Shown here: piece by piece, positions 1-64,000 of the stretch | Layout: every line of letters starts with the position of its first letter | Position numbering within the stretch: the first letter of the stretch is position 1 | Assembly: GCA_963665815.1 (NCBI GenBank) | Contig: OY762463.1 | Coordinates: 1,445,735 to 1,509,734, forward strand | Direction of reading: 5' to 3' | Source of the DNA: Candidatus Cloacimonadales bacterium | Lineage (GTDB): Bacteria; Cloacimonadota; Cloacimonadia; Cloacimonadales; JAIOQZ01 | Length of the DNA stretch: 64,000 bases | Translations under genes and position numbers: made by a program | Notes under the pieces: generated by a model | What the model saw: only the letters and a program-made list of their open reading frames with translations | The model's database searches: none | What the model was told of the DNA's origin: nothing

Positions 1-1
1 C

Positions 2-1138
2 TTCAAACTTGAAGCTCAGCAGTATGGACAACTCACGTACATCAGAGTTTATCAGGGAAGCCTCAATAAAGGCGACAACCTTGTAAACAGACGTACAAGG
101 AAAAGAATAAAGGTTGGACGTCTTGTAAGAATGCACGCAAGCAGTATGGAAGACATTACATACGCCAGAGCAGGAAACATTGTAGCTCTGTTTGGTGTTG
201 ACTGTGCTCTTGGTGATACGTTTACGGGCGAGGATATCAATTACTCACTGAGAGAAACTTTTGCTCCTGAACCAATTATTTCGCTGGCTCTCATTGTGAA
301 AGACACTAAGTCAAATGATCAGCTTTCCAAAGCCCTTAACCGTTTCACCAAGGAAGATCCTACTTTTAAAGCTTATATTGATGAAGAAACATCAGAAACT
401 ATTATCTCCGGTATGGGAGAACTTCACCTTAACGTATACGTGGAAAGAATAAGACGTGAATACGGTGTTAATGTTGATGTTGGAGCACCTAAAGTTTCTT
501 ACAGAGAAACATTCAAGAAACACGTAACATTCGATTATACACATAAAAAACAATCCGGTGGTCGCGGACAGTACGCAAGAGTCCAGGGAACGTTCTCACC
601 ATCAGGTTCAGATGAGAACATTTTTGAAGATAATATCAAAGGTGGAGTTATTCCATCCAACTATATCCCGGGCTGTGAAAAAGGCTTTTTCAATTGTATG
701 GATAAAGGTCAGATCACAGGATTTCCTCTTGTAGGTGTCAAAATGACGCTTGACGATGGTAATTTTCACCCGGTAGACTCATCTATGCTTGCATTTGAAG
801 TTGCTACGAGAGATGCTTTCAGAGAGCATTACGGACAAAGCAGTATTAAAATCCTTGAACCGGTTATGAATGTTTCCATTGATACACCATCCGAGTTCAG
901 ATCTAATGTACTTGCTGTTGTGAATCAGAGACGCGGTTTAATTACAGATACAGTCGTAGAAGATCACTTTACCAAGATTGAAGCCGAGATTCCTTTAAGC
1001 GAAACTTTTGGTATGGCAACAGTAATCAGATCATCCACTCAGGGAAAAGCCGAGTTCACAATGATGTTCAGTTCCTACAAGCCTGTTCCTGCTCAGATAG
1101 AAGAAGAGCTTATTCAGGAAATGAGGAACAAAAAGTAA
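2..1138 (+). CDS. fusA: Elongation factor G family GTPase, C-terminal ~380 aa (5' end cut by window edge)
   Basis: The frame is open from base 2 (FKLEAQQYGQLTYIRVYQGSL...), so the ATG at 131 is internal. EF-G domain II-V signatures are present: GMGELHLNVYVERIRREYGV, HKKQSGGRGQYARV, FHPVDSSMLAFEVA, IPLSETFGMATVIRSSTQGKAEF. Confidence 0.85.
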   Translation, partial: FKLEAQQYGQLTYIRVYQGSLNKGDNLVNRRTRKRIKVGRLVRMHASSMEDITYARAGNIVALFGVDCALGDTFTGEDINYSLRETFAPEPIISLALIVKDTKSNDQLSKALNRFTKEDPTFKAYIDEETSETIISGMGELHLNVYVERIRREYGVNVDVGAPKVSYRETFKKHVTFDYTHKKQSGGRGQYARVQGTFSPSGSDENIFEDNIKGGVIPSNYIPGCEKGFFNCMDKGQITGFPLVGVKMTLDDGNFHPVDSSMLAFEVATRDAFREHYGQSSIKILEPVMNVSIDTPSEFRSNVLAVVNQRRGLITDTVVEDHFTKIEAEIPLSETFGMATVIRSSTQGKAEFTMMFSSYKPVPAQIEEELIQEMRNKK

Positions 1139-1433
1139 CCCCAACAAACTCATATAGATCAAGAGTACTTTGCTTGATAAGAGCTTTGCATAATATCACA
1201 ACCAAATAGCTTTGGTGAAAAGTTTCGATGAGATTTTTGAATTCATCAAGAAAGTTTCTTTAAGAAGCATATTCTGGTGCAGAATTTGATGAATCATAAA
1301 ATCGAATCAACTATTCAGGTTAGGCAAAGATTTCTTATCGAATACCAACCTTGCTGCAATGAACTCGAGAGTAACAGAACATTTGACCTTGGTTTTATAA
1401 CTAAGGTCTCACAAGATTCCTTCTCAAAACAAA

Positions 1434-1462
1434 ACAGTCACCCGTCAGTGACTGTTTTTTTT
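1434..1462 (+). terminator. Rho-independent terminator, potentially bidirectional
   Basis: 8-bp stem ACAGTCAC/GTGACTGT with a 6-nt loop, followed by a T8 run. An A-run lies on the 5' side. It sits ~300 nt after the fusA stop and directly abuts repeat copy 1. Confidence 0.75.
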
Positions 1463-1467
1463 ATTGT

Positions 1468-1838
1468 GAAAATACCAGTGTTTCATACTGTACTCCTCAC
1501 TTTTAGGTGGTTATAAATTGCCTTTCTTGTTTTTGAAGTTGAACTCCCTTCATTTTCTTTAAATGACTGTAAAAAGATACTTTCTCATTAACGGACTAGT
1601 TGATGAAATTAGGAAATTTCATCGAATCCGATTAGAACAAGGTATCCGGTTTTTGAAATTCACACACAAATGCTGTTAAGCGTTACCAATTATACATTAT
1701 CGGGTATTTTCCACCCACACAACAAAATAACAGTGCAATTGTTAATAGAGTTTCAGGAATTTGTCAATAAATAAGTTTGTGGATTATGGGACTTTTGTCA
1801 GAATTGTCAAAGTGTGTTGTTATAAGTGGTAAATAAAA
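1468..1838. repeat. Modular intergenic repeat, copy 1 (modules B-C-E-F)
   Basis: Near-identical to 3363-3445 plus 3660-3856, and to 6017-6187 plus 6425-6553. Shared strings include AAAATACCAGTGTTTCATACTGT, GATGAAATTAGGAAATTTCATCGAATCCGATTAGAA, GGTATCCGGTTTTTGAAATTCACACACAAATGCTGTTAAGC, and GTTTGTGGATTATGGGACTTTTGTCAGAATTGTCAAAG. Confidence 0.9.
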
Positions 1839-1884
1839 TTTGTCACAATTCTGATTTGGATCTAGTATGTGCCTTATACCATAA

Positions 1885-2316
1885 CTATGAAGAAACTAAT
1901 GCATCGACACTTGATACAGGTATTGCATCAGAACCTGTATAATTTTGGTCTGTACTGATATCCCAAGTTTTGTTGTTTATATATTCATCAGTAGCATTAA
2001 CAAATATTGTGTTCCCATTTGCATTACCTGTTGATGCGTTTATAATTAATTGGCTACACATTGAAGCAGTAAAATAATTAAACGTCCCAGTCCAAAAATA
2101 TGAGTCATTTATAACTTTGATTTGAGTATGCCCATTCACATTTAGATCAAAGATTGGTACCTGCAAATTAATCATGAAATTCATTGTAACTAGCCAACCT
2201 AGATTCCACAGTGCTTCTTCAAAAAGATCAGTGATTACACTTTCAAAGATAACTGGTAGATCAATAGCATTATTACAGAAATTATTGATCGCATAGTACC
2301 TCCCTTTCAAGATCAC
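1885..2316 (-). CDS. Hypothetical protein (143 aa); possibly the frameshifted C-terminal part of the upstream ORF
   Basis: The ORF overlaps the 3' end of 2282..3265 by 35 nt. It has only GTG/TTG start candidates and no Shine-Dalgarno. The sequence looks beta-rich and is not low-complexity. Confidence 0.4.
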   Translation of the reverse strand: MILKGRYYAINNFCNNAIDLPVIFESVITDLFEEALWNLGWLVTMNFMINLQVPIFDLNVNGHTQIKVINDSYFWTGTFNYFTASMCSQLIINASTGNANGNTIFVNATDEYINNKTWDISTDQNYTGSDAIPVSSVDALVSS

Positions 2317-3265
2317 GCAACAATTCCCTCATTTTTTCAAACATTTCTTCGTAATTATTATATTTTGTAACATATTCATCCAGTGCTTCTCCCATAGTTG
2401 CATAAATAACTCCTTCGGGATAAATTGGAGGATAGATTTTCGGTTTCCCTCCCGAGATATCATATATTGCTGTGCTATTGGAAATATAGGAATCATTAAT
2501 GAAAACTTCAGAGTTTTCGTTTGGTGATACATCAGTTGTTTTGACGAAGCGATAATCGTAGTTAATAAGATATATTTCACCTATCTCAAATTTTCTCAAA
2601 TCGTTTTGCATAACTATATCAATTTCAACTTCATGGTTTTCTAACAAATTAAATGGTGTTTCCAGTACTTTAAACTTATTATGAAGTGTTCTTCCATACT
2701 TATCACTTTCAGTGTAATTTTCAAGCTGAACTAAAGCCCAATAATCATATCGTTGTAGAACAGACAACATAATGTAATTATTATTGCTTTTAATGAATCT
2801 CCTCCATAATTTTCCTCTTATGCTTGAAATCTTGGGCAGATTTCTAAGAATATTTCTTCCACGTTGTTGCATTTCAATTATTGTGTTTGGGTTCAACATC
2901 AATGATCTAAGCTCATCAGCACTATATAAATTTGGTCGAAGTGCTCCTTCATAGTTTGAGTTAATGTAATTCATTTCTGCCCAGAATTTTTTATGATAGA
3001 TCTTAATCTTTATATCATAATAAACAATTTTCATTAGGGTTCTGTCATCAAAATTATCTAAGTATTTTTCAGTTATGCTATTTAGATTTTTCCCCGGTTC
3101 CCACTGCTTGTGTATCTCCGTCATAGCTTTTCTGAAGAATTCCATATACTCTCTGACCATTGGGACATCTTCCCCGGTAACGCTGGAGTATTTAAGTTTT
3201 ATTTCATCGGCACACATACTTGCTGTAACAAGTGTAATTAATGCCAGTATTATTAGTTTTTTCAT
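2282..3265 (-). CDS. Hypothetical secreted protein (327 aa)
   Basis: N-terminal signal peptide MKKLIILALITLVTASMC. A conserved promoter module lies upstream. I recognised no domain. Confidence 0.65.
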   Translation of the reverse strand: MKKLIILALITLVTASMCADEIKLKYSSVTGEDVPMVREYMEFFRKAMTEIHKQWEPGKNLNSITEKYLDNFDDRTLMKIVYYDIKIKIYHKKFWAEMNYINSNYEGALRPNLYSADELRSLMLNPNTIIEMQQRGRNILRNLPKISSIRGKLWRRFIKSNNNYIMLSVLQRYDYWALVQLENYTESDKYGRTLHNKFKVLETPFNLLENHEVEIDIVMQNDLRKFEIGEIYLINYDYRFVKTTDVSPNENSEVFINDSYISNSTAIYDISGGKPKIYPPIYPEGVIYATMGEALDEYVTKYNNYEEMFEKMRELLRDLEREVLCDQ

Positions 3266-3856
3266 ACTTTTCCTTTTTTCTTGATTTTAGTTATTTCGTT
3301 TTACTTGTCAAATTTTACAGTTTTGTTGTTAACTAATTCTTTGTACTATCTGCCTGCCTACGGAAAATACCAGTGTTTCATACTGTGCTCCTCACTTTTG
3401 GGTGTTATAAATCGCCTTTCTTGTTTTTAAAATTGAACTACCTTTTCGACTCTGCATACAATGTGCAAAACAGGTTTTTGTCGTCTTCTTTGTACAAAGA
3501 ATATTCCCTTTCCCGACTTTATCGGGACTCAGGGAGCTTTTATATTGATATTTACCAATAAGTTAAGTTGATTGAGCCCCGAAGAATCGGAAAAATTTAC
3601 TATACAATGATAAAGAAACATTATGCAGAAATTTCTTAATTAGAAGGGCATTTTAATAAGGTATCCGGTTTTGAAATTCACACACAAATGCTGTTAAGCT
3701 TTACCAATTCTAGATTATCGTGTATTTTCCACCCACACAACAAAATAACAATTTAATTTTAAAGAGGTTTCAGGAATTTGTCAATAAATAAGTTTGTGGA
3801 TTATGGGACTTTTGTCAGAATTGTCAAAGTATGTTGTTATAAGTGGTAAATAAAAA
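3266..3856. repeat. Modular intergenic repeat, copy 2 (modules A-B-unique-D-E-F)
   Basis: Module A (3266-3362) matches 5919-6016. B matches 1468-1550 and 6017-6100. D (3588-3659) matches 6355-6424. E-F matches 1640-1838. Confidence 0.9.
3284..3311 (-). promoter_or_regulatory. Sigma-70-type promoter for the 327-aa gene (inside repeat module A)
   Basis: Read on the minus strand: TTGACA (3311-3306), 16-nt spacer, TAAAAT (3289-3284), about 20 nt upstream of the ATG at 3265. The homologous position in copy 3 is also promoter-like. Confidence 0.55.
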
Positions 3857-3888
3857 TCGTAAAAAGAATTTTGAAGATCCGAGAAGCT

Positions 3889-4788
3889 CTATGCTATCAC
3901 CCTGTCTCCATCCGAAAGCCTGTAGAAGTACACTCCGGATGCAACAGATTTGTTATTCTCGTCCTCTCCGTTCCAGATAACTTTGTTTTCTCCTTCTTCT
4001 GCTTCCAGCTCAAAGGTCTTAACTTTTTGCCCCTTTATGTTGTATATACAGATTTCCGGATCAGAAATATCTTTTGTGAGGCTGTATGATATGGACGTTG
4101 TTGGATTAAAAGGATTGGGGTAGTTGGAAAGTATGTGATTTCCTTTCAGCATTACTCTGAAATCATTATCAATATCCATACATATAGTATCAAAAAAAGT
4201 ATACTGATGACCACTTCCTCCTCTTTGAACTTTCGGAGAAAGCTCTACATCTGGTTGATTTGCCCCAAGATTATTGTGTTCATTGACAAAACTTGGACTA
4301 GATATATCATAATGGCTAATATCTTGATTCATTGCCCATACAGGAATCCCATAGTATTCGTAGCAATATTCTACAATTCCATCACATCTTATATCTGTAA
4401 CTTCGTCAGGTTGTATATAGTAGAAATTTGGGTTTGAATCATCGTAATTCAATGCATCTCCTGCAGTATAGGAGATATCAGTGAAATCCAAAAGGTCTTC
4501 AGCAAAAAGGCATATTGAAGCCCTATGAGAGATGTCCATATTTGAATTATTGCAGTGACATATGTAATCTTGCCCATCTAAAAACCCACTCCAATCAACT
4601 ATTTCTACTTCACAAAAATATCCCCCAATATGCACAATTTCTGTAAGCCCTACATAAATTCCAGCATGATCCAAATTATTTAGAAAGCCACCTTCTCTAT
4701 ATACTGCATCAGCAATAGTTTCATTATCAGTTTGGCAATAAACAATAGTAAATTGTATCAGTATAAGTAATATCATCAATATTCTCAT
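3889..4788 (-). CDS. Secreted protein with a putative permuted papain-fold (NlpC/P60-like, YiiX/LRAT-type) hydrolase domain and a T9SS-type C-terminal sorting domain
   Basis: Signal peptide ending VYC|QTD. His-then-Cys order of motifs: LDHAGIYVG, then DIRCDGIVEYCYEYYG. C-terminal NYPNPFNPTTSISYSL...IYNIKGQKV...WNGEDENNKSVASGVYFYRL. Confidence 0.6.
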   Translation of the reverse strand: MRILMILLILIQFTIVYCQTDNETIADAVYREGGFLNNLDHAGIYVGLTEIVHIGGYFCEVEIVDWSGFLDGQDYICHCNNSNMDISHRASICLFAEDLLDFTDISYTAGDALNYDDSNPNFYYIQPDEVTDIRCDGIVEYCYEYYGIPVWAMNQDISHYDISSPSFVNEHNNLGANQPDVELSPKVQRGGSGHQYTFFDTICMDIDNDFRVMLKGNHILSNYPNPFNPTTSISYSLTKDISDPEICIYNIKGQKVKTFELEAEEGENKVIWNGEDENNKSVASGVYFYRLSDGDRVIA

Positions 4789-5918
4789 TTCACACCTCTT
4801 ACTTTGTAACCTCTGTGCTTAGTTAATATTTTCTTCATTGAAGCTAAGTATGATTCGTTTTCCTCTAAAAATCTCAGAACATTTTTCCCCATTTTCTGCA
4901 ATTCTTCATTGTTTGTACTATTAATCAACTTTAATATTTTTTCTTTATCATAAGGGAGTTTACCCTTCATCAAAGCAATTAACCCTTGTATTTGATAATA
5001 TTCATTACTTTTGCATTCAATCATAGCCTCAATTGTATTAATTGAGTTAAATAGATTGTATGGAAAGCTTTCTCTTGCCATTCTTGGAAACTTGTCTGCA
5101 TTTTTAAAAGCTTTCTCATATACTCCTAAGCATGCAATAACAGCTTCAGGATGATTCATATCTACAAGCTTATGTCTGATTGCTGATAAAATTTTCTGAT
5201 TTTCTGTGTTTTCACTTATCTCCATTAGTTTTCCAATGTACTTAATATCAAAATTTGGAACAAGACACATAATAGCAGATTGCAGAATTTTCTCATCATA
5301 TTCATTTGGATTGTTTAATACAGGTGCAACATAATTTTCCAAATCAGGATGTTTTGCTCTTCTGAGTTTATGAAGTAAAGATGCTGATATTTTTTTTTTG
5401 TTATTAGATTTAAGCAAATTTATAATCTCTTCAAGATTATCATTAACATTACTGTCTAACTTAGAAACAGCATATTTCCTTAGTCTCTTATCAACTTCAA
5501 CATCTTTAGCAATACTTAGAATAATATCTTGATAATCTACATATAGCCGACTGTCTTTTTTTATGAATTTCTTTGCTGTATCAATTAAAAATGCCCTGTA
5601 TTTGGGTACATATGACTTATTCTTAAGAAGCTCAAGAATAAGTTCTTTATTCTTATCATCATCCAGCTTATCATTCAACTGAACCAATACCAGCATTACT
5701 CCTGATTCAAAATTCTTCTCATCATATAATACAAGCTCGTAGGCAAATTCAAATAGTTCCTCAGCATTGAGAAAGCTCACGTATCCTTCATTATCCTTGT
5801 AATGATTAATGTGTTCCATCTTTTTGATTTTTTCCAGATCAAGGCTATATTCATTTTCTATAGAATAAATGCCTGTTATTGCAAATGTTATAATCAACAT
5901 TATCATAATTTTTTTCAT
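4785..5918 (-). CDS. Hypothetical exported alpha-helical (HEAT/ARM-like) protein, 377 aa
   Basis: Signal peptide MKKIMIMLIITFAITGIYS. The rest is helical, repeat-like and K/E/L-rich. Its stop overlaps the start of the downstream hydrolase gene by 4 nt (ATGA). Confidence 0.65.
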   Translation of the reverse strand: MKKIMIMLIITFAITGIYSIENEYSLDLEKIKKMEHINHYKDNEGYVSFLNAEELFEFAYELVLYDEKNFESGVMLVLVQLNDKLDDDKNKELILELLKNKSYVPKYRAFLIDTAKKFIKKDSRLYVDYQDIILSIAKDVEVDKRLRKYAVSKLDSNVNDNLEEIINLLKSNNKKKISASLLHKLRRAKHPDLENYVAPVLNNPNEYDEKILQSAIMCLVPNFDIKYIGKLMEISENTENQKILSAIRHKLVDMNHPEAVIACLGVYEKAFKNADKFPRMARESFPYNLFNSINTIEAMIECKSNEYYQIQGLIALMKGKLPYDKEKILKLINSTNNEELQKMGKNVLRFLEENESYLASMKKILTKHRGYKVRGVK

Positions 5919-6553
5919 TCTTTTTCCTTTTTTCTTAATTATAGTTAATTCGTTTTGCTTGTCAAATTTTACAGTTATGTTGTTAATAAATTCTTTGTTC
6001 TATCTGCCTGCTTATGGAAAATACCAGTGTTTCATACTGTACTCCTCACTTTTATGGGGTTATAAATTGCCTTTCTTGTTTTTGAAGTTGAGCTACCTTC
6101 ATTTTCTTTAAGTGACTATAAAAAGATACTTTCTCATAAACTGACTAGTTGATGAAATTAGGAAATTTCATCGAATCCGATTAGAATAAAGCAGTATCAA
6201 TCTATTAGCAAATACATTAAATATCCCTTCATTTTCTTTGAATATCCAAAGTAAACGAAGCAAAAGAAATGACATCTTTATCAAAAAGTATTTACAGCAA
6301 GCTGTAACCGTAAATCTTCCCTAAAATCCTTCCAAGGCTTCAGGATTTCTTAACGGAAAAATTTACTATACAATGATAAAGAAACATGATGCAGAAATTT
6401 CTTGATTAGAGGGCATTTTAATAAGGTATCCGGTTTTTGAAATTCACACACAAATGCTGTTAAGCGTTACCAATTCTACATTATCGGGTATTTTCCACCC
6501 ACACATCAAAATAACAATGCAATTGTTAATAGGGTTTCAGGAATTTGTCAATA
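5919..6553. repeat. Modular intergenic repeat, copy 3 (modules A-B-C-unique-D-E)
   Basis: See copies 1 and 2. Module F is absent and is replaced by the permease terminator. Confidence 0.9.
5938..5965 (-). promoter_or_regulatory. Sigma-70-type promoter for the 377-aa gene (inside repeat module A)
   Basis: Read on the minus strand: TTGACA (5965-5960), 16-nt spacer, TATAAT (5943-5938). A-rich AAGGAA ribosome-binding region before the ATG at 5918. Confidence 0.6.
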
Positions 6554-6581
6554 AAAAAACGCCCATCGCAATGACAGGCGT
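6553..6581 (-). terminator. Probable intrinsic terminator of the ispD...permease operon
   Basis: On the minus strand: ACGCC(tgtcattgcgatg)GGCGT followed by T7. It lies ~78 nt after the stop at 6659. The stem is short (5 bp plus 3 bp inner). Confidence 0.5.
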
Positions 6582-6658
6582 CTTTATAATGATTGGCAAA
6601 ATCTTGGACCGTCGTCCAATGTTATATCGTTGGATTCCGGTTTTGCTTTAGATAAAAA

Positions 6659-8527
6659 TTATTTTCGTTTTTCTCGGGAACGCTTGGATAATAACAGGAA
6701 AGTTCTTAGCGACTCGGCATCTTTCAATGCCATCCATTTTTTCAGAAAATCCTGTCTCTGTACAATCTGAGCAATGGCCATCAGTGATTTGAGATGGAAA
6801 TCCCTCTGATCCATACTTCCGGCAAGAACAAAGACTGCATTAACAGGTGAATTACCTTCTGTCCAGTTGATCCCGGCTTTGTTCCTGACAACGGCAATCC
6901 CGAACTGCTCTGTTCCCTCAAGTATAATATGAGGTATTGCAATATGATCTGTAATATTTGTATTAGACATCTTTTCCCGCTCACAAAAGTCCTTGTGCAG
7001 TTTTTCAACAGGCAAACTAAACTCTGTACTCAATTCTTCCGATATCAGTTCGAAGAACTCACTCAGTTCATTTGCTTCCGGTAGATCAATAATCTTTGCA
7101 TGCTTCAGTAAGCCGTCAAACCTGTCTTCTATTATCTCATCCCTGTCTTTCAGTATATCCAGCAGTTCGGATTCGAGAGCTTCATAGTTTGATGTATTTA
7201 CCAATGTCTTGTTCATTACCATTTTTACCAGCTTAACCAGAGCAGATTTATTTCTGTCTGTTTTAACAGCATAAATCCTATACCAGAAATAACAGAAGAA
7301 TATAAATCCCAAAGTAACAGTTAATGGCACAAATCCCATCTGGAAGATCAATATTGAATAGGTAAAGATTGCAAATATCTGAATCCATGGAAACATTGGA
7401 GACTTAAAAGTAGGTTTGTAATTACGTATCTTGGAGTAACGTACAACAATTACGGAAAAATTGACCATAATAAACAGGAGTATCATGAATGTAGAAGCTA
7501 CTTTTGCCAGAACTTCAACCTTAAGGAACAATATAACGATAACCATGAATGCACTGGTAAAGAATATGGATATTGTCGGGGTTTTATGTTTTTTACTTAC
7601 AAATCCGAACATCCCCGGCAACAGCTTGTCTCTGCTCATTGCCATGGGTACTCTTGAAGCCGCCAGAATACCTGCATTGGCAGTTGTCACGAATGCAAGA
7701 ATTGCACCCACTGAAAGAACAATCTTTCCGGCTTTGCCAAGGAACATTCCTGCGGCATCTGAAATTGGTGTCAAAGTATTGGTAATCTGCTCGGGTTTAA
7801 GCACTCCGAAGGTAATCCCAACAACCAGTATATACAAAACACTGACAATGAGATAAGCCATCATCATGGCTTTAGGTATTGACTTACCGGCATTTTTGCT
7901 TTCTTCGGCAATACTGGCTATTTTTGTCAGACCGCCATAAGAGATAAAGACTAAACCTGTTGCTTCCAGAATAGAGTTCATTGAACCTGATTTAATAGTA
8001 CTGAATACGTGAAAATCTGTCACCCTATAGCCAAATATTACATAAACTCCCAGAATTGCCAGTAAAAACATAACCAGAATCACCTGAAATGAACCGGAAC
8101 TCTTCACGCTGACCAGATTCACAATTGTGAAGAATATACAAGCTCCTGCTGCAATCAACTTTATGTGATTGTATGTAAGCTCGGGGAAAATAAGAGTCGC
8201 AAAAGCACCTATACCAATCAATGCAAACGAGCTTTTCAATGCTATGGAAAACCAGTTGGCAAATCCTGCCAGAATCCCTGCAGGTGTTCCCAGAATACGC
8301 TCTGCATAGAAGTAGGTACCTCCACTGCGTGTCATTGCTGTTGAAAGTTCAGCTTTTGAGTAGACACTTGGCAACATCAGAACAGCAGCAAGAATATAAG
8401 AGATAATCGCTCCGGTTTTTGCTTCTGCGTAGGCAATGGCAGGAAGCACAAACAATCCTGAAGAAATCATTGATCCTGCTGCAAAGCTGAATAAAGAGAA
8501 AACTCCGAGATTTTTGTGTAGTTTCAT
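6659..8527 (-). CDS. APC-family amino acid permease fused to a C-terminal PTS EIIA type-2 (fructose/mannitol/Ntr-type) domain
   Basis: About 12 hydrophobic helices in the first ~440 aa. The C-terminal ~150 aa carry the EIIA-2 signature ITDHIAIPHIILEG and ...VFVLAGSMDQRDFHLKSLMAIAQI. Confidence 0.8.
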   Translation of the reverse strand: MKLHKNLGVFSLFSFAAGSMISSGLFVLPAIAYAEAKTGAIISYILAAVLMLPSVYSKAELSTAMTRSGGTYFYAERILGTPAGILAGFANWFSIALKSSFALIGIGAFATLIFPELTYNHIKLIAAGACIFFTIVNLVSVKSSGSFQVILVMFLLAILGVYVIFGYRVTDFHVFSTIKSGSMNSILEATGLVFISYGGLTKIASIAEESKNAGKSIPKAMMMAYLIVSVLYILVVGITFGVLKPEQITNTLTPISDAAGMFLGKAGKIVLSVGAILAFVTTANAGILAASRVPMAMSRDKLLPGMFGFVSKKHKTPTISIFFTSAFMVIVILFLKVEVLAKVASTFMILLFIMVNFSVIVVRYSKIRNYKPTFKSPMFPWIQIFAIFTYSILIFQMGFVPLTVTLGFIFFCYFWYRIYAVKTDRNKSALVKLVKMVMNKTLVNTSNYEALESELLDILKDRDEIIEDRFDGLLKHAKIIDLPEANELSEFFELISEELSTEFSLPVEKLHKDFCEREKMSNTNITDHIAIPHIILEGTEQFGIAVVRNKAGINWTEGNSPVNAVFVLAGSMDQRDFHLKSLMAIAQIVQRQDFLKKWMALKDAESLRTFLLLSKRSREKRK

Positions 8528-10264
8528 TTAATCCTCGAAAAAGTGGTTAAGCTTATCAACTTCTTCACGCTGAAGAATTTCGAATATCTCTTCAGGAGAA
8601 TCCGCATGAACTATCATTTCTTTAATATGAGAATGGTGTCCAAAAATCTTCGCAATTGTCGCTAATGCCTGAAGGTGTAATTTATACTGTGATTTTGGTG
8701 TAGCTATCAAAATAATTATGTTTACAGGTTTGTTATCAAGAGCTTCGAAATCAATTCCATCTTTAATTGTTGCAATGACTCCTCGAATATTGGGACCTCC
8801 CTCAATAACAGCATGTGGAATAGCAATTCCATTCCCTATACCTGTAGATATTTCATTTTCTCTCTGTTTCACACTGCTTACCAGATCTTCCTGAGATATT
8901 TCCTGAATATTATGTGTCACATGCATAAAGTGAGATAACTCTTCCAGAGCACTCCATTTGTCTTTTGCCTGAAGATCAATCTTAATAAACTCTTCCTGAA
9001 GAAAATCCAGAAGCCTGAGACGATCTTTGTTAACCTCTCCGGATCGTTTTATTGCCTGTCCCGTAAAAATAGGACCAATTAATTCATAGATAACCACTGC
9101 ACTTAATACGATAGCAGTCACCGAAGAAGAAATTCCTTTAAATGCAACCGAGTTTTCCACAAAAAGGGTCAAACCAATAGCCAGACCTGCAAGCGGATAA
9201 AGTGCAATACCAATATTCTGTGTGATTGTCTTGGTTGAATTTGCGAATACTGCGCCAAGTACAGGAGCAGTAGATTTACCGATAAATCTGGCAACAATCA
9301 TCACGATTCCGGCAACACCGGAAATAAGCAAGGCATGAAAATCAAAGTGTGTTCCTGCAAGCACGAAGAAAAGTGCATAAATAGCGTCTTCCAGATCGTG
9401 GAATGCAGAGAAGAAATCTTCTTTATATTTAGAAAAGTTTGTAATAATCATACCAAGAATAAGACTTGATAATAACCCTGAGAATCTGAATGATTCTGAT
9501 ATACCAACTGTGATAATCAGAGCAAGCAGCACCATTGTAGGGAATGATGCATGTATCTTTTTCTTGCGCTCAGTGAAAAGGATAAGTGCAAGCCCAATAC
9601 CGCCACCATCAAGTAAAGATTCAAACAGATATATAAACGGTTGAAGAATCATCTTCCCGACATTGAACTCTGCATGCAGATTTCTCTGTAACAGGAAGTA
9701 GTACACTGAGTAAAACAGGAGAATGACGATAACATTGTTCAGAGCTACAACAGCAAGAAGAGTCTTTGTAAAAATACCTTTTGCCCTTTTTTCTTTAACA
9801 ACATGCAAAATAGAACCCGGAGCTGTTGCGGATGCTATGATACTGACGAAAAGAGCTACTTCGGTGGATACACCAAGCACATAGTACAATCCTGTAAACA
9901 CAAGTGGTATAACACATAAAATATCTATCAAAGTTATCCAGATAATTCTTTTACCTGAATTATGGAGCTTCCTGAAATCCAGGTGAGATCCAATAGACAA
10001 GCCAATAAGCCCAAGGACAAAATTGGTTATTGGAGTAAATCCTTCATAAGCTGATTCCGGAAATATATTCAGAACATAATGCCCGATAACAATTCCGCCA
10101 ATAATTTTTCCTGTTACCGATGGTAATTTAATTTTTGCTGAGAGCTTAGTAAAGACAAAACCGGTCAATACGAGAATTGACAGAATCAATAATGTATTCC
10201 CATTTTCAAGTAATGCAGTTTCCCGGTGTACCCAGGCTGATAAGTGATTAATTACCGAGTTCAA
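8528..10264 (-). CDS. CPA2/Kef-type cation:proton antiporter fused to a C-terminal PTS EIIA type-2 domain
   Basis: Na+/H+-exchanger-like polytopic N-terminal ~400 aa. C-terminal EIIA-2 signature STGIGNGIAIPHAVIEGG and IILIATPKSQYKLHLQALATIAKI. Its stop abuts the permease start with no gap. Confidence 0.8.
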   Translation of the reverse strand: MNSVINHLSAWVHRETALLENGNTLLILSILVLTGFVFTKLSAKIKLPSVTGKIIGGIVIGHYVLNIFPESAYEGFTPITNFVLGLIGLSIGSHLDFRKLHNSGKRIIWITLIDILCVIPLVFTGLYYVLGVSTEVALFVSIIASATAPGSILHVVKEKRAKGIFTKTLLAVVALNNVIVILLFYSVYYFLLQRNLHAEFNVGKMILQPFIYLFESLLDGGGIGLALILFTERKKKIHASFPTMVLLALIITVGISESFRFSGLLSSLILGMIITNFSKYKEDFFSAFHDLEDAIYALFFVLAGTHFDFHALLISGVAGIVMIVARFIGKSTAPVLGAVFANSTKTITQNIGIALYPLAGLAIGLTLFVENSVAFKGISSSVTAIVLSAVVIYELIGPIFTGQAIKRSGEVNKDRLRLLDFLQEEFIKIDLQAKDKWSALEELSHFMHVTHNIQEISQEDLVSSVKQRENEISTGIGNGIAIPHAVIEGGPNIRGVIATIKDGIDFEALDNKPVNIIILIATPKSQYKLHLQALATIAKIFGHHSHIKEMIVHADSPEEIFEILQREEVDKLNHFFED

Positions 10265-11583
10265 TCAATCTCCTCTATTAATTCTCCCTTTAAAGTCCAT
10301 CCGGTCGCTTCTGTGATTTTTACTTTCACAAACTTGCCTATCAGACTCTTGTCTGCTTTAAACACTGTAATCTTGAAATCTCGACTTTTTCCTGCCAGTT
10401 CTTCAGGATTCTTTTTACTTACCTGTTCGACATAAATTTCTTTTATCTTTCCGATTTGCTCTTTATATTTCTTGTTCGTTATTTCATTCTGCATGTCTAT
10501 CAGACGGGAAAGCCTCTCAAGTCTGACTTTTTCATCAACCTGATCTTCATATTCTGCTGCAGCTGTTCCTTCTCTCGGTGAATACTTAAACATGAATGCA
10601 AAGTCAAACTCAATTTCCTTCATCATATTATATGTATCCATGAACTGTTCTTCTGTTTCACCCGGGAAACCGACTATAACATCAGTTGTTATGCTTATAT
10701 CAGGCATGGCAGCTTTTAACTTCTTGATCAATCCCATGTAATGCTCGCTGGTATAACCTCTGTTCATCCTTGTGAGTATATCTGTGTTACCAGACTGCAT
10801 TGGCAGATGAATATGTTCACATACTTTATCAAGTTTCGCCATGTACTTAACAAGACTGTCAGACAGATCTTTTGGGTGAGAAGTAACAAAGCGAACTCTC
10901 TTTATGGTCTCCAGAGAATCTACCTGTTCCAACAGTTGAGGGAAATCAAGTTCTTTCCAATTATATGAGTTAACATTCTGTCCCAGCAGAGTAACATCTT
11001 TGAAACCATCATTTCCTGCTTCTTCCACTTCTTTAAGAATCTCGTCCAATGGACGGCTTCGTTCTCTGCCCCTTACGTGTGGAACAATGCAATATGTACA
11101 AAAGTTGTCACAACCACGCATAATGGTTACAAAAGCATTCAGATCACCCTGTCTTACAGGCATCATATTGTGATACACTTCTGAATTGTTTACGTCTGTA
11201 GCAACATTAACCCCGTAGAAATCAAGCAGATTTATAATTCGAGGAAGGTGCTTATACTGATCAACTCCCACTACGAAATCTATTTTCTTGTTAATCTTTT
11301 TCAGTTCTCCACTAAGACGCTGTGCAACACACCCGATTACACCTATTTTCAGTCCAGGTTTCTTTGCCTTGCGTGAAATCTCATTTGATATTCTTCCTAT
11401 TACCCTGTCTTCAGCATGCTGTCTTACGGAACAAGTATTAAATATTATTATATCAGCATCATCAAGTGATTCAGCCTGTTCATATCCTGCCTGCTTCAGA
11501 ATTCCGCTTACAAGTTCGGAATCTGCAACATTCATCTGACATCCGTATGTTTCTATATAGTATCGAATTTTATTCATATCCAT
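10261..11583 (-). CDS. miaB: tRNA-2-methylthio-N6-dimethylallyladenosine synthase (radical SAM methylthiotransferase)
   Basis: N-terminal YIETYGCQMNVADSE. Radical SAM motif CDNFCTYCIVP. C-terminal TRAM-like VKVKITEATGWTLKGELI. 4-nt overlap with the antiporter start. Confidence 0.9.
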   Translation of the reverse strand: MDMNKIRYYIETYGCQMNVADSELVSGILKQAGYEQAESLDDADIIIFNTCSVRQHAEDRVIGRISNEISRKAKKPGLKIGVIGCVAQRLSGELKKINKKIDFVVGVDQYKHLPRIINLLDFYGVNVATDVNNSEVYHNMMPVRQGDLNAFVTIMRGCDNFCTYCIVPHVRGRERSRPLDEILKEVEEAGNDGFKDVTLLGQNVNSYNWKELDFPQLLEQVDSLETIKRVRFVTSHPKDLSDSLVKYMAKLDKVCEHIHLPMQSGNTDILTRMNRGYTSEHYMGLIKKLKAAMPDISITTDVIVGFPGETEEQFMDTYNMMKEIEFDFAFMFKYSPREGTAAAEYEDQVDEKVRLERLSRLIDMQNEITNKKYKEQIGKIKEIYVEQVSKKNPEELAGKSRDFKITVFKADKSLIGKFVKVKITEATGWTLKGELIEEID

Positions 11584-11623
11584 CTCTTATTAATTTAGTC
11601 TAATCTCTGTTAATCTACAAAAT

Positions 11624-12097
11624 TTATTTTTTCAGTAGAAGACATACTGCCGTTGCAGTAATTCCTTCTTCGGATCCTGAGATCCCCATTTTTTCCTCAG
11701 TAGTTGCTTTAACCGATACATTACTGACATCAGTTTCAAGATCAGCAGCAATGTTTTCTCTCATTGAATCAATAAACGGTCTCATCTTTGGTCTCTGTGC
11801 ACAAATCGTAGAATCAATATTTCCTATTTTATATCCTTTCTCATTAACAATCCGATTCGCTTCTCTCAGTAAAATTCTGCTGTCAATATCCTTGAAGTCA
11901 GCATCAGAATCCGGAAAAAAAGAACCAATATCTCCCAATGCAAGAGCTCCAAACAGCGCATCAACAATTGCATGAATCAAAACATCTGCATCAGAATGCC
12001 CTTTTAGACCTTTTTCAAAAGGAATCTGAACACCTCCGAGAATTAGAGCACGTCCCTCAACTAATTGATGTACATCGTATCCATATCCTATTCGCAT
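11624..12097 (-). CDS. ispF: 2-C-methyl-D-erythritol 2,4-cyclodiphosphate synthase
   Basis: [11 protein letters not shown]...[26 protein letters not shown]; typical length of 157 aa. Confidence 0.92.
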
Positions 12098-14865
12098 CAG
12101 TCCACCGTTATTGATTTGGAAACATTCTTTGGAACATCAGGATGCACACCATGATCTTCAACAGAAAGCTTATCAAGATATTCCATCTTTCTTATACTCA
12201 TTCGAAGTGCCAGACGCTGGAGTACAACCGTTGAAGAAAAAGATGTTAACAGTGAATCCCCTGTTTTAGGAAGAGGAATATATCCCCATCCATAGTACTT
12301 TGAAGAATCCGGATTCAAGCTGGCATTTTCCATCAGCTTGTCATTTTCTTCGGCTATGACATATGTATCAGCACCTCTGATTTTGTGTGTATTTATCTGT
12401 GAAATCGTAAGATTGACATCTCTGTCTTCCGGTCCGGTGACATAAAGCAAAGGATAATTCCTGTAAAGAGGATTGAAGAAATCGTATCTTCTGATAATAT
12501 CCTTGAATACTCTCGTTGCAGCAGGAGAAAGATTAAACGGAAATGTTCTGGTGAAAATATAGGAACTTAAAACCTTGATAATCTCCTGTGTATCTTCCTG
12601 AGATAAATCATACAAGTCTGCATTTCTCTCTAGAGTATCAATAGTCTTGTTAAAATATTTCAGCATAGATTTAATACTCAGTAGACCAAAAACCGTATTT
12701 TTACCAAGAATTGTGTTAGGACCATGCTTGAATTCGGAGGCTTCTCCACCCTCGGTATGATTCAGTACTGTCTCTCGAATCTTCAGAGCCCCTTCTTTGG
12801 CTACACCACTGAGTTTTGTTGCCAGAATATGCATGGAAGGTTCCATATATATCTTGTTTGCAATCTCATCAATCTTATCTTTTGTTGTTTCAATTGTCTC
12901 TTTTATGAGAAGAGGAATCTGAAGAAGTTTCTTATATCTTCTGTCTATATCCCTGGCAAATGCATTGATCATTTCTTCTGACTTGCCATTCTTCTTCATG
13001 TGATCCATTTTCATTTCAGCAGCTTTTATTGCCAGATAATAGAACAATGTCAGCTGATTAACGAAACTTTTTGTCGCCGGAACTGCAATCTCAGGTCCAC
13101 AGAGTATCGGAATGGACACATCTGATTTCTCCTGACCAAGCGTTGAGTTCATGTTATTAACAAGCACAATCTTCTTTATGTTCTTACCGAGATTATCAAT
13201 ATCGTTAAAAATATCTATCAGATCTTTTGTTTCACCACTTTGTGACACACCAATTATTACATCATTGTTTCTCAATGAGTTTGAATACTGCCCTCTGAAA
13301 TCTCCTGGAAGTATTGGAATTATTTTGATTCCGGCTATTTCATTGAAGAATACGGCTGCGACTTTCGTTGCGTTAAAAGAAGTTCCACATGCAATAGTGT
13401 ATATATTTCTCTCATTATCATTGGTGTTACTCAACAATTCCATGAAGTTTTCAATTTTCGTGTCGAATTCAGTTACATCCAGTTTTTCAGTAATTGAATC
13501 AAGTGCTTTTGCTGTCAGAAATCTCTTTTTATCAAAATGCGATCCTATCAGCTCAATGTATGTATTCATTTCACTGGAAAAGAAGTATTTCTTTTCAAAA
13601 TCCTCATACACAACCACGTCGTAAATAGTCTTATAATCTTCCTGAATACTTTTATAGAATACTGAACTCTCTTCAGAGTTAATAAACTCGTTAAAATGTT
13701 GGAGCTGTTCATCAAATGTTTCGGACTGCTTGATTTTTTTATCAAGATCTTTCATGTACTCCATCAAGTTAATTTTATCGATAAGATTGAGCATTCTACG
13801 CCCGGTATTTGACCCCCCAAGGAATATCTTCACAAGCTTACCTGTGGATTCTGTTTCGTTATCAATCTCCTGATCCATGAAATAATTGTATTTTGGCAGC
13901 AGTTCAGTATCTTCTGCCCTGAGTTTTGATCTTACTGCATCACGGAAAATCTTCTGTCCTTTTTTGTATATGATATCCTTCTGATTCAGTCTTTTTATTC
14001 TGGCATCTTTATAAGCATATATTTTGTAGAAATCAGCAGTATACTCTACAAATTCTCCCTCTCTTAAGTTTACAAGATATTTCGTAAATCTCAGCACGGC
14101 TGTTAAATCAGAAGAAGCCAGAGAAAACTTGTTTCCGTCTATTTCGCCCACACCAAAATAAAGACTGCTTCCGGCTTTTATAGCATATTGATATTCTGTT
14201 ACAGGATCTGTTATTACTGCGGCAAATGATCCGGTTGTTTTATTTATTGCTTTAGTAATAGCTTTTTTCATGCATTCTGACCTGATAGCAAAATCTGAGC
14301 TTTGTTTTGAAGAATAATTCCTTAACTCAATCTCAAAATAATGTTCTACGGTATGAACAAGCATTTCACCATCGTTATCCGAAAGCACATCGTGACCTTC
14401 TGATATCAAAAATGTCTTTAATTCTCTTGTATTGGTAATATTACCATTATGCGCCCCGTAAATATGAGTCTTACATTTTACTTCATGCGGCTGCGAATTC
14501 TTTTTGTCTACAGCTCCAAATGTAGCCCATCTGACCTGGCCACAAAAAATCTTTCCAGCTTTTTCTTTTATACCGAGAGTTTCAACTAAAGTACTTGGAG
14601 CTCCTACATCTTTGAGAAGAGTAGTATTCTTCTTATCATCCTGAAAAATTGCACCGGTGGAATCATATCCCCGATACTCCAATGCTTTCAACAGCTTTGA
14701 AGCGTATTTTCCCAGATGAATACTGTGTTCTGCCAAAGTCATTCCCAGTACACCGCATCCAACGCCAATTATCGGTATCTTAAATTTAATTTCCTTATCT
14801 GAATATTTAGCACATATCTTCTCAGCAATATTTCCTGCTTTTTTAATAAGATTTTTATTTATCAT
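12097..14865 (-). CDS. Atypically long (922 aa) glutamine--fructose-6-phosphate aminotransferase-like protein (class-II GATase plus 2 SIS domains with large insertions)
   Basis: GATase-2 motifs: [36 protein letters not shown] motifs: [58 protein letters not shown]. GlmS-like C-terminus [10 protein letters not shown]. The catalytic-type Cys is residue 37, not residue 2. Confidence 0.75.
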
Positions 14866-15550
14866 CCTGACCTTCTTTCAAAATGTATTCTGCAATCAGC
14901 AGATCTATTGGATTTGTAATTTTAATGTTTCTATCAGAGCATATTATATATTTCACCTTATAGCCATAGTATTCAAGTATACTTGCGTCATCAGTAAACC
15001 TATTGATACAATCATGCCTCGCTGCCTCATGGCATTTCAGAATGAGTTCTTTGCTGAATACTTGAGGTGTATGCACCTGAATCAGTTTATCTCTATCAAG
15101 AGTTTCTGTAACAATATCACCTTCAACTCTTTTTACCGTATTCTTTACTCTTGTTGCAGGTATCACACCACCTGTAACTTCAGCAGTTCTTATCAGCAGA
15201 CTTATTTCTTCCTTTTCAATAAACGGTCTTACACCATCATGGATCAGTACAATTCCATCAGTGTCGTCGATTGCATTAAGTCCATTATACACAGACTCCT
15301 GCCTCGAAGATGCTCCGGCTGTACATACTATCGGTTTTCCCGAAAACTCCTGAAGAATCTGCTTTTTGTAACTAACTAATTCACTATCAGGTAAGACAAC
15401 AATTATCTCATCTATCAGGTCATGCTTCACAAATTTGTCAATAGTACAAAACAACAAAGGACGACCATTCAATTTCATGAATTGCTTTTTTTCTGTTGAG
15501 GACATCCTTGTTCCTCTTCCACCTGCTGTAATTATAACACTGTTACTCAT
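14855..15550 (-). CDS. ispD: 2-C-methyl-D-erythritol 4-phosphate cytidylyltransferase
   Basis: VIITAGGRGTRM P-loop-like motif; LIHDGVRPF; 231 aa. The 3' end overlaps the GlmS-like start by 11 nt. Confidence 0.9.
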   Translation of the reverse strand: MSNSVIITAGGRGTRMSSTEKKQFMKLNGRPLLFCTIDKFVKHDLIDEIIVVLPDSELVSYKKQILQEFSGKPIVCTAGASSRQESVYNGLNAIDDTDGIVLIHDGVRPFIEKEEISLLIRTAEVTGGVIPATRVKNTVKRVEGDIVTETLDRDKLIQVHTPQVFSKELILKCHEAARHDCINRFTDDASILEYYGYKVKYIICSDRNIKITNPIDLLIAEYILKEGQDDK

Positions 15551-15647
15551 ATTTATTTACCTGCAATTATATATCTTGAAAACAAAAAGAATAAAATTTG
15601 TGTCAAGATAATATCGAAATGCAGATTTAAAATACTGCTAAAATGTG

Positions 15648-16982
15648 CTAAATACTGGAGTAAAGAAGGTATTCAATTCTGAAGTTGTTTACAATTGTAT
15701 TTACTTTTTCGTAACCGTATTCAGATAAAAGTCTGCTATATAAATCAAGGTTATTTTTCCAGGTAATTCTTTCCTGAAGACAGAAATCCGAATCAATACT
15801 CTGAAGGGTACCTGAAACAGAATGTCTGCACATATTTTTTACCCAGCACTTGTAACAGTTCTCAATCTTTGCAGCTGCAAATTCATTCTGGGTTTTCAGT
15901 AGTTTTGCATGATCAATACCTGATTTAAAATTACCTACATTATGAAGAACATTACAAGGTGATTTCAAATAGAATTTTCCATCTCCGTTTATATGAATAT
16001 TGTGAGACATATTTTCTGCGAATAAGTTATCATTTCCTTTCTCATCTCTATTGTTAACAAAATGAATCCTTGTAAGACCTTTCAGTGCAATAAATGCATT
16101 ATAAGAGATTCGTCTTTTTTGTCGCTGTCTAAGGTTTTCATTTTTCTTTGTAATGAACATCTTTCTATTAGATAAGCATTTACCAGTTCTTTCGGACTTT
16201 ACCATTAATGCTATAAGTTCTTTGATATTCAGCAGTAGTTTTATGTCTTCATCCACACATGAATTAGCTTTAAACATCCTGCTTAGTTGAGTATATTTCA
16301 GCAAGGATGCAGAAAGTCTGATATTGTTCGAGAAAAAAACATAATCATATTCACTGATAAAACTTAAGTTATCCTCCAGAAGATTGATCTCATTCTGATC
16401 CGGATTATCTAAATGCCTGCTTTTAACATTGATGTAGAAATTATGAAACACGAGAAAAGGAACAATATTCTTAGTAAGAGTATTACCGGAAGTATGCAGA
16501 ATAAACTGGAATTTACAGGGTAATGAGGAACAGAATTCAATAATATTATAGAGCACAGAACTTTTACAATCTGGCAACTCTCCGTATATCTCAATTGTAA
16601 TCAGTTTTGAGGGGGACAAATTATCAGAATAATACAAGATACTTTTCTTAACAGAATTTATATCTGTAATGTCTCCAATATTGTTAATACATAATGATTC
16701 AGGTGTAAATAAAATGTGCTGATTTTTCACAGAATCAATAAATGAGTCCTTAATATTTTCGTATGGTGTTGAATAGATGTCGGAAAGAATCTCAGATTTA
16801 TACAGGTTTTCTACATGAGGAACTAAGTCTCCGGACATGAACTCTTTATTCAGAATAGCTGAAACATTTTCATACAGTTCTGAATTAACTTTCAGGACTT
16901 TCCCTTTATTTCCGTTAAAAAGGAAAAAATCCTTACCAGTGCTGATTTTTTTCAAAAGAAATTTATCTGTATTCATATCCAT
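15648..16982 (-). CDS. Radical-SAM-like/SPASM-domain protein lacking the CX3CX2C motif (pseudo-rSAM)
   Basis: C-terminal SPASM/twitch-like pattern: NGDGKFYLKSPCNVLHNVGNFKSGID...CYKCWVKNMCRHSVSG...FC. The position where rSAM maturases carry CxxxCxxC reads ILFTPESLCINNIGDI. I chose the ATG at 16982 (AGGAGG 9 nt upstream) rather than the ORF-track start at 17006. Confidence 0.55.
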   Translation of the reverse strand: MDMNTDKFLLKKISTGKDFFLFNGNKGKVLKVNSELYENVSAILNKEFMSGDLVPHVENLYKSEILSDIYSTPYENIKDSFIDSVKNQHILFTPESLCINNIGDITDINSVKKSILYYSDNLSPSKLITIEIYGELPDCKSSVLYNIIEFCSSLPCKFQFILHTSGNTLTKNIVPFLVFHNFYINVKSRHLDNPDQNEINLLEDNLSFISEYDYVFFSNNIRLSASLLKYTQLSRMFKANSCVDEDIKLLLNIKELIALMVKSERTGKCLSNRKMFITKKNENLRQRQKRRISYNAFIALKGLTRIHFVNNRDEKGNDNLFAENMSHNIHINGDGKFYLKSPCNVLHNVGNFKSGIDHAKLLKTQNEFAAAKIENCYKCWVKNMCRHSVSGTLQSIDSDFCLQERITWKNNLDLYSRLLSEYGYEKVNTIVNNFRIEYLLYSSI

Positions 16983-17121
16983 TAAAGAAAACCTCCTGCA
17001 CACCATAATTTATAAATTTTAGTAAAGTTACATAGAAGGAGTAATGAATCTTTACTTCACAAACCTGACATTTTGATATGCAGGAGGCAGATTAGAGTTA
17101 ACCCCACTCCGCAAAAGTTTA

Positions 17122-17340
17122 TTATTTTTTATGTTTAAATATATATGCTTTACCGTCTACAACAATGATAGTAACGTCTTCTTCATTTGTAAGCTTTATA
17201 ACATCAATATAATCATAGTCAATTTCTTCAATATTATCAACGCTGATAACAGGTAACTCATCTATATTTGTAGCAAAATCAGTTGCAAAAACACAAGATA
17301 TTACGAAAAAGATTTGACATAAAATAAAAAGTTTTTTCAT
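17122..17340 (-). CDS. Small putative lipoprotein (72 aa), acidic
   Basis: Signal peptide with a lipobox-like FVISC. The mature part is rich in D/E/I. It lies 140 nt upstream of the pseudo-rSAM gene on the same strand. Confidence 0.5.
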   Translation of the reverse strand: MKKLFILCQIFFVISCVFATDFATNIDELPVISVDNIEEIDYDYIDVIKLTNEEDVTIIVVDGKAYIFKHKK

Positions 17341-17401
17341 TATTTACTCCAGTAAGTTTTCTTTATTATTAAACCCAGTAAATTAAAACAGGGGACGAAA
17401 A

Positions 17402-18376
17402 ATGGCGCAACTAAAAGGTTATCAAGAAGTTATATCTCATTCATTTAAAGTATCGATGACATATTTAAAAAATATTCATGATTCCGAAGATATTTCTCAA
17501 CAGGTTGCAATGCTTTTTTATTTATCGAAAGATAAAATATCTCCTGAATCTCAAAATTCCTGGATTCACGTAGTAACAAAGAATAAATGTCTGAAACAAC
17601 TAGATTTACAGAAAAAAAATGTTAATTTTGATTGTGTTCAGGATTTTATCCCTGATGAATTTACTGAAATTGAAGAGAATATTGAAAACATTGAGCCAGA
17701 TGGAAACATACTTCTTGAGTACATTGATGTCCTTAAACGACCGGACAAAAAATTGTTCATGGATTATGTTAAAGCCGGTCAAAAAATTAAAGCTCTCTGT
17801 AAACAAAAGAAACTGAAATACGATTCTACAAAAAAGAAGATTTTCCGTATTAAAAAGGACCTAAAAGCCAGGTATTTCATGGAAAAGGGAATGATTGGCA
17901 CAAAGAATATCCTCTCGTCCAAACTGCAGGAAAATATCCAGAACTTTATTAAAGTATTTCGGGAATCAATCAGCAATAATTCTCTTCCTAAAATGAGAAA
18001 GTACTTTGGAAGAATTATCTCTGAAAATGAAATACCAAAATTTAATATTTCGGAAGTCATTGAATACGATGTCAAATCTATAAGTAAAAATACATTTAGA
18101 ATTTATGTTTACTTTTGGGATAATGAAAGAATGAAATCACTGTTTTTTGATATAAATGTAGATCAGAATCAGGTCAAAATCACAGAACTGCCCTGTTACT
18201 CAGAAAAAGTTAATGTATATGATGTTGAAAATACTTCAGATTTAGTATTAGATCAGTTTCAGGAAGATAAAAGAACCGGAGTTATCAACCTCAATCAAAA
18301 ACAAATAATCGAACTTCTACCTCATAGTGGTTTCATTGAAGAGTACTATATAGATGATTCGGAACCATCTTCCTGA
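17402..18376 (+). CDS. ECF-like sigma-70 family factor with a ~150-aa C-terminal extension
   Basis: Region-2-like DSEDISQQVAMLFYL...NSWIHVVTKNKCLKQL. Region-4-like LEYIDVLKRPDKKLFMDYVKAGQKIKALCKQKKLKYDSTKKKIFRIKKDLK. The extra C-terminal domain is of unknown fold (possibly NTF2/SnoaL-like). Confidence 0.55.
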   Translation: MAQLKGYQEVISHSFKVSMTYLKNIHDSEDISQQVAMLFYLSKDKISPESQNSWIHVVTKNKCLKQLDLQKKNVNFDCVQDFIPDEFTEIEENIENIEPDGNILLEYIDVLKRPDKKLFMDYVKAGQKIKALCKQKKLKYDSTKKKIFRIKKDLKARYFMEKGMIGTKNILSSKLQENIQNFIKVFRESISNNSLPKMRKYFGRIISENEIPKFNISEVIEYDVKSISKNTFRIYVYFWDNERMKSLFFDINVDQNQVKITELPCYSEKVNVYDVENTSDLVLDQFQEDKRTGVINLNQKQIIELLPHSGFIEEYYIDDSEPSS

Positions 18377-18738
18377 TCGTTTCCCAACATGAAATCAAGT
18401 ACTGCTTTCAGCTTTCCCTTATGAATTGGTTTTAGCAAATAGAAATCCGCCCCACATTTCTTCATCTCATCTACATAATCCTCGTCTTGAGTTGAACTGA
18501 TAACTACTATTTTTGATCTCAAGTGATTTTGCTTAATCTTTTTAGTTGCCTCCAAACCATTCATCACAGGCATAGCATAGTCCATTGTAACAACATCAGG
18601 GAGTAATTTTTTATATTTTACTGTTGCAAGAAAACCATTTTCGGCTTCTCCAACCACTTCATGCCCCAGCTCTTCAAGCATCCTTCTGAGTAATTTTCTC
18701 ATTGTCTGAGAATCATCTACAATCATTATTGTCGCCAT
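18346..18738 (-). CDS. Single-domain response regulator (CheY-like receiver)
   Basis: IMIVDDSQTMRKLL...DVVTMDYAMPVMNG...KP pattern; 130 aa. The 3' end overlaps the convergent sigma gene by 31 nt. Confidence 0.85.
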   Translation of the reverse strand: MATIMIVDDSQTMRKLLRRMLEELGHEVVGEAENGFLATVKYKKLLPDVVTMDYAMPVMNGLEATKKIKQNHLRSKIVVISSTQDEDYVDEMKKCGADFYLLKPIHKGKLKAVLDFMLGNDQEDGSESSI

Positions 18739-18739
18739 A

Positions 18740-20575
18740 CTAATCCTTACTTTTCAAGCCGGCTTCAATCTTGTCATACTCACTATTTATCTTATTAATC
18801 TTTTCATTAAGACCCTTTACTGCAAAACTGTATTCATTAAGGATTTCTATTAACAGGCTATTTGCATTTGCAGAAACATTCTGAATAGCCGAAAGCTTGT
18901 TTTCTATTTCTGTTGTTAAATCATTCAGGTTGCTGCCATCAACGGGGACATCATTTAGTAAAGAATTCATTGAACTGAATCTCTCTTTGATTTTCTCGAA
19001 AGACGGAAGATAGATATTGCTTTCAAGATAAGAGCTTATATTATCAATTATCTGTGATACTTCATTAATAGAAGCATTCTGTTTAGATAATTTGTCTGAT
19101 ATTATTCTGGCTTTTGCTTTCATATCCATGTTAAGGGTATCCAGAGCCTTCAATTTTTCCACCAGCATTTGCTCTGATGAGAATATTATCTGGTTGATAT
19201 TTTCTGTTTTCTTTGTCAGAGCTTTATTGTTATTCTCGGATTGGATGTAGATTTCATTCATCCTTCCGGACAACTTTTTCAAATCTTCTGAAAGCTTTCT
19301 TATCTGTGTTGAATTATTCTGTGGTTCCCCGGTAACAGAAATATTTATCGCAATCATTAATAACTCTTCAGCAAAATCAGAAATTCTGCTGTGCAGTTTA
19401 ATGTTATTGTTTAAGTCTGATTCTATAGCCTTGATAGTGGAACCGGTTTCCCTGATCTTTGCTGCTTCATCTCCAATGTCAGACAATATTGGTTTAATAT
19501 CAATTAGATTAGTATCCTTCTCAAGTACTTCATTATTTCTTTTATTAGTATCCTTAAGATCAGCCAGAATAGTACAGATAAAAGATGTAATCCCCTTATC
19601 TCTATCAACAGCCTTGTTATACTCTTTTTTCATGAAATCATGATATTCAATGAATGAAGCCTTTATCTCTGCAAACTTATCAACTAATTCGTCATTTGAG
19701 AACTCAAGGTTGAACTTTGTACCGGCATTTCTTAAATCAAAAATCAACTGCTTTAATTTTTCATTGATTCTTTGATAATCATTAAGTTTATCATAATTAA
19801 TCTGTAATTCCTGAATTGTTGCCTTGCCTGATTTGAAATGTTCAATAAGGTCATCTGCAGAAGAGCAGACATTGTTTTGCAATGACGACAGTATCTCATT
19901 AATATGTTCTGCAATAGTACCGAATTCAAAGTCATTTGCAATACTTATCGGATTCTCTGTTATCGCTTCCGAATCTTTCAGACGTTCCAGATTCTCTATA
20001 AGTTCATAAACTGGTGTAATAATACTATCAGAGTTGTGCTTCATTGTCAAATTACTGATTATTGATATTACAAGTGTAATACCAGCAAGCAACAGTAAAC
20101 TGATGAAAAATCCGTTAACACCTTCCGATTTAACATCAGCAGTTTCACCGGAAAAAACATCTGATACTATATAAGGCATTATTGATTCGTATTTATTCTT
20201 TATAACATCAATTTTTTGCGAGAATAGACTATCCTGCCTCAAAACCTGAATATCTGTGTTAATATTCTGTAGTATCTGATCAATTTTGTCGAAATTACCT
20301 GAGTTTTGAATTTCCGGTGTATTCTTCCATAGAAAAGGGAAAGACTTATAATCTCTGATCACATCAGGAATATTAACCGAGTGTGCTGATTGAATTTTCT
20401 CCAATGTTGAGAAATATTCTTCATAAACTTTTACACTTGCAGAGCTATCATTTGTTTCCCTTTGATTGTTCACATTCAGAAGAACCACAAAAGCAGAAAT
20501 CAACAAAAAGCAGCAGCTTATTATGTTTACATATCCGTAAAATCTTAGTTTTCTTTTCAAATCAGTATTTTTCAT
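18740..20575 (-). CDS. Membrane HAMP-containing coiled-coil protein, degenerate methyl-accepting-chemotaxis-like
   Basis: Two TM segments flank a ~130-aa outer domain. HAMP-like ITPVYELIENL...ANDFEFGTIAEHINEIL. Long heptad-rich C-terminus. Only a weak echo of the MCP hairpin tip (AEELLMIAINISVTGEP). Confidence 0.5.
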   Translation of the reverse strand: MKNTDLKRKLRFYGYVNIISCCFLLISAFVVLLNVNNQRETNDSSASVKVYEEYFSTLEKIQSAHSVNIPDVIRDYKSFPFLWKNTPEIQNSGNFDKIDQILQNINTDIQVLRQDSLFSQKIDVIKNKYESIMPYIVSDVFSGETADVKSEGVNGFFISLLLLAGITLVISIISNLTMKHNSDSIITPVYELIENLERLKDSEAITENPISIANDFEFGTIAEHINEILSSLQNNVCSSADDLIEHFKSGKATIQELQINYDKLNDYQRINEKLKQLIFDLRNAGTKFNLEFSNDELVDKFAEIKASFIEYHDFMKKEYNKAVDRDKGITSFICTILADLKDTNKRNNEVLEKDTNLIDIKPILSDIGDEAAKIRETGSTIKAIESDLNNNIKLHSRISDFAEELLMIAINISVTGEPQNNSTQIRKLSEDLKKLSGRMNEIYIQSENNNKALTKKTENINQIIFSSEQMLVEKLKALDTLNMDMKAKARIISDKLSKQNASINEVSQIIDNISSYLESNIYLPSFEKIKERFSSMNSLLNDVPVDGSNLNDLTTEIENKLSAIQNVSANANSLLIEILNEYSFAVKGLNEKINKINSEYDKIEAGLKSKD

Positions 20576-20684
20576 ATTAACCTTCCGGCAAAAATATATA
20601 AGACAAGGAAGATAATTCTGGACAACTTGACAAGTATTTTCTAAATAGTGAATATAGAATAATAAACTTTAAACAGGAGTGAGT

Positions 20685-20978
20685 ATGGCTAAAAAAGATC
20701 CTGTAATCTATGTAACCGGAAATAAAACAATAGATGTTCTATCTTATATCTTATTGATAGCAGGTGTATTGTGCATGATTTTCTTTTTTGTTATTTACCC
20801 TTTTACTGATCTCAACAAATTGAGAAATGTTAATGAAATGGGTGAAGTACCTGAAGAAGATAATTTTGCTATTCTATGCGGGTCTTTGGGACTGATTATC
20901 GGTTTAGTTCTATATTTACTGCTACAGAGCGTTATTCAGATACGAGTAAAAAAACTGATTGAAACCCTGAACCAGTAG
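20685..20978 (+). CDS. Small membrane protein (2 TM), hypothetical
   Basis: AGGAG lies 6 nt before the ATG at 20685 (the ORF-track GTG at 20679 is less likely). Two hydrophobic helices. Confidence 0.55.
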   Translation: MAKKDPVIYVTGNKTIDVLSYILLIAGVLCMIFFFVIYPFTDLNKLRNVNEMGEVPEEDNFAILCGSLGLIIGLVLYLLLQSVIQIRVKKLIETLNQ

Positions 20979-20984
20979 GTAAAT

Positions 20985-21281
20985 ATGAATGTTATATGTA
21001 ATCTCGTTGTTGTGACTTATGATATTGGACCAAGTCTTTCACCATTTGTCGCAGAAGTTATAAAAGTTATTAAAGAAGACAGTAAAGTTAAGCATCAGCT
21101 TAATCCCATGGGATCTACACTTGAAGGAGATTTTGATGATGTGATGAAACTTGTTGGAAGAATATTCCACAAATTCTCGAAGGACTTTGAACGCCTTGGT
21201 ATCACACTGCATATTGATTACAGGAAATCTAAAATTAACCGAATGCAGGGTAAAATTCAAGCAGTAGAAGAAAAACTGTGA
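20985..21281 (+). CDS. MTH1187/YkoF-family (UPF0045) thiamine-binding-like protein
   Basis: ~98 aa with the pattern ...GPSLSPFVAEVIKVIK...LNPMGSTLEGDFDDVMKLV, typical of this family. Confidence 0.65.
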   Translation: MNVICNLVVVTYDIGPSLSPFVAEVIKVIKEDSKVKHQLNPMGSTLEGDFDDVMKLVGRIFHKFSKDFERLGITLHIDYRKSKINRMQGKIQAVEEKL

Positions 21282-21529
21282 TAATCAGTTTGATATAATA
21301 TTTTGTACGGTGTATTGCAATATTTCTTGCGAAACTCTTTTTTGCACTTAAATTATCATTACAAAAGCTTTGTATGATGCAAAATCAAACTATTTTGACA
21401 TCCGGGTATCGAAATGATTTTCTAATCAATTAGAAAATTCTCCAATCCCTGTTTGTCTCTGTTGAAATCTGACATGTTCTGAAGATTTATGACTTTTGCA
21501 AAGATTTGTAACGAATAAATGAGGTATAT

Positions 21530-21898
21530 ATGAAAAAAATACTGGTTATAGATGATGATCCCAGCATGCTGAAAGTTCTCAGTATCCTTCTGGCTGGACA
21601 AGGATATGATGTAATAACAACGGTGGATAGCCAAGAAGGTATGGATAAACTGGAATCAGAAGATTTTGACATGCTGATTGCCGATATAATCATGCCAGAA
21701 AAAACCGGAACTGAAATCATTCAGGAAACCCATATCAGTTTTCCTGAGCTCCCAATAATTGCAATTTCGGGAGGAGGTTTCTGGGAAGCAGAAAATTACC
21801 TGAAAACAGCTAATGCGGCAGGTGCCTGTAAAACATTCAAAAAGCCTTTTGAACCTGATGAACTCGTTGAGACGGTTAACGAGATTCTAAATGATTGA
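21530..21898 (+). CDS. Single-domain response regulator receiver
   Basis: KILVIDDDPSMLKVL...DMLIADIIMPEKTG...FKKPF. Confidence 0.85.
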   Translation: MKKILVIDDDPSMLKVLSILLAGQGYDVITTVDSQEGMDKLESEDFDMLIADIIMPEKTGTEIIQETHISFPELPIIAISGGGFWEAENYLKTANAAGACKTFKKPFEPDELVETVNEILND

Positions 21899-21965
21899 AA
21901 AAGGTTGTCACATTTAATTCAATAATTTATTTACAAAACTTATCGGAAAAATTATTCAGGAGATT

Positions 21966-24716
21966 ATGAAATTTAACATAATCTTCTTTTTTATTTTTAT
22001 AGTCACAGGAATCTATTCTATAGAAAATACCGTTACTGAAAAGTATGATGCCGGAGCTAATGACAGTAGAATTACTGCTCAAGTCATGGCTGATGAACTT
22101 GTAAAAGAAAAAATCATTGAGACACTCAGCAAGAAATATAATATTTCTCCTGAAAAAGCTCCATTGCTGTCAGTTCTCATCTTCAGAAAGGAAATCCGGA
22201 CTGACTGGGGTGGAGATTTTTTTACAACGACTAACAAATACTCTGAAATTGAATCTTTCAAAAGCAAACTGCATGAAGTAAGGACTGATTCAATTCTTGT
22301 TAATCACATTTTCAGATCACAGAGCAGAATTGATTCTGCTAAAAATGAAATTACAAAACTTCAGAAAATTCTTACCGGGAAAATGACTCTCCTTTCTCAA
22401 AAACAGTACTTTGATAATGTACTGAATATTGCATCAGAAAATCTGTTCCAGACAGCTATCTACCACTATTTGAATGCATCTCCTGATTCTGCTCTTGTAA
22501 AACTTTCCGAAGCATCTGAACTGATTTCAGACAATGCTGCAATATATTTTTTTACCGGTATGACTTATATGAAAAAACTTGATTATAAGAATACTATTGC
22601 AAACTTCGAGAAAGCATTATGGCTGAATGATAAATATACTTCTGTATACTTCTATTGTGCTCAGGCATATCTTGCCTTGAACAATATTGAGAAAGCAATT
22701 GAGTATCTGGAAAAGTACTTGACAGTCGAAAAAAGAAACTTCATGGCATGGTACTATGCTGCAACCTATTACCAATCACAAAACAATCAAGAGAAGGCTC
22801 TGGAATACTATCTCGAATCCTATAACCTCAATAAAAGTTATATGCCTGTACTGGAATACCTGGCAGGATATTTTAAGAAAGAAAAAGATTATGAGAAAGT
22901 TATCGAGTTCTACGAAAAAATTGCTGACCTCGAGCCAGACAATGAAGATGCTTTTAAAACTCTCGGTTTAGCATATACTTATGTAGGAGAAATGGGAAAA
23001 TCAATCAAAGCATTTGAAGCTGCAATAAAAATAGACTCTACTGATTCTGAGATCTATTATAATTTGGGACAAAGCTGTAAATTTGTGAAACAAAACAGAA
23101 AGGCAATTGATGCATTCAAGAAAGCCATGAGACTCGAACCGGAAAATATGGAATACATGACTAATCTTGCTCAAATGTATGACCTGGAAAATGAAAATGA
23201 AAACAGCATTGAAATTTACAATAGAATATTGGAGAAAACACCCGGTGATCACGCTGTATTGTTCAGGCTGAAAGATTTGTATAAAACGACCCGGAACGAC
23301 ACTAAATTGATAGAAACACTCAATAGTATTCTGGATTACTTCCCGGAAGAAACACATTTTTATACACAGATTGGTGATGTTTATCAGAAAAACGGAGATT
23401 ATCCGGCTGCGATAGCTTCCTTCAAAAAGAAAGTCAGTCTCGACAATGAAGATGCTGGTGTTTATTACAAGTTAGCTTTATTGTATGAAGTAACTGACAG
23501 CACAGACAAGGTAATTGAGTTTCTCAAGAAAACAGTTGAGTTTGATTATAAAAATTCTGATGCACATGAAAAACTGGGAGAACTGTATTACACTGACAAC
23601 AATTTTCAGGCAGCAATAAACAGCATGGAAAACGCAATTACTACTGGAGATATCAGTTCCAGCAATTACAATAATCTTGGACTGTCCTATGCCTTCATGG
23701 GTAAAAACGATAAAGCAGTGACAGCATATAAAAAGGCCTTAACAAAGAATCCAGCAGCGGCAATCACACACAATAATCTTGGTTTATCCTATGCATATCT
23801 GCGCGATGATGACAAAGCTATCTCTTCATTCAAAAAAGCAGTTGAAAATGACCCGAAATTCTCATCTGCATACTATAATCTTGGACTGTTGTACAATATA
23901 AAAGGATATTACAAAGATGCCCTGAATGCATTCAACAATTCACTTGCAATAGAACCCGGGCAATCTGAAACACTGGCGATGACTGCAAGAATCCAGGTAG
24001 AATTGAACAATTTACCTGAAGCAGTTAAAGTACTGAAATCTGCTATTGAAATTAATCCGGACAAGACTGAACTCTATAATTCTCTCGGAGAAATTTACTT
24101 CAAGCAGGGAAACTACAATCTTGCAATCTCAACTTATGAAAGATCCATAGCAGTAGATTCACTACAGTCTTTTGTATATAGTCAACTTGGTAACGCTTAT
24201 GAGAAGAAAAATAACAAGACTCTTGCTGAGAAAGCTTACAGGAATGCTCTGAAAATAGATAAAAACGATGCAATTGCGAACTATAATATGGGGCTCTCCT
24301 ATTCTGCAAATGGAGATTATGACAAAGCTATATCTTCATACAGAAAATACATCAACCTTTTCCCATATGATGCATCATCATACAATAACATGGGTGAAGC
24401 CTACGCAGAAAAACAGAATTTTGAGGAAGCCCTTAATTATTACCAGAAAGCTGTAGATATCGACTCGAAGTACGTTGATGCTTTTTACAACATGGGAAAA
24501 GTCTACTTTAAGAAAAAATACTATTCACTGGCCATAAACTATTTTCTTAAGACCATTGAACTCAGTCCCGGTCACTCGGAAGCATATTACAACATTGGAG
24601 TTGCATATTCCAAAGTGAATGAACCTGACAGTATGATTAAATACATTAAGAAAGCAGCCAGACTTGGAAACACTGCTTCTCAGAACCTTTTAAGAACCAT
24701 GAAAGTGAAATGGTAA
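21966..24716 (+). CDS. Exported tetratricopeptide-repeat protein (916 aa)
   Basis: Signal peptide. More than 15 tandem 34-aa TPR units (recurrent A..YYNLG..Y...G.Y..A...F.KAL..P). Confidence 0.85.
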   Translation: MKFNIIFFFIFIVTGIYSIENTVTEKYDAGANDSRITAQVMADELVKEKIIETLSKKYNISPEKAPLLSVLIFRKEIRTDWGGDFFTTTNKYSEIESFKSKLHEVRTDSILVNHIFRSQSRIDSAKNEITKLQKILTGKMTLLSQKQYFDNVLNIASENLFQTAIYHYLNASPDSALVKLSEASELISDNAAIYFFTGMTYMKKLDYKNTIANFEKALWLNDKYTSVYFYCAQAYLALNNIEKAIEYLEKYLTVEKRNFMAWYYAATYYQSQNNQEKALEYYLESYNLNKSYMPVLEYLAGYFKKEKDYEKVIEFYEKIADLEPDNEDAFKTLGLAYTYVGEMGKSIKAFEAAIKIDSTDSEIYYNLGQSCKFVKQNRKAIDAFKKAMRLEPENMEYMTNLAQMYDLENENENSIEIYNRILEKTPGDHAVLFRLKDLYKTTRNDTKLIETLNSILDYFPEETHFYTQIGDVYQKNGDYPAAIASFKKKVSLDNEDAGVYYKLALLYEVTDSTDKVIEFLKKTVEFDYKNSDAHEKLGELYYTDNNFQAAINSMENAITTGDISSSNYNNLGLSYAFMGKNDKAVTAYKKALTKNPAAAITHNNLGLSYAYLRDDDKAISSFKKAVENDPKFSSAYYNLGLLYNIKGYYKDALNAFNNSLAIEPGQSETLAMTARIQVELNNLPEAVKVLKSAIEINPDKTELYNSLGEIYFKQGNYNLAISTYERSIAVDSLQSFVYSQLGNAYEKKNNKTLAEKAYRNALKIDKNDAIANYNMGLSYSANGDYDKAISSYRKYINLFPYDASSYNNMGEAYAEKQNFEEALNYYQKAVDIDSKYVDAFYNMGKVYFKKKYYSLAINYFLKTIELSPGHSEAYYNIGVAYSKVNEPDSMIKYIKKAARLGNTASQNLLRTMKVKW

Positions 24717-25033
24717 CTTTAATTGAAACGTTACGCAATATATGTTGTTATATTATGAGAGTTTTCATAAAATCAAAATCAAGCAGTATTGGTTTAAAAA
24801 ATATAGGGGAGATTTTTGAATTCAACAAGAAAACTTCTTATAGAAGCTTGTCTTAAGTCAGAATTTGATGAATTCTAAAATTGAGTCAGTGACTCCAAAT
24901 ATGCAGAGATCTCATTAACTACATCATAATATTATTGGAAGAGCTGCCAAAAAAAACTTGCCCTTTATTATGGTATAAAAAAAGTTACTTATTGATAATA
25001 GATAATAAAAAAAAGATATAAATTGGAGGAATA

Positions 25034-25548
25034 ATGAAAAAAGGAATACTTGCAATAGTACTGATCCTTTTATGTGTATCCGTATTTGCAAATCCATTAA
25101 AAATTGCTTATGTTGATACTCGAAGAGTTGCTGATGAGTATAACAAAGCTGTTGAAGCTAAACAAAAACTAAAAGTTGCAGAAGATATCTGGATGAAGAA
25201 CTTCAGGGTTACCTCAAGGATATGCAGGAAAAATATGATAGTTTTCAGATTAACGAATCTGTGTGGACTGAAGATAAAAAGAAACAGGCTCAGCAAGAAA
25301 TATACGGACTTCAGGAACGTTATGAATCAAGAAAACGTGAAGTTTATGGACAGAATGGACTTTATGACAAAAAATACACTGAAATCATGAAACCTATTAT
25401 TGAAGAAGCTCAGAAAGTTGTTTCTGAAATTGCAAAAAGAGAAAAATATACAATAGTGCTTGATTCTGTAACAGAGATTATTATCTATCTTGACGAAAGT
25501 ATCGATATTACAGATACCGTCATTGCAGAATTAAATAAAAGACCATAG
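25034..25548 (+). pseudogene. skp: OmpH/Skp-family periplasmic chaperone, disrupted by a 1-nt frameshift (or assembly error)
   Basis: ORF 25034..25390 gives signal peptide + LKIAYVDTRRVADEYNKAVEAKQKLKVAEDI, then nonsense. The -1 frame is open from 25162 and continues with (Y)LDEELQGYLKDMQEKYDSFQ...KREKYTIVLD. Joining the two near 25186-25190 gives a ~171-aa Skp-like protein. Confidence 0.7.
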
Positions 25549-25573
25549 ATTTTCATGATTAGCATATTTTTAC

Positions 25574-25603
25574 AGCCTGTTGATTAATTCAGCAGGCTTT
25601 TGT
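25574..25603 (+). terminator. Probable intrinsic terminator after skp
   Basis: AGCCTG (13-nt loop) CAGGCT followed by TTTTG. It ends 4 nt before the next ATG. Confidence 0.5.
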
Positions 25604-25606
25604 TAT

Positions 25607-26320
25607 ATGAAAGAAACAGACCTTTTCCCGCCTGTAAAAACCTACCTTGAAAAGCATGGATATAATGTACATGCTGAAGTTGGTAATTGCGATATCGTTG
25701 CTGCAAAGGATAACGAAACAATTATTCTCGAAATGAAACTGCAATTGTCAGTTAAGCTGTTATGTCAGGCTGTTATCAGACAAAAACTTGAATCGGCAGT
25801 CTATATTGTTATACCTCAGAAAAGAATCAGTAAACGGCAGGATTTCAAGGAGATTAAGTACCTTCTGAGACGACTGGAGATTGGTTTGATTACTGTTGAT
25901 ACATCCAATACAATTTCCCCGGTGAATATTATTTTCCATCCACAACCATATCAAAAGCGCAGTAACAAAAGAAAACAAGTATGGATAAGAGAAGAAGTAG
26001 AGGCCCGAGGAGAAAACCATAATATTGCCGGAAGCAGCAGAATAAAAATAGTGACAGCCTACAGAAAAGAAGTAATCTATATAGCAACAGTATTAAAGAT
26101 ATGCGGTCCTTTAAAGATAAAAATGTTAAAAGAACTTGGTGGATCAAAAAAAACAGGATCTATCCTCAATAGTGATTTCTATAAGTGGTTTCGCAGAGTT
26201 GGTCATGCAACATATGAACTGACACCTGCAGGACATACCGGATTGGAAAGATTCGAAGAAATAAGTTCCGGATATGAGACGATGATTAAAGCTAAGCTGA
26301 ACGAGTTAAATTATGAATAA
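25607..26320 (+). CDS. DUF2161-like protein: N-terminal PD-(D/E)xK nuclease-fold module plus C-terminal winged-helix-like module
   Basis: MKETDLFPPVKTYLEKHGYNVHAEVGNCDIVAAKDNETIILEMK has an E...D...E-x-K arrangement. From memory this matches the DUF2161 N-terminus (M.ETDLYPPVK). I chose the ATG at 25607 over the TTG at 25580, which lies inside the terminator hairpin. Confidence 0.6.
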   Translation: MKETDLFPPVKTYLEKHGYNVHAEVGNCDIVAAKDNETIILEMKLQLSVKLLCQAVIRQKLESAVYIVIPQKRISKRQDFKEIKYLLRRLEIGLITVDTSNTISPVNIIFHPQPYQKRSNKRKQVWIREEVEARGENHNIAGSSRIKIVTAYRKEVIYIATVLKICGPLKIKMLKELGGSKKTGSILNSDFYKWFRRVGHATYELTPAGHTGLERFEEISSGYETMIKAKLNELNYE

Positions 26321-26903
26321 AATGATTTTTGAAATAGAGCAGTTCCTGCTGAATAATAAGCTTCACCCGAGAAAAATGGGTAACACTCTGAAAGTCTTCA
26401 ATCAGAATGAAGGTATAAAATTTGTGTTCTCAGAACATCCTGACTTCAAGTTTCTTACTAATTCTCTTAATCTTATTGATCAGGATACAGATGTCTATAT
26501 TGTCGCATCAAATGCTTTTCCTCAGATAAACGAATTTTCAGAAATCTGCGGTAGACTCCGAGTAGGACTTATATTATACGATTCGGCATCAACAGGACAA
26601 AAAATCAGAATCATATATCATAGTAAGCGGGAATCATCAAAACTATTCTTAAACAAGCTTCAATTCATTACTCCCGGCACTGCTGACATCATTACAGATC
26701 TTCGTAGAGAATCAATAATCATTGCTAAGATATTGCTGAATTATGGAGCAGTAAAACCTGCAAAACTCAGGGCTGAAGGAGCAAAGGGAAATATACTTAA
26801 AATCCTTGCTAAAAACAGCTACGGATGGTTTGTGAGAACTACAGGTGACAAATATGCTCTTTCAGAAAAAGGTAAGAAAGAAATTGATTTCTTTAAGGAA
26901 TAG
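26313..26903 (+). CDS. Paralog of the preceding gene with a degenerate (non-catalytic) N-terminal module
   Basis: It aligns by eye to the upstream protein: LRVGLILYD vs LEIGLITVD; RRESIIIAKILLNYGAVKPAKL...YGWFVRTTGDKYALSEKG vs RKEVIYIATVLKICGPLKIKML...YKWFRRVGHATYELTPAG. The D and E-x-K positions are replaced. 8-nt overlap with the upstream stop. Confidence 0.55.
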   Translation: MNKMIFEIEQFLLNNKLHPRKMGNTLKVFNQNEGIKFVFSEHPDFKFLTNSLNLIDQDTDVYIVASNAFPQINEFSEICGRLRVGLILYDSASTGQKIRIIYHSKRESSKLFLNKLQFITPGTADIITDLRRESIIIAKILLNYGAVKPAKLRAEGAKGNILKILAKNSYGWFVRTTGDKYALSEKGKKEIDFFKE

Positions 26904-26904
26904 T

Positions 26905-27666
26905 CTAACTGAATCTTGCAATCAAAAGATCGAATGCACCAGCCAGCTTTAGTACAGCAACAACAATTGATACCATAATCACGTATTTAATGAACTTATC
27001 ACCTTTCTTGATTGCAGAATGAACACCAATCTGTCCACCAATAATATTTCCTATTCCCAATGGAATTGCGTAAGTCCAGTTGATCTTCCCGGACACGATG
27101 AAAATTGAAAGTGCTATAACTGTATAAATCATGATAATATTAAGTTTTAAGGCGTTTATCTCCAGCAGATCCATATCATCCATTATAAATTGCAGAACAG
27201 CAATAAGCAGTAAACCAACACCAAGTTGAATGAATCCACCATAGAATCCTGCGATAAAAAGCAGCACATAATGCCAGAAACGAGATTTAGTATGATGAGA
27301 CAGTTTCTTCTTATTTGGCATGAAGTTCATGATGATCACAAACACAAGAACAACTATCAGAACTTTATCGAATACTGCAGCTGAAACATACTTTGCCAGC
27401 AGTGTACCACAGATACCTCCAATAATTACAGGGGCAACAATGTACTTCTTTTCCTTTATGGGGACTATCCCATGTCTGTACAAAGAAAAGAGGCTTGTAA
27501 TTTTGTGAGAGAATATTCCAACTCTGTTTGTTGCGTTTGCTATATTTGAAGGAAGCCCGAACATTATCATAAATGTAAGAGAAAAAACAGAGCCTCCCCC
27601 GGACATTGTGTTAATAAATCCGGCAATACCTCCACCTATAACCAAAAGTATAAATTGTAATATCAT
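26905..27666 (-). CDS. TauE/SafE (TSUP) family anion exporter-like membrane protein
   Basis: ~8 TM; GGGSVFSLTFMIMFGLP...ANATNRV motif. Confidence 0.75.
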   Translation of the reverse strand: MILQFILLVIGGGIAGFINTMSGGGSVFSLTFMIMFGLPSNIANATNRVGIFSHKITSLFSLYRHGIVPIKEKKYIVAPVIIGGICGTLLAKYVSAAVFDKVLIVVLVFVIIMNFMPNKKKLSHHTKSRFWHYVLLFIAGFYGGFIQLGVGLLLIAVLQFIMDDMDLLEINALKLNIIMIYTVIALSIFIVSGKINWTYAIPLGIGNIIGGQIGVHSAIKKGDKFIKYVIMVSIVVAVLKLAGAFDLLIARFS

Positions 27667-29387
27667 GATTTTCCGTATAAATAATCTAAAGTTTTAAGCA
27701 TCCCGGCTTTCTTCAAGGCTTCAATAACATATTTCTTGTTACCTTTCTTGTACCACTGCACCAATGCTTTCATTAAACGGATCTCGCGACCTTTAGGATT
27801 GTTGATTTTCCTTCCGGTCTCAAAATCCTGACCTGTGAAATACATGCAGGTACTAACAGTCATTGGAGTAGGAGTAAACTCCTGAACCTGTTCAATCTTC
27901 ATTCTATTCTTCCTAAGGAACACTGCCAAATCAACAGTATCCTTAAGAGTCTCCCCCGGATGACCTACAATGAGGTATGGAATAACAAACTGTTTTTTAC
28001 CTGCCTGAAGAGAAAATTTAGTGAACAGTTCAGTGAACAGTTCATACTGACTAATCCCGGGTTTATACATGTATTTCAGAACCCTTCCCGCAACATGCTC
28101 GGGCGCAAGTTTGAGATATCCTCCCGTACACTCCGCAGCAAGCAATTTGATAAAATCGTATGATTTAAGCCCCAGATCAAATCTTACTCCGGAAGACACT
28201 CTCACGTGAACTCCTGTCCTGAGCAGAGATTTCAATAGCTTCACGTATGATCTGTGGTCAGTATTAAGGTACTGACAAACATCAGGATACAAGCATGACC
28301 GTCTGTTGCATTCTTGACTGTTTGTGCATCCGGTACCATACATATTAGCTGTTGGACCTCCGGCATCTGTTATTGTCCCGGAAAATCCACTTCGATTTAT
28401 CAGGTTGCGTGCTTCCTGCATAACTGAATCCATGGATCTGGATTGAATATGTTTTCCCTGATGTGCTCCGATAGCACAAAAATTACATCCCCCGTAACAC
28501 CCTCTATGTACTGTCAGGGAGTCTTTTATCTGTTCAAAAGCTGTAATCTTACCCTTGTTTTCAGGGTGTGGTCTATATTGAAAAGGCAGGCCATACAATC
28601 GATCCATTTCTTTTATAGTCAAAGGTTTTGCAGGAGTATTATGTTTTAGGTAGCGTCCTGCAAAAGCGATATAGAACTCATGATGCAGATGATTCCTGTA
28701 GAACAACTCGGTCATTTTCAGGAAACCTGCTTTTGTTTTGCACACATCAAATTCAGGAAGAAGAATTGCATTTTCCGGGATATCTTTCACAAATTCGACA
28801 GTTCCGGGAATTGAGCAAAGCATCTCTTCATTCTTTTTTTTCTCAGCTATTTCCAGAATCTGCCTCTCGCCCATGCCGTATACAAGAAGATCTGCTCTGG
28901 AATCAAGAAGGACAGAATTTCGGATTTTGTCACTCCAGTAATCATAATGAGGTATTCTTCGCAAGCTGGCTTCAATTCCACCTATAACAATACATGAATC
29001 TTTAAACAATGCCCTTATTTTCTGAGAGTACTTGATTAAAGCTCGGTCTGGTCTTGTGTATTTCTTTTTTTCCGGAGTATATGCATCAGATGAACGAATC
29101 TTTTTCTGTGCGGTATACTTGTTAATCATCGAATCCATGTTCCCGGACGATATTCCAAAGAAGAGTCGTGGTTTCCCCAGCTTAAGAAAATCGTCATCTC
29201 CGGCAACATCTGGTTGAGATATTATTCCTACAGAATAACCTTCTGCTTCCAGTAATCTTCCAAGAAGTGCTATACCGAAAGAGGGATGATCAATATATGC
29301 ATCACCTGTTATCAGGATAATATCGAATTGCTTTTCAGCGTTCTTTTTAGTAGATAGAAATTTATCTGAAGTTCTTACCAGAGTCAT
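27663..29387 (-). CDS. ygiQ: YgiQ-family (UPF0313) radical SAM protein
   Basis: N-terminal FDIILITGDAYIDHPSFGIALLGRLLEAEGYSVGIISQPD. rSAM motif HRGCYGGCNFCAI. 574 aa. Confidence 0.85.
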   Translation of the reverse strand: MTLVRTSDKFLSTKKNAEKQFDIILITGDAYIDHPSFGIALLGRLLEAEGYSVGIISQPDVAGDDDFLKLGKPRLFFGISSGNMDSMINKYTAQKKIRSSDAYTPEKKKYTRPDRALIKYSQKIRALFKDSCIVIGGIEASLRRIPHYDYWSDKIRNSVLLDSRADLLVYGMGERQILEIAEKKKNEEMLCSIPGTVEFVKDIPENAILLPEFDVCKTKAGFLKMTELFYRNHLHHEFYIAFAGRYLKHNTPAKPLTIKEMDRLYGLPFQYRPHPENKGKITAFEQIKDSLTVHRGCYGGCNFCAIGAHQGKHIQSRSMDSVMQEARNLINRSGFSGTITDAGGPTANMYGTGCTNSQECNRRSCLYPDVCQYLNTDHRSYVKLLKSLLRTGVHVRVSSGVRFDLGLKSYDFIKLLAAECTGGYLKLAPEHVAGRVLKYMYKPGISQYELFTELFTKFSLQAGKKQFVIPYLIVGHPGETLKDTVDLAVFLRKNRMKIEQVQEFTPTPMTVSTCMYFTGQDFETGRKINNPKGREIRLMKALVQWYKKGNKKYVIEALKKAGMLKTLDYLYGKS

Positions 29388-29614
29388 TAATATCTGTCAT
29401 TAACAGGATTAAGCCTTATAATGTTTATAGCTTGAACGCCTTTTTCAGTATCTATGAGGTCAAATTCAACTTCTTCGTCCTGAACAAGTGTCTTGAGTTC
29501 GCTTGGAGACTGAGTTACAATTGATTTCCAGTGTACGAAGTATTCACTTTTTTCTTCAGTTATTATAAAACCGTAGCCCTTGTTTGCATTAAACCATTTT
29601 ACTTTTCCGTTCAT
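29387..29614 (-). CDS. Cold-shock-domain protein
   Basis: MNGKVKWFNANKGYGFI (RNP1-like) and FVHW. Its stop overlaps the ygiQ ATG (TAATG). Confidence 0.85.
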   Translation of the reverse strand: MNGKVKWFNANKGYGFIITEEKSEYFVHWKSIVTQSPSELKTLVQDEEVEFDLIDTEKGVQAINIIRLNPVNDRY

Positions 29615-29635
29615 TTTATTCCTTTTGTTATGGTA

Positions 29636-29661
29636 GAACGGCTCTCGAACGAGAGCCGTTC
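29636..29661 (-). promoter_or_regulatory. Perfect 11-bp stem-loop between ppdK and csp (terminator or processing/5'-UTR element)
   Basis: GAACGGCTCTC(gaac)GAGAGCCGTTC. There is no U-tract on either strand. It lies ~20 nt upstream of the csp start. Confidence 0.5.
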
Positions 29662-29673
29662 AATTAAATAATT

Positions 29674-32394
29674 CTATAAAGCTGCTTGAGCTGCAGCAAG
29701 TCTTGCTATTGGTACTCTATAAGGAGAGCAGCTAACGTAGTTCATACCAACTTTGTGGCAGAATGTTACTGATTGTGGTTCTCCACCGTGCTCACCACAG
29801 ATTCCGACTTTAAGGTTTTCGCGTGTTGAACGACCTTTTTTAGTTCCCATTTCAACGAGTTGACCAACACCTGTTTGATCAAGAACCTGGAACGGATCGT
29901 TTTTAAGGATTCCTTTTTCGAGATAGATAGGAAGGAATTTTCCAGCATCATCTCTGGAGTATCCAAATGTCATTTGAGTAAGGTCGTTTGTACCGAATGA
30001 GAAGAATTCTGCTTCTTCAGCTACTTCATCAGCTGTAAGCGCAGCTCTAGGAATCTCAATCATTGTTCCAACCATATAATCGATTTTATCATTTCTTTCC
30101 GCAAATACTTTGTTGACTTCTTCAACAATTATTTGTTTCTGCAAAACAAACTCAGCTTTTGTACCAATAAGCGGAACCATAATTTCAGGTAATGCTTTAA
30201 TGCCTTTTGCTTTTACATTAAGAGCTGCTTCGATAATAGCTCTTGCCTGCATTCTTGTAATTTCAGGATATGTATTACCAAGACGGCATCCTCTATGCCC
30301 AAGCATAGGATTGAATTCAGCAAGTGATTCAACTTTATCTTTTACCTGTTGAACTGTGATGTTAAGTTCATCAGCCATAATTTGCTGGTTTTCATCTTCG
30401 TGAGGTACAAATTCGTGAAGAGGAGGATCAAGAAGTCTTACTGTAACAGGAAGTCCGTTCATTGCTTCAAAGATACCTTCAAAGTCGCTTCTCTGCATTG
30501 GAAGAAGCTTTTCGAGAGCAACTTCTCTTCCTGCTAAATCATCAGCGAGAATCATTTCTCTAACAGCTTTGATTCTGTCACCTTCGAAGAACATGTGTTC
30601 TGTACGGCAAAGACCGATACCTTGAGCTCCAAAGTTTCTTGCAACTTGTGAATCGTGAGGAGTATCTGCATTAGTTCTTACATGCATTTTTGTATATTTG
30701 TCACAGATATCCATGAGTTTTCCGAAATCTCCACCAAGCTCAGGATCTTTTGTGTCGATTTTGCCTGAATAAACTTCACCGGTTGAACCGTTAAGTGAAA
30801 TCCAGTCACCTTCGTTATATGTTTTACCATCACAAATCATAGTTCTGGTTTTGTAATTGATTTTTACAGATCCAGCTCCTGAAACGCAACATTTGCCCAT
30901 TCCACGTGCAACAACCGCTGCGTGAGATGTCATACCACCACGTGCGGTGAGGATACCCTTAGCTACATTCATTCCTTTCAAATCTTCAGGTGATGTTTCG
31001 ATTCTTACGAGAACAACATCTTTATTATCAGCGACCCATTCTTCTGCTTCATCAGCGAAAAATACAATCTGACCAGTAGCCGCACCAGGTGATGCAGGAA
31101 GACCCTTGGCAATAACATCTGCTTTCGCAAGAGCATCTGTGTCAAATACAGGGTGAAGAAGTTCATCAAGTTTATTTGGTTCAACTCTTTTAAGAGCTGT
31201 TTTTTCGTCGATCATACCTTCATCAAGCATGTCCATAGCGATTGAAACCATAGCAGCACCGGTTCTTTTTCCGGTTCTTGTCTGGAGTAACCACAGTTTT
31301 CCATCCTGAATAGTAAACTCAAGATCCTGCATATCTTTATAGTGATCTTCAAGTTTTCTCTGGATTTCATCAAGTTCTTTATATGACTCAGGCATAACTT
31401 CTTCGAGTGAAGGGAAGTTTTTAGCTCTTTCTTCTTCAGAAACCTGTGCTAACACAGCCCATCTTTTGGCGCCTTCAAGAGTAATTTGTTGTGGAGTTCT
31501 GATACCTGCAACAACATCTTCACCCTGAGCGTTTATCAGAAATTCACCGTTGAAAAGATTTTCACCGGTTCCAGCGTCTCTTGTAAATGCAACACCGGTA
31601 GCACTGCTGTTACCCATGTTTCCGTAAACCATTGACTGAACGTTTACAGCTGTTCCCCACTCTCCGGGGATCTTGTTGATTAATCTGTAATATTCCGCTC
31701 TTTCATTATTCCAGCTTTCGAATACTGCGAAGACTGCTCCCCAGAGCTGATCCCAAGGTGATGACGGGAAGTCTGACCCTGTTTGTTCTTTAACAGCTTT
31801 CTTGAATCTCAGAACAAGTTCTTTTAGATCTTCTGTTGTGAGTTCAATATCTTCTTCAACATTCTTTTCTTCTTTAATGTTTTCAATAATTTCTTCAAAT
31901 GGATCGATGTCTTCTTTTGACTCAGGTTTCATACCAAGTACAACATCTCCGTACATTTGAACAAAACGTCTGTAGGAATCCCAGGCAAATCTTGGATTAC
32001 CTGATTTTTCAGAAAGACCTTCAACAACTTCGTCGTTCATACCAAGATTAAGGACAGTGTCCATCATTCCCGGCATTGATACTCTTGCACCGGAACGAAC
32101 AGATACGAGTAAAGGATTAATTTTATCACCGAATTTTGCTCCCATTATTTCTTCAACATGAGCAATAGCTTTTTCAACTTCAGGTTTTAAAAGTTCAGTA
32201 ACTTTTTCTTTACCAATAGTATTAAACTCTGTACATACTTCTGTTGTAATTGTGAAACCTGCAGGTACAGGAACCCCGATAAGGTTCATTTCCGCAAGAT
32301 TTGCACCTTTACCACCGAGAAGATTCTTCATTTCTGTTTTACCTTCGGCTTTTCCGTTACCAAATAGATAAACTCTTTTTTGAGTTTCGTTCAT
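29674..32394 (-). CDS. ppdK: Pyruvate, phosphate dikinase
   Basis: 906 aa. N-terminal KRVYLFGNGKAEGKTEMKNLLGGKGANLAEM. Phospho-His region GILTARGGMTSHAAVVARG. PEP-utilising C-terminus GLCRTEHMF and FFSFGTNDLTQ. Confidence 0.95.
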   Translation of the reverse strand: MNETQKRVYLFGNGKAEGKTEMKNLLGGKGANLAEMNLIGVPVPAGFTITTEVCTEFNTIGKEKVTELLKPEVEKAIAHVEEIMGAKFGDKINPLLVSVRSGARVSMPGMMDTVLNLGMNDEVVEGLSEKSGNPRFAWDSYRRFVQMYGDVVLGMKPESKEDIDPFEEIIENIKEEKNVEEDIELTTEDLKELVLRFKKAVKEQTGSDFPSSPWDQLWGAVFAVFESWNNERAEYYRLINKIPGEWGTAVNVQSMVYGNMGNSSATGVAFTRDAGTGENLFNGEFLINAQGEDVVAGIRTPQQITLEGAKRWAVLAQVSEEERAKNFPSLEEVMPESYKELDEIQRKLEDHYKDMQDLEFTIQDGKLWLLQTRTGKRTGAAMVSIAMDMLDEGMIDEKTALKRVEPNKLDELLHPVFDTDALAKADVIAKGLPASPGAATGQIVFFADEAEEWVADNKDVVLVRIETSPEDLKGMNVAKGILTARGGMTSHAAVVARGMGKCCVSGAGSVKINYKTRTMICDGKTYNEGDWISLNGSTGEVYSGKIDTKDPELGGDFGKLMDICDKYTKMHVRTNADTPHDSQVARNFGAQGIGLCRTEHMFFEGDRIKAVREMILADDLAGREVALEKLLPMQRSDFEGIFEAMNGLPVTVRLLDPPLHEFVPHEDENQQIMADELNITVQQVKDKVESLAEFNPMLGHRGCRLGNTYPEITRMQARAIIEAALNVKAKGIKALPEIMVPLIGTKAEFVLQKQIIVEEVNKVFAERNDKIDYMVGTMIEIPRAALTADEVAEEAEFFSFGTNDLTQMTFGYSRDDAGKFLPIYLEKGILKNDPFQVLDQTGVGQLVEMGTKKGRSTRENLKVGICGEHGGEPQSVTFCHKVGMNYVSCSPYRVPIARLAAAQAAL

Positions 32395-32847
32395 TTTTCC
32401 TCCAAGTGATTATTTATTAAAACTTTAAATATCATTGTTTTTTGCACGGTTAAATTAAGTTTACCCTTTTCTGTGTCAAGGGAATATTTACCATCTGTTT
32501 ATGTTTCAATAACTAAAAAAAACTATCACTTAATTCTTCAGTGCAATTTCATTTACGACATTCATTTATTTGAATAGCTAATAGTTATCTCTATGTATGA
32601 TCACAAATTAAACGCTTATACAATGATAATATTACAAAATATTCGAATAACACAAATCAATTATTCTTTTAACACTGTTTTTTTGTTTATAATTAATATT
32701 TAGTTATTTTGGGGTTAATTTTGACATTCATACTTCCGGAACATACATTATAGATAAATGAAATTAGTTGACAAAATGTATCATTATGTTTAGTAAATGA
32801 TAATTTTGTATAATTAGGATATAAACAAAAAATAGACAGGTCTTACA

Positions 32848-35800
32848 ATGACATTAAAAAAAACTATCATAATATCTTTGTTTTTGATATTAATTGTTAG
32901 CTTGAACTGCAACATATCTCTGACAGACGAAGAAAAACTTTTTCTAAGTGAAAAACAGGAAATTGTTTTTGTCGGGCAAACAAATTATCCACCTTTTGAG
33001 TTCATTAATGAAAATAACATGTATGATGGAATGATTATAGAGCAAATCAGATGGATCAGTACAGAACTGGGATTTAAAGCTGTTTTTACTCATAAATCAT
33101 TCTCGGAAGCACAAGCTGATGTCCTTTCGGGAAAAGCAGATGTAATCTCAAGCTTTTTCTACAGCGAAAAGCGTGACGAGGATTTCGACTTCACAGAAAC
33201 AATTTATGATGTTCCGGCAATCATTTTCGTCAAAAAAGAAAGAACAGACATAAAAGATATTGCAGACTTGAACAATAAAATTATAGCCATTCAAAAAGGT
33301 GACTACGCTGAAGAATATCTTAACAGCATGAACGTTCAGCATCGAGTATTATGGACCGACGACTTTGAAGAAGCATTATTCAGCGTTATTGACGGAACTG
33401 CTGATGCAATAATAGGTGACGAACAGATTGTACTTTATGAAATCTATAAGCAAAGACTGACTGACAAAATCAAAACCGTTGGCAGCCCTCTTTACATTGG
33501 ACAGGACTGTATGGCTGTTAAAGAAGGAAACACAATTTTAGTAGACATCCTGAAAAAGGGGATTAAGCATTCTAAAGATTCCGGAGTATATGCAAGAATC
33601 TATCAAAAATGGTTAGGTACTTCATTGAATCAGCAAAGTGACTTATGGGGCAAATATGCTAATACTATAATTTACATCTCATTATTCATTATCTGTGTTT
33701 TCATTATAGCATTCATCTGGATAAAAAAACTGAAGATAGAAGTACATAAAAGAACTGTACAGTTATCAACTGTTAACGAGGAGTTGAAACGAGAAATTGA
33801 AGAAAATTCAAAAGTTACTGAAAAGCTGTTTGAAAATGAGATGAAATTCAGAAACCTGAGTGAGCAAATGATGAATGGTGTTGCAGTTGTCAGAAATAAC
33901 AGGTACATTTGGGTTAACAGCACATTTGAAACTGTAACAGGATTATCCAGAGATCAACTGATTGACAACGAGCACAGAATATTCCGTTTCCCAAAAAACA
34001 GAATAGATTCCGACCTTGTTAAATGGAATGATATTGTGAAGCACCATGAAGGAAAAACTTTTGAGGCCGAAGTAATGACAAGAGATGAAAAAATTTATGT
34101 CGATATTTCAATGAAAACTATTACTTTTGGCAAAGAATCCGCAATACAGATAATTATATCAGACATTACAGCCCGTAAAAATGCCGAGTTAAAATTAATA
34201 GACATTTCGGATAAGAACAAAGCACTGCTTGACTCAATTCCGGACCTTATGTTCGTACATGATATTGATGGAAAGATAATAGATTTTAATTCAAAGGGAA
34301 ATACTGTACTGTTACTTCCAGAAAGAGATGTAATTAATACTGACTTATCTGATCTTCCGCTTTCAAACGAAACAATTGAACTTGTAATAGAAAATATCAG
34401 AGAGGCATTAAGAACCGGAGAAACCCAAACCGTCCGATATAGTTTTTCTTTAAATAGCAATGAAATGTACTATGAAGCAAAAATCAGCCGACTTAACGAT
34501 ACTCAGGCGTTATCGCTTGTTAGGGATGTTACTCAAACAATGGAGTTACTGGAAGCTGTTGAGAAAGACAGAGAGTTTCTTTCCGTTACATTAGATTCTA
34601 TCGGTGATGCGGTTATAATATGCGATACAAACGGAAACATCCTTTTGCTGAATAAAGTAGCAGAAGATCTTACAGGATTCTACCGAAGTGAATGTGAAGG
34701 ATCAAATCTTGAAGAAGTATTTAAAGTCGTTAACAACAAAACAGGCAATACAATTATCAGTCCGGTCAGAAAAGTACTTGATACAGGCAAAATCCAAGGA
34801 GTTCAGGATAGCTCCATACTCATTTCACGAACTGGCAGAAAGTACTCAATATCTACTAATGCTGCTCCAATTGTTACAAAAGACGGTAATATTCTGGGAG
34901 TTGTACTGGTGTTCAGAGATGAAACCCAGAAAAGAAGAATAGAAGAAGAAGCCAGCAAGGCTCAGAAACTGGAATCTATTGGAATTCTTGCAGGCGGTAT
35001 AGCCCACGACTTTAATAACATACTGACTGCTATTAATGGAAACATATCTCTGGCAAGACTCATTGAGGATGAAGAAAAAAAAGGGAAGTACCTTTCTCAC
35101 GCAGAAAAAGCCGTTGAACAAGCCAAGAAACTGTCCATGCAGCTTCTTACATTTTCCAAAGGTGGGGATCCAATAAGAGAAACTGTTTCCATAAAAGAGA
35201 TTATTGAAGATTCTGCCGGATTTGTTCTGCGAGGATCAAAAGTAAAATGCAATCTGACTTTTCAGGAAGATCTGAAACCGGCCTCACTCGATAAGGGACA
35301 GTTCAGTCAAGTTATACAGAACATTGTTCTCAATGCTAATCAAGCAATGCCTGATGGCGGATCCATAGATATAAAAGCATCAAATGCAATCCTTTCAGAT
35401 AGTAATGATTATGCTCTTGCCGGAGGTGACTACGTAAAAATAGAGATTCGTGATTCAGGAGGCGGTATATCTCAAGAAAACCTGGAAAAGATATTCGATC
35501 CTTATTTCACTACAAAAACAGATGGACATGGACTCGGATTGGCAATTGTGTATTCAATTATAAAGAAACATCATGGTCTAATTACATTTGAATCCATAGT
35601 CGGACATGGAACAATCGTGACAATATTGCTCCCATCAGCAGACAAGAAATTTGAGAGAATCGATGAAGAACCTGACACAACGCCTGACGGGAAAGGACAT
35701 ATCCTTATTATGGATGATAATGATGACGTTCGGGCAATTATCGGAAGCTCTCTCAACTACTTAGGGTATACCTATTCTGAAGCTGACGATGGACTGGCAG

Positions 35801-36096
35801 CAATAGAAATCTATAAAAAAACATTGAATTCCTCTAAGAGATTCGATGCAGTATTGATGGACCTTACTGTTCCTGGTGGCATGTCCGGAAAAGAAGCTGT
35901 TCAGGAGATACTTAAAATTGACCCCAATGCGCAAGTTATTGTTATAAGTGGCTATTCCCGCGATCCTATATTAGCCAATTACAGCGACTACGGTTTTGTG
36001 GGCAAACTGGTTAAACCTTTCCAGATGCAGGAGATGAAAGAAGTTCTGAATAAAGTTATTAAGAAGGATGAAATGCATCAAAATCCCCAGTTGTAA
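32848..36096 (+). CDS. Hybrid sensor histidine kinase: periplasmic solute-binding domain, TM, multiple PAS, HisKA/HATPase, receiver
   Basis: SBP_bac_3-like N-terminus (VGQTNYPPFEF...IIGDEQIV). TM near aa 275-295. PAS-like repeats. H-box GGIAHDFNNILTAING. ATPase DSGGGISQENLEKIFDPYFTTK..GLGLAIV. Receiver ILIMDDNDDVR...LMDLTVPGGMSG...KP. Confidence 0.9.
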   Translation: MTLKKTIIISLFLILIVSLNCNISLTDEEKLFLSEKQEIVFVGQTNYPPFEFINENNMYDGMIIEQIRWISTELGFKAVFTHKSFSEAQADVLSGKADVISSFFYSEKRDEDFDFTETIYDVPAIIFVKKERTDIKDIADLNNKIIAIQKGDYAEEYLNSMNVQHRVLWTDDFEEALFSVIDGTADAIIGDEQIVLYEIYKQRLTDKIKTVGSPLYIGQDCMAVKEGNTILVDILKKGIKHSKDSGVYARIYQKWLGTSLNQQSDLWGKYANTIIYISLFIICVFIIAFIWIKKLKIEVHKRTVQLSTVNEELKREIEENSKVTEKLFENEMKFRNLSEQMMNGVAVVRNNRYIWVNSTFETVTGLSRDQLIDNEHRIFRFPKNRIDSDLVKWNDIVKHHEGKTFEAEVMTRDEKIYVDISMKTITFGKESAIQIIISDITARKNAELKLIDISDKNKALLDSIPDLMFVHDIDGKIIDFNSKGNTVLLLPERDVINTDLSDLPLSNETIELVIENIREALRTGETQTVRYSFSLNSNEMYYEAKISRLNDTQALSLVRDVTQTMELLEAVEKDREFLSVTLDSIGDAVIICDTNGNILLLNKVAEDLTGFYRSECEGSNLEEVFKVVNNKTGNTIISPVRKVLDTGKIQGVQDSSILISRTGRKYSISTNAAPIVTKDGNILGVVLVFRDETQKRRIEEEASKAQKLESIGILAGGIAHDFNNILTAINGNISLARLIEDEEKKGKYLSHAEKAVEQAKKLSMQLLTFSKGGDPIRETVSIKEIIEDSAGFVLRGSKVKCNLTFQEDLKPASLDKGQFSQVIQNIVLNANQAMPDGGSIDIKASNAILSDSNDYALAGGDYVKIEIRDSGGGISQENLEKIFDPYFTTKTDGHGLGLAIVYSIIKKHHGLITFESIVGHGTIVTILLPSADKKFERIDEEPDTTPDGKGHILIMDDNDDVRAIIGSSLNYLGYTYSEADDGLAAIEIYKKTLNSSKRFDAVLMDLTVPGGMSGKEAVQEILKIDPNAQVIVISGYSRDPILANYSDYGFVGKLVKPFQMQEMKEVLNKVIKKDEMHQNPQL

Positions 36097-36139
36097 AGAA
36101 ACGAAATATTGTGTCTCTACATTGGCGATGTGAAACATC

Positions 36140-37235
36140 TCTATTAATTCTCCTCCCATAGTGTTCTCGATCTATCGAGAATACCAGAAACAAGTGGAGG
36201 AGTACTCTGCTTGTGGTGGGAGGTAGTTTATATCACAATTTGATTATGTGTTACCTATGTCCCGTTTGCACACAAAATCATTGACACGACTAATCTAATT
36301 TATGAACTCATAAACATGAAACTATGGTATAATCCCGAACTTAAAGAAAAAGCAAAGATGTTGAGAAGTAATTCAACGTTGGCAGAAGTACTTTTCTGGA
36401 ACCAGTTAAGGGACAAGAAATTATGGTATGATTTTCACCGACAGAAACCAATCGACTATTATATTGTGGATTTCTATTGCCCGAAGTTGAATCTTATAAT
36501 CGAAATTGACGATTCCGATTACAAAGATTAAAACCTTGCGAATGGTTGATAAACCTTCGCAATGGTTGCCAAGTGAAGCAGAATCTCACCATTCGCATGG
36601 TCAAAAGACCATTGCGAGGGTGGAAGAAAAAATCTTGCGTTTTTACACAGTCTGTCAGTCTATTTTGTTACCTGTGTCACGTTTGTACAAATCATTGACA
36701 AGTGTGCAAATATGACAAGAATATAAACATGAAACTATGGTATAATCCCGAACTTAAATCTTATAATCGAAATTGATGATTCCGATTACAAAGATTAAGA
36801 CCTTGCGAATGGTTGATAAACCTTCGCAATGGTTGCCAAGTGAAGCAGAACCTCACCATTCGCAAGGTCAAAAGACCATTGCGAAGGTGGAAAAAAACCT
36901 TGCGTTTTTTACACAGTTTGTCTGTCTACTTTGTTACCTATGTCCTGGGTTTGAGCATTGTATTGATACACACCCCGTCCACCTTCGGTGTCCACCCCTC
37001 TTGATAGATGGGAGTTACGACGCTCATGCGTCGATTGGGATTTATGTAGTCCTTAAATCCTGTAGATCATGGTTCATAATATTTATTGAGACAACCGTCC
37101 GGTTGCCTCTTAGCGATTGGCAGAGCTGCTGAGTATATGAACACCGTAGAGAGGTAGCATGCAACGTCTAAGGTTAGGAGACACAAAATATTGTGTCTCT
37201 ACACAGCAGGTGATGCCTTACAGTTTTTGCAGACT
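36140..37235. repeat. Composite non-coding repeat locus 1 (block X, unit U1, deleted unit U2, block Y with two GAGACA/TGTCTC hairpins)
   Basis: Near-identical to 37432-38190 block by block. U units are bounded by GTTACC(T/C)RTGTC at 36250, 36668 and 36942. U2 (36668-36941) carries an internal deletion of the DUF559 fragment (ATG at 36729, junction GAACTTAAA|TCTTATAATCG). Confidence 0.9.
36316..36531 (+). pseudogene. Truncated DUF559/Vsr-like endonuclease fragment (N-terminal ~70 codons only)
   Basis: MKLWYNPELKEKAKMLRSNSTLAEVLFWNQLRDKKLWYDFHRQKPIDYYIVDFYCPKLNLIIEIDDSDYKD*. It stops just after the IE(I/L)D motif where full-length DUF559 proteins continue for ~45 aa. No SD. It is followed by a palindromic block. 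Confidence 0.6.
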
Positions 37236-37431
37236 ATGTAAAAACGATTTATGATATGAAATTACTTTTTTGACGCAGGTTTTCCCGATTCTTCGTGACT
37301 CAACCAGCTTAAGCTACTGATAAAGATAGAGATGTATGCTCCCTGAGCGGAGTCGAAGGGGATTAGTTTTAAGTGAATGAGACGACAAAAATCAATTGCT
37401 CCCTGAGATACAAAACATTGCATTGCTAAAA

Positions 37432-38190
37432 AAATTCTCCTCCCCGTAGTGTTTCGATTTACCGAGAATACCAGAAACAAGTGGAGGAGTACTCTGCTTG
37501 TGGTGGGAGGTAATTGATATCACAATTTGATTATGTGTTACCCATATCCTCGGTTTGTGCACAAAATCATTGACACGACTAATCTAATTTATGAACTCAT
37601 AAACATGAAACTATGGTATAATCCCGAACTTAAAGAAAAAGCAAAGGTGTTGAGAAGTAATTCAACGTTGGCAGAAGTACTTTTCTGGAATCAGTTAAGG
37701 GACAAGAAATTAGGGTATGATTTTCACCGACAGAAACCAATCGACTATTATATTGTGGATTTCTATTGCCCAAAGCTGAATCTTATAATTGAAATTGACG
37801 ATTCCGATTATAAAGATTAAAACCTTGCGAATGGTTGATAAACCTTCGCAATGGTTGCCAAGTGAAGCAGAATCTCACCATTCGCAAGGTCAAAAGACCA
37901 TTGCGAAGGTGGAAGAAAAAATCTTGCGTTTTTTACACAGTCTGTCAGTCTATTTTGTTACCCATGTCCTCGGTTGATACCGAGGCTTTTGCGTCGATTG
38001 GGGATCAGGAAATCCTTGAATCCTGTATATCATGGTTCATAATATTTATTGAGACAACCGTCCGGTTGTCTCTACGCGGTTGGCAGAGCTGCTGAGTATG
38101 TGAACACCGTAGAGAGGTAGCATGCAACGTCTGAGGTTAGGAGACACAAAATATTGTGTCTCTACACAGCAGGTGATGCCTTACAGTTCT
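37432..38190. repeat. Composite non-coding repeat locus 2 (block X, unit U3, block Y')
   Basis: Same order as locus 1. U3 spans 37537-37964. Hairpins at 38051-38072 (perfect 9-bp stem, GTCC loop) and 38141-38162. Confidence 0.9.
37605..37820 (+). pseudogene. Second copy of the truncated DUF559/Vsr-like fragment
   Basis: Same 71 codons as 36316..36531 with a few substitutions (M->V, W->G). The ORF-track start at 37527 is an upstream read-in. Confidence 0.6.
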
Positions 38191-38516
38191 TCCAGACAGC
38201 AGATTGCTGACAGACAACAAACGAAAATATTTTTATATCTTGAGTTCAATAATTAAGTTGACAAATATTCTTATAACTGTATTTATTTACATGGAAATAT
38301 GTTATTAGAAGCAACTCGATGTCGAGTACTCGACTTCTCCGTTTGGTTAAAGAAGATGACTATTGCATTTCTTGTAATTAACTTGAACATTCAATTGAGC
38401 CTTAAACCAATTAAAAATGAAGGAGTTTCTATGATGAACAATACAAAAAAAGTTGAAGCATTAACGAAGTCGAGTCGCTTGTAGTAATTAATAATTATAG
38501 AGAATGAGGTGTTTTA

Positions 38517-39734
38517 GTGAATCATCAGACAATTGAATCAGCAACTGAAAAGGCAAAACATATTTATATTGATGAATTTGGGAACAATGGATTTGATTTC
38601 GAAAAGCAAGGAGTATCAACGCATTTTATTCTAACTTCAATAATTGTAAATCCTGAGGATGTGGATGAGATTAGTCAATCTTCAGAAGAAATACGAGAAG
38701 GTCTACATCTTAAGGATGAACTGAAATTTAGTAGCTTTAAAAAGAAGTTTCACAATCAGCAAATTTTCAACGAAAAATTATTAGGCATATGTAATACTCT
38801 TAAACGGCTAAATCTGCAGATAATATGCTTTGTTTTTGACAAGAGAAAGATTTTTGAAGATTCTCCTATAAGGAACTATAAAAAAACGTTTTATAAGTTC
38901 TTGAACAGTAAATTGTATGATGAACTCTGGTCAAGGTTCCAGTCCTTGAGGATTGAAGCAGACGAGCATGGCTCTAGAGATTTCATGGATGAGTTTAAAA
39001 ACTATTTCCATAAAAAGTCTGGAATTTCACAAGATGATCTTTTTTGTCCTTATGAGTTTAGATTCAGGAATAGTATAGATAGTCCTTTAGTACAATTAGC
39101 TGATTTCGTTGCAGGTTTGTTTTCTATTGGATTTGATGAGAAAGCAAAGCTTGATATTTATGAAAGCTGTTTTGCTTTGATTGAAGAAAAAGTGATTACA
39201 ATTGAGGAATGGCCTTATAGTTATGAGAAACTTATTGATAAGAAAGTTAACTTATTAAATTCATCAGAAATTAACCGCACGATTTCTGTTGGAAGTATAC
39301 GAAAATGCAGGAACTATATTTCTGATAATATTGAAAGCAATGAAGAATACTGTGTTGAAAGAATGATTGTTCTGAAAAGATTGCTTTGGGAATTCAGAAA
39401 TAACATAAAAGCAAAATACTTAACATCCAGTGATCTAATCGAGTGTATCGCCGAACAGACAGGCAAAAGGTTCACAAAACATGAGTTTATGCATTATATT
39501 ATCGGTCATCTTAGGGATTCTGAAGTTATAATTTCTAGCAGCGAACAAGGATATAAAATTCCGACAAATGAAGCTGATATATATTCATATGTAAATAGAT
39601 CATTTAGTAATATTGATCCAATGATGAATAGACTAAAAGTTTGTAGGAAAGAAATCCTTAAGCTTACAGGTGGTGAATTAGATATACTTAGCCAAGAGAA
39701 ATTTGATAATATCAGAAGGTATCTTAATTTGTAG
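38517..39734 (+). CDS. DUF3800-like protein with a C-terminal winged-helix-like extension (405 aa)
   Basis: GTG start with GAGGTG 5 nt upstream. N-terminal HIYIDEFGN and distal VQLADFVAG resemble the two conserved DUF3800 motifs (from memory). The C-terminal ~120 aa (…YKIPTNEADIYSYV…) are unassigned. Confidence 0.55.
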   Translation: MNHQTIESATEKAKHIYIDEFGNNGFDFEKQGVSTHFILTSIIVNPEDVDEISQSSEEIREGLHLKDELKFSSFKKKFHNQQIFNEKLLGICNTLKRLNLQIICFVFDKRKIFEDSPIRNYKKTFYKFLNSKLYDELWSRFQSLRIEADEHGSRDFMDEFKNYFHKKSGISQDDLFCPYEFRFRNSIDSPLVQLADFVAGLFSIGFDEKAKLDIYESCFALIEEKVITIEEWPYSYEKLIDKKVNLLNSSEINRTISVGSIRKCRNYISDNIESNEEYCVERMIVLKRLLWEFRNNIKAKYLTSSDLIECIAEQTGKRFTKHEFMHYIIGHLRDSEVIISSSEQGYKIPTNEADIYSYVNRSFSNIDPMMNRLKVCRKEILKLTGGELDILSQEKFDNIRRYLNL

Positions 39735-39924
39735 ACTCAGCCTCAAGTTACCCTCGGCTAACATTCAGCCCTTGTCTCAAGCCAAAATACAGCCATAACA
39801 CACTTTATAATCACCATTGATTTATACCCCGAAAAAAGGTGCAAAAAAACTAATATTTAGCTTGACTTTAAAATCGACCCAAAAATATTGATATAAAAAT
39901 ATTGAATTGGAAGGAACTGAATTA

Positions 39925-40569
39925 ATGATGAATGATTCTGTTTCATTGTATACTATACGTCGTTTACCGTTATACCTTGAATTTTTAAAAGAACTCAAAG
40001 CAGCCGATGTGGAATTTACCTCGGCTTCAGAAATAGCACGCAATTTAAAAATATATCCTACTCAGGTCAGAAAAGACCTTACTATCGCAGGACTCACAGG
40101 AAAACCAAGAGTCGGTCACAAAGTTGACGAGTCAATCATTTTAATCGAAGAATTCTTAGGCTGGGATCACTCTCTCAATACTGTCGTGGTTGGAGCAGGT
40201 AATCTTGCCAGAGCGCTGCTGCGTTATCACGATATGAATGTGACAGGCTTAAGTATCAAGGCTCTTACAGATAACGATCCTGCTAAATTCGGAACTCACG
40301 TAAAAGGGCTCAAAGTCTATTCAAATGATGACCTCGCAAAAATCCGCGATGAATTTGATATTCAGGTGGGAATAATTGCTACTCCTGCATCCGAAGCACA
40401 GAATGCAGCGGATATGCTTATCGAAAACAAGATTACTACTCTGTGGAACTTCACTACCGTCCGCATCAAAGTGCCGGAAAATGTATTTGTGGAGCAGACT
40501 TGTCTGTACTGCAACATGGCAGTGGTGACCTACCATCATAACAAAAGAAATTTGATAGAATACAAATAA
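39925..40569 (+). CDS. rex: Redox-sensing transcriptional repressor Rex
   Basis: IRRLPLYLEFLKEL wHTH region plus Rossmann VVVGAGNLARALL. The size and its position upstream of hydrogenase genes are typical. Confidence 0.88.
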   Translation: MMNDSVSLYTIRRLPLYLEFLKELKAADVEFTSASEIARNLKIYPTQVRKDLTIAGLTGKPRVGHKVDESIILIEEFLGWDHSLNTVVVGAGNLARALLRYHDMNVTGLSIKALTDNDPAKFGTHVKGLKVYSNDDLAKIRDEFDIQVGIIATPASEAQNAADMLIENKITTLWNFTTVRIKVPENVFVEQTCLYCNMAVVTYHHNKRNLIEYK

Positions 40570-40602
40570 AAAAACAAAACCAAAATTATTTGGAGGAATT
40601 GG

Positions 40603-40965
40603 ATGAAAAAACTCGAAGAATTACGTAAGATCAGAGAAAAAGCTCAACAAAACATGGCTTTAAGAAACGCTGATCACCGTGTAAAGATTGTTGTTTCCAT
40701 GGGAACATCCGGAATCGCAATGGGTGCCCGTCAGGTAATGAAAGCATTCCTGGAAGCTATCCAGGCAAAAGGACTTACTGATGTTGTTGTAACACAGACA
40801 GGAGAAAAAGGAATTTCCTCAATGGAACCTGTAGTAGATGTATACGTAAAAGACATGCCTCAAGTCACATACGGATACATGAACCCTGAAAAAGTTGCTG
40901 AAGTAATGGAAAAACACATCATCGGTGGAGAAGTTGTAGCAGAATATGTTGCTGCAGCAGAATAA
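40603..40965 (+). CDS. Thioredoxin-like [2Fe-2S]-ferredoxin-fold protein lacking all cluster cysteines (possible HydD-like accessory subunit)
   Basis: The fold pattern of the NuoE/HydB N-terminal domain is retained (KIVVSMGTSGIAMGARQV...VTQTGEKGISSMEPVVDV...Y), but the protein contains no cysteine. Confidence 0.6.
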   Translation: MKKLEELRKIREKAQQNMALRNADHRVKIVVSMGTSGIAMGARQVMKAFLEAIQAKGLTDVVVTQTGEKGISSMEPVVDVYVKDMPQVTYGYMNPEKVAEVMEKHIIGGEVVAEYVAAAE

Positions 40966-40998
40966 GAAGGAACTCAAAAAATAATATAAGGAGAAATT

Positions 40999-41454
40999 AT
41001 GTACGATAAGATTTTCGAAAAGTACGAAGCTGTAAAATCTAATCTGATTTACATCCTGCATGATATCCAGGATCAGCATCCTCAGCATTATATTTCAGAA
41101 GAAGCTGTTGCCGCTGTATCTAACTATCTCAATGTACCGGAAAGTCACATTTTCGGTGTTCTTACATTCTACACAATGTACTCAACAAAACCAAGAGGAA
41201 AGAACATTATCCGTTTATGTGAATCTCCTCCATGCTGGCTTAAAGGTTCAGACGCTGTTCACAAAACACTCAAAGATTATCTTGGAGTAAAAACAGGCGA
41301 AACAACTCAAGACGGTGAATTCACTCTTGAACTTTGCGCATGCCTCGGTGTTTGCGGTAACGCTCCTGTAATGATGGTGAACGAAGATGTTTACGGTGAC
41401 CTTACTCCTGACAGAGTTAAAAAGATCATCGATGAAATCAGAGGAGGCGAATAA
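40999..41454 (+). CDS. hydC: NuoE-like [2Fe-2S] subunit of NAD(P)H-linked [FeFe]-hydrogenase (HydC-type)
   Basis: RLCESPPCWLKGSDAV...LELCACLGVCGNAPVMMVNED (4-Cys NuoE pattern). Confidence 0.85.
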   Translation: MYDKIFEKYEAVKSNLIYILHDIQDQHPQHYISEEAVAAVSNYLNVPESHIFGVLTFYTMYSTKPRGKNIIRLCESPPCWLKGSDAVHKTLKDYLGVKTGETTQDGEFTLELCACLGVCGNAPVMMVNEDVYGDLTPDRVKKIIDEIRGGE

Positions 41455-43016
41455 TGAAAACTACACGCACTCACATTTTATTCGGTATGGACGATGCTAG
41501 TATTGCTGCAGGAACAAGTGCTGTTCAAGCTGCAATCAAAGCTGAAATAGAAAAAAACGGTCTTCAGGAAGAAGTAGAAGTACTTGAAACCGGTTCACTT
41601 AATTTCTTCGATAAAGGCGTGAACTGTGTTGTTTATCCTGACAACGTTACATATATTAACCTCAAATTAGAAGATGCTGAAGAACTCGTAAGAGAGCACT
41701 TTGTAAAAGGTCGTCCTGTAAAAAGACTCCTTATGACAGCTCCTGAAAAAGTTCAGATTGACATGAACTACGACACAAGAATCGTTCTCAAAAATTCAGG
41801 TATTATTGATCCTGAAAACATTGAAGAATATCTTGGAGCAGGCGGTTACATTGCATGGGAAAAAGCACTTCTTAATATGAAGCCAATGGCTATCATTGAT
41901 GAAGTTAAGAAATCAGGTCTGAGAGGACGTGGTGGAGCCGGATTCCCTGCGGGACTCAAATGGAGTTTCACAGCACCAATCGAAGCTGAACAAAAATTAT
42001 TTGTTATCAATGCTGACGAAGGTGAACCGGGAACTTTCAAAGATCGTCTTATTATGGAAGGTGATCCTCATAAACTTCTTGAAGGTATTATGATCGGATC
42101 ATATGCTGTTGGCGCAACCAAAGCTTACATATATATTCGCGGTGAATACAAATTATGTATAAACCGTTTGAATAAAGCGATCGAGCAGGCTCGCGAATAT
42201 GGCCTCCTTGGAGAAAATATCTTCGAATCAGGATTTAATCTTGACATAGAAGTGATGATTGGCGCAGGTGCTTATGTATGCGGTGAAGAAACTGCATTGA
42301 TTGAATCTATGGAAGGAAATCGTGGAAACCCACGTTCCAAGCCACCTTTCCCAGGCGTTAAAGGTGCTTGGCAAAAGCCTACAGTTGTCAACAACGTGGA
42401 AACTATAGCTAATGTTCCTGCGATCATTAACAATGGCGGCGAGTGGTATGCTAAACTCGGAACCGAAAAATCAACCGGTACAAAAGTATACACCATACTC
42501 GGTGATGTTGAAATGCCAGGTCTTACAGAAGTAGAAATGGGTACACCATTACGTAAGATCATCAACGAGTACGGCGGTGGAATGAAAGACGGCAAGAAAT
42601 TCAAAGCCGCTCTTATCGGTGGTAGTGCAGGCGTTATCCTTAACGAAGACCTTGTTAACGTTAAGATGGACTATGAAAGTCTTGGAGACAACGCAGCTGT
42701 TCTTGGTTCCGGAGCTATTCTTGTAATGAATGAAGATGTTCCAATGGTAGAAATGCTTGCATCTATTATTCATTTCTTCGAGCATGAGTCATGCGGTAAA
42801 TGTCGTCCATGTGCACTCGGTACAAAACAGCTCGAAAAACTGATCAAGAAAGTTCAGAAAGGTGAAGCTACAGTTGAAGATTTAGACTACATGATTACTC
42901 TTTCAGAGATAATGCAGCAGTCTTCCTTCTGTGCATTAGGTCAATCATTAATCATGCCGGTAAAAAGCGCTATTGAGAACTTCCGGGATGAATTTTTAGC
43001 AAGAATTGAAAAATAG
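41454..43016 (+). CDS. hydB: NuoF-like flavoprotein subunit (HydB-type) with a degenerate N-terminal Trx-like domain and no C-terminal 2x[4Fe-4S] domain
   Basis: GLRGRGGAGFPAGLKW (FMN/NADH site). ESCGKCRPCALGT...SFCALGQ (N3-type cluster). The N-terminal ~95 aa are Trx-like but have only one Cys. The protein ends 35 aa after the last N3 ligand. Confidence 0.85.
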   Translation: MKTTRTHILFGMDDASIAAGTSAVQAAIKAEIEKNGLQEEVEVLETGSLNFFDKGVNCVVYPDNVTYINLKLEDAEELVREHFVKGRPVKRLLMTAPEKVQIDMNYDTRIVLKNSGIIDPENIEEYLGAGGYIAWEKALLNMKPMAIIDEVKKSGLRGRGGAGFPAGLKWSFTAPIEAEQKLFVINADEGEPGTFKDRLIMEGDPHKLLEGIMIGSYAVGATKAYIYIRGEYKLCINRLNKAIEQAREYGLLGENIFESGFNLDIEVMIGAGAYVCGEETALIESMEGNRGNPRSKPPFPGVKGAWQKPTVVNNVETIANVPAIINNGGEWYAKLGTEKSTGTKVYTILGDVEMPGLTEVEMGTPLRKIINEYGGGMKDGKKFKAALIGGSAGVILNEDLVNVKMDYESLGDNAAVLGSGAILVMNEDVPMVEMLASIIHFFEHESCGKCRPCALGTKQLEKLIKKVQKGEATVEDLDYMITLSEIMQQSSFCALGQSLIMPVKSAIENFRDEFLARIEK

Positions 43017-43032
43017 TAAACGGAGGTTATAA

Positions 43033-44826
43033 ATGAGTAATGTTAAACTTATGATTAACAACATTGAGGTAGAAGTACCTCAAGGTACAACGTTAATCCA
43101 GGCTGCGAAGAAAGCAGGTTACAAGGTTCCTACATTATGTTACCACCCAGACTGGAAACCGACTTCAGCATGTGGTGTTTGTATTGTAGATATCGAAGGC
43201 TCTCCAGTCCCAAAAAGAGCTTGTTCAACAGAAGTTTGGGAAGGAATGAAAGTAACCACAAACAGCAAAAAACTCCGTGAAGCAAGAAAAACTCTCATTG
43301 AACTTATACTTGCAAATCACGATGTTACATGTCCTACATGTGTTGCGAATGGTAAATGTGAATTACAGGAAATCGCTTATACATTAGATATCGATCCTGA
43401 AGCTGTTCCTAGCATGCTTAAAAAAGTTCCTGTTGATCATTCTTCAGTTTCCATAATCAGAGACGTAAACAAATGTATCAACTGTGGACGCTGTGTTCAG
43501 GTTTGTTCAGATGGTCAGACAGTTAATGCACTGACATTCTCAAATCGTGGATTCGAAACAAAAATCGATACAGCTTTAAGCCTTGGTATGGCTAACTCTG
43601 TATGTGTTAATTGTGGTCAGTGTACAGTATACTGCCCAACAGGCGCATTACATGAAAAAGACGATACAGCAAAAGTATGGGATGCTCTTCTTGATCCTAC
43701 AAAACACGTTGTAGTACAGGAAGCTCCATCTATCCGTGCATCACTCGGTGAAGAATTCGGAATGGAATTTGGTGAAGTAAATATTGGTAAAATGTATGCA
43801 GCACTTAAGAGACTTGGTTTCGACGGTGTATTCGATACAAACTTTACTGCTGACCTTACAATCATCGAAGAAGGTTCAGAAGTTGTTGATCGTGTTGTTA
43901 ATGGTGGTCCATTACCATGTATAACATCATGTTCACCAGGCTGGGTAAAATTCATGGAAACATTCTTCCCTGATCTTGCACACCATGTATCAACTGCAAA
44001 GTCACCTCAGCAAATGATGGGTACTCTTGCAAAAACATACTATGCTGAACAAAAAAGTATTGATGCAAAAGATATAGTATCTGTATCAATCATGCCTTGT
44101 ACAGCTAAGAAATTCGAAGCTCAAAGAGATGAAATGTCTGATTCTAAATATCAAGACGTAGATTACGTTCTTACAACAAGAGAATTAATCAGAATGATTC
44201 ACGAAGCAGGTATGGATTTCAAAAACCTTCCTGAAGAAGAACCATATTATGAACTTTCACATCACACTGGTGCCGGAACTATTTTTGGTGCTACAGGTGG
44301 TGTTATGGAAGCTGCACTGCGTTCAGTATACTGGCTGGTAAATAAAAAAGACCTTGGTGATGTAGAAATAACACCTGTTCGTGGTCTTAAAGGTATCAAA
44401 GAAGCTGAAGTTGCTCTCACACCAGACCTTACTGTTAAAGTTGCAGTTGCTCACGGACTTGGAAATGCAAGAAAACTCATGGAAAAAGTTCAAAAGCAAA
44501 TCAAAGAAACAGGTAAGAGCGAATATACATTCATCGAAATCATGGCTTGCCCTGGTGGATGTGTTGGCGGTGGTGGACAACCATTCGGTAACTCAATGGC
44601 TGACCGTGCACGCCGTGGAGAAAGACTGTATGAAGATGATAGAAATCTTCCTGCAAGATGCTCACACCATAACGAAGCTGTAATGGGACTCTATGGCGAA
44701 GGTAACTTCCTTCCTGAAGGTCCTGGTGGTCATAAAGCTCACCATCTGCTTCATACTCACTATTACTCAAGAGAAAAATTCAAGGGTCAAATAGTTGAGC
44801 AAGTTACAGGTAAAGATCATCACTAA
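43033..44826 (+). CDS. hydA: [FeFe]-hydrogenase catalytic subunit (multi-cluster, group A3-like architecture)
   Basis: N-terminal 2Fe-2S (CYHPDWKPTSACGVCIV). HDVTCPTCVANGKC. Two ferredoxin motifs (CINCGRCVQVC, CVNCGQCTVYCPTGA). H-cluster motifs TSCSPGW, MPCTAKKFE, EIMACPGGCVGGGGQP. Confidence 0.92.
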   Translation: MSNVKLMINNIEVEVPQGTTLIQAAKKAGYKVPTLCYHPDWKPTSACGVCIVDIEGSPVPKRACSTEVWEGMKVTTNSKKLREARKTLIELILANHDVTCPTCVANGKCELQEIAYTLDIDPEAVPSMLKKVPVDHSSVSIIRDVNKCINCGRCVQVCSDGQTVNALTFSNRGFETKIDTALSLGMANSVCVNCGQCTVYCPTGALHEKDDTAKVWDALLDPTKHVVVQEAPSIRASLGEEFGMEFGEVNIGKMYAALKRLGFDGVFDTNFTADLTIIEEGSEVVDRVVNGGPLPCITSCSPGWVKFMETFFPDLAHHVSTAKSPQQMMGTLAKTYYAEQKSIDAKDIVSVSIMPCTAKKFEAQRDEMSDSKYQDVDYVLTTRELIRMIHEAGMDFKNLPEEEPYYELSHHTGAGTIFGATGGVMEAALRSVYWLVNKKDLGDVEITPVRGLKGIKEAEVALTPDLTVKVAVAHGLGNARKLMEKVQKQIKETGKSEYTFIEIMACPGGCVGGGGQPFGNSMADRARRGERLYEDDRNLPARCSHHNEAVMGLYGEGNFLPEGPGGHKAHHLLHTHYYSREKFKGQIVEQVTGKDHH

Positions 44827-44880
44827 ATAAAAATTTTGCGAAGGACAAAATTTAATATTAAAAATTTATATAATTAAATG

Positions 44881-45022
44881 TTGTCTGACTGTAATAATTT
44901 AGTATAATATAGAAAAAGAATTTATTACTATCCTGAGATGAAGGAGTAAATCTAACATTCAGGGATGGGGAGATAGATACTATTATAACCTCCGTGTCCC
45001 TGTGTGGACCGGAGGTTTTTTC
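44881..45022 (+). promoter_or_regulatory. Promoter plus ~105-nt structured leader ending in an intrinsic terminator directly in front of the maturation operon
   Basis: TTGTCT (44881-86), 16-nt spacer, TATAAT (44903-08). Hairpin ATCCTGA(44930-36)/TCAGGGAT(44959-66). Terminator AACCTCCGtGTCC(44987-99)/GGACCGGAGGTT(45006-17) + T6. The GGAGG in its 3' arm is the SD for the GTG at 45023. Confidence 0.55.
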
Positions 45023-45271
45023 GTGAAAAGAATACATAATATTTCTATAACAGTTTATGAACGTGAAACAGCGTACAAACAGGTAAATACTATTTTACAC
45101 GACTACGCAGAGGAACTTTTACTGCGTGTGGGGTATCCGGTTAAAGACCGTGATATAGCAATTATTTTTCTCGTTGCAGAAATGACAACTGACGAACTCG
45201 GAGCACTGACAGGAAAATTGGGTCAGATTAAATCCGTGAAAGTCAAATCAACAACTTTAAAAACAAATTAA
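45023..45271 (+). CDS. TM1266-family small ACT/NikR-C-like protein (putative iron-only hydrogenase system regulator)
   Basis: ~82 aa: IHNISITVYERETAYKQVNTILHDYAEELLLRVGYPVKDRDIAIIFLVAEMTTDELGALTGKLGQIKSVKVK. Position immediately upstream of hydG. I chose the GTG start at 45023 (SD GGAGG). Confidence 0.6.
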   Translation: MKRIHNISITVYERETAYKQVNTILHDYAEELLLRVGYPVKDRDIAIIFLVAEMTTDELGALTGKLGQIKSVKVKSTTLKTN

Positions 45272-45287
45272 AAATACAGAGGTAATT

Positions 45288-46694
45288 ATGGTACTTGACA
45301 CAACAGGTCTTAAATCATTCATCCCGAATGACAAAATCTTTGAGGATCTTGCAAAAGCAAAGAATCCTGACAGATTACAAATCAAGGATATTATCCAGAA
45401 ATCACTGGATAAAAACCGTCTTGATCCATTTGAAATGGCATGTCTGATAAACGCTACCGACGAAGATCTTGTAGAAGAAATAAAACAGGGAGCACGTACA
45501 CTTAAAGAAAGAGTATACGGCAACAGAATCGTCCTTTTTGCTCCTCTTTATGTTGGAAACGACTGTATTAATGACTGTGTATACTGCGGATTCAGATCTT
45601 CAAATACTGAAGCTGAAAGAAACACTCTCACCATGCAGAAACTCGGTATGGAAGTTGAATCACTGGTGGATAATGGACACAAACGACTGATCATGGTATA
45701 CGGTGAACACCCTAAGTACGATGCTCAATTCATTCATGACACAGTAATGAAAGTCTATGCTACTAAGAAAGGAAACGGGGAAATCCGTCGCGTTAATATC
45801 AACGCAGCTCCACTTGATGTAGAAGGCTACAAAATTGTTAAAAAAGCCGGAATTGGTACTTACCAGATTTTCCAGGAAACATACCACGAAGAAACTTACA
45901 AACAAGTTCACCCTCGCGGACCTAAGAGCAACTATCTGTGGAGACTTCACGGTCTGGACAGAGCTATGGAAGCAGGAATTGATGATCTTGGAATCGGTGC
46001 TCTCATGGGCTTGTATGACTGGCGTTTTGAAGTAATGGGACTGCTTTATCACACAATGCACCTTGAAGAACGCTTTAACATTGGACCTCATACCATTTCA
46101 TTCCCAAGAATTGAACCTGCTTTTAATACCGATTTCACCAAACGACCACCTCATCTTGTATCAGATGATGACTTCAAAAAACTGGTTGCTATTCTTCGAC
46201 TTGCGGTTCCATACACCGGACTGATTCTCACTGCTCGTGAGCCGATTGACATCCGTAATGAAGTAATCAATTATGGTGTATCCCAAATAGATGCAGGATC
46301 AGCTATCGGTATTGGAGATTACTCTTCAGAAGACCATACCAACAAGAAAGAGCAGTTCACACTATCAGATTCCAGAACACTTGATGAAGTAATCAAAGAA
46401 CTTGCAGACCATAACTTTATTCCTAGTTTCTGCACAGGTTGTTACAGGCTTGGACGTACAGGTGAACACTTCATGGAATTTGCCATTCCGGGATTCGTTA
46501 AACGATATTGCTCTCCTAATGCAATCCTTACATTCCTCGAATATGTTGAAGACTATGCTACTCCTGAATCAAGAGCTTCAGGAATCAAACTTATTGAAAG
46601 AGAACTTGAAAAGCTTGAAGACAGCAAAATGAAAGCTGAAGTTGAAAGCAGAATCCAGAGGATTAAAAACGGTGAAAGAGACTTATACTTCTAA
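45288..46694 (+). CDS. hydG: [FeFe]-hydrogenase maturase HydG (radical SAM tyrosine lyase)
   Basis: CINDCVYCGF rSAM motif. ThiH-like core. C-terminal auxiliary-cluster motif CTGCYRLGRTGEHFM. Operon context. Confidence 0.88.
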   Translation: MVLDTTGLKSFIPNDKIFEDLAKAKNPDRLQIKDIIQKSLDKNRLDPFEMACLINATDEDLVEEIKQGARTLKERVYGNRIVLFAPLYVGNDCINDCVYCGFRSSNTEAERNTLTMQKLGMEVESLVDNGHKRLIMVYGEHPKYDAQFIHDTVMKVYATKKGNGEIRRVNINAAPLDVEGYKIVKKAGIGTYQIFQETYHEETYKQVHPRGPKSNYLWRLHGLDRAMEAGIDDLGIGALMGLYDWRFEVMGLLYHTMHLEERFNIGPHTISFPRIEPAFNTDFTKRPPHLVSDDDFKKLVAILRLAVPYTGLILTAREPIDIRNEVINYGVSQIDAGSAIGIGDYSSEDHTNKKEQFTLSDSRTLDEVIKELADHNFIPSFCTGCYRLGRTGEHFMEFAIPGFVKRYCSPNAILTFLEYVEDYATPESRASGIKLIERELEKLEDSKMKAEVESRIQRIKNGERDLYF

Positions 46695-48096
46695 AGAGAT
46701 AAGAACACAAAAAATGGATGATAGCGAAGTCCCGGCAAACTCAATGTACGGATCGCAGACCTGTAGAGCATTGGATAACTTTGGGGTATCTCCAGAGAAG
46801 ATGTACACTATGTTCATCAAGGCTTTTGCTTATGTGAAACAGGCCTGTGTCAGAACAAACAGTCTGCTTGGCTATATGAATCAGGAAAAAGCTGATCTGA
46901 TAGAAGCAGTTTGCAAAGAGATCATTGCGGGAGAACATCATGATGAATTTGTTGTCTCTCCTTTCCAGGGTGGAGCAGGAACTTCGACTAACATGAACTT
47001 CAATGAGGTTATAGCGAACTTAGCCAATGCGAAAGCTGGGCAAGCTAAAGGAGAATTCAGTTATATACATCCTCTGAAAGATGTTAATATGCATCAGTCA
47101 ACGAACGATGTTTATCCTACATCACTGAAAGTCGCAATACTCCTGTATCTTAAAGAGTTGGAAAAGAGCATAACCTTTTTACAGGAAGCCTTGCAGGAGA
47201 AAGAGCGTGAGTTTCAGAATGTTGTTAAGACCGGCAGAACCCAACTCCAGGATGCAGTTCCCTTGACTCTTGGAATGGAGTTCAGTGCATATTCAGATGC
47301 AATAGCCCGTGACAGGTGGCGTATCTTTAAATCGAGAGAAAGAATTAAAGTTGTGAATCTTGGTGGGACAGCTATTGGAACCGGACTTGGAGCACCACGA
47401 AAATACATCTTCAAAGTTACTGAAGTGTTGAGAAGACTTACTGGACTTAATCTTGCCAGAGGTGAAAATCTGGTTGATGCAACCCAGAATGTCGATGCTT
47501 TTGCAGAAGTTTCCGGAATGCTCAAGGCTTTTGCGGCAAACCTGTTCAAGATTGCGAATGACCTTCGACTGCTGAGCAGTGGACCTCAGGGAGGACTTGG
47601 AGAAATTAATCTACCCAAAGTGCAGAAGGGATCAACAATCATGCCGACAAAGGTAAATCCGGTAATTCCGGAGTTTGTTGCTCAATCAGCCCTGCAGGTA
47701 ATGGGAAATGATGCAGTTATAACTCAGGTAACTGCACTGGGAAATCTTGAGCTGAACCAGTTTCTGCCACTGCTTACACATAACATCATGCAGTCGCTGG
47801 AGCTGCTGAATACTGCTTCTATCAAATTCAGAACGCATTGTATTGACGGTATTACAGCCAATGAAGAAGTATGCAGGCAAAAATTGTATAATTCTCCTAT
47901 AATTGCAACTGTTCTTGTCCCGGTTCTTGGATACGATAAAGTGGAAGAAATTGTAACGGAAGCAGGTAAGAATAAACAATCAATAAGCGAATATCTAACA
48001 GAAAACAAGATAATCAGTGAAGAAAAAATCCAGGAGATTCTGTCTCCTACAAAAATGTACAAATTAGGATATACGGATGATGAATTACGATTTTAA
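46672..48096 (+). CDS. Aspartate ammonia-lyase/fumarase-superfamily protein embedded in the hyd maturation operon
   Basis: EVPANSMYGSQTCRALDNF, TNMNFNEVIAN, QSTNDVYPT, signature GSTIMPTKVNP. The start is uncertain (GTG 46672 preferred; TTG 46642 or ATG 46714 possible). It overlaps the hydG stop and the hydE start. Confidence 0.8.
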   Translation: MKETYTSKEIRTQKMDDSEVPANSMYGSQTCRALDNFGVSPEKMYTMFIKAFAYVKQACVRTNSLLGYMNQEKADLIEAVCKEIIAGEHHDEFVVSPFQGGAGTSTNMNFNEVIANLANAKAGQAKGEFSYIHPLKDVNMHQSTNDVYPTSLKVAILLYLKELEKSITFLQEALQEKEREFQNVVKTGRTQLQDAVPLTLGMEFSAYSDAIARDRWRIFKSRERIKVVNLGGTAIGTGLGAPRKYIFKVTEVLRRLTGLNLARGENLVDATQNVDAFAEVSGMLKAFAANLFKIANDLRLLSSGPQGGLGEINLPKVQKGSTIMPTKVNPVIPEFVAQSALQVMGNDAVITQVTALGNLELNQFLPLLTHNIMQSLELLNTASIKFRTHCIDGITANEEVCRQKLYNSPIIATVLVPVLGYDKVEEIVTEAGKNKQSISEYLTENKIISEEKIQEILSPTKMYKLGYTDDELRF

Positions 48097-49156
48097 AAAT
48101 CTATCAAAACAACAAATGATCGAGGTTTTTCAATCCGAAGATCAAGCTCTTATAGAGGAGCTTTACAGGCAGGCTTATGCTGTAAAAGAACAGCATGTAG
48201 GCAAGAAAGTATATTTCAGAGGAATAATCGAGCTTAGTAATATCTGCGATAAGGACTGTTTTTATTGCGGTATCAGGAAAAGCAACAGCAAAGTAAACAG
48301 ATATTTCATGAAGAAAGAAGAGATCCTGGAAGCAGCAGAATGGTCCTGGAAGATGAATTACGGGTCAGTAGTGCTGCAGTCCGGAGAACGTTGTGACAAA
48401 GAGTTTGTAGACTATATTGAAGACCTTCTGATCAACATCAAAAAGCTGTCCAATCAGGAGCTGGGAATCACACTTTCTCTGGGTGAACAATCAAAAGAAA
48501 CCTACAGAAGATGGTTCGAAGCCGGTGCAACAAGATACCTGCTGAGAATTGAGTCCAGCAATGAAGAACTGTACAAAAGTTTGCATCCTGCAACACACGA
48601 TCATACAGAGAGACTTAGATGTCTGGAATACTTGCGTGAAACGGGTTATCAGGTTGGAACAGGAGTAATGATCGGACTGCCTAATCAGACTTACGAAGAT
48701 CTGGTTAACGACATCATGTTCTTCAAGGAACACGATATTGATATGATTGGAATGGGACCTTATGTTGTGCATCAGGATACTCCTTTGGCGAATTCAATGC
48801 CTGATTATGACAAGAAAATTCAGCTTGGAAAAGCTCTGAAGATGATCTCCTTGACTCGTATGTTCCTGAAGGATGTCAATATTGCCTCCACAACAGCTTT
48901 GCAGGCACTTGATCCGCTAGGAAGAGAGTATGGGCTCAAAGCCGGGGCGAATATTATCATGCCCGTTCTTACAGATACTAAATACAGAGAAAAGTACCTT
49001 TTATATAATGACAAACCATGTGTTGATGAAAATGCAACCATGTGCAGAGCATGTCTGGAGAACAGAATTGAATCTGTTGGTGAAACAATAGGCTATGGGG
49101 AACTTGGTGATTCTCCTCACTTTAAGGCAAGGAGTAAAGATGCCGGCAATACCTAA
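48077..49156 (+). CDS. hydE: [FeFe]-hydrogenase maturase HydE (radical SAM)
   Basis: CDKDCFYCGIRKSN rSAM motif. BioB-like fold, length 359 aa. Context. Confidence 0.85.
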   Translation: MMNYDFKNLSKQQMIEVFQSEDQALIEELYRQAYAVKEQHVGKKVYFRGIIELSNICDKDCFYCGIRKSNSKVNRYFMKKEEILEAAEWSWKMNYGSVVLQSGERCDKEFVDYIEDLLINIKKLSNQELGITLSLGEQSKETYRRWFEAGATRYLLRIESSNEELYKSLHPATHDHTERLRCLEYLRETGYQVGTGVMIGLPNQTYEDLVNDIMFFKEHDIDMIGMGPYVVHQDTPLANSMPDYDKKIQLGKALKMISLTRMFLKDVNIASTTALQALDPLGREYGLKAGANIIMPVLTDTKYREKYLLYNDKPCVDENATMCRACLENRIESVGETIGYGELGDSPHFKARSKDAGNT

Positions 49157-50339
49157 AGGTGAACGTTGTAACATTGCTATCATTGGTAAACGTAACGCAG
49201 GGAAATCTTCTCTGATAAACGCCATGACAAGTCAGGATATATCTATTGTATCCAATACTCCCGGAACAACAACTGATCCGGTTAAGAAGAATTATGAGCT
49301 GCTGCCCATTGGACCGGTTTCTATAATTGATACAGCAGGGATAGATGACCTTGGTGAGCTTGGGGAGAAGCGTGTGAAGTCAACACGTAAAGTACTCTGG
49401 CGAACAGATATTGCTCTTGTTGTAACAGATGAACACGGAATAACCGATGATGTAAAAGCAATCATTGAGGAAGTGCAAAATCTTAACATAACCACAATGG
49501 TTGTGTTTAACAAGAATGATATTGCAGATGTAGACAAGTCTAATAAAGACTACTGTAGATCACTTGGTTTGCCTTATATCTCAGTTTCCAGTATATCAGG
49601 AAAAAACATCCGAGATTTGAAAGAAAAAATGGCTGATCTGGTTCCGACGGAGTTTCTTGCTGAACGAGTTCTTGTCGGTGATCTGGTTAACCCCGGGGAT
49701 CAGGTTGTGCTGGTTGTTCCCATTGACTTAGCTGCCCCTAAAGGCAGACTGATAATGCCGCAGGTTCAGGTATTGAGAGAAATCCTTGATAACGATGCAA
49801 TAGGTATTATGGTTAAAGAACGTGAGCTGGAAGACTCTCTCATGAAGCTGAAAGATCCACCAGACTTGATTATTACTGACTCTCAGGTGATCCTTAAGGT
49901 TGACGGAGATGTACCGGAAGAGATTCCTCTGACAACATTCTCAACGCTTTTTGCACGCTATAAAGGAGAACTTAACATGCTTGTTGATGGTGCATCTGCA
50001 ATTGATAAGCTGGAAGACGGAGACAAGGTTGTTATAGCTGAATCCTGTTCCCATCATGTTCAGGCTGATGATATTGGTAGAGTCAAGATTCCCCGGTGGT
50101 TGAGACAGTATACCGGTAAGGATATTAAGTTTGATGTATACTCAGGTCATGATTTCCCGGATAATCTGGAGGAGTATAAGCTTGTGCTTCATTGTGGTGC
50201 ATGTATGACAAACAGAATGGAGATGATCCGCCGTATGCGCGAGTGTAACCGTCGAGGTGTCCCAATAACCAATTACGGAGTTGCAATATCCAAGCTCCAT
50301 GGAGTACTGGATAGAGTAATCAAACCATTTTATAAATAG
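49140..50339 (+). CDS. hydF: [FeFe]-hydrogenase maturation GTPase HydF
   Basis: P-loop IIGKRNAGKSSLINAM, DTAG, NKND. C-terminal cluster ligands CSHH...HCGAC. I chose the ATG at 49140 (AAGGAG 5 nt upstream); it overlaps the hydE stop. Confidence 0.88.
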   Translation: MPAIPKGERCNIAIIGKRNAGKSSLINAMTSQDISIVSNTPGTTTDPVKKNYELLPIGPVSIIDTAGIDDLGELGEKRVKSTRKVLWRTDIALVVTDEHGITDDVKAIIEEVQNLNITTMVVFNKNDIADVDKSNKDYCRSLGLPYISVSSISGKNIRDLKEKMADLVPTEFLAERVLVGDLVNPGDQVVLVVPIDLAAPKGRLIMPQVQVLREILDNDAIGIMVKERELEDSLMKLKDPPDLIITDSQVILKVDGDVPEEIPLTTFSTLFARYKGELNMLVDGASAIDKLEDGDKVVIAESCSHHVQADDIGRVKIPRWLRQYTGKDIKFDVYSGHDFPDNLEEYKLVLHCGACMTNRMEMIRRMRECNRRGVPITNYGVAISKLHGVLDRVIKPFYK

Positions 50340-50350
50340 ATATAGTATGG

Positions 50351-50376
50351 AAACCTGTCGGCAATGGCAGGTTTTC
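50351..50376 (+). terminator. Intrinsic terminator after hydF
   Basis: AAACCTG (10-nt loop) CAGGTTT + TTCG. Confidence 0.55.
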
Positions 50377-50384
50377 GTTACACA

Positions 50385-50420
50385 ATAAAAAAAACCAGCC
50401 CTCTGAATGAAGGCTGGTTT
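50385..50420 (-). terminator. Bidirectional intrinsic terminator (serves the convergent 1852-aa gene)
   Basis: AACCAGCC (11-nt loop) GGCTGGTT, flanked by an A9 run upstream and TTTAATTTTT downstream. Confidence 0.75.
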
Positions 50421-50465
50421 AATTTTTATGTTGTTAGACCATTTAGAAGGTCTGAAACATCTGAG

Positions 50466-53400
50466 TTATTTAAGCATCAGCATTTTCTTAGTTTGTGATA
50501 CTTCAGAGGTTTGCAGTCTGTAGAAGTATACTCCACTTGATACTGAGTTTCCTCTGTCATCTTTACCATTCCAGGTAACCTTGTGGTTATCTGCTTCCAT
50601 TTCTTCACTTACAAGCGTTCTTACTTTCTGTCCGTTAATATTGTAGACAGCAAGTTCTACGTTTCCGGCTTTCTTAAGTGAGAATTCAATGTGTGTAGTA
50701 GGATTGAATGGGTTAGGATAGTTACCTTTAAGTTCTGTAACAAGATTTACATCATCAGGATCGTTTGCAACTTCTTCAAATGTGAAATCAAAATCTGGAG
50801 CTGCTGCGGTACCTGTTTCATATACTGCTGTGATTGTAGCAGTAAGTTGTTCTCCAATGTTAAATCCTGTCACTGTGAAGAATGTATCTGATGTTGTTTG
50901 ATTAATAATATCAATTTCAACTCTGAAATACATGAATTGACGTTCGTCTTCTTCATTATCAGAATCTCTTTCAACATAAGATGATCCTTCAACAAGTGCT
51001 GATTCTCCATCTGTTCTTGTTCCGTACAGTCTGTCTCCATGCTGCCATACAAGGATACGATCATTATTAAGCCATTGAACGTTTGTAGGAGCAATAAGGA
51101 TTTCATCAAGAGTAACATCAACAGGAGTATTGTCACCATTTACAATAACAATATTCTGTTGTTCGTGAATGTTACAGTCCGGAAGTGAAGCTGTAAGATT
51201 GTATGTTCCCGGAAGAACTTCGCTGAGAAGAACAACACCGGTATCATCAGATGTCTCTGTATATGTGTTTGTTCCGTCAGTAAGTTCTACAACTGCACCG
51301 GCTGGTGAACTGAGATTGGTTGTGATGTTAACAGTAAAGTGACCGTATTCGTTGAGAATAATATCAAGATCAACTGTTGCATCCGCTGCGATAACTACGT
51401 TAGATTCAGTTTGATCAATATATCCGTCTTTAGTTGCATTAACAGTATATGTTCCCGGAGTAACCTGTACAAATGTGTAGTTACCCTGAGCATCTGTTGT
51501 TGTTGTAATAGCAAGTTGTTCGATTTCAACAAGAGCTCCGGCAACTTCAACATTAGCATGATCGTAAACAGTACCCATGAGGATTGCTCCCTGAGTCATA
51601 GTGAAGTCAACGTTTGTGAGGTTGTCCTGAGTTACTACGACATTAGTTTGTGTATTATTATCGTAGTTTGTAAGACTTGCAGTTACTGTGTAGGTCTCAA
51701 CAGGAACATTGAGGAATTGATAGAATCCATTATTACCTGTATATTGTACAGTCTGAAGTTCTTCAATCAGTACTTGAGCGTTAAACAGTGGGTTTCCATT
51801 GATATCACGTACATAACCTTGAATACCTGTTTGTGATGGCTGAACATCAACAGGAAGTGGAGCTGAATTATCATTACCAGGACCTTCGTCGTTAGCAAGA
51901 ACAACTTTACCGAAGATATTCTGATTACCTTCCATACCATTTTGTGGAGTCCAGGTGATCACGTAATCAAGAATTTGATTGTTTGCAATTGTTGTACCTG
52001 CAACAGTTCCAAGTTCAGTATCCGGAGCAAGCATGAGTTTTACATCATATGTAGATTGAGTATTCAGACCGTTGTTTCTTACAGAGATTGTATAGTCAGA
52101 AGGTGATCCAACCATTGGAGTTGTGTTACCAACAACAGTGATTACTGTAAGATCATCGTTTGGTGGAGTTGTAATGTTAATACCGACATCATCAAGATAC
52201 AAGTCAGGACCATATCCTGAGATACCATCAAACTTAACATAAATTGTCTGACCACTGTACTGATCAATATTTATAGTTTCCTGTATAAATGTACCAGGAG
52301 TAGTGTTTCCTGCTCCGTCACTTGATTCGAACTGATCTCCCATTCTTGACCATACAACACTCCAGTTTGTCTGATCTGTAGAAATAGAAACTTCCATTGC
52401 ATCATTCGGATAACTTGCATTATATGCATGAGACCATTTGAATACAAGATCAGCATTTCCTGTCAGAGCAATTGGAGGTGAGTAAAGTTCTGCATTACCA
52501 GTGCTCCAGCCCCAGAAGTTACAGTAAGCACTTCCTGAACCGCTATGTTCCGCCCATTGTTGAGTTCCACCCATATACCAGCCTCTTGTGTCAAGTGGCC
52601 ATACGCTGAAATCTTCAGTCCATGGGAAGTTAACTACTGATGGGTCAGGTCTTGTTGTGTAAGACCAGACAGGGCAGCCAGTTGCATCACCGAGAGTGTT
52701 GTAAGGTACGATAGTCCAGTAGTATGTAGTTGCGAATGACAGATTGTTGTAATCATAAGTTAATACATTACCAATATCTGTTCCATCTTCAATATTTGTT
52801 GGTGGATTATCTGTTCCGAAGTAGATTTTATAACCTGTAGCTCCTGGAGCTCCACGCCAGCTCATTGTTCCACCTTCCATTACCGGATTTTCAGCATCCA
52901 TTGGTGAATTTGGAATTGTGCATGAAGGTGCTACGTTATTATCGAATATTGTGAAATCATCTACAGATATATCACTATAGAAGCTTGAAGAACCGATAGC
53001 TCTGAATCTGAATTGCAGGTCTGTTGAGCTATAAGTTGTAAGATCAATAGATCCTAAAGTCCAGGCAGGGCTGTAAGTGTAGCTTGCAACTCCCATGTTC
53101 CATGAACCGTTACTGTAAATGTCTATGTAGAATGTTGACTGTTCCTGAGCAGATTGGTCAGGATGTCCAATCCAGTAGTTAAATTCAACTACAGGATTTG
53201 TAAGAGCTGTGATATCATAAATCGTTGATGTTGCCCACGCTGAATCAACTCCGGTTCCACTATCTGTGAAATGAATGAAGTATCCTGTACCGGAAGTGTT
53301 ATCAAATGTTGCACCATATGTTGATGATGTTGCAAGAGACCAGTTATCATTATCAAGATAGATTTCATTATGCCAGTCTGCAAGCAATGTTGTATCTTCA

Positions 53401-56024
53401 AAAGCCATTACGTATGGGAATGTTGTGACAGTGGGATCACTTCTTGTTGTGAATGACCATACAGGACAACCTGTTGCATCACCTATTGTATTATAAGGCA
53501 CTACAGTCCAGTAATATGTTGTGCTGTAACTTAATCCTTCATATGAGTAATAGTATGAGGCACCGAGGTCTAAACCATCTTCAATATTTGTTGGAGGATT
53601 GTCAGTACCAACATATATTTTGTAACCTGTTGCTCCCTGTGCTCCCATCCAGCCAATACGACCGTACTCAAGTAAATCATTTTCTGCATCTTGTGGATAC
53701 TGAAGAGATGTACATGCCGGAGGAATGTTGTTGTCATATATAGCAAGATCATCAATACATATGTCACTGTAAAAATCACTTCCTGTTGTTCCAACAAACT
53801 CTATCATAAATGGGTTAGCATTATAAGGAGTAAGGTCAACAGTTACATTATACCAGACATCTCCCTGATCCCCGGATATAGGTTGAATAACATCAGCAGT
53901 CACAGTTCCTGTAACTATGTCAATTACATTAACCTGTAATGTTCCCATTGTTTGACCATACATGTGATACCAGAATTCAAATGTAGGAGCTGAAAGCCCT
54001 GACACGTTAAATGGGTTTGTTTTCATTTTGAAAAGCTGATTGTTGTTACCGGATGCTTCAGTATACATGAAGTAACCGGCTCCTGTTGTGTGGTCACCGG
54101 ATTGTGGACCAGTAGCAGTAGATGATGTTGAAGTACCGTATGACCATGGATCCATATTAGTCGGATCATCAATCCAGTTCATTGGTATTGCACCGGTTTC
54201 AAAGTCTTCAGAATATGGGAATGCAGAAATAATTGGATCTGCTCTTGTTGTGAATGACCATACAGGACATGCAGTGGCGTCTCCATTTACATTATATGGT
54301 GTTACCATCCAGTAGTATGTTGTTCCGAATGAAAGACCTGAATAGTCGTAAGAAAGGGCTGCACCAACATCAAAATGATCAACAATATTAGTTGGCGGGT
54401 TATCTGTACCAAGTGAAATTTTGTAATCTGTAGCACCTTGTGCACCACCCCACATCAATGTTCCAGTTTCAAGAACATCAACTGACATATCAGCAGGTAT
54501 TGCAGCATTTGAACATCCCGGAGCGGTTGTATTGTCGTAGATTCCTACATCATCAATACTGATATCACTGTAATAATCTGAACCTGTAGTTCCAATAAAT
54601 TCAACCTGAAATTCCCCTGTATATGAAGATAAGTCGATAGATGCGCTATTCCATACATCTCCCTGATCACCACTGATAGGTGTAATAACATCTGCATGTA
54701 ATGTTGCTGTTGCAGGTTCATAAACATTTACCTGAAGAGATCCCATTGTTTGTCCATACATGTGATACCAGAATTCGAATACAGGAGCTGTAAGAGCTGA
54801 TGTATTATAAGTTGGAGATGTCACTTTAAATACCTGATTTGTATTACCGGATGCTTCAGTATACATGAAGTAACCGGCTCCTGTTGTGTGGTCACCGGAT
54901 TGTGGACCAGTAGCAGTAGATGATGTTGAAGTACCGAATGACCATGGATCCAAATTTGCTGCATCTTCAACCCAGCAAGATGGAAGTACTCCACCTTCAA
55001 AATCTTCTGCCCATGGGAATGTTACGATTGTTCCACATTGAGTCTCAAATGTCCAGATTGCACCTGTAGTTGAAAGCCTTGTGGTTGAATTGTGAGTATC
55101 TACTCTCCATTCATAGTCAGTTAGTGTATTAAGACCATTATATGTATATGATCCTGTAGCCCCTGCTGCTGCACCTGTTACAACCTGAGTCATATTGCCG
55201 GCAGGACCAAACCACAAATCATAAGTCTCTGTGTCTGCTCCGAAATCCCATGTTAATGTACCATCCACAAGTATACCTGTTGAACCTGATGGCGGATTAG
55301 GATTCTGAGCAAATTCAGGGTAACCTGCTTCTACCGTGTAGTATTTTATTGCGAGTTGATCTGAAAGATTTGATGCATCGTTAAAACAGTATTCAAGACC
55401 GATTGTTCCGTCACTGTTCTCGATACCTACTGTACATCCTGCCATATCGATTCCACCATTGAAAGAATCATACTGCATGATGATTTGTCCATTGTCACGC
55501 ATGATTACCTGAGCTTCGACAAATCCTGTACCTTCACCTGAGTATTCATGATAATTCATGAAAGAGATTAAAAGAGCGTTTGTACCTTCAAAAGTGATAT
55601 TTTCATAGTAGATTCCTGCATTATTTGCAGGTGTGGTAGTACTTACAGGATCTAAGTCATCCCAGAACCAGGCAATCATATTATTTGGAACACCGGCAGT
55701 TGGGATTGTGTAGTTCGAAAGACTGTTTGAGTCATTTGAAAATGAAATAAATCCGTTTGAACTTAAATAGAAATCCGTGTAAGATTGATCGTAAAACGGG
55801 AAACTGAATCCAATTGAGTAAGGTCCGTCAATTGAATCATCACTTAATGTTGTTATTGTGTTTGCATTTACAGTATCTGGAGTTATCCAGCTGAATGCAG
55901 GACCGCTTGGGTCATTACTGTTTATCCATGAGTATCCATACGCATCAGGTCCCCCTGAAGTCTGCGCATACATAAACATAATGGATAACAGAAAAAATAA
56001 GACTACAACTAGTTTCTTATTCAT
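50466..56024 (-). CDS. Giant secreted multi-domain protein (1852 aa): repeated MAM-like plus FN3/PKD-like modules, CARDB-like, several carboxypeptidase-regulatory-like domains, T9SS-type CTD
   Basis: Signal peptide ...FMYA|QTSGG. MAM-type signature occurs twice, near-identically (DPWS(F/Y)GTSTSSTATGPQSGDHTTGAGYFMYTEASGN...FEFWYHMYGQTMG.LQVNV), plus two more divergent copies. CarboxypepD_reg-like GIQGYVRDINGNPL..., ILMGTVYDHANVEVAG... CTD NYPNPFNPTTHIEFSL...VYNINGQKV...SGVYFYRL. Confidence 0.85.
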   Translation of the reverse strand: MNKKLVVVLFFLLSIMFMYAQTSGGPDAYGYSWINSNDPSGPAFSWITPDTVNANTITTLSDDSIDGPYSIGFSFPFYDQSYTDFYLSSNGFISFSNDSNSLSNYTIPTAGVPNNMIAWFWDDLDPVSTTTPANNAGIYYENITFEGTNALLISFMNYHEYSGEGTGFVEAQVIMRDNGQIIMQYDSFNGGIDMAGCTVGIENSDGTIGLEYCFNDASNLSDQLAIKYYTVEAGYPEFAQNPNPPSGSTGILVDGTLTWDFGADTETYDLWFGPAGNMTQVVTGAAAGATGSYTYNGLNTLTDYEWRVDTHNSTTRLSTTGAIWTFETQCGTIVTFPWAEDFEGGVLPSCWVEDAANLDPWSFGTSTSSTATGPQSGDHTTGAGYFMYTEASGNTNQVFKVTSPTYNTSALTAPVFEFWYHMYGQTMGSLQVNVYEPATATLHADVITPISGDQGDVWNSASIDLSSYTGEFQVEFIGTTGSDYYSDISIDDVGIYDNTTAPGCSNAAIPADMSVDVLETGTLMWGGAQGATDYKISLGTDNPPTNIVDHFDVGAALSYDYSGLSFGTTYYWMVTPYNVNGDATACPVWSFTTRADPIISAFPYSEDFETGAIPMNWIDDPTNMDPWSYGTSTSSTATGPQSGDHTTGAGYFMYTEASGNNNQLFKMKTNPFNVSGLSAPTFEFWYHMYGQTMGTLQVNVIDIVTGTVTADVIQPISGDQGDVWYNVTVDLTPYNANPFMIEFVGTTGSDFYSDICIDDLAIYDNNIPPACTSLQYPQDAENDLLEYGRIGWMGAQGATGYKIYVGTDNPPTNIEDGLDLGASYYYSYEGLSYSTTYYWTVVPYNTIGDATGCPVWSFTTRSDPTVTTFPYVMAFEDTTLLADWHNEIYLDNDNWSLATSSTYGATFDNTSGTGYFIHFTDSGTGVDSAWATSTIYDITALTNPVVEFNYWIGHPDQSAQEQSTFYIDIYSNGSWNMGVASYTYSPAWTLGSIDLTTYSSTDLQFRFRAIGSSSFYSDISVDDFTIFDNNVAPSCTIPNSPMDAENPVMEGGTMSWRGAPGATGYKIYFGTDNPPTNIEDGTDIGNVLTYDYNNLSFATTYYWTIVPYNTLGDATGCPVWSYTTRPDPSVVNFPWTEDFSVWPLDTRGWYMGGTQQWAEHSGSGSAYCNFWGWSTGNAELYSPPIALTGNADLVFKWSHAYNASYPNDAMEVSISTDQTNWSVVWSRMGDQFESSDGAGNTTPGTFIQETINIDQYSGQTIYVKFDGISGYGPDLYLDDVGINITTPPNDDLTVITVVGNTTPMVGSPSDYTISVRNNGLNTQSTYDVKLMLAPDTELGTVAGTTIANNQILDYVITWTPQNGMEGNQNIFGKVVLANDEGPGNDNSAPLPVDVQPSQTGIQGYVRDINGNPLFNAQVLIEELQTVQYTGNNGFYQFLNVPVETYTVTASLTNYDNNTQTNVVVTQDNLTNVDFTMTQGAILMGTVYDHANVEVAGALVEIEQLAITTTTDAQGNYTFVQVTPGTYTVNATKDGYIDQTESNVVIAADATVDLDIILNEYGHFTVNITTNLSSPAGAVVELTDGTNTYTETSDDTGVVLLSEVLPGTYNLTASLPDCNIHEQQNIVIVNGDNTPVDVTLDEILIAPTNVQWLNNDRILVWQHGDRLYGTRTDGESALVEGSSYVERDSDNEEDERQFMYFRVEIDIINQTTSDTFFTVTGFNIGEQLTATITAVYETGTAAAPDFDFTFEEVANDPDDVNLVTELKGNYPNPFNPTTHIEFSLKKAGNVELAVYNINGQKVRTLVSEEMEADNHKVTWNGKDDRGNSVSSGVYFYRLQTSEVSQTKKMLMLK
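54046..54154. repeat. 109-nt intragenic repeat, copy 1 (partner at 54844-54952)
   Basis: The two copies lie 798 bp (266 codons) apart and differ at a single position (54139 T vs 54937 A). They encode the GPQSGDHTTGAGYFMYTEASGN core of two adjacent MAM-like modules. Confidence 0.9.
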
Positions 56025-56340
56025 ACTTTTCTCCTTCTGTTATATAGTATTAGCGATATTACTTAAATTCTTTCCTTTTGTGTAAAAATAATGTTGTTTT
56101 CCATTAATAGTCAAATAAAAAATTCCATTTATTGTTCTGTATTTAATACATAACATCAAAAGTTGACACTTTACTTATCTTACCGAGACTACTTCAATCA
56201 ACTTTCCTGACACTAATTTTTTTGAAACATTGCACCAGATATTGAGAAAAAAGTCCCATAAAGGCACCGTCCCCCCATAAATGCTTCTCAAAAGGGAAGT
56301 CGAGCCCTCAAAGCTTAATTTAAAACTCAATTCCCCAATA

Positions 56341-56373
56341 ATTAAAAAACAGCCTCCCAAGATGAGAGGCTGT
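56341..56373 (-). terminator. Intrinsic terminator after the 1303-aa gene
   Basis: ACAGCCTC (9-nt loop) GAGGCTGT, with a T-run on the minus strand (plus-strand A6 at 56344-49). It lies 22 nt after the stop. Confidence 0.75.
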
Positions 56374-56394
56374 TGTATATTTTTGGACTTCTTA

Positions 56395-59300
56395 CTATTT
56401 AAGAAGTATCATCTTTCTTGTAAGTTGTTTGTTTTCTGTTTTAAGTTTGTAGAAGTAAACACCAGAGCCAACTTTTTTGTCACGGCTATCAACACCTTCC
56501 CAGATTATTGTATGAGGTCCACTGGTAAGACGATCTTTTACAAGATCTTTAACTTTCTGACCCTTGATGTTATAAACAGCAAGCTCAACATTCTGGTCTC
56601 TGGCAATTGAGAACTCAATCTTTGTTTCAGGATTGAATGGATTTGGATAATTCTGATTCAGATAAGTTGTCGGCGCAAAATCAGGCACTTCATTTCCAAC
56701 AAACTCTCTTGTTACAATTATTTTACCTGTTGAGTTCACATTAATCGGCTGAATCACAGGATTGCTTCTCGCAAGATTATAAAGTTCATCTCTATATTCA
56801 AGATAAATATAAACATCATCCGGGAAGTTCTCTGTATCAAGAGAAAATTCAATATCATTCAAATCATCAATATCAAGATTGAATGTCCATTCTATTCTTG
56901 CATCTTCCTCATCTGAAAGAAGTCCTCTGATATCCTGATTCAGCACATTGTAATCAGCGAAAGATTCATCTTTATGTATATACATGGAGATATTTCTTGA
57001 GAATGGTTTTACAGGTGGTTCAATCAGATCGAAATGTTCTTCAAAGTCATCTGAACAATATTCTGATGTACCTATAATAATTCCATCTTTGTCCATATTA
57101 TTTTGTGTCACACTGATTTTTGCTGTATAATCAATCTCATTGGTAAACATTTGATCCGGATTATCTATAAACGGAACAAAAACAACCTCAACATTATTTT
57201 TGAGACTGTAAATCCAGAATCCTGATCCTTCATTAATTACATCAGCCATTAAATACTCATTATCGTATGTGTAGCATACATTCATGATGAGCTTATACTG
57301 AACAGCTTCTGTATACCTGTAAATAGTACCATTATAATTGAATCTCAGATCATCCATCGTATAATCGCTGATATGTGGATTAGGCACAAGATTCCAACCG
57401 TAATCAAGATCGTGATATACAGGATTCAATTCAAATGTAGCATCCTGAATAGTAACATTACCATTACTGATATCAGCCCAGTAAGCCATACCTGAATCAA
57501 ATGATGCCTGAGTCTGGTATGCACTGTCTACATAACTGTGCAGAGTAAGATTACTGCCAAATACAGTATTTATATCATTTATATCTGTAACCGGATTAGA
57601 CAAAATCTTTCTTCCCGGAAGATAACTGAATTGATATTGCTGCGGTACAGTTCCAACCTGCCAGCCACTTAAATACTCAACATATTCACCATTTGTAAGA
57701 GTTGCACCTATTACAAGATTAGCTTCTTCCATGAATAAATTTTCGGGGACTGTCCAGTTTACTGATGAAACATAGTAAATCTGATCTTGAGCTAACATGA
57801 TTTCATCTGTTTCTGATCTTAAGAATACATCAAAATGATCAATCAGGAATGAGTAATCAATACTCCATGAGAATGTCAGTTCATCACCTTCTTCAAAATA
57901 ACGGTGATTTGTGTAAGCAAAATCAACTTCCGGCAATGCATTTCCAAGATAGACTACAAATGTTCTATAATCATTATCCGCTGCCTGGAATGCATAATTA
58001 TCTACAGCAAGATCAGTCTGAATTCCTGATGAATTATCAATAACCCAGAGTTTCCTTCCGTCTCTGAAACCAACATTTGGGCAGCTCACTGTAAGATCTT
58101 CATTATTAATAGATGTTTTTACCCTCATAACCCATGTTTTAAGGGATGTATCAATATCATAGTAACTTTTGATATGTCTCGAAAGCTCTTTGTTAGATTG
58201 CCAGTATCTTTCATAGAACTGAGCTTTAATATATGTGCCTGTTGCTATCTGATTATCCGTAGCATCAATCCCATTGTTGAAATAGTCTGATGCAGCATAG
58301 TTGTATCCAAATTCTACTGAATCAACTACTGATCCGTCTCCGTTTGATATCATAATCTTGTAGATAACTTCAGGTGTAACGGTTCTTACAAAATTGCTTA
58401 CATATTCATTGTTATCATTTCCCATCGTTGCAATTTTATAATAGTAAGTTGTACCATTCTGGACTGAGTAATCATTATAATAGTAATTAACATAGTTTGA
58501 AATTGATGGACCAAGTTCAGGATTTGAATTCCAATCTGCTATAGTCTGATATGGACCTTCAACATCTGTTGCTCTTTTCACCATGAATCCCTGATTATCT
58601 CTTTGAGAAGCTACTGTCCAGAACAATTCAACCAGACCATCTCTCGGAGTTGCACTGAATATATTGTTGTAGAATAATCCAGGTGTTGCAATTACTTCAT
58701 CTGAAAGCTCTGAAACGTTATCATTGAGATCAACAGCTCTCACTCTGAAATAGTAAGGACCATCACCTAAACCATTGATTGTATACATTGTTGTAGCCTG
58801 AGATCCCAGAGCAGGACTGAGACTTTTATCATATGTAAAATAGTTATCTGTTCCAATTGGTTCATCGGCAACAAGGACTTCATAAGTACTGAAATCAAAG
58901 TCAGACGCCTGAGTCCATTGCAGAGTGACAAAACCCTGAGATTCATCGTAAACTTCCAGGTCTGATGGGGCAACCGGTGGTTGACCATTATCCATCGCTG
59001 TCATCTCAGTAATAACTTCACCCATTGCAGTAATAAAAGGTTGGTAAAAAGCTATACAATTATCCCAAACCTTATCCATATCATACTTACCTGTGTCCGG
59101 ATTCCAACCCCAGAACCATTTCTTGTTAAGAGTGTCCTGAGGATAGCAATTCGGAAGTTCATCAAATTCTACATGGAAAAATGGTTCCCATACATCATAA
59201 TCATTCATTCCGGCATTTGTATATTCCATTTGCTTATTATATGTATAACCTGGAAGATCCATGTGACCATTTACCGGAAGGAGAGTATCTCCGTACTGAT

Positions 59301-60294
59301 ATGTAAAGTCATATGTGCCCCAGTTAAATGCGTAATAATCGAAGTAAGTCACATCATCATGAATACCTACAGTATTAGCTGGAACTGCAATGTAAGGTGT
59401 TCTATTTACAACATCTATCTTCTCAAAAGATAAATCTCTTATTGGTAAGTTAGGATTACTTTTTCCATTTCCTGCAGAAATCTGACATGGAGCATATCCA
59501 ATATGAGACTCTGTATCATAAGTGTGAATCTGAACGGATAGCTCTTTTCTGCCAAAATCATCTCTTATATCATCACAGAAAGCCTGATAAGCAACATTAA
59601 ACGGGTGATCAGCCACACGGCTTGGGTCACACAAGGTTTTTGAGTTTGAATAATCACCCTGATGTGTCCATAATACTTCACGTCCAGTTCCGCTTACACA
59701 CCAGTATGCAGCATCCCACTCAATGAAAGCTTTATATGACATAACAGTTGTTGGATAGTCATCATTTATGTGTGGAGTTGTGATTATCACAGGATTTGCA
59801 GCATTAGGACTGTAAATATACAATCCCCAACCATATGTAAATGCTCCTGATTCATCATCAGTTGAATCAGCAGGAGTTCCGTTATCATCATAAAATGTTG
59901 TATCTGGTATTTCTCTGAGCATAAAAAATTGTCTACCTGAATCGGTATCGTTAAATTCAACAACTTCGTAAGGAAAACCATATTCAGCAATTGCTGAATC
60001 AGCTCTTGTAAGCTCTCCGTTTACACAGAAATCCACAATTGTCTGCCAGTTACCGGACTCTGTTCCATCAAATGTATTATAAGATCCGAAACCATCAGTT
60101 TGTCTGTCAAAAGCAGCATAAACATTATATCCGGGATCAGCAATACCTTCTGCTACGTGACTGAGCCAATTATCATAGGCACAGTCATCAGTCTGTCCGA
60201 ACAGGAAGTCATAAAGACTTGCATTCTCAACAGTAACTGCTGAAAGCATCAGTACTGACATCAAGGAAATCAGCAAAAATATATATTTCTTCAT
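56395..60294 (-). CDS. Secreted 1299-aa protein with an unassigned N-terminal ~430-aa domain, FN3 domains and a T9SS-type CTD
   Basis: Signal peptide MKKYIFLLISLMSVLMLSA. FN3-like PVAPSDLEVYDESQGFVTLQWT...YYFRVRAVDLNDNVS. CTD NYPNPFNPETKIEFSI...VYNIKGQKV...SGVYFYKL. I chose the ATG at 60294 (GGAG 6 nt upstream) over 60306. Confidence 0.8.
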   Translation of the reverse strand: MKKYIFLLISLMSVLMLSAVTVENASLYDFLFGQTDDCAYDNWLSHVAEGIADPGYNVYAAFDRQTDGFGSYNTFDGTESGNWQTIVDFCVNGELTRADSAIAEYGFPYEVVEFNDTDSGRQFFMLREIPDTTFYDDNGTPADSTDDESGAFTYGWGLYIYSPNAANPVIITTPHINDDYPTTVMSYKAFIEWDAAYWCVSGTGREVLWTHQGDYSNSKTLCDPSRVADHPFNVAYQAFCDDIRDDFGRKELSVQIHTYDTESHIGYAPCQISAGNGKSNPNLPIRDLSFEKIDVVNRTPYIAVPANTVGIHDDVTYFDYYAFNWGTYDFTYQYGDTLLPVNGHMDLPGYTYNKQMEYTNAGMNDYDVWEPFFHVEFDELPNCYPQDTLNKKWFWGWNPDTGKYDMDKVWDNCIAFYQPFITAMGEVITEMTAMDNGQPPVAPSDLEVYDESQGFVTLQWTQASDFDFSTYEVLVADEPIGTDNYFTYDKSLSPALGSQATTMYTINGLGDGPYYFRVRAVDLNDNVSELSDEVIATPGLFYNNIFSATPRDGLVELFWTVASQRDNQGFMVKRATDVEGPYQTIADWNSNPELGPSISNYVNYYYNDYSVQNGTTYYYKIATMGNDNNEYVSNFVRTVTPEVIYKIMISNGDGSVVDSVEFGYNYAASDYFNNGIDATDNQIATGTYIKAQFYERYWQSNKELSRHIKSYYDIDTSLKTWVMRVKTSINNEDLTVSCPNVGFRDGRKLWVIDNSSGIQTDLAVDNYAFQAADNDYRTFVVYLGNALPEVDFAYTNHRYFEEGDELTFSWSIDYSFLIDHFDVFLRSETDEIMLAQDQIYYVSSVNWTVPENLFMEEANLVIGATLTNGEYVEYLSGWQVGTVPQQYQFSYLPGRKILSNPVTDINDINTVFGSNLTLHSYVDSAYQTQASFDSGMAYWADISNGNVTIQDATFELNPVYHDLDYGWNLVPNPHISDYTMDDLRFNYNGTIYRYTEAVQYKLIMNVCYTYDNEYLMADVINEGSGFWIYSLKNNVEVVFVPFIDNPDQMFTNEIDYTAKISVTQNNMDKDGIIIGTSEYCSDDFEEHFDLIEPPVKPFSRNISMYIHKDESFADYNVLNQDIRGLLSDEEDARIEWTFNLDIDDLNDIEFSLDTENFPDDVYIYLEYRDELYNLARSNPVIQPINVNSTGKIIVTREFVGNEVPDFAPTTYLNQNYPNPFNPETKIEFSIARDQNVELAVYNIKGQKVKDLVKDRLTSGPHTIIWEGVDSRDKKVGSGVYFYKLKTENKQLTRKMILLK

Positions 60295-60306
60295 TGTACA
60301 CTCCAT

Positions 60307-62232
60307 TTATTTCATTAACAGCATTTTTCCGGATGCTGTTCTACCATTAGATCTAAGTCTGTAGAAATACACACCTGTAGAGACATCAATACCTGATGAG
60401 TCTTTACCATTCCATGTGATCGTGTGTTTCCCTTCGTTTAAATACTTATCAACCAGTTTTATTACTTTCTGTCCTTTGACATTATAAACTGTTAATTCTG
60501 CATTTGAAGATTCAGACAGTGAAAATGAGATGTTTGTTTCAGGATTAAAAGGATTAGGGTAGTTTCCAATAATCTCTGTAGCATATCTAACATCTTCCAC
60601 ATCGTCATTTGCAACAAGCCCAAGATTTACATCTACAGATACAAGTTGACCAAGTGTAACCTGAATACCTTGTTCTGTATATTCTTCATAACCCTCTGCC
60701 CAGTAAGTTACATCATGTGTTCCTTCAGGGATATTGCGCAGAATGTAATACCCAGCTTCATTTGTTAAAGCAAGTCGTTCTGAATTAGCTCCAACCACGT
60801 TTACTGTAGCACCTTCAATTGGATTATCATTTTCGTCATAAACAAAACCATCAATATCACCACCTGTAAAATCAGTAGAAAAAATAGCGAAATCGGCATA
60901 CATATCCATAAGAATTCCACCGTTAATTCCTTGATTAAGATCAATTTCTGTAGCACTGTAAAGAACTCTTGATCTGTCTTCATATTGTGGCATAGTATTG
61001 CAATAGAACTTGTTATTCTGACTGTATGCTTCAGTTGTATAAGATCTGATAACAGTTACAACAAGATTCCCCAGTCTCTGTGAATAAGGTGTATTAAGAG
61101 CGATATTAACCAGATGGTTACCACTCATAAAGCTAACGGGTCCTTCATATACAAGCTGCTGATCATAAAGCTGAACCCACCCTTCTGTAAGGTCATCTTC
61201 TTCAGTTTCACCCATGTAAATCTTTACCGGAACATTCTCAACATCATAAACAAAGTTGTTATAAAAACATAACTCAAAGATGTTACCTGAGAAACCAATA
61301 ATCTGATTGGAATTTATTATTGTCTGATAAACACTCATGTTATTGGTCAAATCGAAAGGAATCTGATTGTATTGTATTGATGCATTGTTATCAACAAACA
61401 TATCTGTTTCGTCTGTATTAACAAACTTAACATCAATAAGATCAGTTGCATTATTAGATTCATTTTCATCATTCTGATATGTAATTTTTCCGAAAATATT
61501 TGTATTTTCTGATACTATCTGGTCCGGTGTATTCCAGGTAAGAAGATTAATTACATCTGCACCAGCCACAAGTGGTGAAGGAACGTCAAATGAATGAAGA
61601 AGAGTATCATCTTCTTTATACAATCCTATTGTATAACCTGTAACATCATTAGTCCCAACATTCTCTACATGAAAATTGAACTGGTATGTTTCTGATGGTT
61701 CGAAAATTCTTGCCGGGAAATCAACAGCTGCTAACTGAAGATCGTTAGCTGATTGTACATTCATTTCAGGGAAGGTGATATTATCAATATATCCTGCATC
61801 GTCTCCCCCATCAGCATTTCTGTCTTTCTCATATTTCCATGAAATTGTGTGCTGTCCGGGAGGTATTGGTACTTCAAACAATGACCAGTTAGTATCTCCG
61901 CTAATTTGAGCAATCTGCCCACCATCAATTGAGAATATCAGATAATCATAATCAGCCTCGCTGCTTACTCTCCAGTAAAATGATAATGTATCAAGCCTGG
62001 AAACATCAATTGTGATGAATAATTCTGAGTTCTCGTAATGTGTAACGTCTCCTGATTTTGCACAATATGTGCCTTCCTGTGGATTAGATGTAACAATCGT
62101 CCAGTCTGCATTTCCTCCATTTTGCCAGTTGTTGGCTGAAAAGTCTCCGGATTCGAAACCTTCCTGAGCAAAAACCGGAATACAGAAAAGAACGAAAGTC
62201 ATGAATAAAAAAAGTTGCTTTTTCATTTTCAT
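60307..62232 (-). CDS. Secreted 641-aa protein: N-terminal jelly-roll (choice-of-anchor-J/MAM-like) domain, CARDB-like, carboxypeptidase-regulatory-like domain, T9SS-type CTD
   Basis: Signal peptide ...PVFA|QEGFE. GFESGDFSANNWQNGGNADWTIV...ISWKYEKD. CARDB-like DLQLAAVDFP...FHVENVGTNDV. DIDGFVYDENDNPIEGATVNV. CTD NYPNPFNPETNISFSL... Confidence 0.8.
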   Translation of the reverse strand: MKMKKQLFLFMTFVLFCIPVFAQEGFESGDFSANNWQNGGNADWTIVTSNPQEGTYCAKSGDVTHYENSELFITIDVSRLDTLSFYWRVSSEADYDYLIFSIDGGQIAQISGDTNWSLFEVPIPPGQHTISWKYEKDRNADGGDDAGYIDNITFPEMNVQSANDLQLAAVDFPARIFEPSETYQFNFHVENVGTNDVTGYTIGLYKEDDTLLHSFDVPSPLVAGADVINLLTWNTPDQIVSENTNIFGKITYQNDENESNNATDLIDVKFVNTDETDMFVDNNASIQYNQIPFDLTNNMSVYQTIINSNQIIGFSGNIFELCFYNNFVYDVENVPVKIYMGETEEDDLTEGWVQLYDQQLVYEGPVSFMSGNHLVNIALNTPYSQRLGNLVVTVIRSYTTEAYSQNNKFYCNTMPQYEDRSRVLYSATEIDLNQGINGGILMDMYADFAIFSTDFTGGDIDGFVYDENDNPIEGATVNVVGANSERLALTNEAGYYILRNIPEGTHDVTYWAEGYEEYTEQGIQVTLGQLVSVDVNLGLVANDDVEDVRYATEIIGNYPNPFNPETNISFSLSESSNAELTVYNVKGQKVIKLVDKYLNEGKHTITWNGKDSSGIDVSTGVYFYRLRSNGRTASGKMLLMK

Positions 62233-62471
62233 AATCGCTCCTGTTATATATGTTTAATTTTGTTAGAACTTCCTTAATAATTGTCTTTTATACTGCTTTT
62301 GTAAAATTTATCGTCAAGTTATTTGTAAACATTCTAAGTATATCTCAATAATCATTTAAAAAAATAAATAAATGAAAATATTCTCATTCACGATTTACAA
62401 TGCATTTATCTCATTGATCTACTTTATATTGGCAAACTTTTACAGTGTTTACTGTCTGAGTTTTCAACAAC

Positions 62472-63557
62472 TTATTTTAAGAGTATAAGTTTTTCTGTTT
62501 TTAACTCTTTTCCGCAATTTACTCTGAACAAGTAGACTCCTGAAGATACTCCAGCACCTGAGTTATCAAGTCCATTCCATGTAATTGTATGATTACCTGA
62601 GGATAATATTTTTGAAATCATATTCTTAACAAGCTGACCCTTAGCATTGTAGATTGATGCATTAACAAAACTTTCCCTTCTAAGGTTAAACTCTATAGTT
62701 GTTTTCGGATTAAACGGATTAGGATAAACTTTGATTTTCTCTATTCTTGCTTCAACTGATTCTTTGATAGGAGAATTGTCGGTGACAACAACATGCCATA
62801 CAGTTTCTCTACTATAATCAGTATTATCTATGCTGTTTGTCAGAACACACTTAACAACATGATTACCAATAGAGCTGAATACAGGGAATACCATATCTGC
62901 TACCAGCTCAGATTGTTCAATTTCATCAATGAACCAACTGTATGTATATGGCTGCTCAGTAAATACTGCAAACATGGTTTCAGATGTGATTTCGCATTCA
63001 ACAGAATCTGCTTCCGGAAATTTGCTGTAGATTTGAGGAGTTAAAACACGAATACTGTCAATATTAACCGGAGTAATCGGTCTGTCATTAACATCTGTTG
63101 GGGTCGCCCCAATTGCATATACAACATCCATACCTTCAATAATCTCTCCGAATACTGCATGGTGATTATCAAGTTGTGATTGAGCAGTCAATGTGATAAA
63201 GTACTGTGACCCACCCGTATTAGCCCCTGCATTTGCCATTGACAGAACTCCGGGACCATCATGAAGTAATTCAGGATGAAATTCGTCAGGAATTGTATAC
63301 CCAGGTCCACCTGTTCCCGTACCATTGGGACACCCGTCCTGAATCATAAAACCATCAATTACTCTGTGGAAAATCAAGCCATCATAAAAGTTATCCATAG
63401 ATAATCCAATAAAATTTCCTGCTGTTATCGGAACGAGATCTTCACGTAATTCAGCTTTGAAATTGCCCATTGAAGTATACCACTGCACAATAGTTTGAGA
63501 ATACAAAGCTGATATTGTAAATACAACAAACATAGTAAATATAAGTTTCCTTATCAT
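62472..63557 (-). CDS. Cyclophilin-type peptidyl-prolyl cis-trans isomerase with signal peptide, Ig-like linker domain and T9SS-type CTD
   Basis: FHRVIDGFMIQDGCP, GVLSMANAGANTGGSQYFITL, HAVFGEIIEGMDVV. Signal peptide ...ALYS|QTIV. CTD VYPNPFNPKTTIEFNL...IYNAKGQLV...SGVYLFRV. Confidence 0.88.
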   Translation of the reverse strand: MIRKLIFTMFVVFTISALYSQTIVQWYTSMGNFKAELREDLVPITAGNFIGLSMDNFYDGLIFHRVIDGFMIQDGCPNGTGTGGPGYTIPDEFHPELLHDGPGVLSMANAGANTGGSQYFITLTAQSQLDNHHAVFGEIIEGMDVVYAIGATPTDVNDRPITPVNIDSIRVLTPQIYSKFPEADSVECEITSETMFAVFTEQPYTYSWFIDEIEQSELVADMVFPVFSSIGNHVVKCVLTNSIDNTDYSRETVWHVVVTDNSPIKESVEARIEKIKVYPNPFNPKTTIEFNLRRESFVNASIYNAKGQLVKNMISKILSSGNHTITWNGLDNSGAGVSSGVYLFRVNCGKELKTEKLILLK

Positions 63558-63847
63558 CCTTCTCTCCTGCTTCTTTTTCTAAAAAAATATAATATGTATT
63601 ATTAGTGTCAAGACTTTACTGATTATTCAAGTATGCACAAATATTTAAAGTATTGACTCCATAAAAACTATTAGTAATCTTAGTTGATTTTTGAGAGTGT
63701 TAATATTCTGGCATATTAATCTTATGTGTTAATCCATACTTTCAGATCATTCATAAAAAAACATCACAAAGTACTAAATATAAATTTGGCAAAATTATAG
63801 TAATCCTTAATTTATCTGGGAATATATATGTTAAAAGGAGTATAGAA

Positions 63848-64000
63848 ATGGCAGATTGTCAATGTTTACCAAAATGTCCATTCTTTAATGATAGAATGAA
63901 AAATATGCCTTCAATGGCGAATGTTTACAAGAAAAATTATTGTCGGGGCAACAATTCCGAATGTGCAAGGTTCATGATTTTTAAAGCATTTGGCAGTGAT
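63848..64000 (+). CDS. Small Cys-rich protein, 3'-truncated by window edge
   Basis: AAGGAG lies 7 nt before the ATG at 63848. MADCQCLPKCPFFNDRMKNMPSMANVYKKNYCRGNNSECARFMIFKAFGSD... is open to the window end. CxCx3CPFF...C...C pattern; family not recognised. Confidence 0.45.
   Translation, partial: MADCQCLPKCPFFNDRMKNMPSMANVYKKNYCRGNNSECARFMIFKAFGSD

Follow-up and report, generated by a model that had tools for sequence, protein, structure and literature searches.

The composite region at 36097-38200 of the window (the whole stretch of 64,000 nt analysed, from a Candidatus Cloacimonadales bacterium) lies between a kinase gene and a DUF3800 gene and raises the question of what kind of DNA it is. 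A preliminary description had proposed either a non-autonomous element family mobilised in trans or a family of structured RNAs. The 2.1-kb composite is neither a new mobile element nor an RNA family. It splits into known kinds of part, namely a broken endonuclease gene with its hairpin flanks, and REP-type hairpins. The region is probably a locally duplicated nest of decaying selfish DNA, and the best reading of its setting places this nest at a synteny breakpoint, within a strain-specific insertion of 3.6 kb (36097-39740). The broader claim that the region derives from mobile or selfish DNA is borne out by the GTAG REPs and the remnant of a DUF559 cassette that it contains.

The repeat architecture was confirmed and goes far beyond chance. 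Self-BLAST and a repeat search matched 36146-36678 to 37433-37968 (95.2% over 537 nt) and 37018-37234 to 37981-38197 (91.2% over 217 nt), showing the same blocks in the same order at two loci, as first described. The segments 36480-36678, 36747-36944 and 37779-37975 were 92-93% identical. The left edge of the duplicated segment was exactly the 5′ end of block X. The five occurrences of GTTACCYRTRTC in the 64 kb are at 36250, 36667, 36933, 37537 and 37957, in line with the earlier view that unit U is bounded by a GTTACC-type repeat. It forms the core of a ~22-nt direct repeat, TGTTACCYRTRTCCTSGGTT, whose first plus-strand copy lies at 36247-36268 and whose further copies start at 36664, 36930, 37534 and 37954. 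This repeat is internal to the composite, not terminal; no copy was found elsewhere in the window, in the 1.02 Mb of loci fetched or in the viral collection.

Locus 1 contains a second tandem U copy, U′ (36666-36932, plus strand), with its own palindromic block (36800-36888) and the internal deletion reported before. The 146 missing nt are flanked by imperfect 12-nt direct repeats, CCCGAACTTAAA (36334) and CCCGAAGTTGAA (36480), and their loss shifts the reading frame. The statement that the copies differ only at scattered positions did not hold, as locus 1 has 61 extra nt. These include a discrete 48-nt repeat unit (36968-37015) missing from locus 2, and a hairpin, CCTCGGTTGATACCGAGG, followed by CTTTTG, arises where locus 2 is without this unit (37968-37985, plus strand). 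The loci are separated by a spacer of 198 nt (37235-37432) that lies outside the duplication, which rules out a plain tandem duplication. Within the spacer lie GCTCCCTGAG motifs and a small, unrelated repeat (37280-37347), which shares about 76% identity with 3528-3595.

The region was correctly described as non-coding, the only ORF there being a truncated one of the DUF559 family (Vsr-like PD-(D/E)xK endonucleases), with plus-strand copies at 36316-36531 (71 codons) and 37605-37820. The ORF matched Pfam DUF559 (PF04480) with E = 1.5e-16 at profile positions 3-64 of 109 only and, in an HMM made from 83 full-length relatives, positions 1-72 of 121 (E = 4e-35). Its closest full-length relatives have 118-125 aa and are 65-70% identical. 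These alignments show the 71-codon ORF to be the N-terminal 60% of a 118-125-aa DUF559 gene; that it equals only the N-terminal part had been recognised. The C-terminal half of the ~110-residue domain is missing, and the damage to the gene comprises a premature TAA, the absence of Ser-His and the loss of the C-terminal 40%. Weak, colinear, out-of-frame HMM traces of the C-terminus (positions 78-95) were detected 3′ of the palindromic block, one of them a weak match of positions 82-94 at 36605-36643.

The 71-aa fragment might instead work as a small protein, such as a remnant that binds DNA or has a regulatory role; selection would then maintain both copies, with the palindromic block as terminator or operator. 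The ORF is intact in both copies, five of the seven substitutions between them are synonymous, which could reflect selection, and its divergence of 3.2% is lower than the 8.8% of block Y. However, seven substitutions are too few for statistical power, and transitions account for six of them, including the five synonymous changes. Neither the conserved His nor any of the C-terminal half of the domain is present in the fragment, and the third copy, in U′, is frameshifted. Moreover, short DUF559 forms are rare, with 4 of ~100 having ≤85 aa among the matches listed. We consider a functional protein unlikely.

The palindromic block (copy 1, 36533-36621; copy 3, 37822-37910; both plus strand) occupies the place of about 60 nt of DUF559 coding sequence, and after copy 1 the sequence …KILRF… may be what is left of the DUF559 C-terminus. 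Four 14-mers, in the order A, B, rc(A), rc(B), make up the block. Their complementarity is perfect in two copies out of three, and the block folds as two adjacent hairpins (z = -4.5, computed on an equivalent copy). We must note that such A-B-A′-B′ symmetry and such a strong fold are unexpected from simple decay. Neither the viral collection nor the 1.02 Mb of loci fetched contained a copy, and the block remains unexplained by the decay reading.

Block X (36146-36228 and 37433-37515, plus strand) is an AT-drifted copy of a ~50-nt double-hairpin repeat, built of C-runs and G-runs, that brackets intact DUF559 genes. It aligned with the flank repeats of seven loci (L001, L003, L004, L006, L007, L029 and L067). 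Its stem is CTCCTCC/GGAGGAG, stem pairing in the family reaches 93% and includes one compensatory pair, and copy 1 carries a 36-nt hairpin-forming insert in the first loop. Upstream of the genes, the flank repeat has the form AATYCCCTCY-loop-RGAGGGG…GACGGGGTG, and an inverted copy stands downstream. In the window, the inverted repeat, canonical and GC-rich, was found on the minus strand at 36968-37015, where it matches the downstream repeats of L029 and L006; it is present in locus 1 only and cleanly missing from locus 2.

X-type repeats stood on both sides of intact DUF559 genes in 16 of the 25 loci examined, and the repeats of the bracketed loci aligned with the X of the window and with the reverse complement of 36968-37015. 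The bracketed genes belong to Bacteroidota, Ignavibacteria, Kapaibacteria, Gammaproteobacteria, Patescibacteria and one Nanoarchaeota MAG. Intact DUF559 genes with the same flanks, an outcome that the preliminary description had itself listed as refuting, speak largely against the original idea of a mobile or RNA family. They also correct the suggestion that the stub is cargo: it is a remnant of the cassette's own gene, with intact bracketed genes present in many genomes. In related loci, the cassette and its repeats were seen in passing in frame inside methyltransferase ORFs. In the X-type repeats, CGTC precedes a short stem and a CCA-like tail; we rejected their identity with the published CGTC REPs, whose stems have 8-9 bp and start with A-T pairs, whereas those of the X-type repeats have 4-5 bp. 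In the literature searched, we found no prior account of these repeat sequences or of DUF559-plus-repeat units, and no published name for the cassette.

The other component resides in block Y (37018-37234 and 37981-38197, plus strand). Copy 1 contains REP hairpins at 37088-37112 (decayed) and 37178-37202, and copy 2 at 38051-38075 and 38141-38165, in both cases with the tag on the minus strand. The paired hairpins lie where the preliminary description placed them: 37178-37199, 38051-38072 and 38141-38162 are perfect, with the 9-bp stems and 4-nt loops of a short REP palindrome, and 37088-37109 has one mismatch. The GTAG tag typical of REPs was also observed, the minus strand reading GTAGAGACA… at 38075, 38165, 37202 and 36121, with a decayed version at 37112. 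A degenerate copy of the GTAG-type hairpin occupies 36097-36121 on the minus strand, beginning at the first base after the kinase stop TAA (36094-36096). It reads GTAGAGACACAATATTTCGTTTCT and is 92% identical to 37179-37203 and 38142-38166, so the half-hairpin noticed next to the stop codon is genuine. We rejected block Y as a diverged kinase 3′ end (no similarity beyond the 25-nt hairpin copy) and as a coding remnant (no convincing ORF).

The GAGACA/TGTCTC hairpins belong to a widespread REP family, GTAGAGACA-N10-TGTCTCTAC. The exact core GAGACACAAAATATTGTGTCTC occurred 12 times in metagenomic loci. All three outer pairs were kept in 50 of 99 distinct inner 10-mers, via 18 pair combinations, and GTA and TAC extensions, which lie outside the search pattern, were present in 159 and 131 of 292 hairpins. 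RAYT-like Y1 transposase genes, flanked by the hairpins, were found in 26 of 117 metagenomic hairpin loci, and GTAG hairpins also occurred in frame inside RAYT-like ORFs. The RAYT-like proteins have HUH and Tyr motifs and matched NCBIfam NF047646 with E = 1e-16 to 1e-18, at 58-67 bits and thus below the equivalog cut-off of 80. Hairpins of the AT-rich subtype of the window were not seen beside a RAYT in the hairpin loci. The stem sequence GTAGAGACA was not found in one REP survey ('GTAGAG' 0 times).

These hairpins bear on the proposal that X-U-Y as a whole is a non-autonomous, REP/PATE-like composite transposable element, whose Y1 enzyme (a RAYT or an IS200/IS605 TnpA) would act in trans from another part of the genome, with the two loci as two insertions. 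The Y hairpins do belong to a RAYT-associated family, the duplicated segment begins exactly at X, a partial REP copy marks the left border by the kinase stop, and unrelated DNA separates the loci. Nevertheless, in 0.67 Mb of hairpin-bearing metagenomic loci only the hairpin recurred, and not X, U, the palindromic block or the rest of Y; outside the window we saw neither block Y beyond its 25-35-nt hairpin nor the X-U-Y arrangement. Block X comes from a different repeat family that normally brackets DUF559 genes and was found with GTAG hairpins in only 3 of 117 loci, a count on which we also rejected the two repeat types as one system. The window encodes no RAYT, in agreement with the remark that no mobilising enzyme is in sight, and 36097-38516 contains no transposase ORF that would suggest a MITE or IS. 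GTAG hairpins and X motifs numbered 0 in the remaining ~62 kb of the window and 0 in 72 kb from close relatives; by this local test, the hairpins are therefore not a high-copy interspersed family. No target-site duplication was evident at the X or Y borders. Phage and plasmid collections gave no match to the region at blastn sensitivity, and none of the double hairpin, the palindromic block and the DUF3800 protein had a match among viral contigs. A composite element mobilised in trans seems improbable to us; the REP/RAYT idea stands for the paired hairpins but not for X+U+Y as a family.

Downstream of the repeats, and outside them, lies the DUF3800 gene (38517-39734, plus strand; 405 aa; PF12686, E = 6e-12). 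No other gene of the strain-specific segment 36097-39740 is intact, and the GC content of the DUF3800 gene is about 31%, compared with about 37% for the window. The whole segment, repeats and gene together, is missing from close relatives: in L023 the kinase is joined directly to a homologue of the gene at window position 50390 onward, and the match of L025 and L026 to the window starts only at 39741. The DNA of the region was probably imported. Homologues of the DUF3800 gene occur in defence islands, where they adjoin TIR, SMODS/SLATT, McrB-like and restriction-modification genes and are not accompanied by X, U or Y. We rejected DUF3800 as the missing mobilising enzyme or as the partner of a Y RNA, the homologues having short upstream gaps and none of the blocks. 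PADLOC and PHROGs returned nothing useful.

As reported by Weinberg (2017, PMC5737381), eleven unrelated RNA motifs, DUF3800-I to XI, accompany DUF3800 genes, lying on either side of them and in both orientations. The blocks could accordingly encode structured RNA, either a new motif of this kind upstream of the DUF3800 gene or a terminator or cis-regulatory element formed by the palindromic block. Copy 2 of block Y sits 320 nt upstream of the gene, and the folds are stabler than those of shuffled sequences (z = -3.2 and -3.6 for the two strands of Y, -4.5 for the palindromic block and -3.1 for X, the latter for copy 2). However, any palindromic DNA repeat has low fold energies on its two strands, whatever its function. 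Rfam, including the DUF3800 motifs, gave nothing at gathering score in the window and chance-level matches only at E up to 1-5. No match was found on either side of the DUF3800 gene, retron msr/msd-type RNAs and group II introns included. In five loci with three distinct homologues of this DUF3800 protein (28-38% identity), the gap upstream was short and X, U and Y were missing. The decayed hairpin 37088-37109 and the mismatches of the U1 palindrome show no compensatory repair. The duplicated copies are 91-95% identical, and no homologues were found for the palindromic block or for Y beyond the hairpin. ARAGORN predicted no tRNA or tmRNA, and a promoter and terminator scan showed no enrichment. 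With Rfam giving nothing, the structured-RNA half of the earlier proposal is not upheld, and we regard RNA as a very unlikely explanation.

We return to the most likely reading, decaying selfish DNA of two origins. Block X is the left repeat of one component, a small cassette of widespread type with a DUF559 gene (Vsr-like PD-(D/E)xK endonuclease); the other component is the three to four GTAG-tagged REP hairpins of the family described above. The anatomy, the homologies and the absence from relatives were observed directly, and from them we infer the order of events and the loss of function. The U/U′ tandem may have arisen by unequal recombination between the ~22-nt direct repeats, and a larger segmental duplication would have copied X-U-Y. 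The 146 nt of U′ would have been deleted between the 12-nt repeats, and the single 48-nt flank-repeat unit may have been gained or lost afterwards. As a counterpoint, the X-U part diverged by 4.8% between the loci and Y by 8.8%. We assume that the DUF559 nuclease once served the spread of its own cassette. The sequence most likely has no present function, and this eye-catching 2-kb structured non-coding region is not worth chasing as a new element or RNA.

Two secondary findings may deserve a survey. One is the set of small DUF559 nuclease genes bracketed by one conserved double-hairpin repeat across distant phyla and sometimes placed in frame within restriction-modification genes; the other is the GTAGAGACA-N10-TGTCTCTAC family, with RAYT-like genes that hold their own REP in frame. 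Both sets of results bear on the spread of REP-like repeats without a known transposase, a question that was raised as open for the CGTC-type REPs (PMC3733652). We can tentatively imagine, although we would not expect it to prove right, that the double-hairpin repeats, together with the ~120-aa DUF559 gene between them, make up a selfish unit similar to a REPtron. Its enzyme would be a PD-(D/E)xK (Vsr-like) nuclease, not a Y1 transposase, and would spread or home into palindromic repeats of its own. Such a unit would have crossed at least six phyla and could be seated in frame in host genes. The window would then hold a dead, duplicated copy, with the palindromic block and the ~22-nt repeats as its scars.

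Among known systems, the Y hairpins resemble the GTAG REPs and their RAYTs (REPtrons, REPINs; Nunvar 2010, PMC2817692; Di Nocera 2013, PMC3733652) in being 22-28-nt palindromes with GTAG at the stem foot, in forming spaced dimers just downstream of a gene and in belonging to a family that flanks RAYT-like HUH/Y1 genes in other genomes. They differ in that only 3-4 copies are present, all within 2.1 kb, and in that the window has no RAYT. Bacterial interspersed mosaic elements (BIMEs) are intergenic clusters of REPs and other short motifs. The window cluster likewise packs several kinds of short palindromic repeat into an intergenic space by a convergent or unidirectional gene end, with local duplications; unlike BIMEs, it includes a nuclease-cassette pseudogene and lies in strain-specific, probably imported DNA, and is not a genome-wide interspersed family. 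The in-frame DUF559 cassettes and GTAG hairpins of related loci recall Rickettsia palindromic elements and intragenic REPs, but the window copies are intergenic and the in-frame cases were only seen in passing. With the DUF3800-associated RNA motifs (DUF3800-I to XI), the region shares structured non-coding DNA adjoining a DUF3800 gene; it differs in matching no Rfam model, and homologues of this DUF3800 protein are without the blocks. In a PD-(D/E)xK survey, Vsr, DUF559 and a group I intron homing endonuclease form one clade (PMC3424549). The region can be compared with putative free-standing selfish or homing-endonuclease-like nuclease cassettes of the Vsr/DUF559 clade (PF04480), but no empty or filled target site was found, and the window copy is without the C-terminal 40% of the domain. 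The shared traits are a small nuclease gene, a patchy cross-phylum distribution and conserved palindromic brackets, and the window copy is truncated and decaying, as expected late in the life cycle of a selfish element.

Self-BLAST against the window and a repeat finder confirmed the repeat structure that the preliminary description had claimed for 36097-38200. Positions 36146-36678 aligned with 37433-37968 over 537 nt (95.2% identity), and 37018-37234 aligned with 37981-38197 over 217 nt (91.2% identity). Locus 1 (~36140-37235) and locus 2 (~37432-38190) each contain block X (36146-36228 and 37433-37515), unit U, made up of a DUF559 stub ORF and a palindromic block, and block Y (37018-37234 and 37981-38197). 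The 3′ part of the unit is present a third time, in shorter form, at 36747-36944, with 92-93% identity to either other copy. The motif GTTACCYRTRTC occurred five times in the window, was confined to the repeat region, and forms the core of a ~22-nt direct repeat at the borders of every U unit. The extra copy in locus 1, U′ (36666-36932), lacks 146 nt between imperfect 12-nt direct repeats at 36334 and 36480, which shifts the frame. The copies had been described as differing only at scattered positions; in fact, 61 nt of locus 1 are missing in locus 2, including a discrete 48-nt repeat unit. The 198-nt spacer separating the two loci is outside the duplication and carries a different repeat, which recurs at 3528-3595. 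This small family (…GCTCCCTGAG-hairpin-AAGGG…) was observed at 37280-37347 in the spacer and at 3528-3595 in a distant intergenic region, and GCTCCCTGAG itself at 37338, 37398, 51586 and, in reverse, 3528.

The 71-codon ORF of unit U (36316-36531 and 37605-37820) matched Pfam DUF559 with E = 1.5e-16, the alignment being limited to positions 3-64 of the 109-position profile. About 100 relatives were retrieved with the stub as query, the closest at 65-70% identity; because nearly all of them are 115-125 aa long, the ORF in the window is a truncated gene. Against an HMM of 83 full-length relatives (121 positions), the stub aligned to positions 1-72 with E about 1e-35. HMM positions 78-95 gave weak matches, alone not significant (iE 0.7-1.9), at 37882-37935 and 36605-36643, colinear, in a different frame and directly past the palindromic block, which occupies the place of about 60 nt of expected DUF559 coding sequence. 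The block consists of four 14-mers arranged as A, B, rc(A), rc(B), so that the perfect complements are non-nested, and folds into two adjacent hairpins (z = -4.5). No copies of it were found elsewhere in 1.02 Mb of fetched loci and a viral collection. Possible origins are insertion of a small palindromic repeat dimer and template switching. The two stub ORFs differ at seven positions, five of them synonymous, a number too small for claiming selection; the ORF is better conserved between the copies than block Y (3.2% versus 8.8% divergence).

We also inspected the DNA around intact relatives, in 22 reference-genome loci and six loci for the three closest relatives (P0002, P0003, P0008). Intact DUF559 genes were bracketed by a ~50-nt repeat, with the forward form AATCCCCTCT-loop-AGAGGGGTGGC-[short hairpin]-GACGGGGTGTGT upstream and an inverted copy downstream. 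Of 25 loci examined, 16 had such C-run/G-run hairpin repeats both upstream and downstream of the gene; the hosts were Bacteroidota, Ignavibacteria, Kapaibacteria, Gammaproteobacteria, Patescibacteria and one Nanoarchaeota MAG. Block X can be aligned to this family, with which it shares the 5′ AATTCTCCTCC and the complementary GGAGGAG. Its G-rich tail contains GCTTGTGG and closely resembles that of locus L001, and its first loop holds a 36-nt insert, itself a hairpin. The CTCCTCC/GGAGGAG variant also occurs in L003, a low-GC Kapaibacterium copy; over ten sequences the stem is 93% paired, and this variant contributes one compensatory pair. Read as its reverse complement, 36968-37015 is a GC-rich, canonical representative of the family. 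Therefore, locus 1 has the standard layout of forward repeat, DUF559 gene and inverted repeat, but with a broken gene. The unit at 36968-37015 is the 48-nt C-run/G-run unit cleanly missing from locus 2, where the flanks (37968-37985) close into the perfect hairpin CCTCGGTTGATACCGAGG, followed by CTTTTG; this clean presence or absence suggests a discrete element, inserting or excising. Intact DUF559 genes with the same flanks thus exist elsewhere, a finding named in the preliminary description itself as one of those that would reduce the region to a decaying duplicated pseudogene.

In three of the loci (L001 5173-7002, L003 1947-3122, L004 684-3542), the DUF559 gene and its flank repeats lie in frame within N6-adenine methyltransferase or type IIG-like ORFs. 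These host ORFs are long, with no stop codons across the whole insertion, and the repeats are translated (…NSPPLEGCPKDGVV…, …TPAPPKEGN…). The insertion site is identical in L001 and L003 and different in L004. In a gammaproteobacterial MAG (L006), a RAYT-like gene (671-1165) was found ~5 kb upstream of the cassette.

The 3′ end of the kinase gene is a synteny breakpoint, followed by other genes in the relatives compared (L023, L024, L025, L026). Orthologues in two relatives have 79% amino-acid identity to the kinase of the window. In L023, the kinase is followed by 165 nt and the gene corresponding to 50390 onward. L025 and L026 carry the hydrogenase/Rex operon (39741-50391) at 93-97% identity, compared with about 82% on the kinase side, and homology ends exactly at 39741 in both. 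In consequence of this gene order and homology limit, 36097-39740 is specific to this genome. In the relative GCA_942492065.1, the [FeFe]-hydrogenase/Rex operon lies on another contig, beside a prophage end. We also observed AAGTTACCCTCGG at 39744-39757, 6 nt within the right junction of the strain-specific segment; this GTTACCCTCGG motif is similar to the U-boundary repeat TGTTACCCATGTCCTCGG. Outside the repeat region, the 64 kb contain GTTACCY only 13 times. The likeness may be a coincidence.

Apart from repeats, the segment contains one intact gene, encoding a 405-aa DUF3800 protein (GC about 31%). Three distinct homologues of this protein (28-38% identity) were read in five loci, all in defence islands (L150, L151, L152-L154), beside TIR_2, WYL, DUF1016, SMODS+SLATT, ScoMcrA-SBD/McrB-like, and Eco57I and HpaII restriction-modification genes. 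The gaps upstream of these homologues are short, and none of the five loci contained blocks X, U or Y. No PADLOC model matched the DUF3800 protein of the window. Eleven unrelated RNA motifs associate with DUF3800 genes (PMC5737381). No Rfam model, the DUF3800 RNA motifs included, matched here, and the suggestion that the composite is a structured RNA family was not borne out.

The most economical reading, which we consider probable, is that a DUF559 cassette and REP hairpins were brought in on imported DNA, which later decayed and was reshuffled through recombination at short direct repeats. The 22-nt repeats would have produced the U/U′ tandem and the 12-nt repeats the 146-nt deletion. A larger event would have copied X-U-Y, after which one 48-nt flank-repeat unit would have been gained or lost.

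The hairpins of block Y were correctly positioned in the preliminary description, and a 25-nt copy of the Y tail begins at the first base past the kinase stop codon. On the minus strand, all hairpin copies of the window have the GTAG tag, which is decayed at 37112; the rest of the window and 72 kb from close relatives contained no further hairpins, and the 64-kb window encodes no RAYT gene. Scanning a metagenome collection for paired GAGACA-N10-TGTCTC hairpins 48-78 nt apart yielded 117 loci (0.67 Mb). Outside the search pattern, GTA stood on the left of 159 and TAC on the right of 131 of 292 hairpins, and the unit is therefore a 28-nt palindrome, GTAGAGACA-N10-TGTCTCTAC. Among 99 versions of the unconstrained inner 10-mer, 50 kept all three outer base pairs, where chance would give about 1.6%, and used 18 different pair combinations. 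The hairpins are a genuine family. Only the hairpin (25-35 nt) was common to the window and the 117 loci; block X, the palindromic block, the spacer and the rest of Y were absent from them. The REP/RAYT interpretation offered for the whole composite is supported only in part, namely for the hairpins, and the composite did not prove to be a new element family. X-type repeats and GTAG hairpins co-occurred in only three of the 117 loci. In one of these (L067 6820-6991), a pair of X-type repeats (CCCCTCC…GGAGGGGTGCCGTCTTCGGTGGGGTG) is interspersed with GTAG hairpins (GTAGAGACAGGGCATGCCCTGTCTC).

Y1_Tnp was the most frequent Pfam family among 144 hairpin-adjacent ORFs. All-against-all BLAST delineated a family of 190-250-aa proteins near the hairpins, with an HUH motif (MPNHxHGI) and a C-terminal Tyr motif (YIxNNP), present in 26 of the 117 loci when queries without the hairpin-encoded peptide were used. 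The sole NCBIfam match of these RAYT-like proteins was "REP-associated tyrosine transposase", with E = 1e-16 to 1e-18, under the model's cut-off. The genes have hairpins on both sides and in frame inside, as VETRHALSL repeats. One to five in-frame copies of the gene's own GTAG hairpin were observed in L061, L064 (4241-4864, for example), L081, L103, L105, L112, L117, L118 and L119; in these genes, the copies separate the HUH motif from the catalytic Tyr region, and the same hairpins also flank the genes. The composite adds a further example to kinds of selfish DNA that are already known. Of greater interest as leads are the side observations on DUF559 cassettes and on RAYT genes that hold REPs in frame. 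A REP/RAYT (REPtron) arrangement has been described for GTAG-tagged REPs (PMC3733652), and the hairpins and RAYT-like genes of the metagenomic loci correspond to it.

Follow-up and report, generated by a model that had tools for sequence, protein, structure and literature searches.

Interleaved 13-mers in a Candidatus Cloacimonadota genome as probable inverted REP/REPIN-type hairpin doublets associated with RAYT transposases

Hairpin blocks in the analysed window

The window analysed here is a stretch of 64,000 nucleotides from Candidatus Cloacimonadales bacterium (contig OY762463.1, positions 1,445,735 to 1,509,734 of the forward strand); all positions below are counted from its first letter. 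Within the window, a remnant (stub) of a DUF559 gene is accompanied by blocks of short repeats, which an earlier note had described as four 13-mers arranged in the interleaved order A, B, A', B'. The pattern CCTT[GCG/CGC]AATGGT occurs 12 times in the window as opposed to the 0.23 copies expected by chance, and none of 100 shuffled sequences reached this number. All twelve 13-mers were located where the note had placed them. A and B are on the + strand at 36534/36554 (copy 1), 36801/36821 (copy 2) and 37823/37843 (copy 3), while A' and B' are at 36588/36608, 36855/36875 and 37877/37897, respectively. Re-reading of the sequence also confirmed the order of the 13-mers and their 20-nt offsets. The perfect A/A' and B/B' pairs reported for copies 2 and 3 were recovered as well: all 13-mers of these two copies are exact, and in copy 1 both A' and B' have a single mismatch, that is, one mismatch per pair.

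The three copies belong to one segmental duplication (95-97% identity across 150-300 nt) and are therefore not independent of each other. The swap between GCG and CGC cores, which the earlier note had pointed out, is indeed present in all three copies; however, since the copies are duplicates, its recurrence has no weight as evidence of conservation. According to covariance model R1 (CM R1), the three doublets of this single duplication constitute the only hairpin cluster in the window. The features, one block after another, are listed below. L016 is one of the homologous loci used for comparison, all of which are denoted by L numbers.

Copy 3
37821..37856, + strand: putative REP hairpin 1 (13-mers A and B); MFE fold; CM R1 61.6 bits, E=2e-17; 15-bp stem with bulged T at 37832 and 37852, loop GATA at 37837-37840, core pairs GCG 37827-37829 with CGC 37847-37849
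37857..37875: spacer between the inverted hairpins, GCCAAGTGAAGCAGAATCT; conserved with L016
37876..37911, - strand: putative REP hairpin 2 (A' and B'); MFE fold; CM R1 49.1 bits, E=2e-13; in the + strand view, bulged A at 37880 and 37900, loop AAAA; core flipped (CGC/GCG type)
37921..37928, + strand: beginning of a third hairpin arm, truncated, ATCTTGCG; aligned to the triplet of L016
Copy 2
36799..36834, + strand: putative REP hairpin 1; CM R1 58.4 bits, E=2e-16; 13-mers exact
36854..36889, - strand: putative REP hairpin 2; CM R1 47.8 bits, E=5.5e-13
36897..36904, + strand: truncated third arm, ACCTTGCG, perfect, followed by TTTTTT; sequence and L016 comparison
Copy 1
36532..36567, + strand: putative REP hairpin 1; CM R1 61.6 bits, E=2e-17
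36587..36622, - strand: putative REP hairpin 2, decaying; CM R1 only 20.6 bits, E=3.5e-4
36632..36639, + strand: truncated third arm, ATCTTGCG; same 1289-nt offset as the remaining unit

For hairpin 2 of copy 3 the strand assignment is clear, as CM R1 scores 49.1 bits on the - strand compared with 18 bits on the + strand. In the decaying hairpin 2 of copy 1, two substitutions have altered the local stem, where one pair is now a T.T mismatch and another a G.T wobble. The third arm of copy 3 (ATCTTGCG) corresponds to ACCTTGCG in L016, where the third hairpin is complete.

Local pairing of adjacent 13-mers

The middle seven nucleotides of A (TTGCGAA) are the reverse complement of the corresponding part of B (TTCGCAA). 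MFE folding produced two adjacent hairpins on either strand, A pairing with B and A' with B' (z = -5.0 and -5.5). This scheme, which is the preferred one, had been missed by the earlier note; only crossing and nested pairings had been considered there. The two local hairpins together reach -40.7 kcal/mol when folded as RNA and -25.9 kcal/mol as DNA, compared with -20.7 and -9.4 kcal/mol for the nested fold. The unit hairpin is 36 nt long and can be written as 5'-(A)ACC-TT-NNN-AA-T-GGT(Y)-loop-(R)ACC-TT-N'N'N'-AA-T-GGT(T)-3'. Its 15 base pairs are divided into three segments by two staggered single-T bulges, which appear as A's on the complementary strand.

Adjacent 13-mers not only pair locally but also co-vary. 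In a set of 80 distinct homologous hairpins taken from other genomes, 92.7% of the cells are paired, compared with 31-51% in slid controls, and the observed covariation score was not reached by any of 500 shuffles. Double changes number 26, 22 and 17 at the three core pairs. Variation extends to both ends of the stem: the loop-closing pair is CG in 51 hairpins, UA in 17 and UG in 8, and the foot pair is AU in 39, UG in 11, CG in 6 and UA in 6. The cores of adjacent 13-mers are fully complementary in 62 of the 80 hairpins and represent 12 core types; TTGCGGA with TCCGCAA is a further compensated variant. Judging by these sequences, the central 3-bp core appears free to vary as long as pairing is kept. 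The spacing between the two arms follows the loop length and lies between ~18 and over 40 nt. A terminal tag is absent: within 14 nt on either side of 94 distinct hairpins there is just a weak AA upstream and a weak TG downstream. The hairpin of genome CAXXOU01 has a GTACC foot.

Doublets and their spread across Cloacimonadota

The pattern CCTTNNNAATGG..CCTTNNNAATGG matched more than 119 genome loci, mostly in Cloacimonadota metagenome-assembled genomes (MAGs), and the covariance model identified 135 hairpins in 71 loci from 38 assemblies or single loci. Related MAGs contain at least 5-28 hairpins per genome, as counted in 8-kb pieces. The hairpins are dispersed mainly between genes: 74 of 104 lie outside crude ORFs, and non-ORF sequence amounts to just ~13%. 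Convergent gene pairs enclose 19 of the 59 intergenic hairpins (74 intergenic overall) that have a gene on each side. Both orientations relative to the neighbouring genes occur. At L035 and L080 one hairpin is found at the same position, the rest of the spacer being too diverged to call an insertion.

Adjacent hairpins are mostly organized as inverted doublets, the inverted arrangement being observed in 48 of 53 pairs; at the same time, for 56 of the 141 hairpins no second hairpin is found within 120 nt. The gap in the window doublets (13 nt in CM coordinates) is the commonest value among (+,-) doublets elsewhere, tied with a 28-nt gap that represents the nine copies of the L013 array. This array was also considered as CRISPR-like and rejected, as its 119-bp units are whole-unit tandem repeats with no unique spacers. 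Across 108 nt, the window doublet with its spacer and third arm shares 91.7% identity with L016, beyond which the flanks are unrelated. In a comparison of the window with the fetched loci, the closest nucleotide matches were a gene with 66% identity and a non-coding stretch of 114 nt with 87%. The relation between the cores of the two hairpins in a doublet varies: the window, L016 and L011 have flipped cores; in L002 and L114 both cores are the same; L112, L022, L005, L106, L084 and L013 show no relation between them.

Regarding a plasmid or phage origin, blastn searches against PLSDB and INPHARED returned no match, and only 2 pattern matches were found among the 2.9 million contigs of IMG/VR. 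The DUF559 stub was considered as a possible partner of the hairpins, too. A tblastn search with the stub matched the window only, and it was never found beside hairpins in 200 other loci. Its adjacency is thus local, and the hairpins are neither a target nor a product of DUF559.

Linkage to RAYT transposases

In related genomes the hairpins are linked to RAYT genes. Clustering of neighbouring genes revealed a 170-190 aa protein with hairpins 23-90 nt away on both sides in L011, L013 and L023. This protein matches Pfam Y1_Tnp (PF01797). Every protein matched NF047646 (REP-associated tyrosine transposase), which was the only NCBIfam family matched. The scores are 79.9 bits for L023, 66.1 for L112, 41.6 for L011 and 37.7 for L013, so that at least three of four hairpin-linked RAYTs are under the equivalog cut-off of 80. 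The cut-off is passed only by L085 (125.2), which belongs to a different clade and is not flanked by a T-bulge hairpin. The hairpin-linked RAYTs share the invariant motifs MPNHYHF (HUH motif) and YIHxNP. The best match in the PDB, reached by profile search only (a search with one single RAYT sequence gave no match), is E. coli TnpA-REP (4er8, E=2e-8 compared with 0.25 for IS200/IS605 transposases). RAYT genes of different genomes are 38-57% identical, and one gene was seen per sampled genome.

The hairpins that flank the RAYT genes of L013 and L023 are in direct orientation, both on the coding strand; REP pairs around RAYT genes are usually described as inverted. In an independent sample, metagenome loci selected by RAYT protein similarity, the gene is bracketed by AACCTTGCGAAGGTT-loop-AACCTTCGCAAGGTT and related hairpins; related hairpins on both sides were found in 7 of the 69 testable loci. 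All of ten further relatives have another hairpin type beside the gene, mostly the same type on both sides. Sister RAYT clades are flanked by bulge-less, strand-symmetric relatives of the hairpin, in which the arm is ACCTTNNNAAGGT. In a rough NJ tree, the RAYTs linked to the T-bulge hairpin group together.

Interpretation and alternative explanations

Taken together, we consider it probable (roughly 85%) that the window blocks are inverted REP/REPIN doublets of a RAYT-associated family, triplicated by segmental duplication. The A-B-A'-B' order looks interleaved only because the core of hairpin 2 (CGC/GCG) is flipped relative to that of hairpin 1 (GCG/CGC) and hairpin 2 is read from the opposite strand. 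The earlier note had recognised no described element with this arrangement, but inverted REP doublets are known as REPINs and BIMEs (PMC3116915, PMC3479197).

Two of the alternatives concern pairing across the doublet. The idea favoured by the earlier note, an RNA or ssDNA pseudoknot in which A-A' and B-B' form crossing 14-bp helices enforced by the GCG/CGC swap, has in its favour that the crossing partners among the four 13-mers are perfectly complementary in the window, L016 and L011, and that the two helices, at ~-42 (RNA) and -27 (DNA) kcal/mol before any penalty, come near the local fold. However, covariation follows the adjacent arms, and co-variation between A and A' or B and B' is not what homologues display: flipped cores are confined to those same three loci, the crossing relation is missing from at least eight other independent doublets with identical or unrelated cores, and lone hairpins are common, as more than a third of all hairpins stand without a partner. 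Moreover, linkers of 6 nt would need to bridge helices of 14 bp, which appears sterically implausible, the window copies add no independent observations, and Rfam has no match: neither a gathering-score match anywhere in the window nor, in an E-value scan of 36000-38600, anything overlapping the hairpins. The pseudoknot thereby fails the check that the earlier note itself had proposed, and we regard it as extremely unlikely. One long nested hairpin (A-B', B-A'), in which symmetric 3x3 loops would serve ssDNA recombinase recognition in the REPIN style, is very unlikely. REPINs have been reported as long hairpins formed by two inverted REPs (PMC3116915), and the window and L016 share the doublet with its spacer as one conserved unit. 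Nevertheless, this fold is far weaker than the local one in both RNA and DNA, its internal loops are not conserved across doublets (absent for L002 and L114, replaced by other mismatches in L112, L022 and L005), and RAYT genes are flanked by single hairpins. The earlier note was right in one part, the suggestion of structured ssDNA as the substrate of a Y1 (HUH tyrosine) transposase, since Y1_Tnp/RAYT genes are flanked by the hairpins in related genomes; its long-hairpin geometry with unpaired triplets finds no support in the comparative data.

The other two alternatives assign the repeats a role in duplex DNA or in RNA. Each 13-mer is a pseudo-palindrome, ACC(A)TT-NNN-AA(T)GGT, and the four could be phased duplex sites for a dimeric protein, as had also been suggested. 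The arm is nearly self-complementary and reads ACCTTNNNAAGGT in the bulge-less relatives, the 20-nt spacing corresponds to about two helical turns, and E. coli BIMEs bind IHF and gyrase. Yet such sites give no reason for neighbouring cores to be complementary, as holds for 62 of the 80 hairpins and for 12 core types; the stem-foot and loop-closing pairs co-vary too, the arm spacing is not fixed, and the elements flank a gene for a single-strand-specific HUH nuclease. This makes phased sites very unlikely. A role at the RNA level, as a 3' stabiliser or terminator, with a merely historical association with the transposase, is likewise very unlikely as the main explanation; it can coexist with the REP/REPIN reading as a secondary function. 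Secondary roles of this kind are found in E. coli REPs (PMC3479197, PMC3733652), the stem is stable as RNA, and the hairpins are mainly intergenic and often between convergent genes. On the other hand, the window hairpins have no T-run signature and no intrinsic terminator (the sole terminator-like site in 36000-38600 is at 37968-37985), they are downstream of a dead gene stub, hairpins occur in both orientations relative to genes, and the tight flanking of RAYT genes would be left unexplained. An attC-like integron site was also considered and rejected on inspection of the sequence, as the hairpin ends lack GTTRRRY/RYYYAAC boxes and a cassette array is absent.

As for how the REP/REPIN doublets may have arisen, the hairpin would be extruded on single-stranded DNA, by analogy with E. 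coli TnpA-REP and IS608 TnpA. On just one of the strands, RAYT would read the hairpin shape together with the bulged bases, and it would cut and rejoin nearby, thereby spreading hairpins or doublets; its presumed catalysis (cleavage and strand transfer of REP ssDNA) is modelled on E. coli TnpA-REP (PMC3479197). One doublet and the start of a third hairpin may have landed beside or within the DUF559 gene remnant, and the surrounding 0.27-1.3 kb unit would then have been tripled by ordinary segmental duplication. The bulges would determine the strand choice, and the system may be active in this genome at present; the 64-kb window itself contains no RAYT gene.

It is also possible, although we put this forward only tentatively, that the hairpins represent a distinct and ancient REP class, in which RAYT selects both strand and substrate without a GTAG-type guide. 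If so, recognition might rest on the two staggered bulged T's, the same 1-nt insertion in both arms, with a contribution from the invariant ACC/GGT and TT/AA segments, and the central 3 bp would be ignored. The core flip of some lineages might then persist because it weakens the long palindrome. Together with the bulge-less relatives that flank sister RAYT clades, such a class would provide a natural series for studying the co-evolution of REP strand asymmetry and RAYT specificity.

Significance

The Cloacimonadota hairpin is most probably an ordinary REP/REPIN-type element, not a new pseudoknot. A false lead is thereby removed, as the interleaved 13-mers constitute no new RNA pseudoknot and no novel type of recombination site, and the finding of REP doublets leaves general understanding unchanged. 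What the analysis does provide is the documentation of a REP/REPIN-RAYT system in Candidatus Cloacimonadota, a group known almost solely from metagenomes, and a clear architecture of the hairpin family, in which invariant parts of the stem are combined with two single-T bulges and a freely co-varying 3-bp core, and the GTAG tag is absent. This is useful for genome annotation, as such repeats break assemblies and seed spurious ORFs. In addition, the family, with its bulge-less relatives tied to sister transposase clades, offers a comparative case for hairpin recognition by HUH nucleases.

Comparison with known systems

IS200/IS605 elements (IS608 LE/RE) and their MITE derivatives (PATEs) also possess imperfect hairpins in which a T is extrahelical and which a Y1 HUH transposase recognises on one ssDNA strand. 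In L013 and L023, the hairpins to either side of the gene occupy the coding strand and in this resemble LE and RE. However, the hairpin-linked protein is far nearer to TnpA-REP by the profile E-values given above, no multi-copy identical IS was seen in the sampled genome pieces, and no TnpB adjoins the RAYT genes, judged from crude gene calls alone. Furthermore, unlike in IS200/IS605, the hairpins greatly outnumber the genes and spread on their own.

The similarity to REP/BIME/REPIN elements and their RAYTs (E. coli, P. fluorescens REPINs) is more extensive. Common features include an imperfect palindrome of ~36 nt with stem irregularities, dispersed and mostly extragenic copies, the prevalence of inverted doublets with short spacers, and clusters or arrays adjoining the transposase gene (REPtron). 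The protein is of the HUH/Y1 type with the class-2 'Y---NP' signature, TnpA-REP being its nearest solved structure, and the hairpin type follows the RAYT clade. Classical REP superfamilies are defined by a terminal GTAG or CGTC tetranucleotide (Di Nocera 2013), whereas the Cloacimonadota hairpins have no conserved 5' GTAG or CGTC tag. Instead of a mismatch bubble, they have a pair of staggered single-T bulges, which stem from an identical extra T in each arm (direct register), and their central 3 bp vary with compensation. The constant parts of the hairpin are kept across many genomes of the phylum, not just within one species, and the host phylum, Cloacimonadota, is not mentioned in the REP/RAYT surveys compared.

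Untagged and bulged REPs do have precedents among the TnpA-Y1 classes of Quentin et al. 2018 (PMC6006769): subclasses 2.6 and 3 are associated with untagged or atypical REPs, and subclass 2.2 with 'long with bulge' REPs. These classes resemble the system described here in that their REPs lack the GT[AG]G consensus or are bulged and still form REPtrons, and in that the proteins are 150-200 aa long. The combination NHYH ... FE ... YIH[NFS]NP fits no single row of their table.

Two local hairpins in each block

Within the window we found 12 matches to CCTTSSSAATGGT (at most one mismatch), every one of them within 36534-37909. Only 0.23 matches would be expected by chance, and none of 100 shuffles gave 12. 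The matches make up three blocks (copies 1, 2 and 3 at 36534-36620, 36801-36887 and 37823-37909), each with the order A-B-A'-B' that the earlier note on this DNA had correctly described: on the + strand A (CCTTGCGAATGGT) is followed 20 nt on by B (CCTTCGCAATGGT), and then by A' and B'. The 13-mers are perfect in copies 2 and 3, while copy 1 has one mismatch in A' and one in B'. The blocks are not independent, since the segmental repeats in which they lie share 95-97% identity over 151-300 nt. The swap of GCG and CGC cores is indeed present in all three copies, but its reported conservation is just what is expected after recent segmental duplication.

The same note considered, among other readings, a pseudoknot (A/A' and B/B' crossing) and a nested hairpin (A/B' and B/A') with 3x3 internal loops. 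It overlooked a third scheme, in which neighbouring 13-mers pair: A with B, and A' with B'. The central 7 nt of A (TTGCGAA) and of B (TTCGCAA) are reverse complements, and their ACC and GGT ends are likewise complementary. ViennaRNA folding of 37815-37945 gave exactly two stem-loops (A/B and A'/B') on both strands (z = -5.0 and -5.5). The extra T lies at the same position in both arms (AATGGT each) as a direct-repeat feature and the cores are inverted; the result is therefore two staggered bulges. This combination is also the pattern that had been noticed initially.

Hairpins of the window
37821-37856, + strand: hairpin 1 (A and B) of copy 3; 15 bp, bulged T at 37832 and 37852, loop GATA
37876-37911, read from the - strand: hairpin 2 (A' and B') of copy 3; same design, so that its bulges appear as A's on the + strand
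36632-36639, 36897-36904 and 37921-37928: third hairpin in the three copies, cut off after (A)CCTTGCG

Folding energies of the 97-nt doublet (hairpins 1 and 2)
Two local hairpins: RNA -40.7 kcal/mol, DNA -25.9 kcal/mol
Nested A/B' and B/A' with 3x3 loops: RNA -20.7 kcal/mol, DNA -9.4 kcal/mol
Each crossing helix alone: RNA about -21 kcal/mol, DNA about -13.5 kcal/mol

Compensatory changes in homologous hairpins

GTDB species genomes were scanned with CCTTNNNAATGGN{5,12}CCTTNNNAATGG, leaving the cores unconstrained. At least 119 loci matched; among the matches listed, most come from Candidatus Cloacimonadota MAGs, often with several contigs per MAG. The hairpin unit can be written as ACCTT-NNN-AATGGT-loop-ACCTT-N'N'N'-AATGGT (T-bulge hairpin). 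As this first set of loci was selected by the hairpin pattern, its invariant columns are uninformative; the pattern fixed the constant parts only, and the co-varying columns were free. We aligned 80 distinct hairpins (alignment A1, window copies excluded) and counted pairs for the local hairpin. In total, 92.7% of the cells are paired, compared with 31-51% in controls that have the 3' partners shifted by 1-3 columns. Double (compensatory) changes number 26, 22 and 17 at the three core pairs. The loop-closing pair (CG 51, UA 17, UG 8) and the foot pair (AU 39, UG 11, CG 6, UA 6, GU 4, GC 3) vary as well, and the observed covariation was reached by none of 500 shuffles. Full core complementarity, with a chance of 1/64 for each hairpin, holds in 62 of the 80, and 12 core types occur (GCG, CGC, TCA, TGA, TCG, CCG, CGG, GGC, GCC, CTG, GCA and GAA). 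Several genomes also share a further variant, in which TTGCGGA is compensated by TCCGCAA. The local hairpin pairing is kept by compensation.

Outside the Cloacimonadota label, a MAG labelled Cytophagales (JAAFKA01; loci L028, L045, L073 and L102) has 11 family hairpins with the GGC/GCC core, and a contig binned as Actinomycetota (L065) has one perfect family hairpin. The family may extend past Cloacimonadota, or these contigs may be mis-binned.

Inverted doublets and the crossing and nested readings

A covariance model built from A1 (R1) found six hairpins in the window and no others, as well as 135 hairpins over 71 related loci. The orientation is inverted in 48 of 53 adjacent pairs, mostly in the (+,-) order seen in the window. 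The 13-nt gap of the window doublet is the commonest value, tied with 28 nt, the gap of nine array copies in L013.

The pseudoknot reading had been what made the 13-mers look exciting. Energetically, the two crossing helices summed could at best match the local fold, and this is before any pseudoknot penalty; moreover, 6-nt linkers would have to span 14-bp helices, which seems sterically implausible. More directly, the relation between the cores of a doublet varies: it is flipped ('crossing') in the window, L016 and L011, identical ('nested') in L002 and L114, and absent in L112, L022, L005, L106, L084 and L013. Local complementarity inside each hairpin mostly holds, being imperfect in several of the doublets with unrelated cores. 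Neither the crossing nor the nested relation is conserved between homologous doublets, and 56 of 141 hairpins stand alone, the nearest other hairpin being more than 120 nt away if there is one. Homologues thus lack some of the 13-mers or have cores uncompensated between A/A' and B/B', the very finding that the earlier note had named as fatal to its idea. With local pairing co-varying and the crossing relation varying among homologous doublets, the pseudoknot is excluded. The 'interleaving' is a CGC/GCG-core hairpin 2 on the strand opposite a GCG/CGC-core hairpin 1 of the same family; CGC-type hairpins also occur alone or with other partners (L047, L049, L052 and L057).

Doublets also occur inside larger units. 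In L013 (1408-2476), about nine tandem 119-bp units form a BIME-like array directly downstream of a RAYT (REP-associated tyrosine transposase) gene, each unit being an inverted doublet with imperfect cores (GAT/CTC and CGT/CCG). In MAG CAZRXY01 (L002:3325-3564, L039, L060, L081, L101, L105 and L108) the doublet lies inside a longer repeat (about 180-240 nt) that occurs on at least seven contigs at 80-92% identity, a MITE-like unit exceeding the hairpins in size.

Linkage to a REP-associated transposase

By a crude ORF call, 74 of 104 hairpins lie outside ORFs, compared with about 13% non-ORF sequence. Gene calls in the fetched loci were likewise crude. We clustered all crude ORFs of the hairpin-bearing loci, and this picked out a 155-190 aa protein whose median distance to a hairpin is 55 nt. 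Each of its five members has a match to Pfam Y1_Tnp (PF01797; E 1e-6 to 9e-11). In NCBIfam they match NF047646 (REP-associated tyrosine transposase) alone: L085 reaches 125 bits and L023 79.9, against a cut-off of 80, and the rest score 38-66. Both the HUH motif (MPNHYHF) and the tyrosine motif (YIHxNP) are invariant, and YIHxNP agrees with the 'Y---NP' signature that Quentin et al. 2018 (PMC6006769) give for class 2. A search with a profile built from the five proteins matched E. coli TnpA-REP (4er8) with E=2e-8, and IS200/IS605 transposases only with about 0.25. In L011, L013 and L023 the RAYT gene has hairpins on both sides, 23-90 nt away, with doublets on either side in L011 and repeated half-arms in L023; this is the REPtron arrangement. 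The hairpins are linked to a RAYT-type HUH nuclease, form inverted doublets and are dispersed between genes. The window itself encodes no RAYT gene.

The half-hairpin runs beside the L023 gene (4270-4545 and 5150-5212; e.g. ACCTTGCGAATGGTCATAGACCTTA three times and AACCATTACGGAGGTTTC three times) look as if hairpins had been cut and rejoined repeatedly, or had undergone internal slippage.

As an independent test from the protein side, we also scanned metagenomes with the RAYT alignment, which gave 80 loci (34-100% identity). R1 matches immediately adjoin the gene in L120 (on the contig that also holds L023), L124, L133, L135, L136, L142, L146, L180 and L181. Those in RAYT-selected loci are bulge-less hairpins, AACCTTGCGAAGGTT-loop-AACCTTCGCAAGGTT, with further compensated variants ACCTCCCGGAGGT, ACCTTGCAAAGGT and CCCTCCCGAAGGG. 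All 10 remaining homologues checked have another hairpin type beside the gene, mostly the same on both sides. In a rough neighbor-joining tree without bootstrap, the three T-bulge-linked RAYTs cluster apart from those linked to flat hairpins, a grouping which suggests that hairpin and RAYT co-evolved.

In a Cloacimonetes single-cell genome (L112:3-470, downstream to about 550; L121) a RAYT is flanked by a different hairpin, CTTTCGCAAAGTT...AACTTTGCGAAAG, and T-bulge hairpins lie 5.9 kb from it; at least two REP families are therefore present in one genome.

The window locus

The segment 37822-37928 (doublet, spacer and start of the third hairpin) aligns over 108 nt, at 91.7% identity, with three consecutive hairpins of L016 (Cloacimonadales MAG LOGT_bin.0140). 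As the flanks are unrelated, the multi-hairpin unit has come to occupy different genomic positions in the two lineages. A DUF559 stub ends with its stop codon (37818-37820) directly against the foot of the hairpin. This stub spans positions 3-64 of the 109 of Pfam DUF559, with no C-terminal remainder after it. No other locus has DUF559 near hairpins, so this adjacency is incidental. Plasmid and phage collections gave no match to the element, and IMG/VR only two pattern matches.

The 2.4-kb gap between a histidine-kinase gene (ends 36096) and a DUF3800 gene (starts 38517) is a patchwork of segmental repeats.

Other features of the gap
36316-36531 and 37605-37820: full DUF559 stubs
36729-36758 and 36759-36798: third DUF559 copy, internally deleted; ORF start fused directly to the last 40 nt
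37178-37199, 38051-38072 and 38141-38162: GAGAC...GTCTC palindromes; degenerate at 37088-37109 and 36097-36121
37018-37234 and 37981-38197: duplicated 217-nt non-coding unit, 91% identity
36150-36202 and about 37437-37489: long imperfect hairpin CTCCTCC...GGAGGAG, duplicated along with the repeat unit

A REP doublet follows each of the three DUF559 copies. Small GIY-YIG nuclease ORFs (about 80-90 aa) lie no more than about 30-100 nt from REP hairpins in two other genomes (L011:1568-1831; L092:6865-7110 and 7392-7637). Together with the DUF559 stub, they suggest that small selfish nuclease genes and REPs gather in the same intergenic spots. GAGAC...GTCTC has three matches in the window (0.5 expected), confined to this intergenic region, and directly adjoins REP hairpins in L003 (4376-4397), L016 (6546-6568) and L066 (202-223); these palindromes may represent a second family of small repeats, or else terminators attracting REP insertion. 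Neither an ORF family nor an Rfam match was obtained for the 217-nt unit, parts of which match sequence next to a REP hairpin in L003. Elsewhere in the window, a 114-nt non-coding stretch (6271-6383) is 87% identical to L052:997-1110 (a Cloacimonadales MAG) in surroundings that do not align, and may represent a small RNA or a further repeat.

Comparison with known REP systems

E. coli TnpA-REP binds the REP hairpin as single-stranded DNA and requires the stem irregularity, since correcting the bulge abolishes binding; the complementary iREP is not bound, and cleavage and strand transfer take place nearby (PMC3479197). By analogy, the two bulged T's would make recognition strand-specific, contacts would come from the invariant ACC/GGT and TT/AA segments, and the 3-bp core would be tolerated in whatever paired form. 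REP, BIME and REPIN elements, like RAYTs, have been described in detail (PMC3116915, PMC3337134, PMC3733652, PMC5581495, PMC6006769), and Cloacimonadota are not mentioned in the searchable surveys of them. Compared with known REPs, the Cloacimonadota T-bulge hairpin has no GTAG or CGTC tag, has a two-bulge design and a free core, and its constant parts are common to many genomes of a phylum.
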